Translations under genes and position numbers: made by a program | DNA from: Blasia pusilla | Lineage: Eukaryota | Assembly (NCBI GenBank): GCA_050084515.1 | Contig: CM114271.1 | Location: forward strand, 8,742,001-8,806,000 | Length of the DNA stretch: 64,000 bases | Direction: 5' to 3' | Part shown: positions 1 through 64,000 of the stretch, piece after piece | How positions within the stretch are numbered: the first letter of the stretch is position 1 | How the letters are laid out: every line of letters starts with the position of its first letter | Notes under the pieces: model-generated | Database searches by the model: none | What the model was told of the DNA's origin: nothing | What the model saw: the letters and a program-made list of their open reading frames with translations, nothing else

Positions 1-1445
1 AGAGAGAAGAATGTTTGAGCAAGCAGCATCATACATATGTACTGGTACAGATGTTCGTGATGATCGCCTAGGATGAAAAGATGTGGGCAGATGTCCCATG
101 GATTTCTCTAAAGCAACAGCACCTGTTTCTTTTGAAGTATCTCCCACTATTTCAGTATTTGTCTGAACTGTAGTTTTTCTTACTGCTTTAGGGACAGTTA
201 TCAGTTCAGAGTTTTCTACTGGGAAATAATAAAAAAATGGAGAGTAAGTAGAGTGAAAAACAGGAGAGAAGGAGAAAGGAGTATCTTCATTGAAGACAAC
301 ATCTTTGCTGAGAAAAACACGTTTTGTATTGGGATTGAAAAGTTTATAACATCTAGAACCAATCTGATAACCAAGGAATATACATTCTTCACCCATAGAA
401 TCCATCTTTCTTCTTCTCTCAGCTGGAATGAGAGCAAATGCTTGACATCCAAACACTCGAAGATGTGTGAGAGTAGGTTTGAGACCACTCCAAGCTTCAG
501 AAGGTGTTGTTGAAAGAGTTTGAGTAGGACTCAAGTTGCGAAGATAGTTAGCTGTAACAATTGCTTCTCCCCAAAATGATATAGGAAGGCGCATGTGAAT
601 GAGCATACATCTTTCCGTTTCCTGTAGTGTGCGGTTGAGTCTTTCAGCAGATCCATTCTGCATAGGAGAATCTCTTCCTGTGCGTTGATGAAGAATACCA
701 AAAGTCTGAAGAAAAACTTGGAAAGAAGAGTCTATGTATTCACCACCTCCATCTGTTCTGAGAACACGAATCTGGAGGCCAGTTTCTTTCTCAACCATGA
801 TTTTGAACTTCTGGAATGTAGAAAAGACATCTGACTTCTTGTGAAGAATATAGACAAAGGATTTCTTTGTATATTGGTCAAGAAAAGTACAGAAATAGTA
901 GGCGTTTCCAATACTGGGTGTCTTCATTGGTCCTGCCAGATCACTGTGAATCAGATCTAGAGCCTTTTGAACTGGAAGATCTTGTCCATCTCCTGTGATA
1001 TGTTGCCTGATGAGCTTGCCTTTAGCACAGCTTGTACAGAAATTGAGATCATTGACATGATCTAGACCTTGAACCATTTTCTTTTGATGTAGTTGCAATA
1101 AATGCTGATTGTTGAGATGTCCCATACGATTGTGCCAGAGGTTGGATGAACTTCTGGCTATCAAAATTGTCGATGGAGTACAAGGTTGACATTCAATTAG
1201 ATACATGCCATGCCTGGCAAAACCTGTACCTAAACAATGACCTTGCTTGATGAGTTCAAAAGACATATTGTGAGAATAGAAAAGGGTATCTATAGAGTTT
1301 TCAGCAAGTTTCTTCACAGAAACAATATTGTGCTGTCCTGTAGGAATGAACAGAACATTGGAAAGAGTATGTAATTCGAAAGAGCCTTTGACAAAAAGCT
1401 TTAATTGAACATTCCCAGTAGCTGTAGCATATATTTTGCCATTGC
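1..1445 (-). pseudogene. Ty1/copia pol: GAG-pre-integrase and integrase core, running off the window start; frameshifted relative to the gag-protease ORF
   Basis: Manual minus-strand translation gives LWHNRMGHL (~1110-1140), LDLIHSDLAGPM (~925-960), IRVLRTDGGGEY (~735-775) and QNGSAERLNRTL (~625-660), which are canonical copia integrase motifs. Confidence 0.9.
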
Positions 1446-2558
1446 CTATTCCAGAAATGAGAATGGAGAAATAGGAAGGAAATTAGAGAACAGTTCTCTT
1501 TGACAGCAAACATGGGAATTTGAACCAGAATCAAGGATCCAAAGTTTGGAAAGATCTGGGAAAATAGATGTAGAGGATCTTTGTATCATAAACAGATAGA
1601 GTGGTTCATCTGGTTGTAGTTCCTCAGATGTGGAGCATGTTAATGCTTGAGTGATAGGTGAAGTATTGAGTAGTAAAGATGAGGTATCTTCTGGTTGAGT
1701 TTTGCAGAACTCACGGAATTTCTTGAGAAATTTTCTGTTAGGACATTTGCTAGAGATGTGATCTTTCTCATTACAAATGTAACAGTAAGGCTGTTTTCCA
1801 TTCCTCTGAGGAATGTTTCTTTGATACTGAGTAGATATAGACTGAAATGGACGTTTCCTGGTAGAATTATTAATAGAATTGGAAACTAGAATACTTTCAA
1901 AATTGGAAGGTTTATCTAGTTCAGAATCATACAATACTCCAGTTTGAAGATCGTCAAAAGAAGGTTTATCTTTCTGCATCAATACGTGAATGAGAGATTT
2001 GTATTCAGCAGGAAGTCTGCTAATAGCAAAAGTGAATAGAGATGTGTCTGAAACAGGAGATCCTTTGGATGCAAGATTATTTGCAATAATCTTGAGTTGT
2101 GACAGAAAATCTCGAGATGATCTGCAAGATTCAACAGTGAGTTTGTACATGGATGCTTGTAAGTGTAGTACAGAGAATGAACCTGTCGTATCATAACTGC
2201 GACATAGGCAGGCCCATACTTCTTGAGCTGTATGAAGATGTTCTGTTAGAGCCAGAGGTTCTCCTGTCAAATGTAAACAAATCAGAGAGCGAGCCTGACT
2301 TTCTAACTTTTCATTCTGCTGAATAGTCCGTGTTTGAAGTATACGTTGACGAACATATACTTGAGGTGCTGTATCTGCAGTTTCAGAAGGAGAGGTAGGT
2401 GACGCATCTGACACGGATGTATTATATACTCTTTTAACAACTGCGTCCCATAAATCTCTGTAAACAAGAAGATTGTAAACACGATTCTTCCACTCTTTCC
2501 AGTTAGAACCATCAAAGATTCCAACATGGAAACCATCGTGATTCCCATTCAGGCCCAT
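1446..2558 (-). CDS. Ty1/copia gag plus aspartic protease
   Basis: 370-aa ORF with FDGSNWKEWK and LWDAV (copia gag N-terminus), RLPAEY, the zinc knuckle CYICNEKDHISSKC and the protease motif WILDSGSNSH. Confidence 0.92.
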   Translation of the reverse strand: MGLNGNHDGFHVGIFDGSNWKEWKNRVYNLLVYRDLWDAVVKRVYNTSVSDASPTSPSETADTAPQVYVRQRILQTRTIQQNEKLESQARSLICLHLTGEPLALTEHLHTAQEVWACLCRSYDTTGSFSVLHLQASMYKLTVESCRSSRDFLSQLKIIANNLASKGSPVSDTSLFTFAISRLPAEYKSLIHVLMQKDKPSFDDLQTGVLYDSELDKPSNFESILVSNSINNSTRKRPFQSISTQYQRNIPQRNGKQPYCYICNEKDHISSKCPNRKFLKKFREFCKTQPEDTSSLLLNTSPITQALTCSTSEELQPDEPLYLFMIQRSSTSIFPDLSKLWILDSGSNSHVCCQRELFSNFLPISPFSFLE

Positions 2559-2562
2559 AACC
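2549..2562 (-). other. Primer binding site of the half-tRNA-iMet type
   Basis: Minus strand reads GGTTATGGGCCTGA directly after the LTR end (...TTTAACA), resembling the GGTTATGGGCCCAG site of Drosophila copia. Confidence 0.75.
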
Positions 2563-2915
2563 TGTTAAACTATATGAGAGATGTAGACACAATGGTAATG
2601 ATACAATGGTAAAGCTGCGACTAAGCTTAATGGAGAACTTCAAACCTGATGTTTATTCAAGCCCCAGATTATATACTAATCTGGATATTGGCTAGAGACA
2701 AGATAGTCTGAGTGGCAAAGTGACCAAGTGACCAAGTGGCCAAGTGACCAAGTGACCAAGTGGCCAAGTGACCAAGTGGCCAAGTGGCCAGCTGACCAAG
2801 TGGCCAAGTGACCCTTTTAGCTTAGATGTCGGACTGCTAAGAGTAGCAGCATTTAGGTAGTTCCTTTAACACATTTTAAGTCGAACACCTTTATCTAAAA
2901 TGTATTTATCTAACA
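2563..2915 (-). repeat. 5' LTR of the copia element (outer edge at either 2871 or 2915)
   Basis: Begins TGTTAAA on the plus strand next to the PBS; candidate inverted ends are TTTAACA (2871) and TCTAACA (2915). Confidence 0.7.
2718..2813. repeat. 8-bp tandem repeat AAGTG(A/G)CC, about 12 units, inside the LTR
   Basis: Directly visible: aagtgacc aagtgacc aagtggcc ... Confidence 0.95.
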
Positions 2916-5696
2916 CTAACTGTTATTGCAAATTGAATCATTGAAACAGATGGATGTAGGAGTTGGGTCTTTTGTGGTTGCTAATGGCCTTGTCTCAAGG
3001 CAAGCGCGGAATTTGCCTCCTTCGTATGTACTCCTCTACATTGTTTGGCATCTGCTTGTGTTCTTGTGTGCATTGTGATCTGCAACTAGAGTAGTATACG
3101 GTTGTAGACTACAGGTTTCTGCAAGCTGTTTATTCCTGTTCAAATATTCTAGCCTGATCTTCCAAGTACCATCTAGTACGGGCGTTTGTGGCAAATAAAC
3201 TGGTCAATTTAGTCATAAAGATGTTGATGTGATGGAGCCGTCAACACAGGAAATATGGAGGAGTACTTCGTAACACAAGCCCTCTTCTTTTGATTGGGTT
3301 TACTAGACTCGTCTTAACCAAAGGGGTTGACTATCAGGTGATAATATCACCACCTCACTTGGATTCAAGCTGAGTTTATTTGTAGCACTTGTTTGCAATC
3401 GTAAATAACTTGAGTTTAGCCATGGATACATGGTTTTTCCCCACTGTTTTGTGAAATATTCTCGTTTGTGACTCCATTCTTTTTGAATGCAGTTGCATGT
3501 AGCTGAGTATGGAGTACATTGGAATTTTTTCTTCACTTTAGCAGCCGTGGCACTCCTGACATCTGTTATCCACGTTCCTGCCTCAAAATGTGGGAGTTTA
3601 GGCATCATCATACTTGCAGGTACAGCTGGTAATTGATTTTTTTTTGTTTTGTTTCAATTGATGGATGTTGGAAGTGCTTGTGTGGGAGATAAAGCTTGCC
3701 ACACATCTTCTGCTCTGTAGCTGTGCTTTCAAGGGAAGAGTTGTTTTTTTCCCAGCAGTTGCATAGAATTTTGCTCACTCTTTCATGAACGTCAACTATC
3801 CAATAAATACGAAGTGGTTTTACTGAGTTTGTTTCCATTTGATTATGTATGTGTGTCAGCTTATCAAGCAATCCTGTCATATGGATTAAATAAGCATCTC
3901 TTATCAGATGAGCGTGGCCCCGGGTTGATCAGTCTCAACAAGGAAGGTGTCTACAGCATTTTTGGTGATGTCTTGACCCATATCATGAGTGATGTTCAAC
4001 TATTGTGTGTGTTTCATCCTGTTGGTGGAAGAAAATAAAGATTGAAGAAACTTGACTTTGAATTCTTGGCAGGATATTGGAGCTTGTACCTCATCAGTGT
4101 CCAATTGGGTCACTACTTTTGCAATCTCCCGGACATATCTTCTTGCCAAGGCCATGAAATTTCAAGTGATGTCAAAAGAAGCATCGCAACTCGGTGGTGG
4201 ATTATAGTCGATGTCTGGCTTCTTAATGCCATTTTCTGGTAGCTTGCCTTTCAAGGACCTGTTCATGCCTCTGATTTCCTATTTCAACTGTCTGTGACCT
4301 CCATGGGGATGTAGCCAGGATCAGCCAACACAATATGATAAATGTAGCCAAATGCTTTGTCAAATAAGTATAGTCCTACGTCTAGAGAGGCAAACTCTTG
4401 CATTTGGTGGGACTGATTTGCTCTTTTTCTGTCTACAGGCTGCTTACAATTTTTGCGGATGAGTTCATTGAAAGAGTTTCTCGCCGCATGGTATGACTGA
4501 TCTGCAGGCCGAACTTAGCCACTGCTTGGTTTACTGTTGAATGCCCCTGTGTTTTTCTTTACTCTTTATTGTTGCATCATTTGGCTTGTGTGATTGAAAT
4601 GCCTATAGGATGCATTCAATGGATTTTTTTTCGTGGGAGAAAAATTAAACACAAAAAAATTGAAAAGAAATTCGCAAGTTGTCTGCGAGTTAGACTCCCA
4701 AACTATATTGCGTCTGCATTGTAGCCCAATTAGAAGTTAAGCAACCGTTAGGTGGGGTTAATCTAATGAGATCTCCAGGATATGGATTGGCTTCGTTCTT
4801 CAAGTTTGTCTTGTGCCTTGGACATCATCTTTCTTGTCATGTTTCTGTCCCTTGAGCAAGACTCTTGTTCTATATGGAGTACTTGTTGACCTGCCACACC
4901 TATGAAGTGACAGTTTTAAACGGTAAAAAACTGGGATCACAGTTTAGCTAGACAGTTTTGAGCCCAATCTAATTGGGTCAGCGGAAAATGTTTCAGGTGT
5001 GTGGTTGTGAAATTGATCCATGAAGGGTTCTACCTATACTATCCAATTCTAACCATTTGTCTTCGTCATTTGCAGTGCAATCTTGCATATGTGCTATTTG
5101 TGCTTGCTCAGAACCTTGAGGTACCTCATTGTAGGTTTTATCAAATACATCTATGCTGAGTGTCAGGGCTTTGGACACCTTACTGTCATGTCGAATGGAG
5201 AACACCCGTTTATGAAGTAAATTTAGACTTCAAAAATTGATGAATGAGCATCTTTGGGCTCTGCAAAATCTCAAGTTATCTCATTATAGTTTTGATTGGT
5301 ATCAAGTATATCTATGCTGAGTGTCGGTGCTGTCTGTGGACACATTGCTGTAATGTTGAATGGAGAACACTGGTCTGGAAAGTAGAGGCAGTCTTGACAA
5401 ATGACTGCCTTCTGGCTCTACAGGTGACCGCAATATTTCTCACAATGGATTCACTTATCCCATCAAAGTACCAAATGCGGCTTTTACAAATCTTTGATCA
5501 CAATATGCTCGCCACCTTTCTATGGGTATGTTCACAACCCTTTCTGCTTGGTCCTTGGCTGTTGATGGTTTGACAGGTGGGTTTTAAAATTCAGTCATAT
5601 TTGAAGGATTGAAATAATTTCTGGTTCAGATCTGCTTCGAATTGAGTTTTGCTCATGTAGAGGAGTATGTGATAGACTCTATTACCAACATAGCTA

Positions 5697-5857
5697 CAGA
5701 GACTGTACTTGTTAAGTAGCGCCTGTCATAGCCTGGTGACCATAAACTCCATGCCCTGTTTGGACAGTGCTTGAGACTGAGATGGGTGTAGAAAGAGGAA
5801 GAAGTGAAGAAGATACCATTCGAGAGGAGGGAGACACTCTCATATAGTGTGAGTGCC
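5697..5857. repeat. ~160-bp dispersed direct repeat; second copy at ~8292-8452
   Basis: agagactgtact...gcctgtc.tagcc...gcttgagactg...ctcatatagtgtgagtgc is present at both sites with substitutions. Confidence 0.8.
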
Positions 5858-6574
5858 AACCGTACAGAGTAGTGTTGCGGAGATTTCTAGTGTCAACCAG
5901 GAAGCTCTTTATGACATCATCTACCTTACCTGATTGGGATCCCCAATACACAAAACTTACCAGTGCAGCAGCTTTGGGTAGTGAATTAGTTTGCTGAATG
6001 TGTTACCAGCTTAGCAATATCAGCATGTGCCCTTGCTCTGTGTTATGAATTTTGTGCAGGAGATCACATAGTGACTAGAGGTATCATCCCCATCATCACA
6101 CAAGCTGCAACAGTTTACTTGCGTTTCCATCCTGCTTTTCTTGTGGTTCAAGGTTCCTGTCCTAAACTTGAACGTAAGCTGGGTTCCCGTAAATAGTTCT
6201 TCAGTTCTGCTTGCTCAGGATATACAGTCAAGAGAGAGACCATTTTCATGGTCTCCTCTCTGCTGTTCTGCTGTGAGCGTTTGCCCACTGCTTTGGTTAT
6301 GGTTAACGATTTGTGGATACCATAACCAAAGCAGTGGGTTTCTCATCTTGCTCCCACTGTTCAGGCCCCGCTGGACCTTGGTTGCTTGCACAATCTCTTG
6401 AAACCTTTTTGTCCAAGATTTGGCTTCACTGGCCTTCTCTGGGTTCGAAATTTTCCCATTTCCGCTTTAGGATAGGGATGAGAATCCATTGCCTGGAGGT
6501 GCCTCCGCCATTTCAACTTTGCAATTTCATGTCTATCCTCCAGGGTTTCCACTCCAAGTTCTGATCTCCCACTA

Positions 6575-7475
6575 ACTCTGGTCGTTTGTGAGGAAGCCTA
6601 AAACCTGTACCTTTGTTTGGTGTTGGCATCCCACACCGGTGCGCCATATTCCAATGAAGGATGAATGGTATGCAGAATAAGCTCATTCACAAGCTCATCA
6701 TAACTGCCTGCTTAGTGGTTCACAAGCGTTGATTGTTGCTCCTACCTCAGCCAAGCAGAACCAATTGTTGTATGGGAGTCAATGTGAACCTCTTCAAGAA
6801 AGGGGAACGCAGAACCAATTGCAGGTTCATCCTTCATTGGAATATGTGCAGAACAATGTGAACTCTGGTCGTTTGTGAGGAAGCCTAAAACCTGTACCTT
6901 TGTTTGGTGTTGGCATCCCACACTGGTGCGCCATATTCCAATGAAGGATGAATGGTATGCAGAATAAGCTCATTCACAAGCTCATCATAACTGATGATGG
7001 CTACTGCTTCTTCTTGAGGTTCAAGAAGAAGCAGTAGGTGGGTTTCCCTCTTTTTTCCTACCCTGGACAATCTGACTGAAGGTGAAGATGTGATCCACGC
7101 ATCCTCGGGCCTGTCAGAAACGGGCATGGCCTTCCTTGATGACAGTATTCTCCTTCAGATACACGGAGATCCTACTGTTACGTATACAGCAAAGGAGATT
7201 TCAGACTACATGCAGCAATGTAACCCCCTGTAGTTGCCAGCGTCTTGGCGTTCCCCTTTCTTGAAGAGGTTCACATTGACTCCCACCGGCCACCTTTGTG
7301 GAATGACTTCTGCCTACCAGAACAGGTTGAAGAGACTCACTAGAGAATGAGCCATAGCAACATCGCCATACTTCAATAGCTCATTCACAAGCTCATCATA
7401 TCTGCCTGCTTAGTGGTTCACAAGCGTTGATTGTTGCTCCTACCTCAGCCAAGCAGAACCAATTGTTGTATGGGT
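6575..7475. repeat. Scrambled local duplications including a non-LTR retrotransposon C-terminal fragment
   Basis: 6575-6705 is nearly identical to 6861-6993; 6680-6775 matches 7378-7473; the minus strand encodes LEYGAPVWD, similar to the LEY..VW motif downstream of LINE RT. Confidence 0.6.
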
Positions 7476-8899
7476 TGCACTGCTCAACGACATCGTCTAC
7501 CTTGTCCTGTTGTATCTTAACAAAATCCTCCACCACCTTCTCAAAGTTCTGCTCTTCAGGAGGTCTCTGATGGGGCTCCCTGCCTAACTCATCATAATGG
7601 TCTTCCAACACTTCTCGAATTTGCTTAGCAATGGTCACCATCCCACTGTCTTTTCTCTTCAGGGCCTTACGTCATTTTTTAACCTGGGCTTCCTCAGTTT
7701 CTGCACTTTCTTCCAGAACTTTTTCGGATTCGCAGTGAAGTTCTCATTGATGGGTGTGTAGGTAGCTTGGTTCAATTTCTTCTTGTTCATATGTAGCAGG
7801 CTTTGAGTTTCCTTGTCCAGGGCCACATACTCTGCCCAAAAAGTTGCGTCGTTCTTGGCCTTGGCACATACGAAGTAAAAGTTGAAATCAGAATTCTGCT
7901 TCTTTCAGATCTCACTTTTAAAACTTTAAAAGCATAGAAAGATAGTAGATCCCGACAGGATCTTCCACTCAACCATGTACATGAAGGTAATCACTCACAA
8001 ACCTGAAAGAGCAAATCTGAAATGGATTGCATGTAGAACTAGTCTGCAACTTCTATTGTGAACTGAGTGCTTGGCAAAGCAACACCTCATTAGAATACAC
8101 AAGACCTGAAGAGAGGTGGTTGAAACCAAGATGCAGGACTATGTGGTATTTTGATTCTTGGAGCATTCTCCACACCAACACACATTCCTTCTTAGTTGAT
8201 CAAGGCACCAGCAGGGTTCAGGTATGTAGGTGCTAATCTCAAGACACACTACCTTCGAGGGCAGGAGTAGAAGTGAATCAAAGAAGTAGGAAAGAGACTG
8301 TACTAATTAAGTAGTGCCTGTCGTAGCCTTGCGACCATAGACCCCGCGCCCTGGTTGGACGGTGCTTGAGACTGGGATGGCTGTAGAGAGAGAAGCAAGT
8401 GAAGAAGGTACCATATGAGAGGAGGGAGACAATCTCATATAGTGTGAGTGCTAAGTAGGAAAGAGAGAGAGAGAGTTATAGTTTCCTAGAAGGGACTAAC
8501 TGAAGGGAAGGTGGAAGGGCCAGCACAACAGGGGCAGCCCAGCACACCATGAGCACAATTAATATAACCAGAACTAACAAGAATGGTTAAGAGATAACTA
8601 GTTATCTAACTGAACTGAGAGACTTGTAACTATGGTGAGCTTCCAACCATAGTCTGAAGAACTAACCATAGTTAAAACTAAATAAAAAACAATGGAGGAA
8701 AGATTTAGAATAGCAGACAATTTTATATGAAATCCTAAAACCAAGGACCACAAATTGTTGGCTCTGCTACATATAATTTATTTCTTGCCGGAAGCAATCT
8801 CAGCGGCATCTGTCACTCCATGCTAGTATGTCCACAGTCATTCTCGTAAACTCAAAGGATCTTGACGGTAGATTCAATTAAAGTGTTAAATGCTAAGAG

Positions 8900-9764
8900 A
8901 TTTTCTATCATCTTATCGCTGTACAGCTTCTTGTTCGCTCATCTTGGAAGTCCTCTATCCTCCATTTCGTGATCACTCCACTGATTTGGACAAGGCTCTT
9001 AGTCTTTGTTGCAATTTTGTCCAGACCAGTGAATGATCTGATCTTCCAATGTCTCTGGCATCCACCGTGATTTTCCCTTGGAGTGTGTAGAGTTCCTCAT
9101 CCACAGCTATGTATTCCACAATTTAGCTTTCATTACTCTTGAAGTTTATCCTCGTCCAAGAAGGGGAGCCCACCTTATGCCTATCATTCAATGCCATCGA
9201 TTGAAGTTCAGCCTGATCAGCCTTTTGCCATTGCCATTCACTCATATCTCCAAACAACCCAATCTCCGTCTAGTGGTCAGTGCCTTGCCACACCCAACTG
9301 TTGAAGTCTCCTAGCAGGACTATGTTCCTCTTTGTCTAGATCTGAAGGCATTCACTTTTCACACTATCAAACACTGCCTATTTTACAGCAGCAGCTTCAC
9401 TGTTTGTGGTCAATCCAAAACCAATGTACCTATCTCTTGAGTTGCACTCTGCTTGGACTTTGACCTATAGGCTATGTTCATACTCTATCCCTGAGCTGAT
9501 GATCTCACACCTGTCCACCATGAAGTCTCTAATGAAGAAGCCGACACCTTTCATACCTCTGTTGTTGTCGGCCTGTGTGCTGCACATCTTTCCAAACGGT
9601 GCATGGTGCAGTAAAAGGGGTTCCTCCATTAACGTGGTTTCCCAAGTTTCCTGACCACCACAGACCTGGATTTGATTTTTCAGCAAAACATCAGCAACCT
9701 CACGCTGCGTCATTGGATATGTCAGTCCACAAAAGTTCCAGGTACCCAAACAGAGACTTGTCAC
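8900..9764 (-). pseudogene. LINE-type apurinic endonuclease remnant
   Basis: ORF 9465-9764 has LGTWNFCGL, GQETW and KGVGFF; a downstream frame has DFNARVG and NGNGKRL. These are APE-domain motifs, interrupted by stops. Confidence 0.7.
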
Positions 9765-12700
9765 TAAGTGGGTTGGGGTTTGGCATGCACGTTTTTGGCG
9801 TTGGTGTCACTGTTTTGTAACATGGAGCCTCTTCATGTGCAGGCTCTTCCCTGGAGAGCACAAAATATGTTGGGTGTGTAGATCATCAGAGGCTGTGTGG
9901 AGATGGGCCTGTCCTTCAAGCTAGAATCACCCTCAACTACCATAGCCCTCCAATTGTAGGCGCGTCTCAAGTCCTGAGACACCTGGTTTTTTGTGGCAAA
10001 CCAAGTATTGGTGTGCTTTGCCCTTGATAGTTGCCTTGAAGATGCATTCATGGCGGTTCATCATCCGGGTAATCCCAGGTGTAGCCAGGATTTCAAAGCC
10101 CAACGCTGCACACATAATCTTAAATGAAACAAAGTCCTCTGTTGGACGTTTACCGCAAATGATCATGTGAAGCGGTGGTCTCCTCCCACAGACCAATTGA
10201 AACTCTGTGTCTAGATTCAGATATGCTGAAGTTTGGCAAACAACAGATTTAAGGTCTGGAGAATGTTTAAGCTTCCAGCCCAAGAGTTTAGACAGGACTC
10301 TCAGGCTAAAGAACATGTGGTCCCAACATACAAGGACTGTTAGAACTCAAAGTTTTGGGGTTAACACCCAACCAGGTTTATACCCAACTATAGCTATAGA
10401 GATCTGGGTTGATAGGTCATTGTTATTTTGCAGGTTATTCAGAGATGAATACACATAAAGGCTTATATTTGATGGACAATCTGTGCTTGGTATGGGGCCA
10501 GTGTTTGTCGGATCTGGTTTTGTCCGATCTCCAGTCTTTTTCGTCCTCCCAGTATCTTGGCAAGTTTAAATTGAATCCATTCTAATGAGGAAAGGATGTG
10601 TTTTCTATTGTTTTTGGTGTGATCGCTTCAGGCGAACATTCTCACAGGCCTGGTTAACATGAGCATGGAGACCATCTTTGCAACGACTCCCATGGCCTTG
10701 ATTGCCTTGCTGGGGTACATTCTACTTTTGGTTGGCGGAATGGCTATGGTGGAGGCCTATGGTGTGAAGGTTAAGTTTTGGTGAGCCAGCCAAATGTATG
10801 GTGTGTGGATGATGGAATCTGCCCACATCCAATAGAAACCTAGAGCACTCAATGTAAGACATGCACCTTCCTTTGCTCAATTTAGTTGTTAGGTGAGAAT
10901 ATTAGTTTTTTTAGTGTGAGATCTATGGCTGGTGGGCATTTTTTGCTGTATAGCAAAGCAGCCAAAAGTTACGCAGGAATTTCTGTTCAGGAGTCCAGAT
11001 GCGTGGATTGCTACTTGCAAAAGTTCAAATTAGGCAGCTGTCTGATTTAGAGGATCTAGTGTCCCACATTTCTTTGGTGAGTTTTGAGGCTGTCCACTGG
11101 CTGGGCTTTAGGTTGTGGTTGATCACCAGTCCTAGTTTTTTCAGCCCCTTGACTTAAGTCTCTTGTACCCAATCAAGATGTACATAAAGTTTTGTGGTGG
11201 TTATTTTGCATTCAATAATGCACACCCATCTGAAGAAGATACTCAAATCTGGTTGATGAAATCTTTTCATCAGGAGTCTTCAACGGAAGATTACGATTAG
11301 ACCTCATCTGGGTTGCCGTATTGACCTAATCATGATAGGTGCAATACAATTGCTGCAGAAGCTTGACTAGTTATTGTACAATATAGTATAATATATCTGT
11401 ATTGAGACTAAGGAAAGCCTTTGATATGCTATGTTAGTTTGCTATTGTGTAGGCAACAGATTGAAGGGATGGGATGATGCATTAGGCCAATGTTGGTCCC
11501 ACTTGCTCCACTAATTTCCAACCACCCTTCTGAAAGGACATAGGGAGCATTTACAACGCCGTTCTCGGTAGGAGATGGGGAGGATATACCAGCCTCGTGA
11601 CAATCCTATTGATTCCTGTTGTTCGAACTATAGGTTTCTAAAGATAGATGGACAATGATAATTCCCCCAACAGATGGCAAATTTATGCTTCAAATGAAGT
11701 ACTCGAGATCTACAAGGGTAGGCCTTTGGAGGTGATAGATCTCTTTTTACTTTTTCAAGTAGGTTGCGGGAGACGCCATTGCTAGAAGTTCTCTTTGTGA
11801 TAGCCAAGTATCTTGGAATGTAGTTTAGATGGTTTGTGTTGTTGGTGAGTTTAGTATGTAGGGGATTATCCCTCTTACTTCACCCTCGATTGCGCGGGGT
11901 TTGGGTGTTCTCTACTCTAAGAGTCCCCCATCTTCTTTTATTTAGGTCTTGTTTCCTTGCCCTTTATTGAGCCAGAAGCCAGAAGTGCTCATCATCTCCC
12001 CCTTTGTACATGGTGTCGTTTGGCCTATCTTTGATGACAAAACTTTGGCAGTCCTCGTCGCAAAAGCAACTTGTTGTGGACTTGTGGAATAGTCGAGCAA
12101 ATACGATGCTGACTTTTATTTTTTAGGATGTTAAAATTGTGAATGCTTGCCCTCTTGATTGAATATGTGCACATTATCTACCCAAAATCCATCGCTGCCT
12201 CCCAAATATTAGGAGAGCTTAAGAGTATGTGCAGGAGATCATGTCGCTCCACAACTTTATCAGGTAACCATTTCGGTAAAACTTGTGAAAATCTAAATCA
12301 AGGGAAAATGTGAAGGACTGTGATATGTGCGATTTCATGAAGAATGTTAATCGAATTGGGAAGACTTGTAATTATGGATTTAGTAGATTATGAGGGCTAA
12401 AATGACATATGCAGGGAAAGTTGTCGAACAATTCACTTTAACCTGCCCTTTTTTGGCTTAAACGATCATTTCTAAGAATTATTGGGTTATCATTTTCTTT
12501 TATTGCATTATTGTAGTAAATACGGAAGAAAGATTCAATTTAAGCAACCATATGAAATCTACATGTGGAAGCTTTGACTGAAGTACTTGAATGCCATAAG
12601 TGTAAATCGGATCAATTATGGATTGAATTGTGACTAAAAGTTATCTCTACGATCTCACGGGTAGGGAAAGGCATTTTCAAGTAAAGAAAAAGTTGGATGA

Positions 12701-12918
12701 AAAGGCAATGAAAATTTGCAAAGTTCTCCATATATTTGTTGACTATCTTCTATTGATACAATTTGAGTTGATTAAATTTATCCACAACTTTTTTCCACAA
12801 AGATTTTATTTTGTGCATATCCATTGCTTCACAATATACTCTTACATGATATACAACACAATATCAAACATACCCACGTCACATCCATATGTACAGCACG
12901 GCAAGAGAAGGTTATGCA

Positions 12919-13061
12919 ATGAAAATTAGATGGAAAACACATTGCTTTCTTATAACAATGAATAAAAATTGGACCAAACCTACCCTTAATATGAAATTAG
13001 ATGGAAGACACATTGCTCTCTAATAACAATGAATAAAAATTGGACCAAACCTACCCTTAAT
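12919..13061. repeat. ~72-bp tandem duplication
   Basis: atgaa(a)attagatggaa.acacattgct...ggaccaaacctacccttaat occurs twice head to tail. Confidence 0.9.
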
Positions 13062-15116
13062 ATGAGGGAATCCATGTGTACAATACATTTCCAACATCCT
13101 ACCCTAGTATATGCTTGGTAGACTTAATTGTGGGAATATGAGCATGTCCAATCGTCTCTTTTGGGTATACCTCCCTCAAGGCTACAACAAGGTGATCTAT
13201 GCAAACAAGCCATAAGATGAAGGAACTCCAAGAATCTCCAAGAAACCTTCAAAAAGGTTCCAAGAAAGTGGTGTCCAAATGGTGACATCCGCACATTGGT
13301 CACCAATCATGGTTGCACAAAAACGGACAAGTCTGTCTCATGGACGGACACATCTAGACATATATGCAGACATGACTTGCAAAAGGTTGGCCCCATATTT
13401 ATAGTTCATGATGGAAGGCAAAGCAAGAGGTGGGCGTGGCAGTAAGGGGGGAGGAAGTGGAGGTGGGAGGAGGAAGAAACGAGAAAGTGTGGATCATGAA
13501 GCTAAGTTGGGGGGGTGGGGGGAGATGGGGCCCACATGAACAAGTCCTTCTATATGACGGATGTAAGTCCACGGACATAGACATGTCTGCGGACATGGAC
13601 TTTGTCCATATACAACTTTGTAACCAAGGGAGGTTAGCATGTCATTTTTGGCATCTTCACACATAACTACATATAAAGCCTTCCTACATAGGCCTCCACA
13701 TACTCTCACTACATTACGAAGTATTGTGACAATTATCGTGCAGACACAACGTTACACAACATACATCGTTGTTACATATACACAACATACACTTTCAGAA
13801 AACATAACATAATACATAAATATACACATCACCTCCATATGTATACCGTCACACGAGGAGGCCACAAAATTTCCCCCTAGTTGATGGTTTGGTCTCTCCA
13901 GCCCTAGATGGTCAACCGCAATGTCGAAAGTAGCAAGCATCTTTTGAGTGTTAAGGTTAGGAGGCCGTATGCTGGCTCATTCTATTGCTAGTAACCCCTC
14001 TACAATCCATATGGCTCTCAAATAACACAGAATATCAAGGAGATTACAAGCATCTTAGAGAAACCACATTGAAGGCACGACAAGAAATCCTTGGTTTTAT
14101 GACTCATATGAGTCATATATCACCATCCATGAGTTAAAATGACTAGTTATTTGTAGAGACACGAAGGCCAAGTCATATCTTCAAGGTTGCACATGGGTTT
14201 ATGTCCGTTCTAAAGACATACATCTTTGTGTAGACTCGACTGCCCGGACCCGCGCTCGCCCTGTTTGCACCTCCCTCGTGGCCCACATTCCTCCCATGAC
14301 CTTGGTTTGCATCCGACATACGTTCGGACCACATCTGATCCGCGTACAACTTGCGCATGAGGGCCGAAGGTAGGGCATGGGCAAGATGCGACGGGTAGCT
14401 TGTACGTGCCTTTGCGAAAGGGTGGTTTAGAAAAATAAATTTTAATAAAAAATTTAAAAATCATTTTGAAAATTGGGGCCCTTTTTTGGCCCATGCAAGA
14501 GGGACATGGACAAGACACAAGTAGGGGTTGCAAGCTAGATGCATGCAAGGATTACAGTAGGAATGGGGGCCATGATGTGAGAACAGTTACAGGATTGGGT
14601 GTGGATGGCATGCCCATGGTCATATCTAGAATGGTTGCACAAAAATGGACAAGTGTGGACATGTCCATGGATAGGGGACTGGTATTCAAGCAGGAGAGAG
14701 TAAGAGAGGAGAGGAAGAGAGGAAGAGAGGAGAGTCTCTCTATTACATCCGAGGGAAGCTCGGAAATGTACATTTGATCTAGTCTATGATTTCTTTAGCC
14801 TCGTCATCTACAAATTTACTCCTAACTCTCCTAGGTTCCTATACAAATGGAATTTCTTGGGATACAAGTGGCTCCTCTGGCCGATTGTAGACGGGGATTG
14901 TAAATTTTGGGGAATCCCAGAGCCTTGGCCCCCCCTAGGTACACCATAATTGTCCCATGTAATATGATTTGAGTCCCAACGCCTTCCTCGATAGTAAATC
15001 TTGTATACTCTACAAGGTGACACCCATCCAGTATCAGTATGTGCTCCATCCTTGGAAAGCACTAGATCCCAACTCCAAAATGCTCCAGTCAACCTGGGTC
15101 CAATAAATCTTTGAAC

Positions 15117-18100
15117 TCACTTGTCATCGTCCGATAGCTCTTCCAGAATTAGTATCGGCTTTGCCCTCCCGATTTTTGGAATAGTAGGAAGTGACGATGG
15201 TGTCACTATCAATGGTTGCTCTGGAACTGGAGGTGTTGGCTTTGGAGGAGATTTGTATACTCCCACTAGCCTCTTGTAATCTGCCTTTGCCTCTTTGCAA
15301 AGGTCAAAAAGTTATGGCCTTCCCTCAAGGCAGAGAATGTTCATGCCACTATGCCAAGCGCCTCTGATACTTGCCCCTGATAGGCCCACTAAGTCAAAGA
15401 CCAAGTCACCTGGCCTCGAGCAGAGCTCCATGAGTGTTTGCATCAAGGCATATGACTTCTCCCTTCCTCCAAGTAAGGGGGTCCCTTCATGCATGTAAAT
15501 TCTCGAGGGGTGGAGGGGGGAGGGGGAATTGTAGAGACTATCTAAGCTGTATCGATTAGAGCATGGATCCACTGGATCCAGGATCTGGAACACCTGGAAG
15601 TTGTGCTCGGGCCTTACAAAGCAGTAGACAAATGAGTGGTCCATCTGTGAACAAGCAGGTGGAAAATAATGTCAGCAAAAAGAAAAAGCTAGTAGACCGC
15701 TGGTCTTCTCTAATATACTGACACAATGTGTAACCCGTCGGGATCCGACGGAGTTGCTCATTTGGCTAGGCAGAGGAGCAACCTGTCGGAGTCTGATGGG
15801 TTGCTTTTCAACCCGTCCTACCCGTCCATACTGATTACCAAACTGTCTGAACTTGGCCTATAGGCCGGATAGAACAACAACCTGTCAGAGTCCGACGGGT
15901 TGTTTTACAACTCTAAGTGGAGTCTTTGGCTATGAGGAACCTGTCGGAAGCCGACAGGTTGCTCATTTTTCTGGATAGAACCTCCACCTGCCAGAGTTTG
16001 ATGGTTGGCTTACAATTGAATACAATTGTTCAGAGTTGAGAAGTTCCTAATATGAGAGCAACCCGTTGCTTTCAAGCGGGTTGCATCACTCCAGAAACAT
16101 GTGGAAAAGCAGTGCTACTTGCAACCCGTCGGGTTCCGATGGGTTGCAATCAATGGAGACTTGTTGGTGAATTTGCAACCTGTCACTTTCAGATGGATTG
16201 CAACACTGTTGACATAAGCTGTTGGGATCCGACGGGTTGAATTTTTGTACAAACTCAATTCGTTGAAAAAGGGGACTTACCCGGACTTGAGTCGTCGCCA
16301 ATCTTAGTGGATACTCATTTTTAATGACCCATGATTGCACCGTCCTCCCCTTCAGCGACCTCTTCACGCACTGAAGGTTGAAGAGCTCGTCTTCGTTCCC
16401 GCTAGTGAGGACCAAGAAACAACCCCTATCACTCAGATACGCGTCGGCAAATGAAAACAACAGCGCGATCTTGTCGTACGAAAGCGGGGCATTCTAGTCT
16501 GGGACAGTGTCAGATGGATTTTTGTCCCACAAACGAAACCTAGAAGGCAAATCTGCAATGAGGAGATCCACCACCATCTCCTCAACAACCCCATGCACCA
16601 TCCAGGGGGTGTGCCTGTTTCAAAGGAGTTTTCATCCCAACACGGTCAATTTCTTGATGGCAGACGTCGACTCCTGAGAACTGAAACTCTGTAGCTCATC
16701 GACAAGATGAGTCAAGTGAATAAGAACATTTTTCCTTATGGTAGTTTCCCTATGCCTGCCCAAGGATGATGGAGTGTATTCCACATCCTGATCTCCTCCC
16801 TTGGACGAACTAGGCACCTCCCGCTTTCGCCTCTCCCGAGTCTGTTGTTGGCTTGTTGGAGTCTTCGTTACCTCAGACTCCACATGAGTTTTCTTGGATG
16901 AGGACATGGTCCAGCCATCTCGCCCTGGACGATTCTACCTCTTGCCTTGAGGACTCAGCCTCTTTTCTTGAAGAGTTGGCCACAGAATTCCTCGATCCCT
17001 TCGCCTTGGCTTTCAAACCCGCTGTGGATTTGTCTTTGGTGGTGACGACCTTTGCCACCAACTCCGCTGTCTTAAGGGCTTGCTCCTCTGCATCTCCTTT
17101 GAAAAAATCGTGAGGCTTCATGAAGTTTGGAATGTTGTCCCTACCTGCAACCACTGCATCATAGACCACGCTAGATTTTTGTCTGTAATTTCCTCTGGGT
17201 CGTTGAAGTCCAACCAGATTGGACAATTGATTACCTCCCAGTCGGACATGCCCTGTCCCATCTCTATGTCCTACATGGAGAATCCCTCTCTATTAGGCGG
17301 AGAAGCCCACAATTTGCAGGCTGCAGGTAATTTTTTCCAGGTACATGCATTCATACAATTGATAAGGTACTTGTACACCATCCGTTGGGCAGTTCTTTGT
17401 CGAGATGACTCAGCCGCCTGGTCTCGAAGATCCCGCTTCTTCTTTGCAAAATCCCAATTTCTGGCGTCTATTTCCTCATCCAGGTCTGCCTGAGGGAGGA
17501 TGTGATTCTTCAACATCATCATGAATCATGGGTTTTTTGTCGGCTTATCTCTGATGTCATCAAGCCATAGTTCAAAATCTTCTGCAGCCTCTAGGTTTTC
17601 TTCATGTGGAACTGGGTCAATCTTCTTCAACTCCGCTTGTAGACCCACGATCATGGACTTCCCGAGAAGGCACAACGCGTCCCAGAATTACCATTCCTGT
17701 AGCCAATGGGAGATCACTGGATCTGAAACTCCCGGAGGGTGGTGTGCCGCCCGCTTTTGGGCCTCAGTGCCCTCGAGACTGATTTTCATCAATCGGATTT
17801 GCCTAAACTCGGATATCCCAGACATCGCAAACTTGTGCACGCAATCTAGAGACACTTTCTCTCCGATACGACCATGTGGATGTTCGTCTCTCTTCCGCTC
17901 GTGCTTGATTATCGCCTTGAGCTCCTTGTAAAACTTCAGACCAAGTTTGGGGTTGAGAATCCCAATATAACGCTGCATCTTGCTTGTAGTGTACTTTGTA
18001 GCTGCAGATACGACATCCTGAATAAACTTTGCATGTTCCAATGCGGACACGTTCTCCCTTCGCTCAAATTCCTACGAAGCACTCTTCTTGGCAGCCTGGA

Positions 18101-20470
18101 TCTTGGACCAACATAGGATTATGACGGTTGCATCTTGGGAAATGAAGGTATTTGCCCAGGTCTTCTTTTTTATTTGAGCTCCCTTCGCCAGCATCTCATT
18201 TACCAGATTGTCGCCCAAGAATCCCTTGTACTATGCCGGGTGCGTCATCATCACTTTCTTGATCTTGTTGCAATCTTGGATCCAGTGGTGGATGACGTTC
18301 CCCTCGGATAGAATCCTGCACATCCAAACACAAGGTAAGAATACTACAACCTATCGGGTTCCTCCAATCCGTCGAACTCTGACGGGTCGCAATTTTGTCA
18401 ACCCATGGGGATCAAAATGGTAGCATAGAGATAATTGTTGCAACCCATCGGACTCCAACGGGTCGCAATTCTGTCAACCCATCGGGGTCCAAATCGTCAC
18501 ACAAAGATAAATGTTGCAACCCGTTGGAGTCCGACGGGTCGCAACACTTATCTTTGGGTTACACTTATTGCAACACTCTTGAAATTTTTAGAGAGAATTG
18601 CAACCCATCGGAGTTCGACGGGTTGCACTCTCTTTTCGTGACTCTTTGGTCCAACCGATCGGTTCCTCTAATTCCTTGGTTCCAACCCGTCGGACTCCAA
18701 CGGGTTGTAGAATGACTTCCATTTGGAGACAGGTTTCCGGATAAAAACTGCCCATATCAACCCGTTAGAGTCTGATGGGTTGCGCAATGGCCCTGTAAAG
18801 CTGGAATTGGACGCCTAAAAGCAAGCTGTGGGACTCCGACCACGTACCCTGGGGGAAAAATGCAACCCTTCGGAGTCCGACGAGTTGCTTTCGGCCAAAA
18901 GTATCCAAAAAATAGCGGACAGTCCTGCAACTCGTCAGACTTCGATGAGTTGCTTTTAGGCGTCCGATGATTTGTTACCCCTCATTGTGCAACTCGTTGA
19001 AGTTTGATGGATTGAGGAAAAAAGAAATCATGCAGTCATATTTCCACCCGTCAATGTTCGACTGGTTTCAGTATCCCAGATTAATCTGGTGTGCTTGGCC
19101 ACCAAGCAACCCGTTGGACTCCGACGGTTTGCTTGACTATGACCTTGACCACAAATAGGATGGTGGCAAGAAACTCAAATCATTCCTGTCCATCTTTAAG
19201 CTTTCCAATTATGCAACCCGTCGGACTCCGACGGGTTGAAGCAATCAAACTTAAGGAAGAGGAAACTTACGTATTCATTGCATGCATTTCCATTTCCACC
19301 GTTGCCATGTGACAAGGAAATGGATGGAGCACGACTGCCTTCATGCAAAAATGCGCCTCCAATGAATTTGGATGCTCCTCTACAAATTGCGTCCACGCCA
19401 TGTACCTGTGGTTCCCATCCCAGATGAAGAAGTAGAGGTTCCGCATCCACCTAAATTGGATTCCTTCAATCGCTCCTCTGAACTCCTAATCTCTCATCCT
19501 CCAGAATGTATCCAACGCCTCCAAGTCCTCTTCCATCTCCAGAGCTTGGGTTCCATGTTCATGGTAAGACTGAATATAGAACGAAGGGAAGTTGTCCACG
19601 TAGGATGCAGTCGCTGCCGACTTTTTGAGCTTTGCAATGTCCTCCTCCGACTGAATTTTGCGAACATACTCCATTGTCCGCAATTGAAAAAGTGGAATTC
19701 TTGGGGCCTTTTGGCCCTCCATCAGTGCCATCTTCTTAACAACCTGCCACAATGGGGACCAAGTCAATAAAATACAGTGTTTTGCCAATGAATTGCATAA
19801 TGAGCCTTCACATTACCTAAATTTTTCTTACCCGCTCAAAGATTGGGTCGGTGTCCAGGCCCGCCAGGTGCTCTAGGACAAGAGCTGGCAAGTCCACGGG
19901 AAACTCATCGATTCGATAAAGGTCAATTTCTTCCACCGGGCTCAAAGAGGACCAAGAATCTTCTCCTGCTTCTTCAGAGATGTCCACCATCTCCACACTT
20001 GCTATCCTCGTGACCTCATCGTCTGTCACTTGAACTTCGGCCGTTTCCTCAGCCAATTATAGATTCATGGTGTCCCTAGACCTCATCGGAGACAGTTCCT
20101 GCATCTCAACACTATGTGTTGGATGGGCACGGCTTTCTTCAATAGCGATTTCTTTTTCTCTTCGAGCTTTCGGCAATACTGCTCTCCTGATGGAGGCGTC
20201 AAGACGCTTCTTCTCGCCTTACTCGTCCGCGACTCTTTTCTTCAAGGCCTTCGATGCCTCAGCCTTGGCATTTTGCTTAGCGAGCTCCTCCAGAGCACGT
20301 TTTGATTGAACCTCCTACATGTGCATATCTGCTTCCCTTTCCCGCTCCTCTATTTCTTGTTGCCTTATCTCATTCGCCGAACGAGGACCTGGAGATGGTG
20401 ACGCAGGAGTCCTGATGGACTTGGGAGTGATGCTCCCTACCTTGGTTGCTTGAATTTTCTTTCTCGTCAT
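15117..20470 (-). pseudogene. Copy 1 of the spliced ParB-like / N6-N4 methyltransferase-like gene
   Basis: Fragments homologous to copy 2; the last exon has REKSYALMQTLMELCSRPGDLVFDLVGLSG...MNILCLE; VDLLIADLPS at ~16540-16575; intact AG acceptors; many stops. Confidence 0.75.
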
Positions 20471-21748
20471 GGTGCACATTGGGTGAGTTCTTTCTCCTTG
20501 ACAGTCTTATCTGCTCTTGTGCACAATAGATCCCTCGAAGCGTTTTGTGATGAAGCGCCGTGACCCTCGAGCAGATGGGCTTGCCGAAATCGAACTCTCG
20601 AAGGGTCGGATGCTGGATTGTGGTAACCTTCCAGCAAAGGGGTGAATGTAACCGATTTTGGCAATGGAAAGGTAATGTCAGCAACTAGAGCACATGAAAC
20701 CGTGAAATGAAAAACGGAAATGAGCGAAATCTCAACCTTTTATACTTTCCGAGCCGTTGAGCTGACCATTGGGTCGTTGGGTCGTATCGATGGCGACGTG
20801 TCGGCCGTTAGGGAACTTTGCACGTGGGAACGCGGGCAACCCGTCGGAGACCGACGGGTTGCATGCTTCCCTCATCTTGGGGATACAAGGCGAGGTACCT
20901 AGACAACCTGTCCGAGACTGACGGGTTGCACGCATCCCTTGTCCTTGGATAACAAGGTGAGGCACCCAGGAAACCTTTTTGGTACCGACGGGTTGCACGC
21001 TTCCCTCGTCTTTGGGTAACAAGGCAAGGTACCCGCGCAACCCGTCGAAGATCGACCGGTTGCACGCTTCCCTCGTCTTGCGGTAACAAGGCGAGATACC
21101 CAGGCAACCGGTCTAAGACCGAGGGGTTACACGCTTCCTCAGGTAACAAGGCGATAAAGCATAGTCGTGAGGCAACCCATTGACCTCCGACAGGTTACAA
21201 GGTCTACCCTAGGTTGGACACTTCCCACCATACGGAAAAACTGCCCTCACGTTTTGCACGGTTCATTGGACGAGAGAAATCGACGCGAGATTCCCCCCCT
21301 CCCCCGCAACTCGCTTACCTCCAAAAGTAAAAGCGAGGTGAGGTGCATTTCCAACCCATCACAGTCCCCAACGGGTTGCTGTAGGAAATCCATGTGAGGT
21401 TTCGTGGATCTCGACTCCAATCAGACTAGTCAGACAGGCAAGGGTACCAACCCAACGGACTCCGACGGGTTGCAAGTTGCACTCAGACTCTAACAGAAGA
21501 TGGTACTCCGTGGCTTTGCAACCCACGTGTCTGAGTCCCAAAATTTGCAACCCGTCGGACTCTGACAGGTTGCAACAAGATTGAATCCATTGCTTCACAA
21601 AATCTCACCTACCAAACAAGATCTTGTCAATCAAATTATGTCAGGAGAATAACTGTCACTATTCATTATAAATTAAAAATTCTCATTCCCATTCCCATTT
21701 TTATTCTTATTCTTATTCTCATTCTCCACCTAGTGGAATAATCTAGGA

Positions 21749-24700
21749 ATGGATAATTATGTGAAACTCACTTGTGGCAGTCATCTAGCGACCCTTCCTC
21801 AATAAAAAATAATTCGACCGCAAGCTCGTGAGTCTTACATACATGTGGATGAAAATTTCCTCTCCAAATTGGAACAATCTTTGTTTCCAAGGATGTTAGG
21901 GTGGACGGTACAAAGGACATTGTAGGTGAGATAGTCCAGCTGATGATAGCAGACTGTAAAGTATGGAATCTCCTACCTCTAAAACATGGTCAGTACAGAG
22001 TTTATGGCCTGCCTTTGAATTCCTCTGTTTCCCAAGTAGAATGTCCGGAATTTCCTAGTGCATCGAGCTCTATGTTTGCCACTCCCAGCTCAGTAGATCC
22101 GACATCGACTCCAACTTCACATGTTAGTAACAATGTTGTACTTCCTGAAGCCATTCCGGATGTCGTCAACTTCAGTGGATCTTTCGGACACCAACCGGGC
22201 CCTATGTGTGCCTACATAGGCCCGGTTCCTCTTGCGAGTATCAGGCAATAGTTTGTTGTTGCCTCTGCCTTTTAAAATGTTCAAGCACATTCTTGTTGAT
22301 GAGTTGCCTGTAATTGCATTTTTGACTTGCCTCCACTTGCTGGTCATGCTCAAAAGAAAGATGGAGGACGCTTGAAGGATATGGACAGAAAGTGTGATTG
22401 TCATCGATGGTGCAGGCTTCAACGGACTAGTGCTTCAATTACACATGGTCCTTGGATTGTTTCTTGCCGCCACTATGTTGGAGCCCTGGAGTGTAGAAGT
22501 CTTGGCTCATCTAGAGCGCAATGGGCGAGTCAATACATCGCAATTCCCCCAAAAGAATGCAATAATCCTTATGAGGTCAGTGCGACCATACCGCGGGGAG
22601 CCCTGCATACATATTTTTCATTGCGCATGACTTCAGTTCTACGTTCGAGTACACAAGGTTGGCAGTTCATGTTGGCTCCCACATTCATCCTGTTACCGGT
22701 GCAATTCATAGACACATCAAGGAGGATGTGGCAAAGAAAGTGGCCAAGGTATATAGAAACTCTCCGGGATCAAAGCCCGAAGTGATCAAGTTAACAACAA
22801 CATCACAAATTTATGAACGACTGCTTGGAATCCCTGGGCAGGGCAAGATCACGGCTGCTGAGGAGAATCAACTCTGGGAAAATCTCGCATTTCTCGCTAA
22901 TCCTGAATGCTTCAAGAATTTGGTGCATCAAATACGGGTACTTGATGGAAAGACGGCCGAAATGGATGCCATTGCCACAATCAAGGCCACCTCCACATTT
23001 CCATTTATTCAAAGATGGCAGTTCATGGGCAAAGGAGGCAAAGGATTCAGGGCTTATGTCTTCAAAATGTCAACTACAGGGCCTTCAAGTGGCCTCGATC
23101 TTATAGATCGAATGAGGGAAGGGGAAGATCTCTACGGCACCTGGGTAAGCTTTGATATTTGCTACAGAGTGCTGAATGGATGGTTGACCATGGGTGCTCA
23201 CCTTTACGACCATGTGGAGAAGGGACTCAAAACTTTATTTGTCGGTGAGGTAAAAGCAAAAGACGTTGGCAGTTTGAAGATGTGTTGGTTACTCTTATTG
23301 GAGGTGGTGAAGGAAAACAAAAGGCCACCTCTGGAAATTTATGGACTCATGGCGGATAATGCACAACCTGGGTGGATTGCTATCAGGGAAGTGTTCTGGG
23401 GTGGAGAGGTTCAACGAGAGAGGGGAGGGGTCGGATGCTTTCCATTGGCAATAGTCTGTGACCCGATACACCAAATCTTGCATCAAGGAGTATAAGAGGA
23501 TAGAGCATCTCACTCTACTCCAATGCTGCAAGGACAACAAAACCTTGAAATAGGCCATGGAGTGCCAAGAAGAACTTCATGGGTGATGGAGGAAGCATGC
23601 GATTGAGGAGAAGTACAAAGAGTTGTGCTCTTGGCTCAGTTGGTAGATTGTACGAATGAGATATTGGGAAAACTTCATGCGGCATGTGAGTTCAGTATTT
23701 TTTCCTTTCGAGCTCATGCTGAGAATTGTTTGAAAAGTTCCAGCCCAAGTTGAGAAGCGTGGGCACTATAGGGATTTCAAACCGCAGAAACCAAGCAACC
23801 CATCGGATGCGACGGATTTCCTGAGTGTGCAACCCGTCGGAAACCGATAGGTTGCATCAAGAATGTTTGTGTTACCTCTTGGAACTCAACTGGTTGCATG
23901 AGTGTCACACCCGTCAGAGCGTGACATGATGCACGAGGAATTTTTGTGCAACCTGTCGGAACCCGATTGGTTGCATGAGTATGCAACCTGTCGAATCCCG
24001 ACGGGTTGCAAGTTGCATGTATACAAGGCCTGTAAATAGTTCCACCATGATGGGTTGCAAGCCGTAAGGCTACGAGTTAACTCGGTCTCCAACCCGTCGG
24101 ATTCCGACAAGTTGCGTTTGTCTGCAACCTGTCGGATTCAAACTAGTTGGGTCTGTATGCAACTCCTCGCATTCTGACAGGTTGCGGCTGTCTCCAAGTC
24201 CTTGCATCCAAACACGCTGCTTCAATGCAAGTTAAGTGGAACCCGTCAAATTCCAATAATTGCAAAGCTTCGTGTGTGGAAAATTCTTGCAAGCCAACAG
24301 AAACTGACAGGTTGCACAAGAATTTTTGAGATCGGACCGGCCTGCTTCTCACAACCCGTCCGATTCGAACCCTTGCAATAGCACGTTCTTGGATGCTAGG
24401 TTGCAGTAAAAGGTTACTGGGACATTCTAGGGATGTCTCCGACTTGCAACCCATTTCAAGTCGGAGGCTGGAAAATCTATGTGCGACCACCCGTCGGATT
24501 TCAATGACTTGCACTTGGATCTTCCAGCCTAGAGTGGCCAAAGATACTTGCAACCCGTCTGAATCCGACGGGTTGCACTAGGTGGTTCCTGGGTGTTGCA
24601 ACACATCGGAAACTGATGGGTCGCAGAGTCATTCATGGGATGCCTCTGACTTGCAACCCGTCTAGTTTCGATAGGTTGCTTTTTTCTTTGCTCATAGAGC

Positions 24701-26239
24701 TATTTTTGTTCCCTTCTCACATTGCCGTCGTTGTAGGGATTGAACATTCATGAAAATTCCCTCTACCCCAACACAAGTGGGGCAAAAAGTGTTCATTCCT
24801 CCTGGAGGTCGTCACAAGCATGCCAAAGAATTTCACTTATGGAGGCATGCCAACAAGACCAGGCAAGAGCAATGCTATAGTGTGCAGCATCCCATATCTT
24901 CCTCACAAAAGGCATACCAAAAGGAAAGGGGCCTTCGATTTACGAGCTCTACGTCAGGGCGGCTGTGACATCTGATGATGAGAAACTCTATGTGGAAGCC
25001 TTCAATTGGTGCGTAGCAAGAACTCCCCTCAAGCAAGATGTCCACATTGGTGGGGATATTTGTGGGCCTGTTTCAAGACGTCCCATACAGATGGTGGTAG
25101 AGCAGTTCGAGCGAGACTCGTGGAGACCAGATAAGTATCTCGACTTCAGGCAAGTGAAGAGGCAACATCGAGGAACGAACCCGGTAATTGATTTGGATGA
25201 AGAAATTATGCCGCCCAGGTATTCGGAGATCCCAAATTGCTCCCAAATCCGAGATGCAGTAACTTCTCTAAAATCAAATAATGTTTTATTTCAAAAGCCC
25301 TCCGTTGTTGGAAGTTCGCAACATCTGGTCTTAGGATAGTTCAACAGTATGGGATTTTGGTCATTGAGGTGGATTGCAACCTCAAAAGGTGGCATATATC
25401 TCGGAGCAACCCTGGACGTGGACCCACTTGCAGGGCAGGATCTGATGGCATTAGGAGAGCATGCGGCACTTTTCTAAATAAGAACTGTACAAGGACTGGA
25501 CTACCACTGCTTGGATTTTGGGGACTCAGAACCATTGATCGTTTAACAAGGACCGGGATCAATTGAAGCACTTCTTCTGCCCAAATGAATCCTCTGCTTT
25601 CCGAAAGTCTTATCCGGCTGCCATTGGAGGTCCAAGGAATATTCCCACGATTTGGCCCATTGCCTCAGGTACAAATTGCACTCAAGACAAAGTGGATAAT
25701 CTTACAAGTGCCGATTGCAGACTCGTAGACGGAGGAAGTTCGGAGCATGTTTGCATTACAAAGACCTTCACATTTCTTATGCAACCCAAGATTGATGTCA
25801 ACATGTACCTGGAGAAGGTGGATGATCTCAATCCACTATTTCTGTTTGAGTCTAGAAATGGGATGAAGAGAAACAGAATGTGTAGGCCAATGGTGGAGAG
25901 AGCAAAGCGAATCACATGAGCTCGGGAGGCAAACATGGAAATCATCGCCACAAAAGACGTCAAGAGTGGCAATGGAATAAGAAGGATGTATTGGGTGAGG
26001 AATAACATTGTAAATTCAAGTGTCAAAGGGGTGTATGTGGTGCACATCCATTGCTTTCCCACATGTTCCTATGATGACTTTGTCCAAAGAGAGACAAGTG
26101 GGAAAAGGTATTTCCCTTCTAAGCACATGTACTATGTGTTGCTTGTAGTTTTAAGAGAGTCGGAGGTAGGAGTAGGAATCCACCAACCAATTTTGTCCCT
26201 CAAAGAAGTGCAAAGTTATTTTTAAACAAACCACTTTGA
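21749..26239 (+). pseudogene. Copy 1 MULE-type transposase with C-terminal SWIM finger, degraded
   Basis: ORF 22659-23495 has WVSFDICYRV and GLMADNAQPGWIAIREVF; decayed SWIM at ~26070-26135. Confidence 0.85.
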
Positions 26240-26647
26240 GGATACAAAATGAGGTCTTAGATTGTACTTTCATTTGCTAGAACCTTCACTTTGAGCTTGA
26301 ACTCTATTCAGCTTAGGGCAAATGAAAGATTTTTTCCAGACCTTGGATGGAAAAAGTGATTTGTTCCACATTTATGATTCCAATGATTTTTCAGTTTTTA
26401 AAATTTTGTGCAAATTGCAACCTGTCGGATTCAGATGGGTTGCCAAAATGTGGAAGAGGAATTTTTTTTTGTGGGAGTGCCTAAGCACTGAGAACAAAAG
26501 TGCAAAAAAAATCACAAAAATTTGTCCTCTCTTCAACCCAACGGAAACTCTCTTCAAATCACACGAAACTCTCTTAAAAAATAAAGTATCTCTTTGGGTT
26601 GAAGGTAGTTTCCTCTCTCCTCTCTTCCTCTCCTCTTACCGCTCCTT

Positions 26648-26920
26648 GTGTTTGTGTGCACTTGAGAAGAGTCTTTTTCAAGAGGGAAGAAAAACCTTTT
26701 ATTCTTTGGTACTTGTAAGACAGTGTCGTTGTAGTTAGTGAAGCATTTTAGTGAAGAAGGAGTTTATTCTTGATATTCTTTATAAAACCTCTCTTTACTC
26801 AAGAAATAGTGGTTTGTTGGGAACGGAATTTATACTTTGCGAGAAAAAGAGTATCTTTTTCCTAGAGTTGTACATCACATAAGGAAATAGGTAAGGGAAT
26901 TTGGGCGCCGCTGCTGGGGA
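26648..26920 (+). other. Remnant of a Ty3/gypsy 5' LTR and a tRNA-Asp-like PBS (26902-26920)
   Basis: TGGGCGCCGCTGCTGGGGA resembles the Athila-type PBS TGGCGCCGTTGCCGGGGA and lies just upstream of gag-like sequence. Confidence 0.6.
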
Positions 26921-27298
26921 TTACTAGATCTTCCAAGCAAGAAGAGGTAGCCAGAGAGTGGGGAATGGGAGTAGAACAAGTCGTAGGACCCCCACTTGGT
27001 GTAAGACGGTTACTGCTGGCGGAGGATCCTTCTGCGCAGAGAGTACCGTGGAACTAAGAAGCTCATCCAAAGAGTCTTCATTCCCATGGAGTAGAGCCTT
27101 GTGTGCGTGGTGAGGCGTTTAATCTTTGGAAGTTTTGGATGGATAGGGAAAGAATCATTGAAACACGCGAGCAAAGATCCGAGCGACGAAGAAGAGAAAG
27201 AGAAGAGCGAAGTGCTTGGAGACCGCCCTTGGACATCTGCAAAGAACTATTCCCCTCTTTGTCCAAAGCCTAAGGGGCGAAGATGAGAAAGGAGGAAG

Positions 27299-29307
27299 TT
27301 GCCTACGCCTCGTGAGTCACCATCAAAGCCAGACCCTAAAGAGGAGTGGGATCAGTCTGACCATAACAACTCGAACAGAGAGAACGATAATGTGACCACA
27401 GGGGATGTGCCTTTCCCATCAAGTGGCGCAAGTCCCCACAGAAGCGAAGACAGCGAAGCACCCATGGCACAACCACGCAAGTCGATGTTGAGGTACCTCA
27501 CCTTTGGAGGAAGCAAGAGAGTTTATGCGAATGACTTTATTATGGAATTTACCCATGTGGCAAAAGCAAATGGAGAAGGATCAGAGGAAGATCTTTTTAG
27601 AGTCTTTCCTGGACTCTTAAAGAAGCGTGCCAGTCAGTGCTATGAGGGGATTGACGCCAAGCACTTGGAAACTTGGAAGACCCTACTCAAGGTGTTCCTT
27701 AGAATTTAATGATGGCCTGCTTACGAATCTTTGTGATCGATAAAGAAGGAAGAAAGAAAGAGACTTTGAGAGAGTACACTCAGAGGTTTTGCAGCTTGGC
27801 TAGTAAGCTGGAGCACACCAGTGTGCCATAGTTGGTGGATTGGTATGTGTCGGGTTTATCCAAGGAGATGGATTGCTAGTGTTGCAGGGGGCAATGTGAC
27901 TCATTAGCAGTTGTCATCGCCTCTGCAGAAGCTTATGAGGCCTCAGAGAAGTCCAGGGGGACGCGGAAGAAGAGAAATTATAGGAAGCCGAAAAGCTCTC
28001 CATCAGAGGAGTCTTTGCCTTCTTCCAACTCTTCGGATACCTCGGCAGGCAGCACTAGCAGCAAAGACTCAGAGTTCGAGGAAGACTCTAAAGGCAAGAA
28101 GAAGAAGAAAATCAAGATGCCCAAGGTGGTCTTCGTCTTTAGGAAAGGGACGTAAGGACCTGAGGGCAAAGATAGAGAGCCATAAGTCTGTTAGTCCCGC
28201 TCGTAAGACTAAGAAGGATGGGGAGAAATCCGCCATCAATGAATTGACAAAGAAAATGGCCGAATTAAAGGTACACTTGGCGGCCCAAAAAGATCCTAGA
28301 AGAAGGCCAAGTCTTATACGGCCTAACATATGGTGCAGTGCTTGTGGGACTCAAGGGCATACAGTGCCGGAGTGCCCATTGCAACGAGACTTACGTTGGA
28401 TGCAAGAAGAACCCTCAAGGGAAGAGGGATGGTATGAAGCAGACTAGTGGGCGGGATGCTATGCGGTTTAGGCAGTTATGGGGGCTAGTACTTCTCGTAG
28501 ATGGATCCCTAGATACGTGTCGCCCGAATATGGAGAGCAGAGGCCTCTACGTCAGATCATGGGACCCGTAGCATTCACCCCATCCATCAAAAGAAATTTT
28601 TGCTCTAATTGTGGGGCAGCCGATGAGTGGGCAAACAACTGCCCCAACCCAAAGAGACCAGTGGGGTTTAATTCTCTATGTGGTAATTGCAAGAAGGAGG
28701 GACACACTACGGTGGAGTGCCCAAAACCTCAAGTAACACGGCTTTTGGTCAAATATGTCACCACCCCACCGGCACAAACCGAAACCAAGACTGGTGTTAA
28801 TGTGCAGCTAGTGCGTGTGGAAGAAGTCATCTCACCAAGGATGCTAAGGAAGGTGACACAATTAAGGAAGGAGACCTTGCAACAAAGATCAATGAAGAGT
28901 CCTCAGATTGGTCCGAAGACCTTCTCAACGAGGTCTTCGCAGTGGAAACTAGGTCCAAGTCTAAGAAGAAAATTGTGAGAGCAAAGTCCCTAGAATCTTC
29001 ATCTTCTTGAAGTGTTGTGTTTACGAAGAAAGCGGTTGAGATGTATCAAGGAGGAAAAGCTATTGTGAAAGGTGATGAGGACCCGGCTTTTGATCAAAAC
29101 CATCCAAAGTACTTCCATCCGGAAGTAGAGGAGCAGGTCCATAACCAAGTTCAAGAAGAACAAGCAAGGGTAGTCTTCACGCCAAGACCCTTACAAAAGC
29201 ACAAAGAAGTAAACATGGAGACGTCGGTGGCTTCCCCTTTGGTGATGGAAGCTTACGACTTGCTAAAGGATTTGGCTGCCAACCTACCAAATATATCCTT
29301 ATTGTAG
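27299..29307 (+). pseudogene. Ty3/gypsy gag-like region with three zinc knuckles
   Basis: CSACGTQGHTVPEC, CSNCGAADEWANNC and CGNCKKEGHTTVEC in broken ORFs; retrotransposon-gag-like segment FPGLLKKRASQCY...TWKTL. Confidence 0.75.
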
Positions 29308-29399
29308 TTACTTATGGATAATCCCATTTATGGGAAAATTCTCCAACGTTGGAAGGTTGGACATCAGAAGCAGGAGCAAAGAAGCTCCCAGTGGTGGAT

Positions 29400-31034
29400 C
29401 TGTTTTGCATAGAAGTTGAAGACCTTGGTGCGCCGGAAGTAGAAGTTGAAATTGAAGGGCATACCATCAAGAAGGTTCCTATAGATTCTGAAAGTGGGAT
29501 CAACATCATGACAGAGCAGACTGCGTAGGCTTTGGGTTACACTAAGTATGAACCCACCGATAAGTATGCACGCTTTGCGGATCAGTCTTGTAAGCGGCCC
29601 TTGGGGCAGCTTACCCCGACACCCACTATGATAGGAGGGATGCTATTTCTACTGGACTATCTTGTCCTTCACCCTTTGACAGTCACTGGTTATCCCTTAC
29701 TCATTGGAAGCCCGTGGCTTTATGGGGCTCAAGTCAATACGGATTGAAAAAGATGAAGATTCATTGTCCAAGCACCATCAAGTACTTCCAAGAAGTTGGT
29801 GAAGTTGCCTTGGAAGTCTTGGCCGCCTCAAGGAGAGACACCTGCCTTGGATGAGGGGTATACCTCGGATCACGACCTCAGAGTTGAGACACAGTCCTCG
29901 TCCTATGTGTGCTATTTGGAGTGCTATGAGATAGATGAAGAATTTCTACAATCAGAACAAAGCCACTCTTGTCCAAGGGAGGACCCATCGAGGCTCACTA
30001 TCTACCAGTTCAGGGAGAAGATGGTGCAGGAGAAGGACTACCAAGAAGTCTTGATCAGCGATACTAAGGCCTTGCGTGTGTCTGCAGACTTGTCTTCATC
30101 TGAACTTTCACTATATAAATCTTTGCTTTCGAAGTACCTTGATGTGTTTTCCTACACCATGGATGAGATGAAAGGAGTACAAGCCAAATATGGGGAGCAT
30201 AGAATTGATCTGAAGATTGGGGAAATCCCTGTGCGAATGCCGCAATATAGATTGAATCCAAAGTATTCCTTAATGGTCAAAGATGATCAGAGGTTGGAAG
30301 CAGGAGTCATTTATCCGGTACTTAGTAGTGAGTGGGTATCTACCATAGTCATTGTTTCGAAGAAGCAATCGGGTAAGATCAGGGTATGTCAAGACTATAG
30401 GAAGCTTAATGCGGCCACCCTGAAGGATCATGACCCCCTGCCCTTTACGGATACTATCTTAGATAAAGTGTTTGGTCATGAAGGCTATACATTCTTGGAG
30501 GGGTATTCCGGTTACAATCAAGTGTCCATAAGAGAAAAGGACCGAGCTGTGACTACCTTCACCACGGATTTGGGAACTTTTGCCTATCAAGTGATGCCTT
30601 TTGGCTTGTGCAATGCCCCGGCCACTTTTCAAAGAATGATGATCTCTTTCCTTCAGGAGTACTTGCAAAGGTTCATAGAAATCTTCCTAGATGACTTTTG
30701 TGTCTTCAGCTCGGCTGCCAATCATTTGCAGAAGCTAGAGCTCACCTTGGCTTGGTGCAGAGAAGTGTAGTTGTCTTTGCACCCAGAGAAGTCTTACATT
30801 GCAATGAAGGAGGGTATCCCTTTGGGGCATCGAGTGTCTTTGCACGGTATCGAAGTGGATAAGGCTAAAGTGGAGATAATTTCAGAGTTGGAAGCTCCCA
30901 CGAATCTTCGTGAGCTAAGAGGATTCTTGGGGCATGTGGGGTACTATCGCCGGTTGATTAAGGATTACGCACTAAAGGCGAAGCCTTTAACTACCCTACT
31001 GAAGAAGACAGAAAAGTGGGAGTGGTTGCCAGCA
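29400..31034 (+). pseudogene. Ty3/gypsy pol, 5' half: protease and reverse transcriptase
   Basis: Protease-like VPIDSESGINIM (~29475-29510); RT motifs RVCQDYRKLN, GYSGYNQV, VMPFGLCNAPATFQRMM, IFLDDF and LRGFLGHVGYYRR; ends at KWEWLPA where copy 2 is inserted. Confidence 0.93.
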
Positions 31035-32878
31035 GGGGGTTGGTATTCTGGCAGGAGAGAGTAAGAGAGGAGAGGAAGAGAGGAAGAGAGGAGAGTCTCT
31101 CTTCAAAAAAAAGGGCCAAATCCGCCTCCTCTCTTCAAAACTTTTTGACATATTTGAAATTTTTGTTTGCTTTCAAATTCATGAAATCTTTAGAAGAGAG
31201 TAGGTAGTGGTCCACATTCGGGCCTAAAAAAATCTCCTGTTTCCTGGGGGCGAAAAAAAAGTAGACATCATAAGACCACTACAAACATTTTTCCATCACT
31301 CTCCATGTGAGCCTAAGTTTCTTATCATTACCTGTCTCGGTCTACAAAAAGCAGTGCCCATGGGTATTTTTGTTGGAGGACCACCCGGATGCCAACCTCT
31401 CTTTTTGCAGGGATTTTTGCCTGCATCGTGGCCTCCCCTGAATTGCCCCATAACCAACTTTCTGTTGGTTATGAATGGTGTCTGCTCAAGACCAACTTTG
31501 TGAAATGTGAACACATGAGAGGATAATTGAACCAAAAAGTTGTTAGCTGTTTGGAGTAAAGAGGAATTGATGTCCCTTCATTCAGATCCTAAGGCTGAGA
31601 AACCGAGAAGCTGCACCCCTCCCAACCCGTAAGAAAGCTCACCATAAGAAAGGAAAGATTTTTAGAAGGAATTTTCTTCCACCCTGCACCCACGACGATC
31701 TAACAGGTTGGGAATCCGAAATGGCAATCCGACAGGTAGTAGGAATCCTGCACATCTTAGACAAGAAAAGAAGCCTACAACTGGTTTGACGAATGTAGGG
31801 GGACGAGCCAAACGTTAAGAAGCCCGCCACAATGCGTCAGAAGTTGGTCTCACAGGGAAAGAGTCCGATCACTCAAGCAGCCAACCTGTCATAATCCGAC
31901 AGCTTGCTTGGTAATGGTTAAAAAGTTGCAGTGGGCAAAAAGCAAAAAGTTGCAACCCGTCGGAATCATACGAGTTGCAAAATTGTAATTCTGAGTAGCT
32001 AAAAGAACACAATCCACAAGTCCAAAAATATATTCCAGCAAACTTTTACAAACACCATTATCGGTTGAAAAAATCTCGTCCTTTATTACCTCCGAAGGAA
32101 CCTCGGAAATGTACATTTGACCTAGTCTATGATTTCTTCAGCCTTGTCATCTACAAATTTACTCCTAACTCTCCTCGGTGACAGTACCAAAGGAATGTCC
32201 TGGGATACAAGTGGCTCCTCCGGCCGATTGTAGACGGGATAAAAATGTTGGCGATTTGAGAGCCTTGGCCCCCCAGTGCACGCCATAACGGTCCCATGTA
32301 ACCTGATTTGAGTCCCACCGCCTTCCTTGGCAAAAGATACCTTGTACGCTCGCAATGTGACACCCATCCAAAGTATCAATATGTGCTCCGTCCTTGGTAA
32401 TACCATTATGGCAATCGCAGGTAGTAGGAATCCAACACGTGAGAGAAGAAAAGAAGCCTCGCCGCCTTTACCGATTGAGGGGAAGGTGCCAAGGAAGAAG
32501 CTGGCTGTGATCGCCTCTTAAGTTGGACCAACAGGGAAAGAGTCCGATCAGGCAATCTATCGGAATCCAACAGGTTGCCTGGAAGTGGTAAAAAGGTGTT
32601 GTCGTCAAAAAGTGAAAAGTTGCAAGCAGGAGAAATCTGACGGGTTGCAAAATAGAAGTCCGCAGAGTACATAGACGATCACATTCGAAAAGACATAAAA
32701 AATGTTCAGCAAACTTTTACAAGCACCACCATCGTTTGAAAAAATCTTCTCCTTTATATCATCCGAAAAAAGCTCGGAACTGTACATTTGATCTATTCTA
32801 TGAAATCTTTTGCCTCATCATCAAAAAATTCCCTACTCCAAACGCTGCAGTCAAGTTGGGTCGTTGAGTTCTTTGAAC

Positions 32879-35800
32879 TCACTCGTCATCGTCCGAGAGC
32901 TCTTGCAAAATTACTTTCGGCCTTTCCCTCCCAATTTTCAGAATCGTTGGAAGTGACGATGGAGTCACTACCAATGGTGGGTTTGGAACCGGAGCTCTTG
33001 GCTTCGGTGGAGAGTTGTACGCCCCAACGAGCCCTTCAGATACGCGCTTTGCCGCTTGCAAGGTCAACAGTTCTGCCTTCCCTTGAGGCAGAGAATGTTC
33101 TGCCACTCGCCAGCGCCTTTGATAGTTGCCCTGAAAGTCCCACTAAGTCGAACACCAAGTCACCCGGCCTTGAGCAGAGCTCGATGAGCGTTGCATGTGG
33201 TGGCGATTTTTCCTTCCTCCCGTAAGGGGTACTGTCTTTCTTGCATGTAAATTCCGGGGGAATTGTACAAACTATCTAAGCTGTACCCATCTGAGCATGG
33301 ATCCAGAGGATCTTGGATCTTGAACACCTGGAAATTGTGCTCGGGCCGAACAAAGTAGTACACGTAGGAGTGGTCCATATGTAAAGAAGCACGTTGGAAA
33401 CAATGTCAGCAACTTGGCATAATGTGCAACACGTCACCAAAGAAGTCGGCTAGACCCTAGAGAACTTTTTCAATTAATAACTTTGGATAACCATCGGGTT
33501 GTTTTGTCCCTGACCAACCCGTCGCCTTTCCGACGGGTTAGTCAGGGACAAAACAACCCGTCGGGCTCTCCGTTGTTTTTGTCCGTGAGCAAACCGTCGG
33601 AAGGCGACGGGTTGCTGGCTTAGAGCAGTTCATGCTTGGCTGAGAGCAACCCGTCGCTTTCCGACGGGTTGCAGCTTTCCGGAAACACAGGGAAAAACCA
33701 AAAGCAACTGCAACCCGTCTGGTTCCGACGGGTTGTAGATACACCACGGTTTTCCCTATCTAAGCCAGCAACCCGTCGCCTTCCGACGGGTTGCTCACGG
33801 ACAAGGACAACGGAGATATACTATCGGAAATTAACACTCATTGAGCCTTACCCAAATTTGAAAATATATTTGATATTATACTGCAGGAATAGAGCCTTAC
33901 CCGAATCTGACTCGTCGCGGATCGGAGTGGGTACTCGTTTTTTATGATCCACGATTGCGCCGTCCTCCACTTTAGCGACCTATTGACGCACTGGAGGTTG
34001 AAGAGCTCGTCCTCGCTCCCTCCAGTCAACACCAAGAAGCAGCCCCTGTCACTCAGATAGGCGTCTGCAAAGGAGAACAATAGCACGATTTGGTCATAAG
34101 AGAGTGGCACATTCCACTCAGGTACCCCGTCCGACGGATTCTCGCCCCACAATCGCAACCCCGAGGATAGATCAGCGATCAAGAGATCCACCGCAACCTC
34201 TTCGACCACTCCATTCACCGTCCAGGCAGCATGCCCGTTTCGTTGGAGCTTCCGTCCCAGCGTTGTCAATTTATCGATGGCTGGTGTCAACGCTTGAGGA
34301 CTGAAGCTTTTCAGCTCATCCAGTTAAGGAGTAAACTGAAGGAAGACACTTGTCCGGGTCGTTGTTTGTATGTGTCTTCCCAATGATGATGGACTGTATT
34401 CTCCTTGTGACAACCCTGGCACCTCTCGCTTCCGCTTCTCCCGAGTCTGCGGATGGCTTGTCGGTGTCTCTATGACCTCAAACTCTGGTGGGGTTTTTTT
34501 CGCCGAGGACTTGGTCCGACCCTCTCTCCCCGCTCGCCCGGACGATTCCGCCTCTGGCCTTGAATCTTCACCCTCTCTTTGGGAAGACTCGGCCTCGGAA
34601 TTTTTCCCTCCCCTCGCCTTGCCTTTGAGACTCGTTGTGGATTTGTCTTTGGCTGTACGGACCTTGGAATCCAACTCAGCTGTCTCGTGGGCTTGCTCTT
34701 CCGCATCTCCTCCGAAGAAGTCTTCAGGCTGCACAAAATTGGGGATGTCGTCTTGTCCTGAGGCCACTGCATCATGAAGCACTCGTAAATCCTTATCACT
34801 GATGTCTTCAGGGTCGTTGAAGTCAAGCCAAATGGGGCAATTCTCCACCTCCCAATCGGACATGTGCTGCCCCATCTCCATGTCGTACATGGAGAATGTG
34901 TCTCCATCAGGCGGCGAAGCCCACAATTTCAAGGCTGCCGGTAATTTTCCCCAGGTACTTGCATTCTTACACTGGACGAGGTACGTGAAGACCATCCGTT
35001 GGGCAGCTTTTACTCAAACTGAATCGGCCGTCTGCCCGTGTAGATCTCGCTTCTTCTTTGCTTGATCCCGTTTGTTCCCCTCGATTTCTTCGTCAAGCTC
35101 TGCTTGAGGGAGGACGCAAACCTTGAACATTGTCTTGAATCCTGGGTTTTTGATTGGCTTGTCCCGGATGTCGTCGAGCCAAACCTCGAAATCTACAGAA
35201 CTTTCCAGGTTTGCTTCATCCGAAATGGGCTCTAATCTTTTGAGCTCGCTGCATCGCCCAAAGACCGACTTCCCGATAACCCGCAACGCGTCCCAGAATG
35301 ACCATTCGCGTAGCCAGTGGGAGATCACTGGATCGGACACACCTAGAGGATGGTGTGGCCCCCTCTTCTAGGCCTACGTGCCCTCGAGATTGATTTTCAT
35401 CAATCAGATCCTCCTAAACTCGCTTATGCGGGACAACGCAAACCGATGCACACGATCCAGGGACACTTTCTCCCCAATCCGACCTTGCGGATCTTCATCC
35501 CTTTTCCGCTGGCGCTTGATAATCGCCTTCAGCTCCTTGTAAAACTCCGGACCAAGTTCGGGGTTGAGAATGTTGATGTTTCGCTGCATCTTGCTCGCCG
35601 TGTATTTCGTGGCTGCAGATACTGCAACTTGGATGAATTTTGTGCGCTCAGACCCAGATACTTTCTCCCTCCACTCCAGCTCTAGCTCCAGTGCAGCGCT
35701 CTTCTTCGCGGCCTGTATCTTCGACCAGAAAAGGACGGTTACGGCTACATCTTGGGAAATAAACTTATTTGCCCAAGTTTTCTTTTTTATCTGAGCACCC

Positions 35801-37898
35801 TTTGCAAGCATCTGATTTACGGGCGTCACCAAGAACCCTTGTACTCTCCCGGTGCATCGTAAGCACCTTCTTCACCCGATCGCGATCCTGGATCCGGTGG
35901 TGGGTGACATTCCCCTCCGATACAATCCGCACATCCAAACTCAACCCGCCGAGAAAATTTGTAAGTTACATGGGTTCTGAACCCGTCGGACTCGACGGGT
36001 CGTCACAACTCAAGGTCGGATTCTAGAACGAAGCTAAATGATGCAACCCATCGAGTCCGACGGGTTGCATTCAGATTTGCTAATGCTGGTTTCAACCGTC
36101 GGACTCCGACGGGTTGTGCAATTGAACATACTAACGTGAACATAGCAACCCGCCGGAGTCCGACAAAGTTGCGCAATTGAATGGAAACTTGCAATTTGAC
36201 GTGAAATTTGCTAAACCAACTTCCGAATGCAACCCGCGTCGGACTCTCGGCGAGTTGATTTCGCCAAAAATAGTTCGAAGTCAAGCAACCCGTCGGACTC
36301 GACGGGTTGCTTTGGGCAAAACATACTAAACCGGTCGGTCGAACAACTCGCGGAGTCCGACGAGTTGCTTTCTTCAAAAAAATCCTGAAAAGGCGGCGAG
36401 TCGAGCAACCCGTCGGACTCCGACGGGTTGCTTTGGGCCAAAAACTTATTAAACATGTGGTCAGTCGAACAACTCGTCGGAGTCCAACAAGTTGCATTGT
36501 TCAAAAAACGTCATGAAAAAGCGTCGAGTCGAGCAACTCGTCGGAGTCCGACGAGTTGCTTTCGGCAAAAAAAGACCTAACCCATTCATCAATCGAGCAA
36601 CTTGTCGGAGTCCGACGAGTTGCGTTTGGCCAAAAGCATCCCAACAATAGTGCCGACCCAAACAACTTGTCGAAGTCCGATGGTTTGCAGCAAGAAGATA
36701 CTCACGTATTCATGGCATGCATTGCCATCTCCACCGTCGCCATGTGATGAGGGAATGGATGAAGGACCACTACCTTCACGAAAAAATGTGCCTCCAAGGA
36801 GTTGGGCCGCTCCTCTGCAAACTTGGTCCACGCCATGAACCTGTGATTTCCATCCCAGATGAAGAAATACAGATTCCTCATCCAGCTGAATTCCGTGCCC
36901 TCTACTTGCCTTCTGAAATCCTGGTCTCTCATCCTCCAGAATGTGTCGAGCTTATCCAAGTCCTCCTCCGTAACCAAGGCTTGGGTTCCATGCTCGTCGT
37001 AAGGCTGAACATAGAAGGGAGGAAAGTTGTTGACATAGGATGCTGTGGCCGCCGATTGTTTAAGCTTCGCGATGTCCTCGTCGGACTGAATTTTGCAGAT
37101 GTATTCCATTGTCCGCAATCGGTAGAGTGGAATCCTCGGGGCATTGTGGCCCTCCATGAATGCCATCTGCTTTACCACCTGTCAGAACCGGGACAAGATC
37201 AATAAGCTACACTGAATTCCCAATGAATTGCAATTCACATAATTCAAAAAACCTAGATCCTCTCTTACCCGCTCAAAAATTGGGTCGGTTTCTTGACCAG
37301 CCAACTTGTCTGAGACAGAAGCTGGAAAATCGATTGGGAACTCGTCGATCCGATAGAGGTCGATGTCTTCCGCCGGGCTTGGAGACGAGAATGACCGCTC
37401 TCCGGCTTCTTTGGCAATGTCCACCATCTCCACGCTGGCGGTCCTCATGACCTCGTCGTCCGTGATTTGAACTTCTGGCGTTTCTGCTATGTTGATTGTG
37501 TCCCCGGACTTCATCGGGGACATTTACCGCATCTCAACACTTTTGGTTGGACGGGCAGGGCTGTCGTTAATGGCTATCGCTTTATCCCTCCTCGCTTTAG
37601 CCAATTCTGCTCTCCTCAGCGACGCGTCCAGACGCTTCTTTTCTCTCTTTTCGTCGGCGATTCTTTTCTTCAAGGCCTGCGATGTCTCAGCCTCTGCGTT
37701 CTGTCTATCGAGCGCCTCTTGAACACGTCTCGCAAGAAGCTCCTGGTTGTGCATCTCCGCTTCCCTTTCCCGCTCCTCGATTTCCTGCTGCCTAATTTCA
37801 TTTGCCGAACGAGGCCCTGGAGATGCAGACGCATGAGTCATAATGGACTTCGGAGTGAAGCTCCCAGACTTGTTTGCTTGTGATTTTTTCCTCGTCAT
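32879..37898 (-). pseudogene. Copy 2 of a four-exon gene: coiled coil, ParB/Srx-like domain, unknown middle region, beta-class N6/N4 DNA methyltransferase-like domain
   Basis: Inferred exons 37898-37269, 37178-36706, ~35927-33901 and 33378-32879; donors GTAAGA, GTGAGT and GTAAGG with phases that join; motifs FFIWDGNHRFMAW, VDLLIADLSSG, LSDRGCFLV, SWIIKN and LCSRPGDLVFDLVGLSG; several stops and frameshifts. Confidence 0.78.
35980..36690. repeat. Intronic array of ~27-29-bp palindromes with roughly 60-65-bp spacing
   Basis: Perfect example AGCAACCCGTCGGA-C-TCCGACGGGTTGCT at 36404-36432; about ten variants in this intron; homologous arrays at ~18350-19240 and ~47100-47990. Confidence 0.95.
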
Positions 37899-38626
37899 TT
37901 TTTCCCGAAATGCCTCCACCTATGTCCACGATGAATCGCTTGATCAGTCGCCTTGCTGATGTCGAGACGAGTCACCTTGATGGGTAGCTCGAATCGTCTC
38001 GCGATCGTTCAGTCGAACCGTCTCGCTCTCGTTCGGTCAAACCGTCTTGCTCTCGTTCCCTCGTATCGATTCGTGATGACTCGCCGTGTGAAATGCCCCT
38101 TGGTATCTGATCAGCAGCTGCGCGGGAGAGAGAGCAATGGAGATCGCAAAATGAGAAACCGGAAATGAGCAATTTCTGCCCTATTTATACTTTTCTAGCC
38201 GTTGGGCTGACCGTTGGGTCCCGTCGTCCTTTTGACGGCGACGTGCCGGAGGTTACGGAAGTCTAGACGTGAAAAAATGGCAACCCGTCTGAGTCCAACA
38301 GGTTGCGCGCCTCCGCCGTCCTTGGTACGTTGCCACGTGCGCGAGCAACCCGTCGGAGACCGACGGGTTTCAACAAAATGAAGTGTGCTTCGCAACCCAC
38401 GTCTCTGCTTCCCAAATCCGGTAACACATTGCAACAGAATTGAATGTGTTGCAACAGAATTGGATCCATTGTGTAAGATAATGTCACCTACCGAATTCAT
38501 CTTGTCAGTAAAAATCTGTCAGGAGTATCTATTTTCCTATTCACTATGAATTAAAAATTCTCATTCTCATTCTCATTCTCATTCTTTTTCTCATTCTCAC
38601 CCTCCTCCCGTACGAAATTTCTGGGA
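37899..38626. promoter_or_regulatory. Divergent intergenic/promoter region of the element
   Basis: Lies between the two head-to-head genes; TATA-like GTATAAATAG on the minus strand at 38181-38190 (also in copy 3 at ~49462-49471); palindromes; (ATTCTC)n tract upstream of the transposase ATG. Confidence 0.5.
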
Positions 38627-41600
38627 ATGGATAATTATGTTAAGCTCACTTGTGGCAGTCATCTGGCGGCCCTTCCTCAATCAGAAATCATTCGACCCCA
38701 AGCTCGTGAGTCTTTCATAGCAGTGGATGAATTTTCTCTCTGTTCGATTTCTTCTCCAAATTGGAACCATCTTTGTATCCAAAGATGTTAGGGTGGACGG
38801 TACGGAAGACATAATAGGTGAGACGGTCCAGCCAGTGACCTCAGACCGTAAAGTATGGAATCTCCTACCTCTAGCAAATGGTCAATACAGAGTTTACGGC
38901 CTGCCCCTGAATTTTTTGTTTCCCAAGTAGACGGTCTAGAATTTCCTAGTGCTCCGAGCTCTACGTTTGCAACTCCAAGCTCTGCAGATCCGGCTTCGAC
39001 TCCAACTTCACATGCTCGTATCAATGTTGTTCTTCCTGAAGAGATTCCGGATGTTATCAATCTCAGTGGATCTGTCGGACACCAACCGAGCCCTCTGTCC
39101 GCCTACTCGTTCCTTTTGCGAGTATCAGGCAATAGTTTGCTTTCGTCTCTGGCCTTGAAAATGTTCAAGCACATTCTTGTCGACGAGCTTCCGCCCACGT
39201 ATGATGGTAATTGCATTTTTGAGTTGCCTCCACTTGCTGCTCCTGCTCAAAAGAAAGATGGAGGACGCCTGAAGGGTATGGACAGAAAGTCTGATTGTCA
39301 TCGATGGTGCAGGCTTCAAGGGACTAGTGCTTCAATTCCACATGGTCCTTGGATTGTCTCTCGCCGCCAATGCGTCGGAGCCTTGGAGTGTAGAAGTCGA
39401 GCATGCCCGTATCTAGAGCGCAACGGGCGAGTCAATACGTCGCAATTCCCCCCCAAGAATGGAGAAACTCCATACGAGGTTGGTGCCACCATACCGCTGG
39501 GAGGCCATCGATGTCCTCATTGTCAGGCATCGCCCTTCTACGTTGGAGCGTGTCCTGCATACATATTTTTCATTGTCCACGACTTGGGCTCCACGTCAGA
39601 GTACACAAGGCTGGAAGTTCATGTTGGCTCCCACACTCATCTTGTGACCAATGCAATTCAAAGACACACCAAGGAGGATGTGGCGAAGAAAGTTTCCGAG
39701 GTCTACAGAAACTCTCCGGGTTCAAAGCCCGAAGTGATCAAGCTCACAAAGGCATCACAAATTTGTGAACAATTGCTTGGAATCCCTCGACAGGGCGAGA
39801 TGACGGCGGCTGAGAAGAAAAAACTCTGGGAAAATCTCGCATTTCTTGCTAATCCTGAATGCTTCTGGAATTTGTTGCGTCAAATACGAGTTCTGGATGG
39901 AAAGACGGCCGAAATGGATGCCATCGCCAGAATCAAGGCCAACTCCAGATTTCCATTCATTCAAAGATGGCAGTTCATGGGCCAAGGAGGTGAGGGATCC
40001 AAGGCCTATGTCTTCAAAATATCAACCATAGGTCTGTCGAGTGGCCTCGATCTTATAGATCGAATGAGGGAAGGGGAAGATCTTTACGGCAGCTGGGTAA
40101 GCTTTGATATTTGCTACAGAGTGCTGAACGGATGGTTGACGATGGGTGCTCACGTTTATGACCATGTGGAGAAGGGACTCAAAACTATATTTGTCTGTGA
40201 AGTAAAGGCAGAAGACGTTGGCAGTTTGAAGATGTGCTGGTTACTCTTATTGGAGGTGGTGAAGGAAAACAAAAGACCACCTCCGGAAATTTATGGGTTC
40301 ATGGCAGACAATGCACAACCTAGGTGGATTGCTATCCGGGAAGTGTTCTTGGGTGGAGAGGTTCAACCGGAGAGGGAAAGGTCGGATGCTTTCCATTGGC
40401 AACAGTCTGTGACCCGGTACACCAAATCTTGCATCAAGGAGAATAAGAGGACAGAGCATGTCACTCTACTCCAACGCTGCAAGGACAGAAAAACCTTGAA
40501 GTAGGCCATGGAATGCCAGGAAGAACTTCATGGGTGGTGGAGGAAGCATGCGATTGAAGGGAAGTACAAAGAGTTGTGCTCTTGGTTGAGTTGGTGGACT
40601 GTACGTATGAGACAATGGGGAAACTTCATGCGTCCGGTGAGTTCACTATTTTGTCTTGTCAAGCTCACGCTGAGAATTTTTTGTAAAGTTGTAGCTCAGG
40701 GTGAGAAGCGTGGGAACTATAGGGATTTCAAACCAAAGAAACCAAGCAAGCTGTCGGATGCGACGGGTTGCCCGAGTGTGCAACCCGACGGAAACCGACG
40801 GGTTGCATCCAGATGTTTGGTGCAACCCGAGTGTGCAACCCGTCGGGACCCGACGGGTGACGGAGTCGTTCATGGGATGCCTCGGCCTTGCAACCCGTCT
40901 GGTTCCGACGGGTTGCAGTAGGTGGGTTTAAGGTTACAACATGTCGGGACCCGACGGGTCATGGAGTCGTTCATGGGATGCCTCGAGCCTGCAACCCGTC
41001 TGGTTCCGACAGGTAGCTTATTTCTTTGACTCCTGAGTTATTTTTGTTCCCTTCTAACATTGCCGTCGTTGCAGGGATTGAACGTTCATGAAAATGCCCT
41101 CTGCCCCAACACAAGTGGAGCAGAAAGTGTTCATTCCTCCTGGAAGTCGTCACAAGCATGCCAAGGAATTTCACTTGTGGAGGCATGCCAACAAGACCAG
41201 GCAAGAGCAATGCTACAGTCTGCAGCATCCCATATCTTCCTCACAAAAGGCATAACAAAAGGAAAGGGGCCGTCAATCTACGAGCTCTATGTCACGGTGG
41301 CTATGAGATCTGGTGATGAAAAAATGTATATGGAAGCCTTCAACCGGTGCGTAGCTGGAACTCCCCTCGAGCAAGACGTACACATTGGTGGGGATATTTG
41401 TGGGCGGGTTTCAAGACGTCCCATACAGATGGTGGTAGAGCAGTCCGAGCGAGACTCGTGGAGGCCAGATAAGTATCTTGACTTCAGGCAGGTGAAGAGG
41501 CAGCATCGAGGAACGAATCCGGTGATTGATTTGGATGAGGAAATTACGCCGCCCAGGTATTCGGGGACCCCGGACCCGCCCCAGATCCGTGATTGAGTTA

Positions 41601-42406
41601 CTTCTCCAAAATCAGTGAATGTTTTATTTCAAAAGCCCTCCGTTGCTGGAAGTTTGCAACATCCTGTCATTGGGGTGGTTCAACAATATGGGATTCCGGT
41701 AATGGAGGTGGATTGCAACCTAAAACGGTGGCATATATCTCGGAGCAACCCAGGACGTGGACCCACCTGCAGGGCAGGATCTGATGGCATTAGGAGAGCA
41801 TGCGGCACTTTCCTAAATTTGGCCCATCGCCGCAGGTACGAACTGCACTCAAGACGAAGTGGACAATCTTACAAGTGCCGGTTTCAGACTCGTCGACGAG
41901 GGAAGTTTGGAGCATGTTCGTATTAGAGAGACCTTCGCATTTCGTATTCAACCCAAGATTGATGTCAACATGTACCCGGAGAAGGTGGATGATCTCAATC
42001 CATTATTTCTGTTTGAGTCTAGAAATGGGGTGAAGAGAAACAGAATGTGTAGGCCAACAGTGGAGAGAGCAAAGCGAATTGCATCAGCTCGGGAGGCAAA
42101 AATGGAGATCATCGCCATGAAAGATTTCTTGAGTGGCAATGGAATAGGAAGGATGTATTGGTTCAGGAACAACACTGTAAATTCAAGTGTCACAGGGGTG
42201 TATGTGGTGCACATCTGTTGCTTTCCCACATGTTCATGTGATGACTTTGTCCAAAGAGAGACAAGTGGCAAAAGGTATTTCCCTTGTAAGCACATGTAGT
42301 ATGTGTTGCTGGTAGTTTTAAGAGAGTCGGAGGTAGGAGTATAGGAATCCACCAACCAATTCTGTCCCTCAAAGAAGTGCGAAGTATTTTAAACAAACCA
42401 CTTTGA
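38627..42406 (+). pseudogene. Copy 2 MULE-type transposase (Cys/His Zn-binding N-terminal region, DDE core, C-terminal SWIM), with one intron at 40637-41074
   Basis: CVGALECRSRACPY...CPHC...C...HVGSHTH; WVSFDICY (D1); FMADNAQP.WIAIREVF...AFHWQQ (D2 and H); after the phase-0 GT..AG intron, PNTSGAESVHSSWK (E); SWIM CSCDDF...PCKHM; stops and a ~170-bp deletion at ~41817. Confidence 0.9.
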
Positions 42407-44034
42407 GGATGCAAAATGAGGTTTTAGATTGTACTTTTATTTTTCCTGAACCTTCACTTTGAGCTTGAACTCTATTCAGCCCGGGGCAAATGATAGATTT
42501 TTTCCAGACCTTGGATGGAAAAAGTGATTGGTTCCACACTTATGATTCCACTGATTTTTCAGTTTTCTAAATTTTGTGCAATTTGCAACTGGTCGGACTC
42601 AGAGGGGTTGCCAAAATATGGAAGAGGAAAAAAAAATTGTGGGACTGCTTAATATATGAACAAAAAAGTGCAAAAAAATTCAAACAAAAAGTTTCCTCTC
42701 TTCAACCCAACGGAAACTCTCTTAAAAAAAAAGTATCGATTTCGGTTGAGGTAGTTTCCTCTGGGGGCTGGTATTCTGGTAGGAGAGAGTAAGAGAGGAG
42801 AGTCTCTCTTCAAAAAAAAGGGCCAAATCCGCCTCCTCTCTTCAAAACTTTTTGACATATTTGAAATTTTTGTTTGCTTTCAAATTCAGGAAATCTTTAG
42901 AAAAGAGTAGGTAGTGGTCCACATTTGGCCCTAAAAAAACCTCCTCTTTCCTGGGGGCGAGAAAAAAGGAGACATCATAAGACCACCCTAAACATTTTTC
43001 CATCACTGTCCATGTGAGCCTAAGTTTCTTAACATTCCTCAGATCGGTCAACAAAAGCAATGCCCTAGGTATTTTTGTTGGAGGACCACCCGGATGGGTA
43101 CCTCTCTTTTTGCAGGGATTGTTGCCTGCATCATGGCCTCCCCTAAATTGCTCCATAACCAACTTTCTGTCGGTTATGAATGGTGTCTGCTCAAGACCAA
43201 ATTTCTGAAATGTGAAAAAATCAGATCCTAAGGCTCAGAAACCGAGAAGCTGCACCCCTCCCAACCCATAAGAAAGCTCACCATAAGAAACGAAAGATTT
43301 TTAGAAGTGATTTTCTTCCACCCTGCACCCACGATGATCTAACGGGTTGGGAATCCAAAATGGCAATCCGACAGGTAGTAGGAATCTTGCACATCTTAGA
43401 CAAGAAAAGAAGCCTACAACTGGTTGGACAAATGAAGGGGAACGAGCCAAAAGTCAAGAAGCCCGCCACAATGCCTCAGAAGTTGGTCTCACCGGGATAG
43501 AGTCCGATCACTCAAGTAGTCAACCTGTCGGAATCCGAGAGGTTGCCTGGGAATCCAACACGTCTGAGAGAAGAAAAGAAACCTACGCCTGCCTTTACAA
43601 GTTGAGGGGAAGGTGCCAAGGGAAGAAGCCCGCCAGACTGCCTGATCCAAAAGGGTCCGATCAGGCAACCTGTCGAAATCAGACAGGTTTCCTGGAGGTG
43701 GTAAAAAGGGTCCAGTGGTCAAAAAGCGAAAAGTTGCAAGGAGGAGAAATCCGACGGGTTGCAGTGGTCATAAAGTGAAAATTGCAAGCAGGAGAAATCC
43801 GACGGGTTGCAAAGTAGAAGACCGTGGAGTACATAGACGATCACATTCGAAAAGAAAAAATGATCAGCAAACATTTACAATCACCACCATCGATCGAAAA
43901 AATCTTCTGCTTTATATCATCCGAAAAAAGCTCGGAATCAGACATTTGATCTATTCTATGAAATCTTTTGCCAAATTATCAAAAACTCCCTACTCCAAAC
44001 GCTGCAGTCAAGCTGGTCGTTGAGTTCTTTGAAC

Positions 44035-47000
44035 TCACTCGTCATCGTCCGAGAGCTCTTGCAAAATCACTTTCGGCCTTGCCCTCCCGATTTTGGGAAT
44101 CGTTGGAAGTGACGATGTAGTCACTACCAAGGGTGGCTCTGGAACCATAGCTCTCGGCTTCGGTGGAGAGTTGTACGCCCCAACGAGCCTTTCAGATTCG
44201 CCTTTGCCTCCTTGCAAAGGTCAAGCGATTCTCGCCTTCCTCGAGGCGTAGAATGTTCTCGCCACTCGCCAGCGCCTCGATACTCGCCCCTGAAAGGCCC
44301 ACTAAGTCGAACACCAAGTCACCCGGCCTTGAGCAGAGCTCGATGAGCGTTGCATCGTGGTGGCGACTTTTCCTTCATCCCGAAGGGGTCTTGTCTTGCA
44401 TGTAAATTCCGGGGAAATTGTACAAACTATCTAAGTGTACCCATCGAGCATGGATCCACAGGATCATGGATCTTGAACACGGAAATTGTGCTCGGGCGAA
44501 CGAAGCAAAGACACGAGGAGTGGTCCATCGAAAATCAAGCACGAAACAATGTCAAAAACTAAAGAAGTCGCTTGAGAAGATTTTCAATAATCGACTTTGG
44601 ATCAACTTGTCTTGAGTCCGACGGGTTGTTTTGTCCGGACCAACCGCCGGAACCCGGACGGGTTTGCGGTTGCTTTTGGGTTTTCCAAGTTGATTTTGGT
44701 TTTGGATGCAACCCGTCGGAAGGCGACGGGTTGTCGCCTAGACCAGCCCATGCTCTTTGAGAGCAACCCGTCGCTATTAGACGGGTTGCATCCAAAAACC
44801 AAAATCAACTGCAACCCGTCGGGTTCCGACGGGTTGCAGGTACACCGCGGTTTTCCCTGTGTATGTGGGAAAGATGCAACCCGTCGGAAACCGACGGGTT
44901 GCTCTCAGCCGAGCATGGGCTGCTCTAAGCCAGCAACCCGTCGCCTTCCGACGGGTTGCTCACGGACAAAAAAAACCCAGATTGACTCATTCTACACATC
45001 ATTATAAGATAATTGAAATTATTGTACAGGAATTGAGCCTTACCCGAATCTGACTCGTCGCGGATCGGAGTGGGTACTCATTTTTTATGATCCACGATTG
45101 TGCCGTCCTCCACTTTAGCGACCTCTTGATGCACTGGAGGTTGAAGAGCTCGCCCTCGCTCCCTCCGATCCAACACCAAGAAGCGACCCTGTCACTCGGA
45201 TAGGCGTCGCAAAAGGAGAACAAAAGTGCACCTGGTCATAAGTGAGCGGCGATTCCACTCGGTACCTCGTCCCTCGGATTTTCGCCCAAAGTCGCAACCC
45301 GAGGGCAGATCGGCGATCAAGAGATCCACCGCAACCTCTTCCACCACTCCATTCACCGTCCGGCAGCGTGCGTTTCGTTGAGCTTCCGCCCCAGCGTTGT
45401 CAAATTTTCGGCGGCGTTGTCGACGCTTGAGAATCAAGTCGTTTAGCTCATCCAGTAAAGAGGTGAACTGAAGGAGGACGCTTGTCCGGGTCGTTGTTTG
45501 TCAGTGTCTTCCCAAGGATGATGGGTTGTATTCTCCTTGGGACAACCCCGGCACCTCTCGGTTCCGCTTCTCCCTAGTCTGGGGACGGCTTGTCGGGGTT
45601 TCTATGACCTCGGATTCTGGTGGCGTTTTCTTCACCGAGGACCTGGTCCGACCCTCTCTTCCTGCTGGGACGATTCCGCCTCTGGCCTCTCATCTTCAGG
45701 CTCTCTTTGGGAAGTCTCGGCCTCTGAATTTTTCCCTCCCCTCGCCTTGCCTTTGAGACCTGCTGTGGATTTGTCTTTGGCTGTCCGGACCTTGGAAGCC
45801 AACTCAGCTGTGTCGTGGGCTTGCTCTTCTGCATCTCCTCCGAAGAAGTCTTCAGGTTGGACGAAATTGGGGATGTCGTCTTGTCCTGAGGCCACTGCAT
45901 CATGAAGCACTCGTAAGTCCTTATCCGTGATGTCTTCAGGGTCGTTGAAGTCGAGCCAAATGGGGCAATTCTCCACCTCCCAATCTGACATGTGCTGACC
46001 CATCTCCACGTGGTACATGGAGAATGTCTCTGCATCCGGCGGCGAAGCCCACAATTTCAAGGCTGCCGGTAATTTTCCCCACGTACCTGTGTTCTTACAC
46101 TCAACGAGGTACCTGAATACCATCCGTTGGGTAGCTTTTAGTCGAACATTATCGGCCGTCTACTCATGTAGATCTCGCTTCTTCTTCGCTTGATCCCGTT
46201 TGTTACCCTCTACTTCTTCGTCAAGCTCTGCCTGAGGGAGGACGCAAACCTTGAACATGGTCTTGAATCCAGGGTTCTTGGTTGGCTTGTCCCGGATGTC
46301 GTCGAGCCAAACCTCGTAGTCTCCAGAACTTTCAAGGTTTGCTTCCGGCGGAATGGGCTATAATCTTCTGAGCTCCATTTGCGCACCGCCCAAAGATGGA
46401 CTTCCCGATTACCAACGCGCCCCGTAACGACCATTCGCGTAGCCAATGCGCAAGATCATCGGATCGGACACACCCGGAGGATGGTGTGTCGCCCTCTTCG
46501 GGCCTCGAGCCCTCGAGATCGATTTTCATCGTCGTATCCTCCTGAACTCGCTAATCCCGGATAACGCAAAACGATGCACGCGATCCGACACTTTCTCCCC
46601 AATCCGAGCATGCGGATCTTCATCCCTCTTCCGCCGACGCTTGATAATCGCCTTTGAGCTCCTTGTAGAACTCCGGACCAAGTTCGGGGTTGAGAATCTT
46701 GATGTATCGCTGCATCTTGCTCGCCGTGTATTTCGTTGCGGGAGATACAACAACTTGGATGAATTTGGCGCCGCCTGACGCAGATACCTTCTCCCTCCGC
46801 TCGGCTCAGCCCCAGCGGCGCTTTTCTTCGGCTTTGTATCTTCGACCAGCAAAGGATGGTTACGGCTGCATCTTGAGAAATAAACTTGTTTGCCCAAGTT
46901 TTCTTCTTAATCTGAGCACCCTTTGCAAGCATCTGATTGACAAGGGCATCGCCCAAGAACCCCCTGTACTCTCCCGGGTGCGTCGTAAGCACCTTCCTCA

Positions 47001-49186
47001 CCCGATCGCAGTCCTGGATCCAATGGTGGGTGACATTCCCTTCCGATACAATCTTGCACATCCAAACTCAACACGTCAGGAAATAACATGGGTTCCTGCA
47101 ACCTGTCAGACTCCGACGGGTCGTCACAGCTCAGGGTTGGATTCTAGCAACAAGCTAAATGATGCAACCCGTCGGAGTTCAACGGTTTGCATTCAGATTT
47201 GCTAATGCCGGATAAGCAACTCGTCGGACTCCGACGGGTTGCTGGACTGCACGCTTTTTCGGATGTTTTGTTAAGATTGCAACTCGTCGGACTCCGACGA
47301 CTTGTTTGATTGAACATAGATTTAACTAGTTTTTGGCCCAAAGCAAACCGTCGGAGTCCGACGGGTTGCTCGATAGGCCGCCTTGTGAGGTTGTTTTTTT
47401 AAGGGTTGCTTGCCCTCGAAGTCCGACGGGTTGCTTGCCTCGAAGCTATTTTTCCCCATATCAACCCGTCGGAGTCCGACGGGTTGATTTCGGCCAAAAA
47501 CTGTTTCGAGGCAAGCAACCCGTCGGACTCCGACGGGTTGCTTTGGGGCAAAAACCTTCTAAACCTGCAGTCACTCGAGCAACTTGTCGGACTCAGACGA
47601 GTTGCATTCTTAAAAAAAAACCTCACAAGGCGGCCTATCGAGTAACCCGTCGGACTCCGACGGTTTGCTTTGGGCCAAAAACTAGTTAAATCTATGTTCA
47701 ATCAAACAAGTCTTCAGAGTCCGACGAGTTGCACTCTTCAAAAAACATCCTCACAAAGCGAAACTTTGTCGAGCAACCCGTCGGACTCACGGTTTGCTTT
47801 GGGCCAAAAACTAGTTAAATCTATGTTCCATCAAACAAGTCGTCGGAGTCCGACGAGCTGCAATCTTAAAAAAACATCCGGAAAAGCGTGCAGTCTAGCA
47901 ACCCGTCGGAGTCCGACGAGTTGCTTTCTGCCTAAACAAACCTAACCCATTCATCAATCGAGCAACTCGTCGGAGTCCGACGAGTTGCGAAAGTGTTAAA
48001 GATACTCACGTGTTCATGGCATGCATTGCCATCTCCACCGCCGCCATGTGATGAGGGTATGGGTGAAGGACCACCGCCTTCGCACGTAAATGTGCCTCCA
48101 ATGAGTTGGGGCGCTCCTCCGCAAACTTGGTCCACGCCATGAACCGTGATTTCCATCCCGGATGAAGAAATGCGATTCCTCATCCGGCTGAATTCCGTGC
48201 CCTCAACTTGCCTTCTCAAGTCCTGGTCTCGCATCCTCCGAATGTGTCGAGATTTTCCAAGTCCTCCTCGGTAACTGAGCTTGGGTTCCATGCTCGTCGT
48301 AAAGGTGAACATAGAAGGGAGGAAAGCTGTCCCACGAGGATGTATCGCCGCCGATTGTTTTAGCTTTGCGATGTCCTCGCTTGATCAGATTTCGCGGGAC
48401 GTATTCCATTGTCCTTAATCGGCAGAGTGGAATCCTCGGGCGTTGTGGCCTCCATGAGTGCCATCCGCTTTACCACCTATCGAACCGGGACAAGAGGAAT
48501 AAGCTACACCGAAATCCCAATGAATTGCAATTCACATAATTAAAAACCAGAACCTCTCTTACCATTTCGAAAATGGAGTCGGTTTCTTGACCACTAACTT
48601 GCGAGACAGGGTGGCAAATCGACCGGGAACTCGTCGATCCGATAGAGGTCGATGTCCTCCGCCGGGCTTGAGTCAAGAATGACCGCTCTCCGGCTTCTTC
48701 GCCATGTCCACCATCTCCACGTTGGCGGTCCTCATGACCTCGCTGCGTCATCGATTTGAACGGTGTTGTTTCCACTATGTTGATTGTGTCCCCGGACTTC
48801 GTGGGGGACATTTCCCTCATCTCAAAACTTGCGGTTGGATGGGCTGGGCTATCATCAATGGCTATCGCTTTTTCCGGCCTCGCTTTAGCCAATTCTGCCC
48901 TCCTCACCGATGCGTCCAGACGCTTCTTTTCTCTCTTTTCGTCGGCGATCCTTTTCTTCAAGGCCTGCGACGTCTCGGCCTCTTCGTTCTGTTTATCTAG
49001 CGCCGCTTGAACGCGTCTCGCCAGAAGCACTTGGTTGTGCATCTCCGCTTCCCTTTCCCGCTCCTCGATTTCCTGCTGCCTAATTTCATTCGCCGAACGA
49101 GGCCCATGAGAAGCTCACGCAGGAGTCCTAATGGACTTGGGAGTGAAGCTCCCAGACTTGTTGGCTTGCGTTTTTTTCCTCGTCAT
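44035..49186 (-). pseudogene. Copy 3 of the ParB-like / methyltransferase-like gene, with many small indels
   Basis: Colinear with copy 2; VDLLIADLPSG in ORF 45192-45437; MVFRYLVECKN...CPIWLDFNDPED in ORF 45632-46123. Confidence 0.75.
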
Positions 49187-50351
49187 TTTTGCCGGAAATG
49201 CCTCCACCTATGCCCACGACAAATCCCTTGATCAGTCGCCTTGCTGATGTCGAGATGGGAGCTCGTCTTGCCTTGATGGATAGCTCGAATCGTCCCGATA
49301 TCGCTCGGTCGAACCGTCTCGCTCTCGTTCCCTCCTATCGACTCGCGATGTGTCGCCGCGTGAAATGCCCCTTCAGATCGATCGGATCGCCATGCAAGGG
49401 AGAGTGAGGAGTGAGGAATGAAGATCGCGAAATGAGAAACCGGAAATGAGCGAGTTCTGCCCTATTTATACTTTTCTAGCCGTTGGGCTGACCGTTGGGT
49501 CCCGTCGACCTTTCGACGACGACGTGCCGAATGTTACGGAAGTCCGGACGTGAAAAATCGCAACCCGTCGGAGTCCGACAGGTTGCGCGGCTCCGCCATC
49601 CTGGTATCGCCGCCCGGTGCGCGCGAGCAACCCTTCGGAGACCGACAGGTTGAGCGCCTCCGTCGTCTTCGGAAAAGAACGCGAGGTACCCGCGCAACCC
49701 GTCGGAGACCGACATGTTGCGCGCCTCCGCCGTGTTTGGGATGGGAACGGGACGTATTTTGGGCAATCCGTCGGAGACTGTTAGGTTGCATGCTTCCCTC
49801 ATCAAGGGTTAGGAACGATGGCTTCCCGTGCAAGTTGTCGGAGTCTGGCGTCGCACCACAAGCGACGCGCTTGCGCAACCCGTTGGACGGCGACGGGTTG
49901 CACGCCTCGCCGTCTTTGGGCTAAAGGCGAGGGCAGGCACCCGCGAACTCGCCGGGAACAGACGGTTTGCACGCCTCCGGCATCTTCGAGCAAGAAGGAG
50001 CGGTATCGGCAAGAAGTCGCCGAGAGCGACGGGTTGCTCGCCGACAATGTTTAGCGAGCGTGCAACCCGTCCGATGCCGACAGGTTGCGTGCTTCGTAAG
50101 CTTCGGGTAATTTCGAGTTACCAGGACTCCGACGGGTTCCAAGTGATGCGCAACCCTCTGCTTCCCAAATCCGGTAACATATTGCAATAGCATTGAATGT
50201 GTTACAGAATTGGATCCATTGTGTCAGACATTCTCCCCCACCCAATTCATCTTGTCAGTAAACATCTGTCAGGAGTATCTATTTCCTATTCACTATAAAT
50301 TAAATATTCTCATTCTCATTCTCAGTCTCCTCCCGTAGGAATCTTCTTGGA

Positions 50352-53300
50352 ATGGATAATTATGTTAAGCTCACTTATGGCAATCATCTGGCGGCCCTTC
50401 CTCAATCAGAAATCATTCGACCCCAAGCTCATGAGTCTTTCGTAGCAGTGGATGAAAATTTTCCGTCTGTTCGATTTCTTCTTCAAATTGGAACCATCTT
50501 TGTATCCAAAGATGTTAGGGTGGAAGGTACGGAAGAAATAATAGGTGAGACGGTCCAGCCAATGACCTCAGACCAGTAAAGTATGGAATCTCCTACATGC
50601 TTAAATGGTCAATACTGAGTTTACGGCCCGCCTCGATTCGTCTGTTTCCCAAGTAGACGGTCTAGAATTTCCTAGTGCTCCGAGCTCTACGTTTGCAACT
50701 CCAAGCTCTGCAGATCCGGCTTCGACTCCAACTTTGCACACTCGTAACAATGTTGTTCTTCTTGAAGAGATTCCGGATGTTATCAACCTCAGCGGATCTA
50801 TCGGACACCAATCGGGCCCTGTGTCCGCCTACTCGTTCCTCTTGCGAGTATCAGGCAATAGTTTGCTTTCGTCTGTGCCCTTGAAAATGTTCAAGCCCAT
50901 TCTTGTCCTCAAGCTGCCGCCCACGTGCGATGGTAATTGCATTTTTGAGTTGCCTCCACTTGCTGCTCCTGCTCAAAAGAAGGATGGAGGACGCCTGAAG
51001 GGTATGGACAGAAAGTCTGATTGTCATCGATGGTGCACGCTTCAACGGACCAGTGCTTCCATCCCAGATGGTCCTTGGATTGTCTACCGCCGCCAATGCG
51101 TGGAAGCCTTGGAGTGTAGAAGTCCAGCATGCCCGTATCTAGAGGGCAACGTGCAAGTCAATACGTCGCAATTCCCCCCCAAGAATGCAGAAACTCCATA
51201 CGAGGTGGGTGCCACAATACCGCCGGGAGGCCATCGATGTCCTCATTGTCGCACGCCTTCTGCGTTGGAGCGTGTCCTGCATACATATTTTTCATTGTCC
51301 ATGACTTGGGCTCCACGTCAGAGTATACAAGGCTGGCAGTTCATGTAGGCTCCCTCACTCATCCTGTGACCGATGCAATTCAAAGACACATCAAGGAGGA
51401 TGTGGCGAAGAAAGTAGCCGAGGTCTTCAGAAACTCTCCGGGTTCAAAGCCCGGGGTGATCAAGCTCACAACGGCATCAAAAATTTGTGAACAATTGCTT
51501 GGAATCCCTCGACAGGGCGAGATCACGGCGGTTGAGGAGAAACAACTCTGGGAAAATCTCGCATTTCTCGCTGATCCTGAATGCTTTGGGAATTTGTTGC
51601 GTCAAATACGAGTTCTGGATGGAAAGACGGCCGAAATGGATGCCATCGCCAGAATCAAGGCCAACTCCAGATTTACATTCATTCAGAGATGGCAGTTCAT
51701 GGGCCAAGGAGGCGAGGGATCCAGGGCCTATGTCTTCAAAATGTCAACCACAGGTCCCTCGAGTGGCCTCGATCTTATAGATCGAATGAGGGAAGGGAAG
51801 ATCTTTACGGAGCTGGTCGACTTTGATATTTGCTCTGAGTCTTTGAACGGATGGTTGACGATGGGTGCTCACATTTATGACCATGTGGAGAAGGGACTCA
51901 AAACTATATTTGTGTGTGAAGTAAAGGCAGAAGACGTTGGCAGTTTGAAGATGTGATGGTTACTCTTATTGGAGGTGGTGAAGGAAAACAAAAGGCCACC
52001 TCCGGAAATTTATGGGTTCATGGCGGACAATGCACAACCTGGGTGGATTGCTATTCGGGAAGTGTTCTGGGGTGGAGAGGTTCAACCGGAGAGGGAAAGG
52101 TCGGATGCTTTCCATTGGCAACAGTCTGTGACCCGATACACCAAATCTTGCATCAAGGAGAATAAGAGGATAGAGCATGTCATTCTACTCCAACGCTGCA
52201 AGGACAGAAAAACCTTGAAGCAGGCCATGGACTGCCAGGAAGAACTTCATGGGTGGTGGAGGAAGCATGCGATTGAGGGGAAGTACAAAGAGTTGTGCTC
52301 TTGGTTGAGTTGGTGGACTGTACGTATGAGACAATGGGGAAACTTCATGCGGCAGGTGAGTTCACTATTTTGTCTTGTCAAGCTCACGCTGAGAATTGTT
52401 TGTAAAGTTGTAGCTCAGGGTGAGAAGCGTGGAAATTATATGGATTTCAAACCCAAGAAACCAAGCAAGCTGTCGGATGCGACGGGTTGCCCGAGTGTGC
52501 AACCCGACGGAAACCGACGGGTGGCCCGAGTGTGCAACTCGACGGAAACTGACGGGTTGCCCAAGTGTGCAACTCGACGGAAACCGACGGGTTGCCCAAG
52601 GGTGCAACCCGACGGAAACCGACGGGTTGCATCCAGATGTTTGGTGCAACCCGAGTGTGCAACCCGTCGGGACCCGACGGGTCACAGAGTCGTTCATGGG
52701 ATGCCTCGGCCTTGCAACCCGTTGGGTTCCGACGGGTTGCACGAGGTGGGTTTAAGGTTACAACACGTCGGTTTCCGTCGGGTCGCAGAGTCGTTCATGG
52801 GATGCCTCGGGCCTGCAACCCGTCTGGTTCCGACAGGTCGCTTATTTCTTTGACTCCTGGGTTATTTTCGTTCCCTTGTAACATTGCCGTCGTTGCAGGG
52901 ATTGAACGTTCATGAAAATGCCCTCTGCCCCAACACAAGTGGAGCAGAAAGTGTTCATTCCTCCTGGAGGTCGTCACAAGCATGCCAACAAATTTCACTT
53001 GTGGAGGCATGCCAACAAGATCAGGCAAGAGCAATGCTACAGTCTGCAGCATCCCATATCTTTCTGGTGATGAAAAATTGTATGTCGAAGCCTTCAACCG
53101 GTGCGTAGCTGGAACTCCACTCGAGCAAGACGTACACATAGGTGGGGATATTTGTGGGCGGGTTTCAAGACGTCCCATACAGATGGTGGTAGAGCAGTCC
53201 GAACGAGACTCGTGGAGACGAGATAAGTATCTTGACTTCAGCAGTGAAGAGGAAAGATCGAGGAACGAATCCGGTGATTGATTTGGATGAGGAAATTACA

Positions 53301-54330
53301 CCGCCCAAGTATTCGGGGACCCGGACCCGTCCCAAATCCGTGATGGAGTTACTTCTCCAAAATCAGTGAATGTTTTATTTCAAAAGCCCTCCGTTCTTTG
53401 GAAGTTCGCAACATCCTCCACCTGGGGTGGTTCAACAATATGGGATTCGGTAATGGAGGTGGATTGCAACCTAAAACGGTGGCATATATCTCGGAGCAAC
53501 CCAAGACGTGGACCCACTGCAGCAGGCAGTGATCTAATGGCATTAGGAGAGCATGCGGCACTTTCCTAAATAAGAAGCATATAAGGATGGGACGACCTCT
53601 GCTTGGGTTTTGGGGACTCAAAACCTTTGATCGTTTCACGAGGACCGGGGATCAATTGAAGTACTTCTTCTGCCCAAATGAATCATGCGCTTTCCGGAAG
53701 TCTTATCCGGCTGTCATTGGAGCTCTGGGGAATACCTCCACGATTTGGCCCATCGCCGCAGGCACGAACTGCACTCAAGACGAAGTGGACAATCTTACAA
53801 GTGCCGGTTTCAGACTCGTAGACGGGGGAAGTTTGGAGCATGTTCGCATTACAGAGACCTTTGCATTTCGTATTCAACCCAAGATTGATGTCAACATGTA
53901 CCCGGAGAAGGTGGATGATCTCAATCCATTATTTCTGTTTGAGTCTAGAAATGGGGTGAAGAGAAAGAGAATGTGTAGGCCAACGGTGGAGAGAGCAAAA
54001 CGAATTGCAGCAGCTCGGGAGGCAAAAATGGAGATCATCGCCACGAAATATGTCTTGAGTGGCAATGGAATAGGAAGGATGTATTGGGTCAGGAACAACA
54101 CTGTAAATTCAAGTGTCACAGGGGTGTATGTGGTGCACATCTGTTCCTTTCCCACATGTTCATGTGATGACTTTGTCCAAAGAGAGACAAGTGGCAAAAG
54201 GTATTTCCCTTGTAAGCACATGTACTATGTGTTTCTGGTAGTTTTAAGAGAGTCGGAGGTAAGAGTAGGAATCCACCAACCAATTCTGTCCCTCAAAGAA
54301 GTTCGAAGTATTTTAAACAAACCACTTTGA
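50352..54330 (+). pseudogene. Copy 3 MULE-type transposase with an intact SWIM finger
   Basis: FMADNAQPGWIAIREVFWG...AFHWQQSV; PNTSGAESVH; CSCDDFVQRETSGKRYFPCKHMYYV in ORF 53587-54330. Confidence 0.9.
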
Positions 54331-54779
54331 GGATGCAAAATGAGGTGGTTGATTGTACTTTTATTTTTTTCTCAACCTTCACTGTGAGCTTGAATTCTAT
54401 TTAGCCCGGGGAAAATGATAGATTTTTTCCAGACCTTGGATGGAAAAAGTGATTGGTTCCACACTTATGATTCCACTGATTTTTCAGTTTTGTAAATTTT
54501 GTGCAATTTGCAACTCGTCGGACTCACAGGGGTTACCAAAATATGGAAGAGGAAAAAAAAACTGTGGGATTGTTTAATAAATGAACAAAAATGTGCAAAA
54601 AATTCACACAAAAAGTTTCCTCTCTTCAACCCAACGGAAACTCTCTTAAAAAAAAGTATCTATTTCGGTTGAAGGTAGTTTCCTCTCTCCTCTCTCCTCT
54701 CTTCCTCTCTTCCTCTCCTCTTACCGCACCTCGTTTCCTCTCTCCTCTCTCCTCTCTTCCTCTCCTCTTACCGCACCTC

Positions 54780-56907
54780 TTGCTTGCATGTCAGACAACA
54801 TTCAAGGAGTTGAAGCATGCACTAATGATAGCTCTTGTGCTTCGTCCTCCAGACTGGACGAAGACATTCCAGGTGTATGTAGACACCTCTTTGTTTGCGA
54901 TTGGTGTAGTACTATGTCAGTTAGATGAGAAGAAGAAGGATTACCCTATCTATTATGCAGGTCGGCAACTCTCCGTGGCAGAGCAGAAGTACATTACTAC
55001 ACAGAGGGAGGCCTTGGGAATGGTCTTTGCCTGCAAGAAGTTCCGGCATTACTTGATGGGGTACCCATTTGTTTTTCATGTCGATCATTTTGTGCTTCGT
55101 GCCTTGATGGTCAAAGCAGATATGTCAGGCAGGATTGCCTAGTGGATACTCTTGCTACAAGAGTTCACATTTGATGTGGTAACAAGAGCGGGGAAAATCC
55201 ACCCCAATGCGGATTTCCTATCACGGTGGAGGGCGCCGAAGGCCGAACTCACGAAGTCCCTAGAAGATGATTTTCCGGACGAGAAGCTGTTCCTGATTAG
55301 CGAAGAGACCTTGAAAAGATCTTCATACGAGGACATTTTGCGGTTCCTCGTCACTTTCTGATTTCGAGCCCCTATGACAGTAGAAGAACATGCAGTGTTT
55401 TTACATAAGGTAGGGCCTTATGAGCTCTGCCGGGAGGTGTTATTCAAGCTTGGCGCAGACAAAGAATACCGGAGATGCTTGGAGAAGGAGGAATTACCTC
55501 AAGTGATTGTTGTTATGCAGTCGTAGGATGCATGAGGGCATTATGCAGTTAAGAATATGGTCAAGAAGATCCTGGCCGCACGCTATTGGTGGCCCACAAT
55601 GTATCGGGATATCAGGTTCTTTATACAAAAGTGTGATGCTTGTCAAAGAGCAAGAAGGCCCACAGTAACCTCTCGCTGGCCTTTGGTACCTATTCTTCCC
55701 TTGGCCCCTTTTGAGAAGTGCCATATGCATTGATCGAGGATGTGCTGTTCAAACTTGGACCAGATGACAGGTTGAGAAGGTTTGTGAGTAAGGGAGAAAG
55801 TCTGAGAATCATGCACACATTCCACTCAAGAGAGGAGGGGGGTCACTTTGGAGTGGAGACCACCATCAAGAAAATTCAAACTGCAGGGTACTGGTGGCCT
55901 ACCCTCCATAGAGATGTGCACAAGTACATCAGAAGTTGTGACCCTTGCCAACATTCAGGCAAACCTTTAGTTAAGGATCACTGGCCACTCACACCTATCA
56001 TCCCTTTGGGTCCTTTTGCTAAGTGGGGAATTGACTTCATTGGTCCTATCACTCCTGCTAGTAAGGGCCATAGAAATAGGTACATTATTCTAGCCACTGA
56101 TTATGCTACTAAGTGGGTGGAAGCTAAGGCCACAAGGAAGAATGATGGTGAAACTGCTGGGAGGTTCTTGTATGAGCATATTCTCATGAGGTTTGGTGCT
56201 CCATGGGAGTTAGTGAGTGATAGAGGTTTGCACTTCATTAATGAGGTGATTCAGGCTATAACAGAGCAGCACCGAATCAAGCATAGGTTGACCACGCCTT
56301 ACAACCCTAAGGCTAATAGTCTCACTGAGAGAGCCAATGGGATCATTGGTGCTATTTTGACCGAGATGGTGGCAGCTCACAAATCAAATTGGGATAGGAA
56401 ATAAGCTTCAACTGTCCATGCTTACAACACAGCTGAGAAGAGTACCATAGGGAAAAGTCCCTACTTCTTGGTGTATGGGCAGAACCCTCTCTCGGTAGTA
56501 GAGTTGGAGTTGAAGACTGATCATACTCTAGAAGGGCACTTCCAACTGAAGGTGGCATAGATAGCAGGTTGGATATGATTGATGCCCTAGAGGAGGAGAG
56601 AAAGGCAGCATTAGAGAAGACCAAGGCAGTTCAGCAACAAAGGAAGATGAGGTTTGATTACCGAATAAAGCATGATCCAGTGAAGGATGGGGACCTGGTG
56701 CTGATGTATGATAGTCGACACCAAAAGTTTCCAAGAAAGCTGCACATACGCTGGCTTGGGCCTTATCAGGTAATCTCAGTATTTGAGAATGGTTATTTGT
56801 CTTTGGCTACACTAGATGGGAAAGCATTACCGGCAAGAGTGAATGGATCGAGGATTAGAAAATACTATGACATGGGGCAGCTGATTGAAGATGGTTTTCA
56901 AAACTAG
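54780..56907 (+). pseudogene. Ty3/gypsy pol, 3' half: RNase H and integrase
   Basis: FQVYVDTSLFAIGVVL, QREALGMVFA...FRHYL and HVDH (RNase H); GGHFG...YWWPTL...CDPCQ, KWGIDFIGP, VSDRGLHF and ERANG (integrase); WLGPY (GPY/F module). Confidence 0.93.
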
Positions 56908-57039
56908 CATGCTCTCGGGGCGTTCGCAAGCTGGCCTTGGGATTATGTGCTTCATAAGTGGCTCCCATGTGTGTTAGATACTTTTGGGACTCTAGTTAGG
57001 TGAGTAGAAGGAGCTAGAACAACAATCTGCAATTTAAAT

Positions 57040-57471
57040 AGGATCATTGGTGCTATTTGGACCAAGATGGTGGCAGCTCACAAATCAAATTGGGATAGGA
57101 AATTAGCTTCAATTGTCCATGCTTACAACACAGCTGAGAAGAGTACCATAGGGAAAAGTCCCTACTTCTTGGTGTATGGGCAGAACCCTCTCTCGGTAGT
57201 AGAGTTGGAGTTGAAGACTGATCATACTCTAGAAGGGCACTTCCAACCTGAAGGTGGCATAGATAGCAGGATGGATATGATTGATGCCCTAGAGGAGGAG
57301 AGAAAGGCAGCATTAGAGAAGACCAAGGCAATTCAGCAACAAAGGAAGATGAGGTTTGATAACCGAATACAACATGATCCAGTGAAGGATGGGGACATGG
57401 TGCTGATGTATGATAGTCGACCCCAAAAGTTTCCAGGAAAGTTGCACCTTCGACTGCTTAGGCCTTATCAG
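57040..57471 (+). repeat. Near-identical duplication of the integrase C-terminal segment (~56339-56769)
   Basis: ggatcattggtgctattt...ggccttatcag is repeated; ORF 57067-57507 matches the 56366-56770 translation. Confidence 0.9.
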
Positions 57472-57866
57472 CTGAAGAGCATCCAGGGGAGTGATGAGAT
57501 CAGGTGAAGAGCATCCAAGGGAGTGATGAGATCAGGTGAAGAGCATCCAAGGGAGTGATGAGATCAGGTGAAGAGCATCCAAGGGAGTGATGAGATCAGG
57601 TGAAGAGCATCCAGGGGAGTGATTAGAGCAGGTGGAGCTGAAGAGCATCCAAGGGAGTGATGAGATCAGGTGAAGAGCATCCAAGGGAGTGATGAGATCA
57701 GGTGAAGAACATCCAGGGGAGTGATGAGATCAGGTGAAGAGCATCCAAGGGAGTGATGAGATCAGGTGAAGAACATCCAAGGGAGTGATGAGATCAGGTG
57801 AAGAGCATCCAAGGGAGTGATGAGAGCAGGTGGAGCTGAAGAGCATCCAGGGGAGTGATGAGAGCA
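57472..57866. repeat. 32-bp minisatellite GGTGAAGAGCATCCAAGGGAGTGATGAGATCA, about 12 units
   Basis: Directly visible; two units carry a 6-nt extension (GGAGCT). Confidence 0.95.
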
Positions 57867-59301
57867 GATGGGGTTGAAGAGCAAACAAGGGAAGCTCAAA
57901 CCAGCTTGAGAAGAAGCAACCATGGGAAGAATGTAAAGGTAGGTCTTACCTTCAAGCATGTCCAAGAGACAAGTCGAGCCTATGCCATCAATGGTGCTCA
58001 AGAGACTTTAGTTAGGATAGGTTCAGAAGTAGATGAGGTAGAAATTTCAGGCAGTACATGCCTTGGAGTAGATGCTTAGGGGGAGGTAGATTTGTACGAA
58101 GGTAGGAACCCAGAATGCTAGAGAAGCCCAAGTGGGAAGAGGGCTCTCAGCTTCACTTATAACTACTGTGTTGGGTTTGCTTGAAGGCGGGCATATAAAT
58201 GTTGTTGGCTAGTAGACACTCGATCTCTTGAGCCAAGCTAACCAGCAGATTTATGTGCTCCCAGATCTAGGTAGTGTGTATTGTGCTTGAAGGGGGCTGA
58301 GACTAAGAGGGTCTCCCATGTACTCGATGATTTTGTGATACACGGAAGGTAGCCCTATGAAATGAGTTCACTCCATTGTCTTGTATCTGAGTATGTGCAT
58401 GATTGAGTGATGAGTTGGGGGGCTTGATGAAGGGAGATTCTTGGAGCTGATTCAACTAATCATTCAAAAGTGTAGTGAGTGGACAAGAGGCTGTACTAGT
58501 AGAGGGGAGGCAAGCTTGGGTTCCAAGATTGTGCTCCACCAAGGTGTGCTTGGAAAGCTTGTTGTTTTGCCCACCTAAGCTTGGCCTTTGACACCAATCA
58601 TTGATTACTTCCAGGGTGTGACAACCTAGACTTCCAGGTCTGGTAAGTGATAAGAGTTTGGAGAGAGAGAGAGAGTCATGCTTGAGCTCCCCTATAGGTA
58701 GAAGACCATGGGCTCAGCCTGTTAAGTCTCCTACTACCTGAACAAGAAGGGAGAACAAAGGATCAACAAGGTAAGAGGAGAAGAAGAAGGTGATTGCATT
58801 ACCTGATCGGTTAGGAGTTGGGTGTACTTTAGAGGATGTCCTTGGTACATTCAACTAGTCCAAGGCAGCACATTGGAGGACCTTATGCTGCCCTGGTCAT
58901 TCTTGACTGTGATTTCTAAGTAGAGTGTGCTTGTTGGGTTCCACTGGCCACTCCACTCAAAGCACTCAAGAGAAAGGAAGGAGTTTTGGTTAGTAGGGTG
59001 AGGATAGGATTGTGATAGTGAAGTGGAGAGAGTTTCTCCAGCCTCTTAAGGTAAAGAGGTGGGGTTTACAGTTGTTAAGGAGTACATCTTGTAGATCTGA
59101 TCTTCTGATCTGGCCCTAAGCTCTTACATGGGACCGAACTGGTGGAACTAGCAACATTTTCACCTGGGTTGTATGTTGGTCATGTATTACATGGTGAGAC
59201 AGGTGGCGTTACTCACGGAACTACATTCAAGTTCCAATGTTGTTGAATTTGGCAAGAAGGGATACAAGTATCGGGCGCAGCCGGCCTCTTAGTTTGCTGA
59301 T

Positions 59302-61400
59302 TTGTGGCACCTCACGTATGAGCTTCCCGCGGCATCTGAAGAGGAGCTTGATTGTGACGCTCTTGTTCAACATGAAGAATTGGAAGAGTTTGGTTGCGTA
59401 ACATCGGAACGATTGGGAAGAAACGGCTACAAGACACAGATGTTGAGTCCTCCCCTGTTTGCGCAATTTTGTGAGGTATACCATGTCTTGTTCAATCTGG
59501 GTAGAACGTAATATATGAGCAATAAGCTCGTGAAACACTGTTATACTCTTTGGAACATGCATTTGCAGCCCAAAGATCCAGGAGTAGATTTTGCGGGGAT
59601 TGTACACGCCCATGTAATTAATTTGATAGCAGCGTTAACACCGAGAGAGAAATCGTATCTCTCTCCCTTCTTAATTTGTTTGTATCTACAAGTCGGGGAG
59701 ATTACCCTCGACGAGTCTTCGGAGTGGGTCACGGCTACTCTAATTCGAAGACCGAAGACCACTGAAGCATCTGCTTTGGGTTCTAGAGAAGTAGCGGTGG
59801 TAACACCAGTAGGAGGGCTGGTATTCTGGCAGGAGAGAGGAAGAGAGGAGAGGAAGAGAGGAGAGTCTCTCTTAAAAAAAAAAAGGCATAAAAGGGAAAA
59901 AAATTTGAAACTCTCTTCAAAAAATATGAAGATTATGGATAATAAGTCAGTAATTTTTTTGGAGATTTTTTTGAAGAGAAGAAACTTAGTGCAGCCCGCC
60001 GGAATCCGATGGGTTGCAATTTTTTGGTTTTTTTTTTTTGGTTGGGTTCAGGAAAAAAATGAAATTTTTTACTTAACCATTAAAAAAAAACCAAAAAAAT
60101 TGCAACCTGTCCGATTCCGACGGGTTGAAAAGGTAAAAAAGAAATTTCAAAATTTTTTTCCCCACCAAATTTTTTTTTGGAAAAAATTTGCCTTTTCAAC
60201 TTGTTAAAACTTTCCTCTCTCCAACCTGTCGGAGACTCTCTTCAAACCAAAAGAGCCCTAGGGGTTGCCAATATCTTCCTCTCTCCTCTCTCCTCTCCTC
60301 AACACCTCAAAGTGTGCCAAGAACCAGGCAGAGGCCAGCAGAAGGGTCTTCTTCCTGGCCGCCCTCACAATCGCCTGAGGTACCGAGACCTAAGAGGGTT
60401 CGAATCGAAGCACATCAAGAAGCGGAGGAGGAGTCAACATAGACACCCGCAACCAAAGCAGTCAAACCAACAGTCGTCCCTTCCGATTCTGTAGACAGTT
60501 TTGTTGTGCAGCTTGTACACACAACCTTGAGACATTTGACTTCGTTTCTAGAAATCGCGGAACCACTAGTCGGGGAGCTCAAGCAGATCGGAAACTTGTC
60601 TGACCACGCTTTGGTACAAGAGTACATAGACGTCCTCAGGAACCTACGGCTTACTCAGATGCAACAAACGATCAATGAGTCAATGGAGCGCCAGAATCGG
60701 GCGCAAGAAATGAAAATTGGAGAACTGAAGAACGCTCTTCGCCGAGCAGAACCAAAGCTAGTAGACGCACGATATGAAGCATGCAATGCCCGACAGTGGG
60801 AGAGCTTGGCCATCGACATCGAGCATGGAGGAGATCAGATCATTGCGCAATTACAGCAGTCTTTGTTGAATATGGAGAAGCTGCAAGAGCGGATTGATCT
60901 TCTCCAGGCTAGTTTCCAAAGTGTGATGTTGGAGAGTGCAAAGAAAGGGAAGTTGATTAGGGATCAACAAAAAACAAATAATGACTTGGTATCTCAGTGG
61001 TGCCGAGTCACAACAAAGCTTGCATTGCTAGAGGCCGATCAAAAACTTAGGGCGGAAGTACGCGAAGAACCATAAGAGGCCCACGATTTAATCAATGAGG
61101 CAATCCAGAATTTTGAAGCCTAAATCACGGAGGAGCTGGAGTATATCGACCAGCATTGGAAGAGAAATTTTGCACAACATACAGTTGCGTTACCTGAGGT
61201 GGCAGATCCACCGAGTGTACAAGAACCGCCCATAGCCCTTTTCGTACCTTCGGAGGTAAGAGTGCAGAACAAAGTGTTAGGTTCTTTGAAGGTTGTAGAA
61301 GGATGGAGGGAGTGGATGAAGAATAACATGCCTAATATTGTCAACATACCTTCGACCATTCATGGTTGACCTCCTCCTAATGTAGAAATTGTAGAATTAC
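59302..61400 (+). pseudogene. Broken ORF of unknown function with a coiled-coil C-terminal part, possibly an accessory 3' ORF of a gypsy element
   Basis: Same-strand fragments at 59302-59807, 60301-60442 and 60506-61075; the halves join as VVTP-QSVPR across a 0.5-kb insertion. Confidence 0.4.
59813..60300 (+). mobile_element. ~0.5-kb non-autonomous derivative of the Mutator-like family
   Basis: Family left end GAGGGCTGGTATTCTGGCAGGAGAGAG, internal palindromes at ~59991-60018 and ~60101-60127, CT-rich right end; AACACC duplicated at 59802-59807 and 60301-60306. Confidence 0.75.
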
Positions 61401-61661
61401 CAGATGACATGAGTCCTTAGGCACATTACATCACTAGAGTAGAGTAGAAGAGTGTTTGCTGGGATGGTTCATATTTGAGTGAGGAGGTATGTAGTGCCCA
61501 CGTTTTTGAAATTTTGACAGAAAGATCAAGTTTTGTACAGAAGTTTTCCTTGAGCAAGGACTAAAGACTCAATACCGGAAGTAAAGAGCCTTACTTTACT
61601 GAAATTATGTGAAGAATGACTAACAAAACTCTGACGAGAGGACAAGAGATGTTAATAGATT

Positions 61662-64000
61662 GGGGGCTGGTATTCTGGCAGGAGAGAGTAAGAGAGGAGA
61701 GGTGTGATACCCACAATTTTGTAATCTTGAAGAATATATCTTTTTATTCAACAAAGACTCTTGTATATTATGATTATGATTATGATTATTTATTATTATG
61801 AGGAAGAATAAGTGAATCACTAAGCTCCTGGGACAAGGTAGAGAGATGGAAGATCAAGGATTTGCCTTAGAGGAGAGGAAAACGCAATAACAAAGTCTCA
61901 AGACTCAGAATGAAGCTTAACGAAGCTCAATGAAGATGTACGAAGCTCTATTTTTTAAGTGCTTCGCTACATAACGAAGCATCATGAAGAAAAGAAGAAA
62001 GAAGTACTTTGCTCTTTAACGAAGCGCGAAGCACAGGAAATAAGAACGAAGCATGGAGTACTTCATCCTCCTGAAGTCCAACGAAGCGAAGCTAAGAAGA
62101 ATTGTGATTTCAAGAGACACATGTTAAAACAGTTAGACTAGGAAAGGGCGTGACCCTTTGTATCAAATTGGTAGTTAGGATAGTTTTGTAGTGCGGATTC
62201 ACAGGGATCGTAGGAAAAGCTAAGAGAACCATAAATCTAGGTAGTTAGAAATAGTGAAGAGACACTAGCTTCATCAAGAAGGTTTCGAATCTTTGGATCA
62301 CTTCCACTCCAACGAATATTTAAGAAGCAAGGCAGAAGCCATAATCATCATTCTCTTACGAAGTCCTTATGTTGTAGGAGTGGTCCGAGCAAGACAGTAG
62401 TACCCTCTCGAGCTTGTATACACTTTGAAGCTTTCTCGTTCTTGATTGAGTAGTAAAGCAATCATTCATTCATTCTGATGTGCGATGCTTATGTCTGAGT
62501 ATTCTTTTTGGGTCTGCAGAGTGAAGAATGAATCAGGCGAACCTTTCTAATCAGTGAAATAATGAACCTGAGTTGTAAGAAATCTGTTTGACAGAGAGTA
62601 ACTTGCCGAGACGGATTGAGTTGCGAAAGTAGGAGAAGCCTGCTTTTGTGTTGAGATCTCTGTGAGGTTTCTTGATGTCGAGAGGAAAATCTACCTGAAC
62701 ATGCTGTCAATTCCACTAGAGAGCATCGAGAAAAGGTCATTTGGTACTAAGAAAGATCATAAGATATTGATAAGACATTGAATATAACTCACACACCTTT
62801 AAATACAACTATTACAACAGAATTGTAATTCCGAACTCTCTTTCCATCAAACCATGATCCTCTTGGGGATCGAACTTATTAAAACGACTATAAACTAGAA
62901 ACACTTGTACATTACAAGAGGAAGAGAGGAAGAGAGGAGAGTCTCTCTTAAAAAAAAAAAAGGCAGAATCCGCCTCCTCTCTTCAAAACTTTTTGACATT
63001 TTTGAAATTTTTGTTTGCTTTCAAATTCATGAAATCTTAAGAAGAGAGTAGCAAGTGGACCACATTGGGCCTAAAGTAACCTTCTTTTTCCAGGCTTGGA
63101 AAAACAAGTAGACATCATAAGACCACTACAAACATTCTTCCATCACTCTCCATGAGAGCTCAATTGTCTTCACATTACATGTCTAAGTCTACAGTAAGCC
63201 GGGCTTAGGGGTATTATTGTTGGAGGACCATCGGCAGATAATTTGACGAGAAGTAGCAATTTCATCTCAAGAAAAGGTTCAAATAAAGACTCTAACTATG
63301 GTCTCATTAGACTCCTGTGCCCTTCAAGGTTTAACTTCTCTGAAGGTGTGGTTGATATTATGGATTGTTGACTCTTCTTGCAAAAGGCATTAAATATCCC
63401 ATCCGATCAATACTCATCCATGAGGGGGTTTTCCACAACAGAACAAATCACTCATCACTGATGGTAGCCGAAGACTTTCATGACAACATTGGATGATGTT
63501 AGCTCATGAATGGTTGCATAAAGTATATCATGGAATGCTGTTCGTTTGACAACTTGGTTTCACCATTCTCTCAACCACTGAGAAATGTATGCATCAAGAA
63601 GAAAATGTGATCAGACTGAGAGGAAAATTGAACGAAAAGGTTGATAGCCTTCAAGAGTAAAGAGGAACTGATGCACCCATGTCCCTTCATTCAGACCCTA
63701 AATGTCGGAATCCAACAGGTTGCAACTCTTGCAACCCGTCGGAATCCGATGGGTTGCATCCCTTGCAAGCAAGCACACCACAACAAAAGAAGAATCTTGA
63801 CAAGTAATTCCATTCCACCGTGCAACCCATGAGAATCCGACAGGTTGGGAATCCGACAGGTAGTAGGAATCCAACACGTCTTTGAAATACTGTGTTAGAG
63901 AAGAATGGTGTGACGATAATGGGGGAACGAGGAAAAAGTGAAGAAGCATGCCAGAATGCCTGAAAAGTTGGACTAACAGGAAAAGAGTGGGATCACTCAA
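61662..64000 (+). mobile_element. Mutator-like element, copy 4: left end, continuing beyond the window
   Basis: GGGGGCTGGTATTCTGGCAGGAGAGAGTAAGAG at 61662; after the solo LTR, 62917-63230 matches 31070-31385; palindromes at ~63730-63860. Confidence 0.88.
61703..62916. mobile_element. Solo LTR (1214 bp) inserted into the left GA tract of copy 4
   Basis: TGTGAT...ATTACA ends and a perfect 5-bp TSD AGAGG (61698-61702 and 62917-62921); no coding capacity. Confidence 0.88.

Follow-up and report, generated by a model that had tools for sequence, protein, structure and literature searches.

A degenerate beta-class amino-methyltransferase-like domain in the accessory gene of a Mutator-like transposon of Blasia pusilla

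Genes that combine ParB-like and methylase parts and are borne on transposons form a recently proposed class, the products of which are proposed to bind and epigenetically mark their own element. To our knowledge, none of these accessory proteins has been tested so far. The accessory protein described for the Ectocarpus element Sola1-1_Ec32 has ParB-like and N4C/N6A methylase parts, and its gene lies on the other strand from that of the transposase (Dinatale et al. 2025, PMC12477816). From red algal transposons, PAG2 (PF01555 plus SET) and PAG3 (ParB-like plus 2OG oxygenase) are described as Plavaka-associated genes (Petroll et al. 2025, bioRxiv 10.1101/2025.02.11.637652), and the same report places PAG genes also on Zisupton, Mutator and Fanzor elements and inverted-repeat arrays adjacent to the ParB-like PAG3. 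According to these two accounts, ParB-like and methylase accessory genes occur in brown, red and green algal transposons (PMC12477816; 10.1101/2025.02.11.637652). The latter account singles out the VANDAL anti-silencing protein, stating that no other protein of a transposon is known to bind and modify the element that encodes it (10.1101/2025.02.11.637652), and the bdelloid rotifer methyltransferase N4CMT is stated in its description to have no eukaryotic homologs (PMC8885841).

The window analysed here (64,000 nucleotides of contig CM114271.1, positions 8,742,001 to 8,806,000) contains a domain that is a variant of these recently described algal helper genes. Like the Sola1 protein as described, it belongs to a large multi-domain gene opposite the transposase of a giant cut-and-paste DNA transposon, with a permuted, bacterial-type amino-methyltransferase on the C-terminal side, a probable ParB-like block upstream, and a proposed role in binding or modifying the element's own DNA. 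Unlike Sola1, with whose protein it is compared by description only, the present element is Mutator-like (9-bp duplication, SWIM finger), its domain has diverged beyond what Pfam recognises and is missing the catalytic aromatic residue, and its ParB block is without statistical support. In common with PAG2 and PAG3 as reported are a PF01555-type domain as transposon cargo, inverted-repeat arrays beside a ParB-like gene, mostly degenerate copies and low transcript levels; unlike there, a single putative gene appears to join the ParB-like and methyltransferase-like parts (a Pfam search of its exons found no SET or 2OG domain), and Pfam recognises the PAG2 domain but not the present one. The initial annotation had pointed to rotifer and liverwort enzymes. 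Marchantia has a 4mC enzyme of bacterial origin. N4CMT resembles the present domain in its permuted bacterial-type N6_N4 domain, introns, eukaryotic host and link to transposon biology; as described, however, the rotifer protein is the product of a single-copy host gene, its motif is a canonical SPPY, it carries a chromodomain, and its 4mC activity is proven (PMC8885841). Here, a domain with a degenerate motif is carried as cargo by a transposon, and the algal accessory genes are the closer precedents. Two further systems serve as analogies only, with no sequence relationship claimed: VANDAL, as a Mutator-superfamily element the accessory protein of which acts on its own chromatin, and METTL14, in which a methyltransferase fold is kept as a nucleic-acid-binding scaffold. 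METTL14 is an example of a catalytically dead methyltransferase paralog. The region studied here probably makes up the 3' portion of an accessory gene in an approximately 11.9 kb Mutator-like transposon, and would encode a C-terminal, degenerate methyltransferase that likely acts as a non-catalytic reader module.

The host element and its copies in the window

The repeat is present in three copies, two of them in tandem, and the following features define the element:

14692 to 26646: copy 1 of the element, with terminal inverted repeat arms at 14692-14731 and 26611-26646
31035 to 54779: insert of copies 2 and 3, head-to-tail, in a gypsy pol gene (copy 2 at about 31035-42775, copy 3 at about 42776-54779)
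38852 to 42299, plus strand: transposase gene of copy 2, in several exons, with DDE-like blocks by eye and a SWIM zinc finger in the last exon

The terminal inverted repeats are imperfect, purine-rich and 30-40 bp long. The tandem insert is flanked by a 9 bp target-site duplication (31026-31034 and 54780-54788, 7 of 9 positions identical), which is seen for this one insertion only, no clear duplication being found at copy 1, and with the site restored to its empty state the interrupted gypsy pol gene reads through in one frame. The tandem arrangement of copies 2 and 3 could suggest LTRs, a reading that was dismissed in view of the inverted repeats and the 9-bp duplication, and because the unit contains no reverse transcriptase. 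In the transposase, a SWIM match was obtained on the copy 3 exon at 53533-54327 (E=0.0046; 16.9 bits against a cut-off of 19.6), and the DDE and C/DxxH blocks were recognised by eye only. No Pfam family, including the curated MULE transposase model, matched the 550-aa ORF or five other pieces, and the transposase ORF gave no homolog at near lengths in a word-index protein search and none in plasmids by tblastn.

In all three copies the accessory gene is enclosed by the inverted repeats and occupies the minus strand, whereas the transposase is encoded on the plus strand. The element family accounts for approximately 0.45% of the sampled genomic letters (mean depth of about 893 over 10 kb, from 1,966 million letters). 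The methyltransferase-like gene is an accessory gene of a high-copy Mutator-like DNA transposon, and not a host gene. The family adds a case in which such cargo also rides on a Mutator-like element, and one that makes up this share of the sampled reads in a repeat-rich genome.

Motif order, intron and transcription of the methyltransferase-like region

The region is divided by an intron into an N-terminal block (N-block, with motif IV) and a C-terminal block (C-block, with motifs X, I and II):

34324 to 35013, minus strand: ORF of copy 2 upstream of the N-block exon, in the same frame, with one TAA between
33901 to 34323, minus strand: N-block exon of copy 2, with DLSS (34173-34162), VPEWN, LSDRGCFLVLT and SWIIKNEYPL, and a GTAAG donor at its end
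33379 to 33900, minus strand: intron of copy 2 (522 nt, phase 0), with the donor GT kept, AT at the acceptor and five palindromic units (33516-33792)
32881 to 33378, minus strand: last exon of copy 2, with the C-block (...LIELCSRPGDLVFDLVGLSG...) and a tail ending in ELSDDDE, followed by TGA at 32881-32879
16281 to 16565, minus strand: part of the N-block exon of copy 1, with DLPS (16553), a frameshift between motif IV and NAPLSYDK, and the donor (16280) at its end
15315 to 15644, minus strand: C-block exon of copy 1, the best preserved, preceded by a CAG acceptor
44195 to 45330, minus strand: methyltransferase-like region of copy 3, with DLPS (45311), the intron (45043 to 44529), a C-block ORF at 44195-44374 and several frameshifts

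All motifs quoted in the initial annotation were recovered on the minus strand of the three decayed copies, and in the order given there (VDLLIADLPS, LSDRGCFLV, SWIIKN, an intron, then the C-block). The copy 2 ORF at 33838-34323 reads VAVDLLIADLSSG...VPEWN...LSDRGCFLVLT...SWIIKNEYPL on the minus strand, its motif IV starting at 34173, and the copy 1 ORF at 15312-15671 reads ...REKSYALMQTLMELCSRPGDLVFDLVGLSGASIRGAWHSGMNILCLE. The reported difference in motif IV between the copies holds at all three positions: DLPS is followed by R in copy 1 (16553) and by G in copy 3 (45311), and copy 2 has DLSS. DLVGLSG, said to be present throughout, is indeed found in all three copies (first base at 15395, 33149 and 44308), and the interval 15312-15644, singled out in the annotation as the clearest C-block, corresponds exactly to the second exon up to the premature stop of copy 1.

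The intron measures 636 nt in copy 1 (16280 to 15645), 522 nt in copy 2 (33900 to 33379) and 515 nt in copy 3 (45043 to 44529). All three copies have a GTAAG donor; the AG acceptor is present in copy 1 only, with AT in copy 2 and CG in copy 3. The two blocks would be joined in phase 0 and in frame. RNA depth was zero in the intron bin 33468-33801 in all three RNA runs, where the depth of DNA reads was 166+185. Strand-specific RNA reads ran in opposite orientation over the accessory and the transposase gene, and the accessory gene of the family is transcribed in sense orientation. Only 3 of 845 RNA reads were at least 99% alike to the window copies, and the transcripts thus come from other family members; transcription is established at the level of the family. 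The 15 best-supported read joints listed, all from the DNA run, included no splice junction. Loose read ends at 32870, 33129 and 33192 were considered as splicing and rejected, being subfamily differences (copy-1-like sequence).

Homology to beta-class methyltransferases and the altered motifs

Both blocks were compared by hhalign with a profile of 13 genuine beta-class enzymes (E. coli YhdJ and 12 phage enzymes). The N-block, entered as a profile of seven sequences, matched with P=1.8e-6 and a probability of 79-90% (template columns 10-132), and the C-block of copy 1 with P=3.1e-5 and a probability of 73% (columns 207-253); none of 150 shuffled controls reached the score of either. The matches are collinear with the profile and give the permuted motif order, with the motif IV region first and X, I and II thereafter; in YhdJ, residues 32-112 and 198-243 are matched. 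By BLASTP, the C-block aligned to E. coli YhdJ without gaps over 46 residues, from motif X to II (E=5e-4). Its sole sequence match in the PDB, among 177,635, was M.RsrI (E=0.12), its matches in PHROGs were restricted to three 'DNA methyltransferase' families (E=0.0031, 0.0083 and 0.24), and when an HMM of the 13 enzymes was run against the 1,402 ORFs of the window, the three C-block ORFs ranked as the top three (E 0.021-0.082).

Curated models gave less. The Pfam search against N6_N4_Mtase (PF01555) that had been proposed in the initial annotation missed the cut-off, with 12.5 bits against 26.7 (E=0.14) and for the C-block only, the exons having been searched separately. No Pfam, PHROG or NCBIfam match was found for the N-block; its profile hit no methyltransferase among PDB sequences, the only match being a designed repeat protein (E=0.88). 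Word-index protein searches were empty for the N-block against longer proteins and for the C-block at near lengths. Compared one by one by hhalign, the 13 enzymes included no clear nearest relative, and no bacterial or phage donor clade can be named.

Structure prediction for the N-block yielded a model with a mean pLDDT of 53.8, in which the order of strands and helices is like beta4-alphaD-beta5-alphaE-beta6-beta7, and because this model is poor the fold evidence is soft. With the low-confidence model as query, Foldseek placed CcrM (E=1.2e-3) and M.PvuII (6.6e-3) first among 350,542 chains. The best VIA-align match reached a Z of 7.5 (rmsd 2.6, 78 aligned, Trm14), and all Z values were below 8, a range which according to the tool may reflect only a common arrangement; 19 of the 50 rows listed were titled methyltransferase, and no beta-class DNA methylase was among the best 50 of 48,161 chains, where many small alpha/beta proteins (TusA, Alba) were present. 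Folding the two halves as two chains gave weak support for their pairing (score 0.47 against 0.01 for the best control; at least 64% of contacts agreeing between runs, partner pLDDT at least 41). Of 78 solved complexes 51 pass the mark used, as do 2 of 108 mismatched pairs, but only 5 of those 78 complexes pass it with a score of 0.60 or lower, a range in which all 4 passing mismatches (of 180) lie; the pass here may reflect likeness to solved methyltransferases.

That the likeness is due to chance, with short motifs picked by eye from six-frame translations of repetitive DNA, would agree with the failure of any curated model to reach threshold and with the low VIA-align Z values. We consider this extremely improbable, as two independent blocks match one family collinearly at the P values given above and beyond every shuffle, the PDB, PHROGs and Pfam return nothing but DNA methyltransferases for the C-block, and both blocks are conserved among relatives and under selection. 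As judged by these comparisons, the region is confirmed as a real, intron-bearing homolog of the permuted (beta-class) N6A/N4C amino-methyltransferases, as had been proposed.

With YhdJ, M.RsrI (1EG2), CcrM (6PBD), M.PvuII (1BOO) and the 12 phage enzymes the domain shares the order IV ... X, I, II. Also in common are Asp-x-Pro in motif IV and W(N/D) after it, a hydrophobic strand after D/K-x-G, a W-x-x-x-N stretch, and K-x-x-A-L...PGDLV-x-D...S-G...E with spacing identical to that of YhdJ. Unlike these bacterial and phage enzymes, the domain has a non-aromatic motif IV, Gly for the motif X His, and VGLSG for FxGxG, as well as a spliceosomal-type intron, a fusion to about 900 other residues, and carriage on a eukaryotic transposon. 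Motif IV reads DLPS, DLSS, DLPK, DLPT, DVPE or DIPN in the family, with an aromatic residue in 0 of 6 against Tyr in 13 of 13 enzymes. The sequences FDLVGLSG and GREKSYAL stand in place of the canonical D-x-F-x-G-S-G (motif I) and H-P-x-x-K-P (motif X). The domain has kept the Asp of motif IV, Asp and S-G of motif I, Lys of motif X and Glu of motif II. Lost or displaced are the aromatic residue of motif IV, the His of motif X, which all 13 genuine enzymes have, and the Phe and first Gly of FxGxG. The acidic residue at the end of beta-2 is retained: LCLE of copy 1 aligns with the YhdJ sequence IGIE, and all 13 enzymes have Glu at this position. The initial annotation had noted DLPS in place of DPPY/SPPY; this stands for the aromatic residue, whereas Leu for the first Pro is ordinary, DLPY being found in 3 of the 13 genuine enzymes (all phage). 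On the aligned residues, the true loss in motif IV is that of the aromatic residue and not the change of the first Pro to Leu.

Relatives of the domain from elsewhere, at 31-34% identity, have the same non-aromatic motif IV, and between copies 1 and 2 a dN/dS of 0.085 was obtained over 132 codons (46 synonymous and 22 nonsynonymous differences; dS about 0.9). Such strong purifying selection indicates that the altered motifs are a selected family trait rather than decay, and the sequence data thus support the earlier description of DLPS/DLSS and DLVGLSG as family traits, which the relatives share. The converse reading, that the motif changes are decay only, in dead copies of a once canonical captured methylase without function now or recently, draws on the stops and frameshifts in all three window copies and on the acceptor AG missing from two of the three. 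We regard it as very unlikely, given the motif IV shared with distant relatives, the low dN/dS separating the lineages of copies 1 and 2 at such a dS, and the sense transcription of family members. A further point against it is that the four bases missing from copy 2, at 33099, 33108, 33112 and 33128, are present in most genomic reads; small deletions break the reading frame in the last exon of copy 2.

Selection of this strength would be no less expected if the enzyme were active, and an amino-methyltransferase that still acts on DNA (or RNA) through an unorthodox catalytic loop, and with which the transposon would mark its own DNA with 6mA or 4mC, fits the low dN/dS as well as the retained Asp and Pro of motif IV, Asp and S-G of motif I and Glu of motif II. 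Genuine enzymes themselves tolerate DLPY in three cases, and YhdJ has GSF for GSG; transposon accessory proteins of like architecture are also predicted to be active in the published account (PMC12477816). We nevertheless hold an active enzyme to be rather unlikely: the aromatic residue at position 4 of motif IV is absent throughout the family and invariant in the enzymes, the motif X His has become Gly, the first Gly of FxGxG is displaced, and in the rotifer enzyme replacement of S and Y of SPPY by Ala is reported to have abolished activity (PMC8885841). Selection despite loss of the base-stacking residue points to a binding rather than a catalytic role, and the domain is most likely a non-catalytic DNA-binding module. 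The suggestion in the initial annotation of altered chemistry or a dead DNA reader is consistent with the motif losses and the selection, which fit either an altered or a dead enzyme; the loss of catalysis itself is read from the motifs alone. A methyltransferase fold can, it would seem, persist under strong selection after loss of the residue that stacks on the target base, and because the domain escapes curated models, counts of such cargo in eukaryotic genomes are probably too low.

The upstream ParB-like block, the palindrome arrays and a possible role

Further upstream, the accessory gene of copy 2 would contain the following parts:

36705 to 37181, minus strand: upstream exon with the ParB-like block (RIPLYRL...DEDIAKLKQSA...FFIWDGNHRFMAW), a tentative assignment
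34324 to 35871, minus strand: middle exons, with WLREWSFW, NCPIWLDF and a low-complexity stretch of acidic and basic residues; this part is homologous to the N-terminal region of a relative (P0002)

The upstream block is probably a ParB-like DNA-binding block. Its DGNHR block and the pattern upstream were read by eye, and its protein-language-model neighbours (0.92-0.96) include a cluster with ParB_N in 11% of members and DUF6551. Alignment by hhalign to two E. coli ParB_N proteins was in the expected register and not significant (P=0.09 and 0.22), and the AlphaFold model had a pLDDT of 40.4. The block gave no Pfam, PHROG, NCBIfam or PDB sequence match, and tblastn against phages returned a single chance match (E=9).

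In the proposed mechanism, the element would encode a SWIM-finger DDE transposase and, divergently on the other strand, a multi-exon accessory protein consisting of a charged N-terminus, the probable ParB-like block, a conserved middle region and the C-terminal methyltransferase-derived domain. The latter would have descended from a permuted (beta-class) N6-adenine/N4-cytosine DNA methyltransferase, with a phase-0 intron inside, and would have lost methyl transfer to become a DNA-binding or reader module that perhaps still binds SAM. Together with the ParB-like block it may recognise the element's own DNA, which could aid transposition or counter host silencing.

A wider conjecture, which we rate as improbable though worth stating, is that these proteins form a clade of eukaryotic transposon proteins in which a bacterial or phage ParB-methylase was turned into a selected, non-catalytic 'self-DNA reader' that docks on palindrome arrays and protects from silencing or assembles a transposition complex, or else one that methylates by way of an aromatic-less catalytic loop. 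The former would be a pseudo-enzyme counterpart of VANDAL-type anti-silencing, and the latter would be new chemistry for amino-methyltransferases.

Candidate sites for the accessory protein are offered by the palindrome arrays, with which the element is packed, as reported for the red algal elements, and protein and palindrome are a concrete pair for a binding test. The 23-bp palindrome, AACCCGTCGG-N3-CCGACGGGTT, occurs in arrays that fill the introns and spacers of the element. Of the 48 units in the window, 47 fall within the three copies, the combined length of which is 56% of the window, and all are outside the ORF blocks called as exons.

Motif blocks, intron and homology to methyltransferases

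The methyltransferase-like domain is encoded on the minus strand, in the accessory gene of an element present in three decayed copies (copies 1, 2 and 3), as an N-block (motif IV side) and a C-block (motifs X, I and II) split by an intron. The strings quoted in the initial annotation, which had inferred an intron-bearing, beta-class methyltransferase homolog with altered motifs and of putative horizontal origin, were all found on that strand and in the order stated, and the observation was confirmed. The copy 2 ORF at 33838-34323 contains VAVDLLIADLSSG, VPEWN, LSDRGCFLVLT and SWIIKNEYPL; DLPS was read from the DNA of copies 1 and 3, and DLVGLSG from all three copies. In a DNA alignment of the three copies the exons were well conserved and the stretch between them aligned poorly, opening with GTAAG in every copy and closing with a CAG directly 5' of ATGGACCAC in copy 1 only (CAT in copy 2, TCG in copy 3). 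The intron (636, 522 and 515 nt in copies 1, 2 and 3, respectively) is in phase 0, and matches to two database relatives (P0001 and P0002) break off a few residues away from the donor. The shared GTAAG, the in-frame exon join and an RNA depth of zero in the intron bin (33468-33801) in all three RNA runs, at a DNA depth of 351, upheld the intron claim; among the 15 best-supported joints of the mapped reads, all from the DNA run, no read spans a splice junction. Stops or frameshifts break all three copies, and reading continues beyond the stop of copy 1 (15312-15314) into a conserved tail, after which a TGA follows at:

15119, minus strand: TGA after the conserved tail, copy 1
32881, minus strand: TGA after the conserved tail, copy 2
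44037, minus strand: TGA after the conserved tail, copy 3

The Pfam N6_N4_Mtase model matched the C-block only (E=0.14), but at 12.5 bits, below the cut-off of 26.7 bits. By BLASTP the C-block aligned with E. coli YhdJ over 46 ungapped residues covering motifs X, I and II (E=5e-4); its sole sequence match among 177,635 PDB entries was M.RsrI (E=0.12), and its only three matches among 38,880 PHROG families were all annotated 'DNA methyltransferase' (E=0.0031, 0.0083 and 0.24). YhdJ and 12 phage methylases, 13 genuine beta-class enzymes in all, supplied a reference profile; searched against the 1,402 window ORFs of at least 30 residues, it returned the three C-block ORFs as its best three hits (E 0.021-0.082), all aligned at profile positions 203-241. 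An N-block alignment of the window copies with five relatives (P0001, P0002, P0003, P0005 and P0006) matched columns 10-132 of this profile (P=1.8e-6, probability 79%, or 90% in a re-run without the extra option), and the C-block of copy 1 alone matched columns 207-253 (P=3.1e-5, probability 73%). Over 150 shuffles each, the highest score was 23.5 for the N-block (columns shuffled; observed 44.5) and 22.3 for the C-block (residues shuffled; observed 36.0). Against YhdJ alone (hhalign), the family alignment kept its register (P=0.0041). Several independent comparisons converged on one family, and the homology proposed initially is regarded as established.

The AlphaFold model of the N-block (7 sequences) was poor (pLDDT 53.8), but the order of its strands and helices agreed with strands 4 to 7 of the fold. 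Foldseek with this model among 350,542 chains placed CcrM (E=1.2e-3), M.PvuII (6.6e-3), METTL14 and M1.HpyAVI at or near the top. With VIA-align among 48,161 chains the best match was Trm14 (rmsd 2.6, 78 aligned), at a Z of 7.5 in a range (below 8) that may reflect only a common arrangement; 19 of the 50 matches listed were titled methyltransferase. PF01555 clusters are among the language-model neighbours of the N-block, at 0.86-0.88, and were taken as a lead only. Weak support came from a model with each half as its own chain, which scored 0.47 (best control 0.01). In this test 51 of 78 solved complexes and 2 of 108 mismatches attained the mark, but passes at 0.60 or less comprised only 5 of the 78 solved complexes and all 4 passing mismatches (of 180). 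Contact agreement between runs was at least 64% and partner pLDDT at least 41; resemblance to methyltransferases of solved structure may account for such a pass. A class I methyltransferase fold is probable, the structural evidence being softer than that from sequence.

Altered motifs and selection

Motif IV reads DPPY in six, SPPY in four and DLPY in three of the 13 enzymes, with Y in every one; the six family sequences covering the motif read DLSS, DLPK, DLPT, DVPE, DIPN and DLSS, none with an aromatic residue. The DLPY enzymes are phage loci L006, L007 and L009, in which GTT...KWD then follows the motif. Since DLPY occurs in three of 13 genuine enzymes, the leucine of the family motif is a natural variant. 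The leucine of DLPS alone is no sign of degeneracy, and the absent aromatic residue is the real change; the altered motifs, initially described as family traits, are indeed common to the relatives. In motif X the family has Gly where all 13 enzymes have His. Motif I reads FDLVGLSG, which retains the Asp and S-G but displaces the first Gly. The IGxE Glu, found in all 13 enzymes, persists as LCLE at the spacing of YhdJ. For a rotifer enzyme, changing SPPY to APPA is reported to have abolished 4mC addition (PMC8885841).

Over 132 gap-free domain codons, copies 1 and 2 differ by 46 synonymous and 22 nonsynonymous changes (pS 0.52, pN 0.072). The resulting dN/dS of 0.085 (0.077, 0.121 and 0.034 for three domain segments singly) therefore shows strong constraint on the domain during divergence of the two lineages, with the degenerate motifs by then already present. 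Among 1.84 billion representatives searched, seven matches were obtained at E up to 0.001, and relatives at 31-34% identity (E=2.3e-14 and 3.2e-14) have these motifs too. The domain most likely serves a transposon accessory protein as a module that binds or reads DNA and is not catalytic; an active enzyme with an odd catalytic loop is unlikely.

The carrier element, its abundance and transcription

The window consists of repeat-rich eukaryotic DNA, self-comparison of which delimited the three copies:

~14692-26646: element copy 1
~31035-42775: element copy 2
~42776-54779: element copy 3

Copies 2 and 3 are 84-95% alike, and copy 1 is 72-89% alike to either. Arranged head to tail, copies 2 and 3 interrupt a gypsy pol gene as a 23.7 kb insert with a direct duplication of 9 bp on either side (31026-31034 and 54780-54788; 7/9 identical), and the pol frame is continuous over the empty site. 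At its ends the element has purine-rich inverted repeats, imperfect and 30-40 bp long. In every copy a multi-exon gene on the plus strand has a SWIM finger in its last exon (E=0.0046, under the Pfam cut-off) and DDE-type blocks read by eye; this transposase gene gave no match to curated transposase models or to database proteins. Because the duplication, inverted repeats and SWIM finger occur together, they point to a Mutator-like cut-and-paste transposon, on the basis of one insertion. The tandem arrangement reflects either post-insertion tandem duplication or a later element inserted into the terminus of the first copy; the right end of copy 2 is shortened where the left end of copy 3 starts, near 42775. 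A left subterminal stretch of ~1 kb is present in copies 2 and 3 (31100-32070 and 42800-43760) and absent from copy 1, the left terminal segment recurs alone at 62917-63230 as a third copy (81-87% alike), with a related stretch at 59512-60207. Elsewhere, an integrase part (56336-56769) recurs at 57037-57471 (95% alike), a tandem array with a 32-bp period (57403-57926, ~10 overlapping copies) directly follows a gypsy integrase, and copia-type gag-integrase ORFs of 494 and 372 residues (1-2564, minus strand) run off the window start, with no relation to the methyltransferase finding.

One genomic and three RNA runs from one species were mapped to 32800-42800 at 88% likeness. The DNA run (1,966 million letters read) placed 65,321 reads there at a mean depth of ~893, so the element family accounts for about 0.45% of the DNA sampled. 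From the RNA runs 247, 361 and 237 reads mapped, of which only 3 of 845 were at least 99% alike, so other copies are the transcript source. RNA orientation was reversed between the accessory and transposase genes: first-mate depth was 8.66, 7.36 and 4.9 (plus) versus 0.03, 0 and 0.18 (minus) in bin 32800-33133, and 1.06, 0.24 and 0.76 (plus) versus 7.43, 14.2 and 4.08 (minus) in bin 40482-40815. At the frameshifts of copy 2 (33099, 33108, 33112 and 33128) most genomic reads have additional bases. At 36364-36392 (copy 2), RNA reads of all three runs share a seven-change block (G>A at 36364 and A>C at 36377 among them) found in few or no genomic reads at 88% likeness; these transcripts probably come from a diverged subfamily, or from an unrelated locus with the palindrome region.

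Published accessory genes, a possible ParB-like block and palindromes

The initial interpretation held for homology, intron and family traits but missed the transposon context and published precedents. In Ectocarpus Sola1-1_Ec32 (21.5 kb), Dinatale et al. 2025 report a protein of 1104 residues with ParB-like and N4C/N6A methylase domains, whose gene lies on the other strand from the transposase. From red algal transposons, Petroll et al. 2025 report PAG2 (PF01555 with SET) and PAG3 (ParB-like with 2OG oxygenase), adjoined by inverted-repeat arrays and carried by Plavaka, Zisupton, Mutator and Fanzor elements. The window gene is cargo of the same kind as these algal genes, on a Mutator-like element; unlike theirs, its methyltransferase domain has diverged beyond curated models and lacks the catalytic aromatic residue, yet is still under strong selection. 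No description of a degenerate form of a transposon-borne methyltransferase domain was found in the article texts searched.

An upstream exon was read by eye as a ParB N-terminal domain:

36705-37181, minus strand (accessory-gene strand): exon RIPLYRL...DEDIAKLKQSA...FFIWDGNHRFMAW

Its language-model neighbours, at 0.92-0.96, include one cluster in which 11% of members carry ParB_N, and DUF6551. HMM, PDB and fold tests gave no support for this reading; against two E. coli ParB_N proteins (hhalign) the block aligned in the expected register but at P=0.09 and 0.22, short of significance.

A 23-bp palindrome, AACCCGTCGG-N3-CCGACGGGTT, occurs as 48 units in the window at no more than one mismatch per arm, 47 of them within the three element copies (56% of the window) and always outside ORF blocks:

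33516-33792, 35980-36557, 38347-38369, 40782-40914: palindrome arrays of copy 2, in the same places in copies 1 and 3
63733-63755: lone unit outside the copies

One cluster, of five units at a spacing of ~60 bp, lies in the methyltransferase intron; others lie in the intron that follows the ParB-like exon, in the central spacer and in introns of the transposase gene. Among the joints listed for genomic reads, many of the 'opposite strands' type fall at palindrome sites.

Follow-up and report, generated by a model that had tools for sequence, protein, structure and literature searches.

In this study we describe a 27-nt, CG-rich palindrome that fills the non-coding compartments of a two-gene Mutator-like transposon in Blasia pusilla. 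The window, that is, the whole stretch of 64,000 nucleotides analysed (contig CM114271.1, positions 8,742,001 to 8,806,000), contains 97 palindromes of the form GCAACCCGTCGGA-N-TCCGACGGGTTGC, all of them within copies of the element and none in the remaining 27,342 bases. Comparisons among these copies support the view that the palindromes have been kept beyond neutral expectation and far better than the surrounding DNA, so that they are most likely docking sites for a protein of the element. The reading that we favour, from sequence patterns and by analogy with VANC and TnpA, is that they are clustered binding sites for an element-encoded protein of that kind, which we regard as probable although by no means assured.

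The element is roughly 11.7 kb long, has GA-rich terminal inverted repeats and is represented in the window by three long copies on the plus strand. Copy 2 (31035-42745), delimited by repeat families and a three-copy alignment, has an intact left terminus and a truncated right terminal repeat that abuts copy 3 (42746-54779), which follows head to tail and carries a 47-nt duplication at its right terminus. Copy 1 (14670-26650) belongs to a diverged subfamily without the left subterminal part. A short derivative of about 490 nt (59812-60306, plus strand) has no long ORF and retains both GA-rich terminal repeats as well as two palindromes (59991-60017 and 60102-60128), while copy 4, a 400-base fragment only, contributes a left subterminal region (63700-63864) with palindromes at 63731-63757 and 63822-63848. 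The unit formed by copies 2 and 3 interrupts a gypsy-type pol frame that continues beyond it, the flanks translating as ...KTEKWEWLPA and LLACQTTFKELKHAL. The left 9-bp target-site duplication, TTGCCAGCA (31026-31034), has its partner TTGCTTGCA at 54780-54788, with seven of nine bases matching; copy 1 and the short derivative have no recognisable duplication, so that one of the three insertions examined shows it. In local alignment the left terminal inverted repeat (31035-31100, plus strand) pairs with 54689-54778, including 30 nt of perfect pairing, and in the same way the ends of copy 1 pair over about 40 nt, gaps included, and those of the short derivative over 21 nt. MULEs typically have long terminal repeats; by comparison those of this element are short and their sequence is of low complexity. 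Members of the Mutator/MULE superfamily generate target-site duplications of 8-11 bp, typically 9, and their core is related to IS256-family transposases. The element shows traits of this superfamily, namely a 9-bp-type duplication, terminal inverted repeats and a DDE core fold, the last with fair support. The element family is also very abundant in the DNA reads of the host.

To count the palindromes, both 13-nt arms were required, with at most 4 mismatches per arm and 6 in total and a centre of 0-3 nt. Copies 1, 2 and 3 contain 34, 25 and 34 of them, respectively, and the short derivative and partial copy 4 contain two each. A 17-nt core, CCGTCGGANTCCGACGG, has 51 matches in the window at up to 2 mismatches, and none of 100 dinucleotide-shuffled sequences contains a match. 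For the outer 10-mer GCAACCCGTC together with its complement there are 156 matches at up to 1 mismatch, 155 of which lie in element copies; mononucleotide shuffles (n=20) average 3.4 matches and reach at most 7. These results agree with a reading made earlier from the sequence only, which had described one CG-rich palindrome in each large non-coding compartment of every copy and of the short derivative, absent from exons. The clusters of copy 2 lie where that reading had placed them, none of the 25 palindromes of this copy overlaps the long sense-strand ORFs of either gene, and within the window the motif is clearly not as common outside the element as inside it. The exact 27-mer has no match in metagenome contigs, a collection that is not the host genome and carries little weight here, and a literature search for the arm sequences returned only two matches, both to unrelated primers.

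The distribution of the palindromes follows the compartments of the element. Copy 2 carries nine of them in cargo intron 2 (35978-36688), the cargo being the accessory gene, where part of the array forms a 64/128-nt higher-order tandem repeat, five in cargo intron 3 (33514-33794), five in the transposase intron (40746-41017) and two in the spacer between the divergently oriented genes (38280-38371). Its left subterminal sites (31881-31907, 31952-31978 and 32552-32578, with a half-site at 32636-32648) are thinly spread, at 1.8 per kb, and show more degeneracy than those of the internal arrays, and its right end holds a single degenerate palindrome (42585-42611) about 135 nt from the truncated terminus. 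Counterparts of the latter at 26417-26443 in copy 1 and 54510-54536 in copy 3 place one degenerate palindrome 135-245 nt from the right terminus in each of the three copies. The arrays of copy 1 lie at 15730-16147 (6), 18364-19239 (10), 20836-21573 (8), 23795-24185 (6) and 24550-24679 (3). Those of copy 3 occupy 43520-43691 (with half-sites at 43750 and 43798), 44708-44959 (5), 47098-47988 (12), 49560-50088 (5) and 52465-52841 (9). Density is 8-18 per kb in most internal compartments and 4.9-6.0 per kb in the intergenic spacers of copies 2 and 3, as against 1.7-2.9 per kb in the end regions, where the few sites are degenerate (3-5 mismatches), and zero per kb in the window outside the element. 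Left-end sites start about 850 nt inside the element and most palindromes are internal, the two of the short derivative lying between its ends. Unit number varies between copies in all internal compartments, for example 8, 2 and 5 units in the intergenic spacer, 9, 5 and 9 in the transposase intron and 10, 9 and 12 in cargo intron 2 of copies 1, 2 and 3.

The geometry of the motif is rigid. Each palindrome can best be described as a pair of inverted 10-nt half-sites, GCAACCCGTC and GACGGGTTGC, with 7 nt between them, and among half-site pairs (up to 1 mismatch, less than 30 nt apart) the start-to-start distance is 17 in 42 of 44, whereas the distances between successive palindromes vary from 13 to 59. 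Across 89 palindromes the 26 arm positions carry 0.7-1.85 bits each, the centre base 0.01 bits and the flanks no more than 0.38 bits; A3, A4 and T9 are the positions kept best. Within arrays, mean pairwise identity is 0.79 for palindromes (235 pairs) against 0.42 for spacers (167 pairs) and 0.38 for shuffled spacers, a value for the palindromes that is partly built in because they were called by likeness to a consensus. Alignments within arrays may also match up non-orthologous units. The differing spacers and persisting arms that the earlier reading had noticed are confirmed. The cargo exons of copies 1 and 2 differ at Ks 0.72-1.29, from which 7-11 mismatches per 26 arm positions would be expected. 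Measured against one shared consensus, the palindromes of the cargo introns have only 3.0-4.2 mismatches in copy 1 (n=16) and 3.0-3.6 in copy 2 (n=14).

A similar pattern is seen for CpG dinucleotides, which differ between copies at 6-23% in palindromes versus 17-44% in other non-coding DNA (Fisher p 1e-5 to 4e-3 in four directional comparisons). This reduced divergence would fit either constraint or hypomethylation. However, the CpGs of the arms vary at 9-22%, roughly double the 1.5-8% of the most conserved arm positions outside CpGs, which argues for constraint on the whole motif rather than specific protection from methylation. The idea of specific CpG protection was set aside, since a first comparison of ratios, 1.03 versus 2.7, was exaggerated by the unconstrained centre of the motif and its loosely kept inner positions.

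Of the two genes, the transposase gene (38852-42299, plus strand) begins with a 550-aa ORF at 38852-40504, extending to about 40645, and continues after an intron at 41030-41596 and 41817-42299. The position of the intron is conserved in relatives, and an in-frame stop at 40502 is specific to copy 2, the RNA reads carrying C there. An AlphaFold2 model built on 76 aligned sequences (mean pLDDT 81) finds its best structural match in the ISCth4 transposase (Z 8.2, 135 residues, rmsd 9.0, residues 364-550), followed by retroviral integrase cores at Z 6-7, and among 14 homologues D419 is invariant and D486 nearly so (at least 90%). The model suggests a DDE core closest to the IS256-family fold, for which we call the support fair rather than strong because the Z score is moderate. 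An N-terminal zinc-finger DNA-binding domain of the WRKY-GCM1 type is common in MULE transposases. Residues 88-340 of the model match the DNA-bound GCM domain 1odh_A (Z 6.3, 136 of 157 residues aligned, rmsd 4.4; Foldseek probability 0.99, E 0.011), and the consensus of the alignment contains conserved columns of Cys and His. The ORF at 41817-42299 has a CxC..CxH SWIM-like pattern, for which the Pfam SWIM family scores far below threshold (E 0.93, 9.6 bits versus a cut-off of 19.6). Apart from chance-level rows, Pfam profiles, including the MULE domain PF10551, have no match to the transposase ORFs of the window at E <=10, nor any at E <=0.01 in the 15 tested of 150 homologues listed. As a lead only, the nearest ESM Atlas clusters (score 0.95) include PF10551 in 61-78% of their members. 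HMMER retrieved 326 relatives of the transposase where a word-based search had given none, so that blanks in word-based searches carry no weight here; a profile search of the PDB returned nothing but utrophin at E 0.98, a chance match.

The accessory gene (33838-37919, minus strand) comprises ORFs at 37524-37919, 37182-37523, 36702-37181, 35404-35871, 35014-35367, 34324-35013 and 33838-34323, and it evolves under purifying selection, with Ka/Ks of 0.10-0.26 between copies 2 and 1. Its introns are called from ORF structure, splice-like sites such as the GTGAGT donor-like site after the minus-strand ORF ending at 36702, and a dip in RNA depth, which is 0.04-0.11 in the bin 33364-33757 (cargo intron 3) against 1.0-4.0 in the flanking bins. 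Three raw-read RNA runs have low depth and strands consistent with both genes, and contain no spliced reads across the presumed introns. The one RNA-supported joint, from 32397 to 32870, was rejected as a splice, having non-canonical ends and the look of a structural variant between copies. Ten ORFs of the gene gave only chance-level rows against Pfam at E <=10, with no DUF1985 among them. VANC proteins carry DUF1985, whereas the accessory protein shows no detectable similarity to this or any other Pfam family, and Pfam likewise reveals no DNA-binding domain in it. The ORF at 36702-37181 has no homologue by a word-based search (longer proteins) and no sequence match in the PDB, and a single-sequence AlphaFold2 model of it was discarded at pLDDT 40. 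The protein contains a DGxHR-type motif, which we take to be ParB-like; an Atlas cluster with ParB_N in 11% of its members and a DUF1015 row at E 0.026 hint in the same direction. ParB proteins read palindromic sites, and we treat a possible ParB/Srx-like domain as a weak lead and not as a finding.

Further evidence comes from a relative of the element, locus L002, whose transposase is 48% identical to that of the window. Its homologous intron (...QWGNYIRLV / ...NSTGAESVHSS) contains three copies of a different palindrome of 26-28 nt, 84-90 nt apart, one of them within a 29+29-nt perfect palindrome and none with CCGAC. The argument from relatives rests on this locus, L001 having no intron there and L003 stopping short of it. 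Repeated 6-mer peptides occur in 9 of 152 proteins retrieved, and in the six inspected some have periodic QPARVA, PATLAG and PATVAG peptides, which could be read-through of GCAAC...GTTGC-type palindromes in relatives. The sharp edges and free centre of the motif, the fixed half-site spacing, the random spacers, the retention at Ks 0.7-1.3 and the array of L002 together support the earlier proposal that the sites are selected.

Other explanations for the palindromes have to be weighed against binding by an element protein. One is that they act as nucleic-acid structures, either as pre-mRNA hairpins that serve small-RNA production or splicing, or as DNA cruciforms or hairpins in replication or transposition. 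The palindromic form of the L002 repeats despite their different sequence, including the copy with 29+29-nt symmetry, would agree with this, and RdDM targets the non-coding tandem-repeat regions of VANDAL elements, according to the available part of one report (PMC10398659). A single unit also folds stably: its stem measures 12-13 bp and its loop 3 nt, the energy calculated for DNA is -16 to -18 kcal/mol, and the z-scores relative to shuffled sequence are -6.6 to -7.1. However, plant Dicer-like enzymes need duplexes longer than 13 bp, and changes in the arms comprise 261 single-arm changes against 23 symmetric doubles. Shuffling within arrays yields a mean of 21.0 symmetric doubles (sd 3.1), with 604 of 2000 shuffles reaching 23, so there is no covariation that would preserve pairing; the symmetric changes, considered as a candidate signal, are explained by the relatedness of units in arrays. 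In addition, the sequence itself is kept beyond pairing across compartments and subfamilies, and the motif is also present between the genes, towards the ends of the element and in the short derivative, which lacks a long ORF. We consider a structural role improbable, and the alternative of the earlier reading, hairpins in pre-mRNA that yield small RNAs, is disfavoured by the short stems, the lack of excess symmetric changes and the presence of the motif outside the introns of the transcripts.

The palindromes could also be host transcription factor sites that give the element stress-responsive expression, since both arms contain CCGAC/GTCGG, and DREB/CBF factors bind the DRE/CRT element, of which CCGAC is the core; the clusters moreover include the promoter region between the divergent genes. 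Yet 10 nt are kept in each half-site, including GCAAC, at a fixed inverted spacing, which exceeds a host site of 5-6 nt; the L002 palindrome lacks CCGAC, and most sites lie in introns far from promoters, which makes this explanation very improbable in our view. A further suggestion is that the arrays are functionless minisatellites, in which a slippage-prone unit has been spread by unequal exchange and ectopic conversion into non-coding parts that tolerate insertion. Any insertion would be expected to avoid exons, and the arrays are indeed periodic, with Tandem Repeats Finder periods of 35, 55, 64, 67, 76 and 128 nt (57-93% matches), a unit number that differs between copies and a young 35-nt expansion in copy 3 (52480-52630, 93% identity); Rehavkus elements have mini-satellites as well, as the available text of PMC6446971 indicates. 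Homogenisation, however, copies whole units, yet the spacers of most arrays are at the shuffled level and information drops at the exact edges of the motif, one consensus is shared across five to six compartments at Ks of about 1, and L002 has its own palindrome in the homologous intron. We think it unlikely, to much the same small degree as the structural role, that the arrays are functionless.

Binding by an element-encoded protein, the reading that we prefer, has its closest parallel in the VANDAL21/VANC system of Arabidopsis (Hosaka et al. 2017, PMC5735166; Sasaki et al. 2023, PMC10398659). Both elements belong to the Mutator superfamily and encode a transposase plus one or more accessory genes. 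According to the available parts of these reports, VANC21 is found on VANDAL21 in introns, between genes and in terminal non-coding parts, and the short motif of VANDAL21, like the palindrome here, occupies these parts and is absent from coding sequence (PMC5735166). The same text reports that the VANC21-bound motif forms tandem repeats and differs between related elements; likewise, the arrays described here gain and lose units between copies and a related element carries a different motif. The differences are also clear, in that the VANDAL21 motif is given there as an AT-rich, non-palindromic word of 8-9 nt, whereas the Blasia motif is a CG-rich palindrome of 27 nt with rigidly spaced half-sites. 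VANDALs are moreover non-TIR MULEs, while the Blasia element has terminal inverted repeats.

In the En/Spm (CACTA) system, as presented in the available part of a recent preprint (bioRxiv 10.64898/2026.08.24.746577), the element-encoded regulator TnpA binds a clustered, CpG-containing cognate motif and requires high-density clusters of it, density providing family specificity; its binding accompanies local CG hypomethylation and activation, and specificities co-diversify with lineages. TnpA sites and their effect are confined to the termini in that account, in contrast to the internal position of the densest clusters in the Blasia element, which also differs from En/Spm in having a 9-bp duplication and an IS256-like core and not CACTA ends. 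Muta1, a foldback-type MULE of Aedes aegypti (Liu and Wessler 2017, PMC5499845), offers another comparison: the portion of the paper available reports that a short repeat, present in many copies at its ends, raises transposase binding and excision, that the symmetry of its palindromic terminal motif matters for binding and that non-autonomous derivatives keep the repeats. Its 12-nt direct repeats, however, form the terminal inverted repeats, whereas the palindromes here are mostly kilobases from the ends. Rehavkus elements (Dupeyron et al. 2019, PMC6446971) are likewise related to MULEs, duplicate 9 bp of the target and contain a mini-satellite internally. In the available text this mini-satellite is single and precedes the 3' terminal repeat, a PHD finger is present, palindromes in multiple compartments are not described, and arthropods and annelids are named as hosts.

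Protein binding, the identity of the binder and the effect of binding are what we infer from these patterns. The earlier suggestion of a dimeric element-encoded binder is plausible, given the rigid inverted geometry of the sites, the predicted GCM/WRKY-like domain of the transposase and the selected accessory gene. There are two candidates for the binder: the transposase, which would use its predicted N-terminal GCM/WRKY-like domain, and the protein encoded by the accessory gene. Sites that are dense in the introns of both genes and in the promoter region between the divergent genes, and sparser towards the ends, may allow such a protein to recognise its own family among the repeats of the genome. 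If it acts as VANC does on VANDAL21 and TnpA on Spm, the most likely effect of its binding would be that the non-coding DNA of the element stays transcriptionally open or hypomethylated, and sites near the ends could also aid assembly of the transposition complex.

We further speculate that self-recognition and anti-silencing of the VANC and TnpA kind arose independently in a Mutator-like clade invisible to Pfam, with a 27-bp CpG-rich operator read by a dimer and the accessory protein, a member of an undescribed family, as the binder, although in this full form the proposal is doubtful. Since each operator contains four CpGs, binding could be sensitive to methylation and in this way act as the switch on which the continued activity of a copy depends. 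If this were true, the different palindrome in the relative would be the mark of co-evolving pairs of operator and binder across the clade.

To our knowledge, regulators that recognise clustered cognate motifs come so far from a few Arabidopsis and maize elements (VANC, TnpA and the AtMu1 transposase). The Blasia element provides a clean, sequence-defined candidate system in a different transposase clade, and its operator is long and symmetric and can therefore be tested easily by EMSA or DAP-seq, while its richness in CpG could tie binding directly to methylation state. If binding is confirmed, it would account for one motif filling all non-coding compartments of the element and would reveal a new pair of DNA-binding protein and operator, and the marking of 'self' by transposons would appear to be widespread and repeatedly evolved.

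The interval 35980-36690, in presumed intron 2 of the accessory ('cargo') gene in copy 2 of the element, is a series of units, each with GCAACCCGTCGGA-N-TCCGACGGGTTGC or a near variant. The 17-nt core of this palindrome, allowing up to two mismatches, has 51 matches in the window and none in 100 dinucleotide shuffles. A two-arm scan, requiring both 13-nt arms with at most four mismatches per arm, six in total and a centre of 0-3 nt, found 97 palindromes: 34 in copy 1, 25 in copy 2, 34 in copy 3, and two each in the short derivative (59812-60306) and partial copy 4 (63700-63864). The same scan found none in the 27,342 window bases outside the element copies. The outer 10-mer of the arms, with up to one mismatch, matches 156 times in the window, 155 of them within copies; in 20 mononucleotide shuffles the mean was 3.4 and the maximum 7. 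The observation is confirmed, and within the window the palindrome is confined to the element copies. The cluster positions that the sequence-only reading named for copy 2 were matched by the two-arm scan, and its claim that exons are avoided also held, with no palindrome overlapping the long sense-strand ORFs of this copy. The left subterminal region also contains right-arm-only units (32610-32648 in copy 2; 43713-43811 in copy 3, where the unit recurs at a 48-nt period), in which TCCGACGGGTTGC is preceded by GCAAGCAGGAGAA where the left arm normally stands.

Several tests on the sequence agree that the palindromes are constrained. For the 89 palindromes whose centre is a single base, the 26 arm positions carry 0.7-1.85 bits of information each, the centre base 0.01 bits, and none of the 12 flanking positions per side more than 0.38 bits; these sharp edges are not built in, because flanks and centre were absent from the search pattern. 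Where two half-sites are closer than 30 nt (44 pairs), the start-to-start distance is 17 in 42 cases and 16 in two, and distances from palindrome to palindrome range from 13 to 59. Within arrays, identity is 0.79 among palindromes (235 pairs) and 0.42 among spacers (167 pairs), the latter near the 0.38 of shuffled spacers, which bears out the earlier statement that arms persist while spacers differ. Some arrays are young tandem repeats, such as one in copy 3 with a 35-nt period at 93%; the majority are not simple unit copies. At Ks 0.7-1.3, the divergence between the cargo halves of copies 1 and 2, the neutral expectation is 7-11 mismatches to the ancestor per 26-nt motif; cargo-intron palindromes show 3.0-4.2 mismatches to one shared consensus in copy 1 (n=16) and 3.0-3.6 in copy 2 (n=14). 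CpGs that differ between copies are less frequent in palindromes than in other non-coding DNA in four comparisons (9/149 vs 66/381, Fisher p 5e-4; 15/174 vs 69/377, p 3e-3; 33/145 vs 141/321, p 1e-5; 17/123 vs 45/160, p 4e-3). Two caveats apply to these tests: the palindromes were ascertained through consensus likeness, and alignment inside arrays can pair non-orthologous units. Since arm CpG positions still vary about twice as much as the non-CpG positions that are kept best, the lower CpG rate shows motif constraint rather than specific protection from methylation.

What is kept could be a structure or a sequence. Each palindrome unit is able to form a stem of 12-13 bp at -16 to -18 kcal/mol as DNA, as would suit palindromes kept as hairpins instead of protein half-sites. 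However, arm changes fall at 261 positions in a single arm and at only 23 symmetrically in both, and shuffling right arms within arrays yields as many symmetric changes (21.0 ± 3.1; at least 23 in 604 of 2000 shuffles). A global shuffle of arms gives 13.1 ± 3.2, with at least 23 in 7 of 2000; the excess over this value arises because the units are related, as within-array shuffles equal it. The hairpin therefore fits less well, and the suggestion that the palindromes act as pre-mRNA hairpins lost ground, the arms lacking covariation beyond within-array shuffles. Divergence is 10.7% at the outer 10 arm positions and 19.4% at the inner 3. The feature under maintenance is half-site sequence, with two protein half-sites the better fitting reading.

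Metagenome contigs yielded three related loci, and the homologous intron is covered in L002 alone; L001 has no intron at the homologous position and L003 ends short of it. In L002, whose transposase is 48% identical to that of the window, the intron between the ...QWGNYIRLV and ...NSTGAESVHSS exons contains another palindrome, TATTGCTAGCGCC/GGCGCTAGCAATA, three times, at a spacing of 84-90 nt and with dissimilar spacers, so that the one informative relative (1/1) has a palindrome array in this intron. Its middle copy lies inside a perfect palindrome of 29+29 nt whose arms are 2 nt apart (L002 1172-1231), which suggests that palindromes there may extend outward. The exact 27-mer of the window had no match in the metagenome contig collection. 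Some predicted homologue proteins contain the periodic peptides QPARVA, PATLAG and PATVAG, which we infer could be read-through of GCAAC...GTTGC-type palindromes.

Two element genes could supply a binding protein. The minus-strand accessory gene is an ORF chain running from 37919 to 33838, with Ka/Ks of 0.10-0.26 against copy 1 for all seven ORFs and 0.21-0.45 against copy 3; judged by its sequence, it is a genuine gene of the lineage. A Pfam scan gave its ORFs no family match and detected no VANC homology. The best-conserved ORF (36702-37181, minus strand; Ka/Ks 0.10) contains IWDGNHRFMAW, which we take to resemble the DGxHR signature of ParB/Srx-type domains. Its Atlas neighbours include DUF6551 and a cluster with ParB_N in 11% of members, and its sole Pfam hit is DUF1015 at E 0.026. 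Stranded RNA reads from three runs labelled with the same species map at low depth to the strand expected for each gene. The plus-strand gene includes a 550-aa ORF with no match in a Pfam scan or a word-based homologue search; relatives number 326 at E <=0.001 in a full HMMER scan, 18 of them reaching 1e-30, and no Pfam domain was detected in the 15 relatives tested out of the 150 listed. In the homologue alignment D419 is invariant and D486 nearly so. The in-frame stop at 40502-40504 marks a defect of copy 2: relatives continue through WW...RQWG, and C stands at position 40502 in RNA reads and in most of the family's DNA contigs. A structure model (mean pLDDT 81), built from 76 sequences including 75 of the 150 listed matches picked by length and coverage, best matches the IS256-family ISCth4 transposase over residues 364-550 (Z 8.2, 135 residues aligned, rmsd 9.0), with retroviral integrase cores coming next (Z 6-7). 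Over residues 88-340 the model resembles the DNA-bound GCM domain (Z 6.3, 136/157 residues aligned, rmsd 4.4). All of these Z values are moderate. The gene also has a SWIM-like CxC..CxH motif (Pfam SWIM E 0.93, not significant), and its Atlas neighbours are MULE clusters (score 0.95).

All three full copies (copy 1, 14670-26650; copy 2, 31035-42745; copy 3, 42746-54779) share one orientation and measure ~11.7-12 kb. Copies 2 and 3 are joined head to tail as a dimer in one target site, interrupting a plus-strand gypsy-type pol reading frame (29757-31025 / 54789-55000), and the insertion is flanked by TTGCCAGCA and TTGCTTGCA, a 9-bp duplication matching at 7/9 bases. Neither copy 1 nor the short derivative showed a recognisable target duplication. 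At its ends the element has GA-rich inverted repeats, 30-40 nt long; the right repeat of copy 2 is shortened where the left end of copy 3 begins (42700-42790), and the right end of copy 3 carries a 47-nt duplication of terminal sequence (54680-54790). Because of the 9-bp duplication, terminal repeats, SWIM-like motif and Atlas neighbours together, the element is probably a Mutator superfamily member missed by the Pfam MULE model. Its family is abundant, since DNA contigs of run X1 stack on it in huge numbers (147,801 records). The two halves of copy 1 (15000-21500 vs 21700-26600) have markedly unlike histories when compared with copy 2: Ks is 0.72-1.29 for cargo-gene ORFs and 0.18-0.36 for transposase ORFs, which suggests that modules may have been swapped between subfamilies by recombination. 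Further stops and frameshifts occur in both genes of copies 1 and 3, and it looks as if none of copies 1-3 is fully intact. Copy 2 has a CpG observed/expected ratio of 0.85, against 0.36 for the left flank (1-14669), which holds a copia-type gag-integrase polyprotein (1-2564, minus strand; Pfam gag, rve and SH3 domains); the higher ratio means either that the family is young or that it is less subject than its neighbours to CpG loss driven by methylation. At 57467-57867, a strongly G-skewed stretch holds a 32-nt tandem repeat (~12 units, 89% matches, 198-nt higher-order period) unrelated to the palindrome.

The element shows five features together: its motif is family-specific and sits mainly in introns, between the genes and in non-coding terminal parts; the tandem arrays vary by gain and loss of units; a relative carries another motif; the accessory gene is under selection; and the transposase is of Mutator type. 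This five-part pattern is the one described for VANDAL21 and its anti-silencing protein VANC, which localises to introns, intergenic and terminal non-coding compartments and binds a short motif in them (PMC5735166; PMC10398659). According to a 2026 preprint (10.64898/2026.08.24.746577), Spm TnpA binds clustered CpG-containing motifs and the AtMu1 transposase its own ends, both with local hypomethylation and activation; in the MULE Muta1, subterminal repeats have been shown to raise transposase binding and excision (PMC5499845). Because of these parallels, we read the palindrome as a putative operator, and lean slightly towards its being a site for an element-encoded binder; the specific anti-silencing role is held with less confidence, at below even odds. 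Unlike the short, AT-rich motif of VANC, that of the window is long, symmetric and CG-rich, and the element, in contrast to the non-TIR VANDALs, has terminal repeats. It would work like the VANC/TnpA systems while being a member of neither. The searchable literature held no mention of the arm sequence beyond two unrelated primer matches.

We propose that the palindrome would be the cognate operator of an element protein; the candidates are the transposase, which would bind through its GCM/WRKY-like domain, and the accessory protein. The dense internal clusters would serve self-recognition, probably for anti-silencing or activation, and the few end-proximal and short-derivative sites possibly transposition. 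The putative operator is unusually well defined and directly testable.

Follow-up and report, generated by a model that had tools for sequence, protein, structure and literature searches.

An accessory gene in copies of a Mutator-like transposon

The DNA analyzed here, a stretch of 64,000 nucleotides referred to below as the window, contains three copies of an element of ~11.7–12 kb, whose features are collected in Table 1. Copy 2 is flanked by TTGCCAGCA (31026-34) and TTGCTTGCA (54780-88), a target duplication matching at 7 of 9 positions that restores the gypsy pol reading frame. The target duplication of copy 3, GTTTCCTCT (42754-62 and 54733-41), is identical at all 9 positions. A head-to-tail tandem arrangement of copies 2 and 3 was considered and set aside in favor of nested insertion with target duplications. 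Mutator elements are known to generate target site duplications of ~9 bp. In the transposase open reading frame (ORF), the Pfam MULE model (PF10551) gave no match at E ≤ 1 and the SWIM model scored 16.9 bits (E 0.0046), below its cut-off of 19.6; the nearest named clusters in the ESM Atlas were MULE, ZSWIM and SWIM (best score 0.95). An inverted-repeat search over 30800-43300, an interval that ends short of the true right end of copy 2, returned no terminal repeats. A GA-rich inverted repeat of 30 bp (31066-95 versus 54692-721) is of low complexity and weak. Overall, the element harboring the accessory gene is a Mutator-like transposon, with target duplications of 9 bp.

Table 1. Features of the transposon copies and of the accessory gene (positions within the window)
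Feature	Position	Strand	Remarks
Exon 2 of accessory gene, copy 1	19273..19743	-	carries YFFIWDGNHRYMAW; in-frame TAG 19486-19488
Element copy 2	31035..42762, last 38 bp at 54742-54779	.	within Ty3/gypsy pol ORF
Last exon(s), methyltransferase-like second half	32882..33405	-	motif I RPGDLVFDLVGLSG; frameshifted in copy 2
Palindrome cluster, last accessory-gene intron	33590..33790	.	4 loci
Methyltransferase-like domain, first half	33841..34323	-	motif IV position VDLLIADLSSGL
Middle exons	34324..35939	-	all-helical in model of relative P0121
Intron 2	35940..36705	-	GTGAGT ... AG; acceptor set from homolog alignment
Exon 2 of accessory gene, copy 2	36706..37178	-	157 aa, open; spans the entire ParB/Srx-fold domain
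D-G-N-H-R	36840..36854	-	Box II / P-motif equivalent (GxxR), from sequence and conservation
Exon 1	37269..37898	-	charged low-complexity N-terminal region; ATG 37898-37896
Divergent intergenic (promoter) region	38200..38400	.	palindrome 38351-38365
MULE-type transposase gene	38852..42299	+	GFMADNAQ core; C-terminal SWIM CxC..CxH
Element copy 3	42763..54732		inserted in right end of copy 2
Exon 2 of accessory gene, copy 3	about 48012..48445	-	several 1-nt deletions

In copy 2, exon 1 joins exon 2 in phase 0 across a GT..AG intron (37268-37179). Exon 1 is interrupted by an in-frame TAA at 37526-37524, where copy 3 encodes E, and the reading frame of the middle exons shifts near 35830 and meets in-frame stops at 35404-6, 35374-6, 35368-70 and 35014-6. 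The counterpart of the last exon(s) in copy 1 is the ORF 15315-15671. A protein end at the stop after ...HAMNT was considered and rejected, since long homologs continue beyond it and all three copies retain the GT donor. All three copies of the accessory gene in the window are pseudogenes and thus not functional today.

Conservation of exon 2

Exon 2 of copy 2 (minus strand, 37178..36706) reads through 157 codons plus 2 nt without a stop and encodes FFIWDGNHRFMAW, including the motif YFFIWDGNHRFMAW. It is flanked by splice sites at both ends, with ...ctgacAG on the acceptor side (37180-37179) and GTGAGT on the donor side (36705-36700). An earlier sequence-only reading had called this exon open, which we confirm, and it is the only open one among the three copies, all of which contain the motif. 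That reading had also placed a recurrence of the motif in copy 1 at 19196..19450. The recurrence stands, with YFFIWDGNHRYMAW in copy 1, but the true ORF is 19267..19485 on the minus strand, and 19196..19450 is another frame over the same stretch. Comparison of exon 2 between copies 1 and 2 gave a dN/dS of 0.086 (dN 0.116, dS 1.34), a ratio of substitutions that shows purifying selection on this exon.

A search of 1.84 billion representatives with the exon 2 peptide returned 105 homologs at E ≤ 1e-3 (best 2.5e-20), at 25–38% identity. Named relatives were from the liverwort Riccia (18 proteins, encoded on contigs of 8 different lengths) and from ferns, with homologs in Adiantum. A 'longer' homolog search with exon 2 returned none. 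When prokaryotic genomes were scanned twice, neither scan revealed a bona fide relative of prokaryotic origin. One scan, with a smaller alignment (A4), gave 3 pattern matches, none of which was confirmed; the other, with a DNA pattern for WDGNHRxxAW, matched 6 loci, 5 of them chance ORFs with the motif alone. The sixth, locus L006, on a 4.7-kb contig of a bin labelled cyanobacterial, is a true homolog; it was considered as a prokaryotic member and rejected, because its intron-like split structure and 45% GC led us to read it as eukaryotic DNA.

Alignment of 58 sequences of the exon 2 domain (alignment A1) revealed a P motif of GxxR type following a hydrophobic strand, F105-x-V-W-D-G110-N-H-R113. 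G110 was found in 55/58 sequences, N111 in 57/58, H112 in 56/58, R113 in 53/58 and W117 in 56/58, and further conserved positions are P17, L18, Y48, F55, W81 (58/58), F88 and H131. DGNHR, the short motif on which the sequence-only reading had built its ParB/Srx assignment, is therefore conserved even in homologs as distant as 25–38% identity. With R28 (47/54), N157 (47/51) and M153 (39/51), the family displays a three-motif signature, VR ... DGNHR ... (M/F)xxxN. Relative to the family consensus of A1, copy 2 carries C19Y, R28C, F43A, G47S, W77L and E89R; unlike copy 2, copy 1 retains R28.

At curated cut-offs, none of the 58 members was recognized by Pfam, NCBIfam or PHROG models, including PF02195 (ParB_N) and its clan. 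Similarly, Pfam gave no match at threshold on exon 2 and neighboring ORFs and no family at E ≤ 1 on 7 long homologs, and sequence and profile searches of the PDB (exon 2 peptide, alignments A1 and A2) gave none or only chance-level matches. Below cut-off, matches were obtained to TIGR03187 (DGQHR; 4/58 members, best E 0.001), DUF1015 (5/58, best E 0.0056), DndB (1/58) and phrog_1033 (ParB-like; 1/58), all of which point to the ParB/Srx superfamily. In the ESM Atlas, 11% of the members of one neighbor cluster carry ParB_N. Judged by its residues, the signature VR...DGNHR...MxxxN leans toward the DGQHR/DndB type and away from the CTPase clamps with their GERRxR.

Predicted fold of the exon 2 domain

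The AlphaFold2 model of the domain, built from A1, reached a pLDDT of 91.1 and a pTM of 0.86 and contains a helical insert of ~45 residues (W77..F88) between strands. When the model was compared with the PDB by Foldseek, 26 of the best 30 matches (259 in total) were ParB, Noc, KorB, PadC, sulfiredoxin or SbnI, and the first 18 listed were ParB-CDP, sulfiredoxin, Noc and SbnI. One more was 2hwj, which we take to be ParB-like, and the remaining 3 had probabilities of at most 0.06. The top match was ParB-CDP (6sdk_A, E 0.025, probability 1.00, TMq 0.46). Against BFVD (best E 4.7e-3), ParB, Spo0J, sulfiredoxin, partition or occlusion names accounted for 19 of the best 50 matches (354 in total), which also included 2 DNA methylases and 2 DNA-sulfur-modification proteins. 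TM-scores ranged from 0.34 to 0.52, and at E ≤ 0.001 there were no matches among the 259 in the PDB or the 354 in BFVD. ParB/Srx-fold proteins thus head both libraries, weakly as the best E-values of 0.025 and 0.0047 are, and the confidently modeled fold shows exon 2 to encode a ParB/Srx-superfamily domain, as the sequence-only reading had tentatively proposed.

A methyltransferase-like domain at the C-terminus

In full-length relatives from liverwort and fern, the C-terminus is a domain resembling beta-class N6/N4 DNA methyltransferases. PF01555 scored 42.2 bits in the fern protein P0123 (cut-off 26.7) and was found below cut-off in 4 of 16 Riccia proteins (best 25.9 bits), and the corresponding exons were detected in the window by tblastn (E 1.5e-5). 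Foldseek with the full model of the Riccia relative P0121 returned 31 matches at E ≤ 1e-3, led by M1.HpyAVI (2.5e-6), with MboIIA, CcrM, M.BceJIV, rotifer N4CMT, M.PvuII and M.RsrI among the other top matches. In the same model, residues 268–450, which follow the ParB/Srx domain, are all-helical with a pLDDT of ~90; Pfam and PDB sequence searches gave no match there and no helix-turn-helix (HTH) was identified. Neither is there a ParB-type C-terminal dimerization domain, the C-terminus being methyltransferase-like by both Foldseek and PF01555. This C-terminal domain changes the functional reading of the ParB-like exon.

A putative SAM-binding motif I of FxGxG type can be recognized in Riccia (GDIVIDFAGGWGAT), in the fern (VVLDIFAGTGT) and in the window (GDLVFDLVGLSG). 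Motif IV of amino-methyltransferases is canonically (D/N/S)PP(Y/F/W). The canonical PP(Y/F/W) was present in none of the 15 sequences covering this position, which carry D[MLIV]P[STF]G instead; elsewhere the motif reads DFPSN (fern), DVPED (L006) and DLSSG (window). For N4C enzymes, TSPPY is given in a Marchantia preprint. Because motif IV is D-x-P-[ST] and not (D/N/S)PP(Y/F/W), catalysis is doubtful, and the domain may have a role in binding only.

Palindrome arrays

A palindrome core pattern matched the window at 132 strand positions (0.34 expected), corresponding to 71 loci, of which 69 lie inside element copies. The palindromes are 27–31 bp long, have arms of 12–13 bp and are arranged in tandem arrays. 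Arm positions beyond those of the search pattern are complementary in 52–66 of the 71 palindromes, and compensatory arm changes were seen (C-G to T-A, T-A to A-T). Each copy harbors palindromes at four syntenic non-coding sites, namely two accessory-gene introns, the shared promoter and one transposase intron, and these four clusters stay syntenic where the intron sequence between copies no longer aligns. Intron 2 contains a tandem array with a period of 64/128 bp, and the transposase intron 40786-41011 contains 5 palindromes.

A proposed nucleotide-dependent accessory protein and its alternatives

In our account, the accessory protein, of ~1,000 residues, consists of an N-terminal ParB/Srx module, an all-helical middle and a beta-class (N6/N4) methyltransferase-like end. 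According to a 2025 survey of the ParB fold (PMC12704722), this fold binds CTP, ATP or GTP through GxxR, the P motif, and its nucleotide specificity is predicted neither by sequence nor by AlphaFold3. The N-terminal domain is probably a nucleoside triphosphate binder, using R28, G110-N-H-R113 and N157 as Boxes I, II and III, where R28 and N157 are equated with Boxes I and III by order and secondary structure. Toward the methylase-like domain, its role may be that of a switch or a targeting module, and the protein would act on the element's own DNA, likely at the four palindrome arrays, to which it is linked by co-residence in the element alone. In this way it could place, or keep away, a DNA mark to the benefit of the element, in analogy to VANC in VANDAL or PAG2/PAG3 in Plavaka. 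We assign a probability of roughly 0.7 to this account as a whole, that is, a ParB/Srx and methylase-like accessory protein of a Mutator-like transposon, including the putative switch on element DNA.

In a more specific version of this account, an NTP-gated ParB-type domain would load the protein at parS-like arrays in the introns and promoter of a Mutator element of the land-plant lineage, and the fused methyltransferase module would write 6mA or 4mC along the element, or occupy CG-rich sites and so keep 5mC from them. Such phage-type machinery for countering silencing we regard as rather improbable. If it were true, such elements could also be a reservoir that supplied liverworts with their prokaryote-like N4-cytosine methyltransferases.

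Among the alternatives, the domain might be a nuclease or NTPase of the Osa, GmrS or P. furiosus type that nicks DNA or degrades it, for transposition or against competitors, and not a switch for a methylase. NTPase and nuclease activities are described for ParB/Srx proteins whose motifs are of the DG(Q)(Q/H)R type (PMC4619093, PMC10853773), many 'ParB-like nuclease domain' proteins are among the listed BFVD matches, and D109 adjoins GNHR and is a conserved position, with D in 48 and E in 7 of the 58 sequences of A1. On the other hand, DNA cleavage is already provided by the transposase, and a methylase-like domain is stably joined to this one in the liverwort, the fern, L006 and the window alike, which points to a role in modification or recognition. 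We consider a nuclease unlikely, though well short of negligible.

The sequence-only reading had suggested that a nucleotide-dependent clamp or switch might load at the element's palindromes and spread along it. Here, a CTP-type switch would make the protein a clamp that loads at parS-like palindromes and slides along the element as do ParB, Noc and KorB. The presence of ParB-CDP, Noc and KorB among the best structural matches, the conserved GxxR, the resemblance of the tandem arrays with their 12–13 bp arms to parS clusters, and a confidently predicted helical region directly after the domain, in the position of the ParB HTH, all agree with a clamp; the same idea is put forward for PAG3 of red-algal Plavaka elements in a preprint (bioRxiv 10.1101/2025.02.11.637652). 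Several observations weigh against it: the C-terminus is methylase-like and not a ParB-type dimerization domain, no HTH was identified, Box II is DGNHR and not GERRxR with sub-threshold matches to DGQHR, DndB and DUF1015 and not to ParB_N, and the compensatory arm changes are explained by a hairpin or cruciform no less readily than by a site for dimer binding. A sliding clamp is unlikely as well.

It is also conceivable that the fold has been kept and ligand binding lost, leaving a protein with a structural or DNA-reading role only, in which a dead methylase does the binding and a dead ParB domain provides the scaffold. Motif IV is non-canonical in all sequences seen, and in the survey (PMC12704722), NTP binding in vitro was absent in 17 of the 28 ParB-fold proteins purified. 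Yet G-N-H-R, R28, H131 and N157 are near-invariant at 25–38% identity, which would be difficult to account for if there were no pocket, and the dN/dS of 0.086 argues in the same direction; such a scaffold is highly improbable. Finally, a redox repair enzyme akin to sulfiredoxin would agree with the human and plant sulfiredoxins near the top of the structural matches, but is practically out of the question: the catalytic cysteine of the signature F(G/S)GCHR (PMC4619093) is missing, 57 of 58 sequences having Asn in its place, and the domain belongs to a ~1,000-residue transposon protein.

Relation to known systems

Mobile elements with DNA-modification modules form a short list, so far comprising retrotransposons with DNMTs and DAMs, KDZ/Plavaka elements with TET/JBP, red-algal elements with PAG2/PAG3 and VANDAL with VANC, which DNA transposons of the land-plant lineage would now join. 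Here, one transposon protein of a eukaryote combines a ParB fold with a DNA-methylase-like domain. Our searches of open-access papers and preprints turned up no account of plant Mutator elements with a ParB-methylase accessory gene. With one protein, one palindrome and one possible mark, the system is testable, and it bears on how transposons handle host silencing and on the use of ParB-fold NTP switches in eukaryotic chromatin. Among eukaryotic proteins with the ParB fold, sulfiredoxin was the most common in the 2025 survey (PMC12704722); this survey would miss the exon 2 family, being Pfam-driven.

Fusions of a ParB fold to an N6_N4 methylase are enriched in phages and prophages, as reported in that survey (PMC12704722). 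Like the phage and prophage ParB-PF01555 fusions, the protein described here combines an N-terminal ParB/Srx domain with GxxR and a C-terminal beta-class fold with motif order IV ... I, and is the cargo of a mobile element. Unlike them, the accessory gene is eukaryotic, has introns and resides in a Mutator-like transposon, its two domains are separated by a helical and disordered spacer of ~550 residues (P0121 model), motif IV is D-x-P-[ST], and the N-terminal domain is not recognized by PF02195. Phage and prophage fusions commonly have this two-domain combination, and the protein may descend from them.

The closest eukaryotic precedent is the set of accessory genes of red-algal Plavaka elements. 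In the preprint (bioRxiv 10.1101/2025.02.11.637652), PAG3 is a ParB-like protein with a 2OG oxygenase and PAG2 a PF01555 methylase with SET, and both are also reported from Zisupton and Chondrus Mutator elements. They too are accessory genes of large DD(E/D) DNA transposons, with a PF01555 methylase domain and mostly degenerate copies. PAG3 likewise has a weak ParB-like match (HHpred best 7BNR_B, E 0.29; 7bnr_B also matches the exon 2 model) and tandem inverted-repeat arrays beside the ParB-like gene. In contrast to PAG2 and PAG3, ParB-like and methylase-like domains share one polypeptide here, free of 2OG oxygenase or SET, and the host is streptophyte-like and not a red alga; the likeness is drawn from the description of PAG3 and not from its sequence.

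At the level of the domain, the comparable branches of the ParB/Srx superfamily are DGQHR/DndB (TIGR03187, PF14072) and DUF262/GmrS. VR ... DGNHR ... (M/F)xxxN parallels the pattern QR ... DGQHR ... FxxxN (PMC4619093). The exon 2 family differs in that none of its members reaches the curated cut-off, in its ~45-residue insert, and in its partners, which are neither Dnd nor HNH. With the ParB, Noc and KorB clamps, it shares the fold of the N-terminal domain, an arginine-bearing P motif and palindromic arrays in cis. Unlike these clamps, it has no recognized HTH, C-terminal dimerization domain or GERRxR, and no ParA partner was seen in the element.

Lastly, VANC, the anti-silencing protein of Arabidopsis VANDAL elements (Mutator superfamily), causes loss of DNA methylation, and its short target motifs stand in tandem in non-coding regions of the element (PMC5735166). 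Whereas VANC causes this loss, the protein described here has a methylase-like domain, and the likeness implies no relation in sequence or fold. It lies in a Mutator-type accessory protein accompanied by short non-coding tandem motifs that turn over between related elements.

Exon 2 and its copies

Self-comparison of the window revealed a unit of ~11.7-12 kb in three full copies plus the start of a fourth, a Mutator-like element whose minus-strand accessory gene contains the exon under study. The sequence-only reading had described this exon as open in copy 2 with its motif recurring in copy 1, and both observations hold (see table). Its splice signals are kept in 3/3 copies. Exon 2 of copy 3 carries several 1-nt deletions, and in-frame stops and frameshifts disrupt the accessory gene in all three copies, within coding sequence that homology supports. 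Between copies 1 and 2, exon 2 gave a dN of 0.116 and a dS of 1.34 (ratio 0.086), indicating that the two diverged with the domain under strong purifying selection. Copy 2 differs from the family at C19Y, R28C, F43A, G47S, W77L and E89R (numbered along the exon 2 peptide). Copy 1 has every one of these departures except R28C; those common to both copies are thus lineage features, and R28C probably reflects decay. A 24-bp tandem repeat (2.9 copies, 37989-38058) lies immediately 5' of the accessory gene ATG, in the shared promoter or 5' leader.

Features of the element copies, the retroelement that they interrupt and two homologs (P0121, full-length Riccia relative; L006, homologous locus)
Feature	Position	Strand	Remarks
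Exon 1, copy 2	37898-37269	-	joined to exon 2 in phase 0 via GT..AG intron
Exon 2, copy 2	37178..36706	-	open for 157 codons + 2 nt; AG 37180-37179 before, GTGAGT 36705-36700 after
DGNHR in exon 2, copy 2	36854-36840	-	part of YFFIWDGNHRFMAW
Motif YFFIWDGNHRYMAW, copy 1	ORF 19267..19485		exon carries in-frame TAG
Methylase-like half with VDLLIADLSSGL	ORF 33838-34323		
Methylase-like half with RPGDLVFDLVGLSG	copy 2 33039-33275; copy 1 ORF 15315-15671; copy 3 44195-44374		frameshifted in copy 2
Putative transposase gene, copy 2	38852-42299	+	divergent from accessory gene
Copy 2	31035-42762 + 54742-54779		flanks TTGCCAGCA (31026-31034), TTGCTTGCA (54780-54788); 7/9 duplication
Copy 3	42763-54732		perfect 9-bp duplication GTTTCCTCT at 42754-42762 and 54733-54741; inside right end of copy 2
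Palindrome clusters, four per copy	last intron of accessory gene; intron right after ParB exon; shared promoter region; one transposase intron		
Split Ty3/gypsy pol	29757-30770 and 54789-56401	+	RVT_1 upstream; RT_RNaseH_2 and integrase downstream
P0121 ParB-like domain	residues 91-262		pLDDT >90
P0121 all-helical region	residues 268-450		pLDDT about 90
P0121 disordered stretch	residues 661-804		
P0121 C-terminal alpha/beta domain	residues about 820-1075		pLDDT 50-90
L006	contig CADCWO010000058.1, 1-4691		4.7 kb, 45% GC; bin labelled cyanobacterial

Conservation and predicted fold of the exon 2 domain

When 1.84 billion representatives were searched by HMMER with the exon 2 peptide, 105 proteins matched at E<=1e-3, 28 of them at E<=1e-10 (best E 2.5e-20; identities 25-38%). 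In an alignment of 58 sequences W81 is invariant, while P17, L18, V27, R28, L39, F43, Y48, F55, W77, F88, F105, W117, H131, V134 and N157 are each kept in at least 80% of rows. The same holds for each of D109, G110, N111, H112 and R113, so that the DGNHR motif singled out from the sequence is conserved among distant homologs, and most matches display x-V-W-D-G-N-H-R-x-x-A-W. One fern relative (P0122, Adiantum nelumboides, 714 aa) has the domain annotated in one polypeptide with Retrotrans_gag (E 4.2e-9); this may stem from a chimeric gene prediction or from a nested insertion.

No curated model in Pfam, NCBIfam or PHROGs recognised the domain at threshold in the 58 members. Below threshold we saw DUF1015 in 5 (best E 0.0056) and DndB in 1 (Pfam), TIGR03187 DGQHR in 4 (NCBIfam, best E 0.001) and a ParB-like partition family in 1 (PHROGs). 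Sequence and profile searches of the PDB gave no match. An AlphaFold2 model built from the alignment (pLDDT 91.1, pTM 0.86) was compared with the PDB by Foldseek; of the 259 matches at E<=10, none reached E<=1e-3. ParB-CDP ranked first (6sdk_A; E 0.025, prob 1.00, TMq 0.46), followed by sulfiredoxins, Noc, further ParBs, SbnI, PadC and KorB; such proteins account for 26 of the best 30 of the 259 matches, three unrelated entries among these 30 have prob <=0.06, and 2hwj is presumably ParB-like. Against BFVD the best E was 4.7e-3, and the 50 matches listed comprise 19 with ParB, Spo0J, sulfiredoxin, partition or occlusion names, 2 DNA methylases, 2 DNA-sulfur-modification proteins, 3 otherwise named and 24 nameless. 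The modelled structure thereby establishes, at moderate strength, the ParB/sulfiredoxin (Srx) fold that the sequence-only reading had proposed. ESM Atlas neighbours of the peptide offer a lead only: unnamed clusters and one with ParB_N in 11% of members. Nearby lie a fungal (Ascomycota) cluster in which 31% of members have DUF3723 and a phage cluster in which 98% have DUF6551, possible further remote relatives.

The pattern V-R ... D-G-N-H-R ... (M/F)-x-x-x-N parallels two published patterns (PMC4619093), the QR ... DGQHR ... FxxxN of DGQHR/DndB and DUF262 domains and the sulfiredoxin signature F(G/S)GCHR, and its G-N-H-R fits the GxxR P motif described for the ParB-CTPase fold (PMC12704722). 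Sulfiredoxin itself is ruled out, its signature cysteine being replaced by Asn in 57/58 sequences.

Fusion to a methylase-like domain

Four long homologs (P0006, P0010, P0012, P0029) continue beyond ...NLN, which makes exon 2 an internal exon, and tblastn placed downstream exons in 3/3 copies. A word-based search with P0012 found 18 'hypothetical protein' entries from the liverwort Riccia sorocarpa, on source contigs of 8 different lengths, and a profile search added two fern (Adiantum) proteins. PF01555 (N6_N4 DNA methylase) matched the C-terminus of fern P0123 with 42.2 bits (cut-off 26.7) and matched 4/16 Riccia proteins at scores under the cut-off (best 25.9 bits). The Riccia protein P0121 (1104 aa) was folded whole from a 77-row alignment (mean pLDDT 64.5). 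Its model gave 31 PDB matches at E<=1e-3 in Foldseek, the top ones all beta-class amino-methyltransferases: M1.HpyAVI first (2.5e-6, TMt 0.57-0.69), with MboIIA, CcrM, M.BceJIV, rotifer N4CMT, M.PvuII and M.RsrI. Motif I is well preserved (GDIVIDFAGGWGAT). In 15/15 covering sequences motif IV takes the form D-[MLIV]-P-[STF]-G, with (D/N/S)PP(Y/F/W) in 0/15, and the fern has DFPSN; given this odd motif, catalysis may or may not be retained. Both halves of the domain are present in the window.

The analysis shows that a Mutator-type element encodes a methylase-like domain fused to a ParB/Srx-fold domain that has a conserved GxxR pocket motif and was under purifying selection in the past.

Phages and prophages are described as the typical carriers of ParB-fold and N6_N4 methylase fusions (PMC12704722). 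Scans of 185,579 prokaryotic species genomes turned up no relative of the N-domain that is bona fide prokaryotic. Their sole true homolog, L006 (profile E 3.9e-69), also has the methylase-like half, is spread over several frames with an intron-like split and appears more intact; this binned DNA is probably eukaryotic. Among eukaryotes, the closest precedent comes from the Plavaka transposons of red algae, with PAG3 (ParB-like, HHpred E 0.29, plus 2OG oxygenase, adjoined by tandem inverted repeats) and PAG2 (PF01555 plus SET), genes also reported from Zisupton and Chondrus Mutator elements (bioRxiv 10.1101/2025.02.11.637652). Host N4-cytosine methyltransferases described from liverworts belong to a prokaryotic type and carry the canonical TSPPY motif (bioRxiv 10.1101/2021.02.12.428880). 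Our searches of open-access papers and preprints yielded no account of plant-lineage Mutator elements whose accessory gene encodes ParB and methylase parts in a single chain.

Palindrome arrays and a possible role

The palindrome core CGTCGGANNCCGACG occurs 132 times over both strands with <=2 mismatches (0.34 expected), forming 71 loci, 69 of them within element copies (20, 17 and 31 in copies 1, 2 and 3). The loci are arrayed in tandem, repeating every 64/128, 55 or 35 bp. Six arm positions beside the core, absent from the search pattern, are complementary in 52-66 of the 71 loci and vary in a compensatory manner (C-G/T-A and T-A/A-T), the outermost pair being T-A in 24 and A-T in 14. The arms at 36404-36432 and 36532-36560, for instance, read ACCCG...CGGGT and ACTCG...CGAGT. 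Such covariation would fit selection that preserves the ability to form hairpins or cruciforms, or repair of one arm templated by the other. Intron sequence is no longer alignable between copies 1 and 2, yet both keep the same four clusters, and this retention despite turnover suggests a cis function.

The ParB-like domain would bind an NTP, with a probability of roughly 0.6. We put at somewhat below even odds that, on the DNA of the element itself, it would also gate or target the methylase-like module, and the palindrome arrays are a still more doubtful candidate target of the accessory protein. VANC, an accessory protein of VANDAL elements that is described as targeting tandem motifs within the non-coding DNA of its element (PMC5735166), would be a functional analogue. 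A sliding clamp, raised earlier as loading at the palindromes, is quite improbable: the protein is without the ParB dimerisation domain, no HTH was demonstrated in it, and the signature is DGQHR-like, not GERR-like.

The element and its nesting

The putative transposase gene of copy 2 had no Pfam match at threshold (SWIM only, E 0.0046); in the ESM Atlas its ORF adjoins MULE/ZSWIM/SWIM clusters (best score 0.95). Nine-base target duplications are a Mutator hallmark. Boundaries were determined exactly for copies 2 and 3. At the element ends (31035-31100, 54680-54780, 26600-26646) the sequence is of low complexity and rich in (GA)n/(CT)n, and terminal inverted repeats are weak, a 30-bp GA-rich stretch being the only clear one. 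Copy 2 splits a Ty3/gypsy pol frame between RT and RNase H, and excising copies 2 and 3 in silico restores it (...EKWEWLPA | CQTTFKELK...). No LTR pair of this retroelement was found; it appears to finish at ...ACATTACA (62916), with the truncated fourth element copy starting at 62917. The window opens, at 1-2564 (-), within a gag and integrase of Ty1/copia type (Retrotran_gag_2, gag_pre-integrs, rve, SH3_retrovirus) that extend past its left edge.
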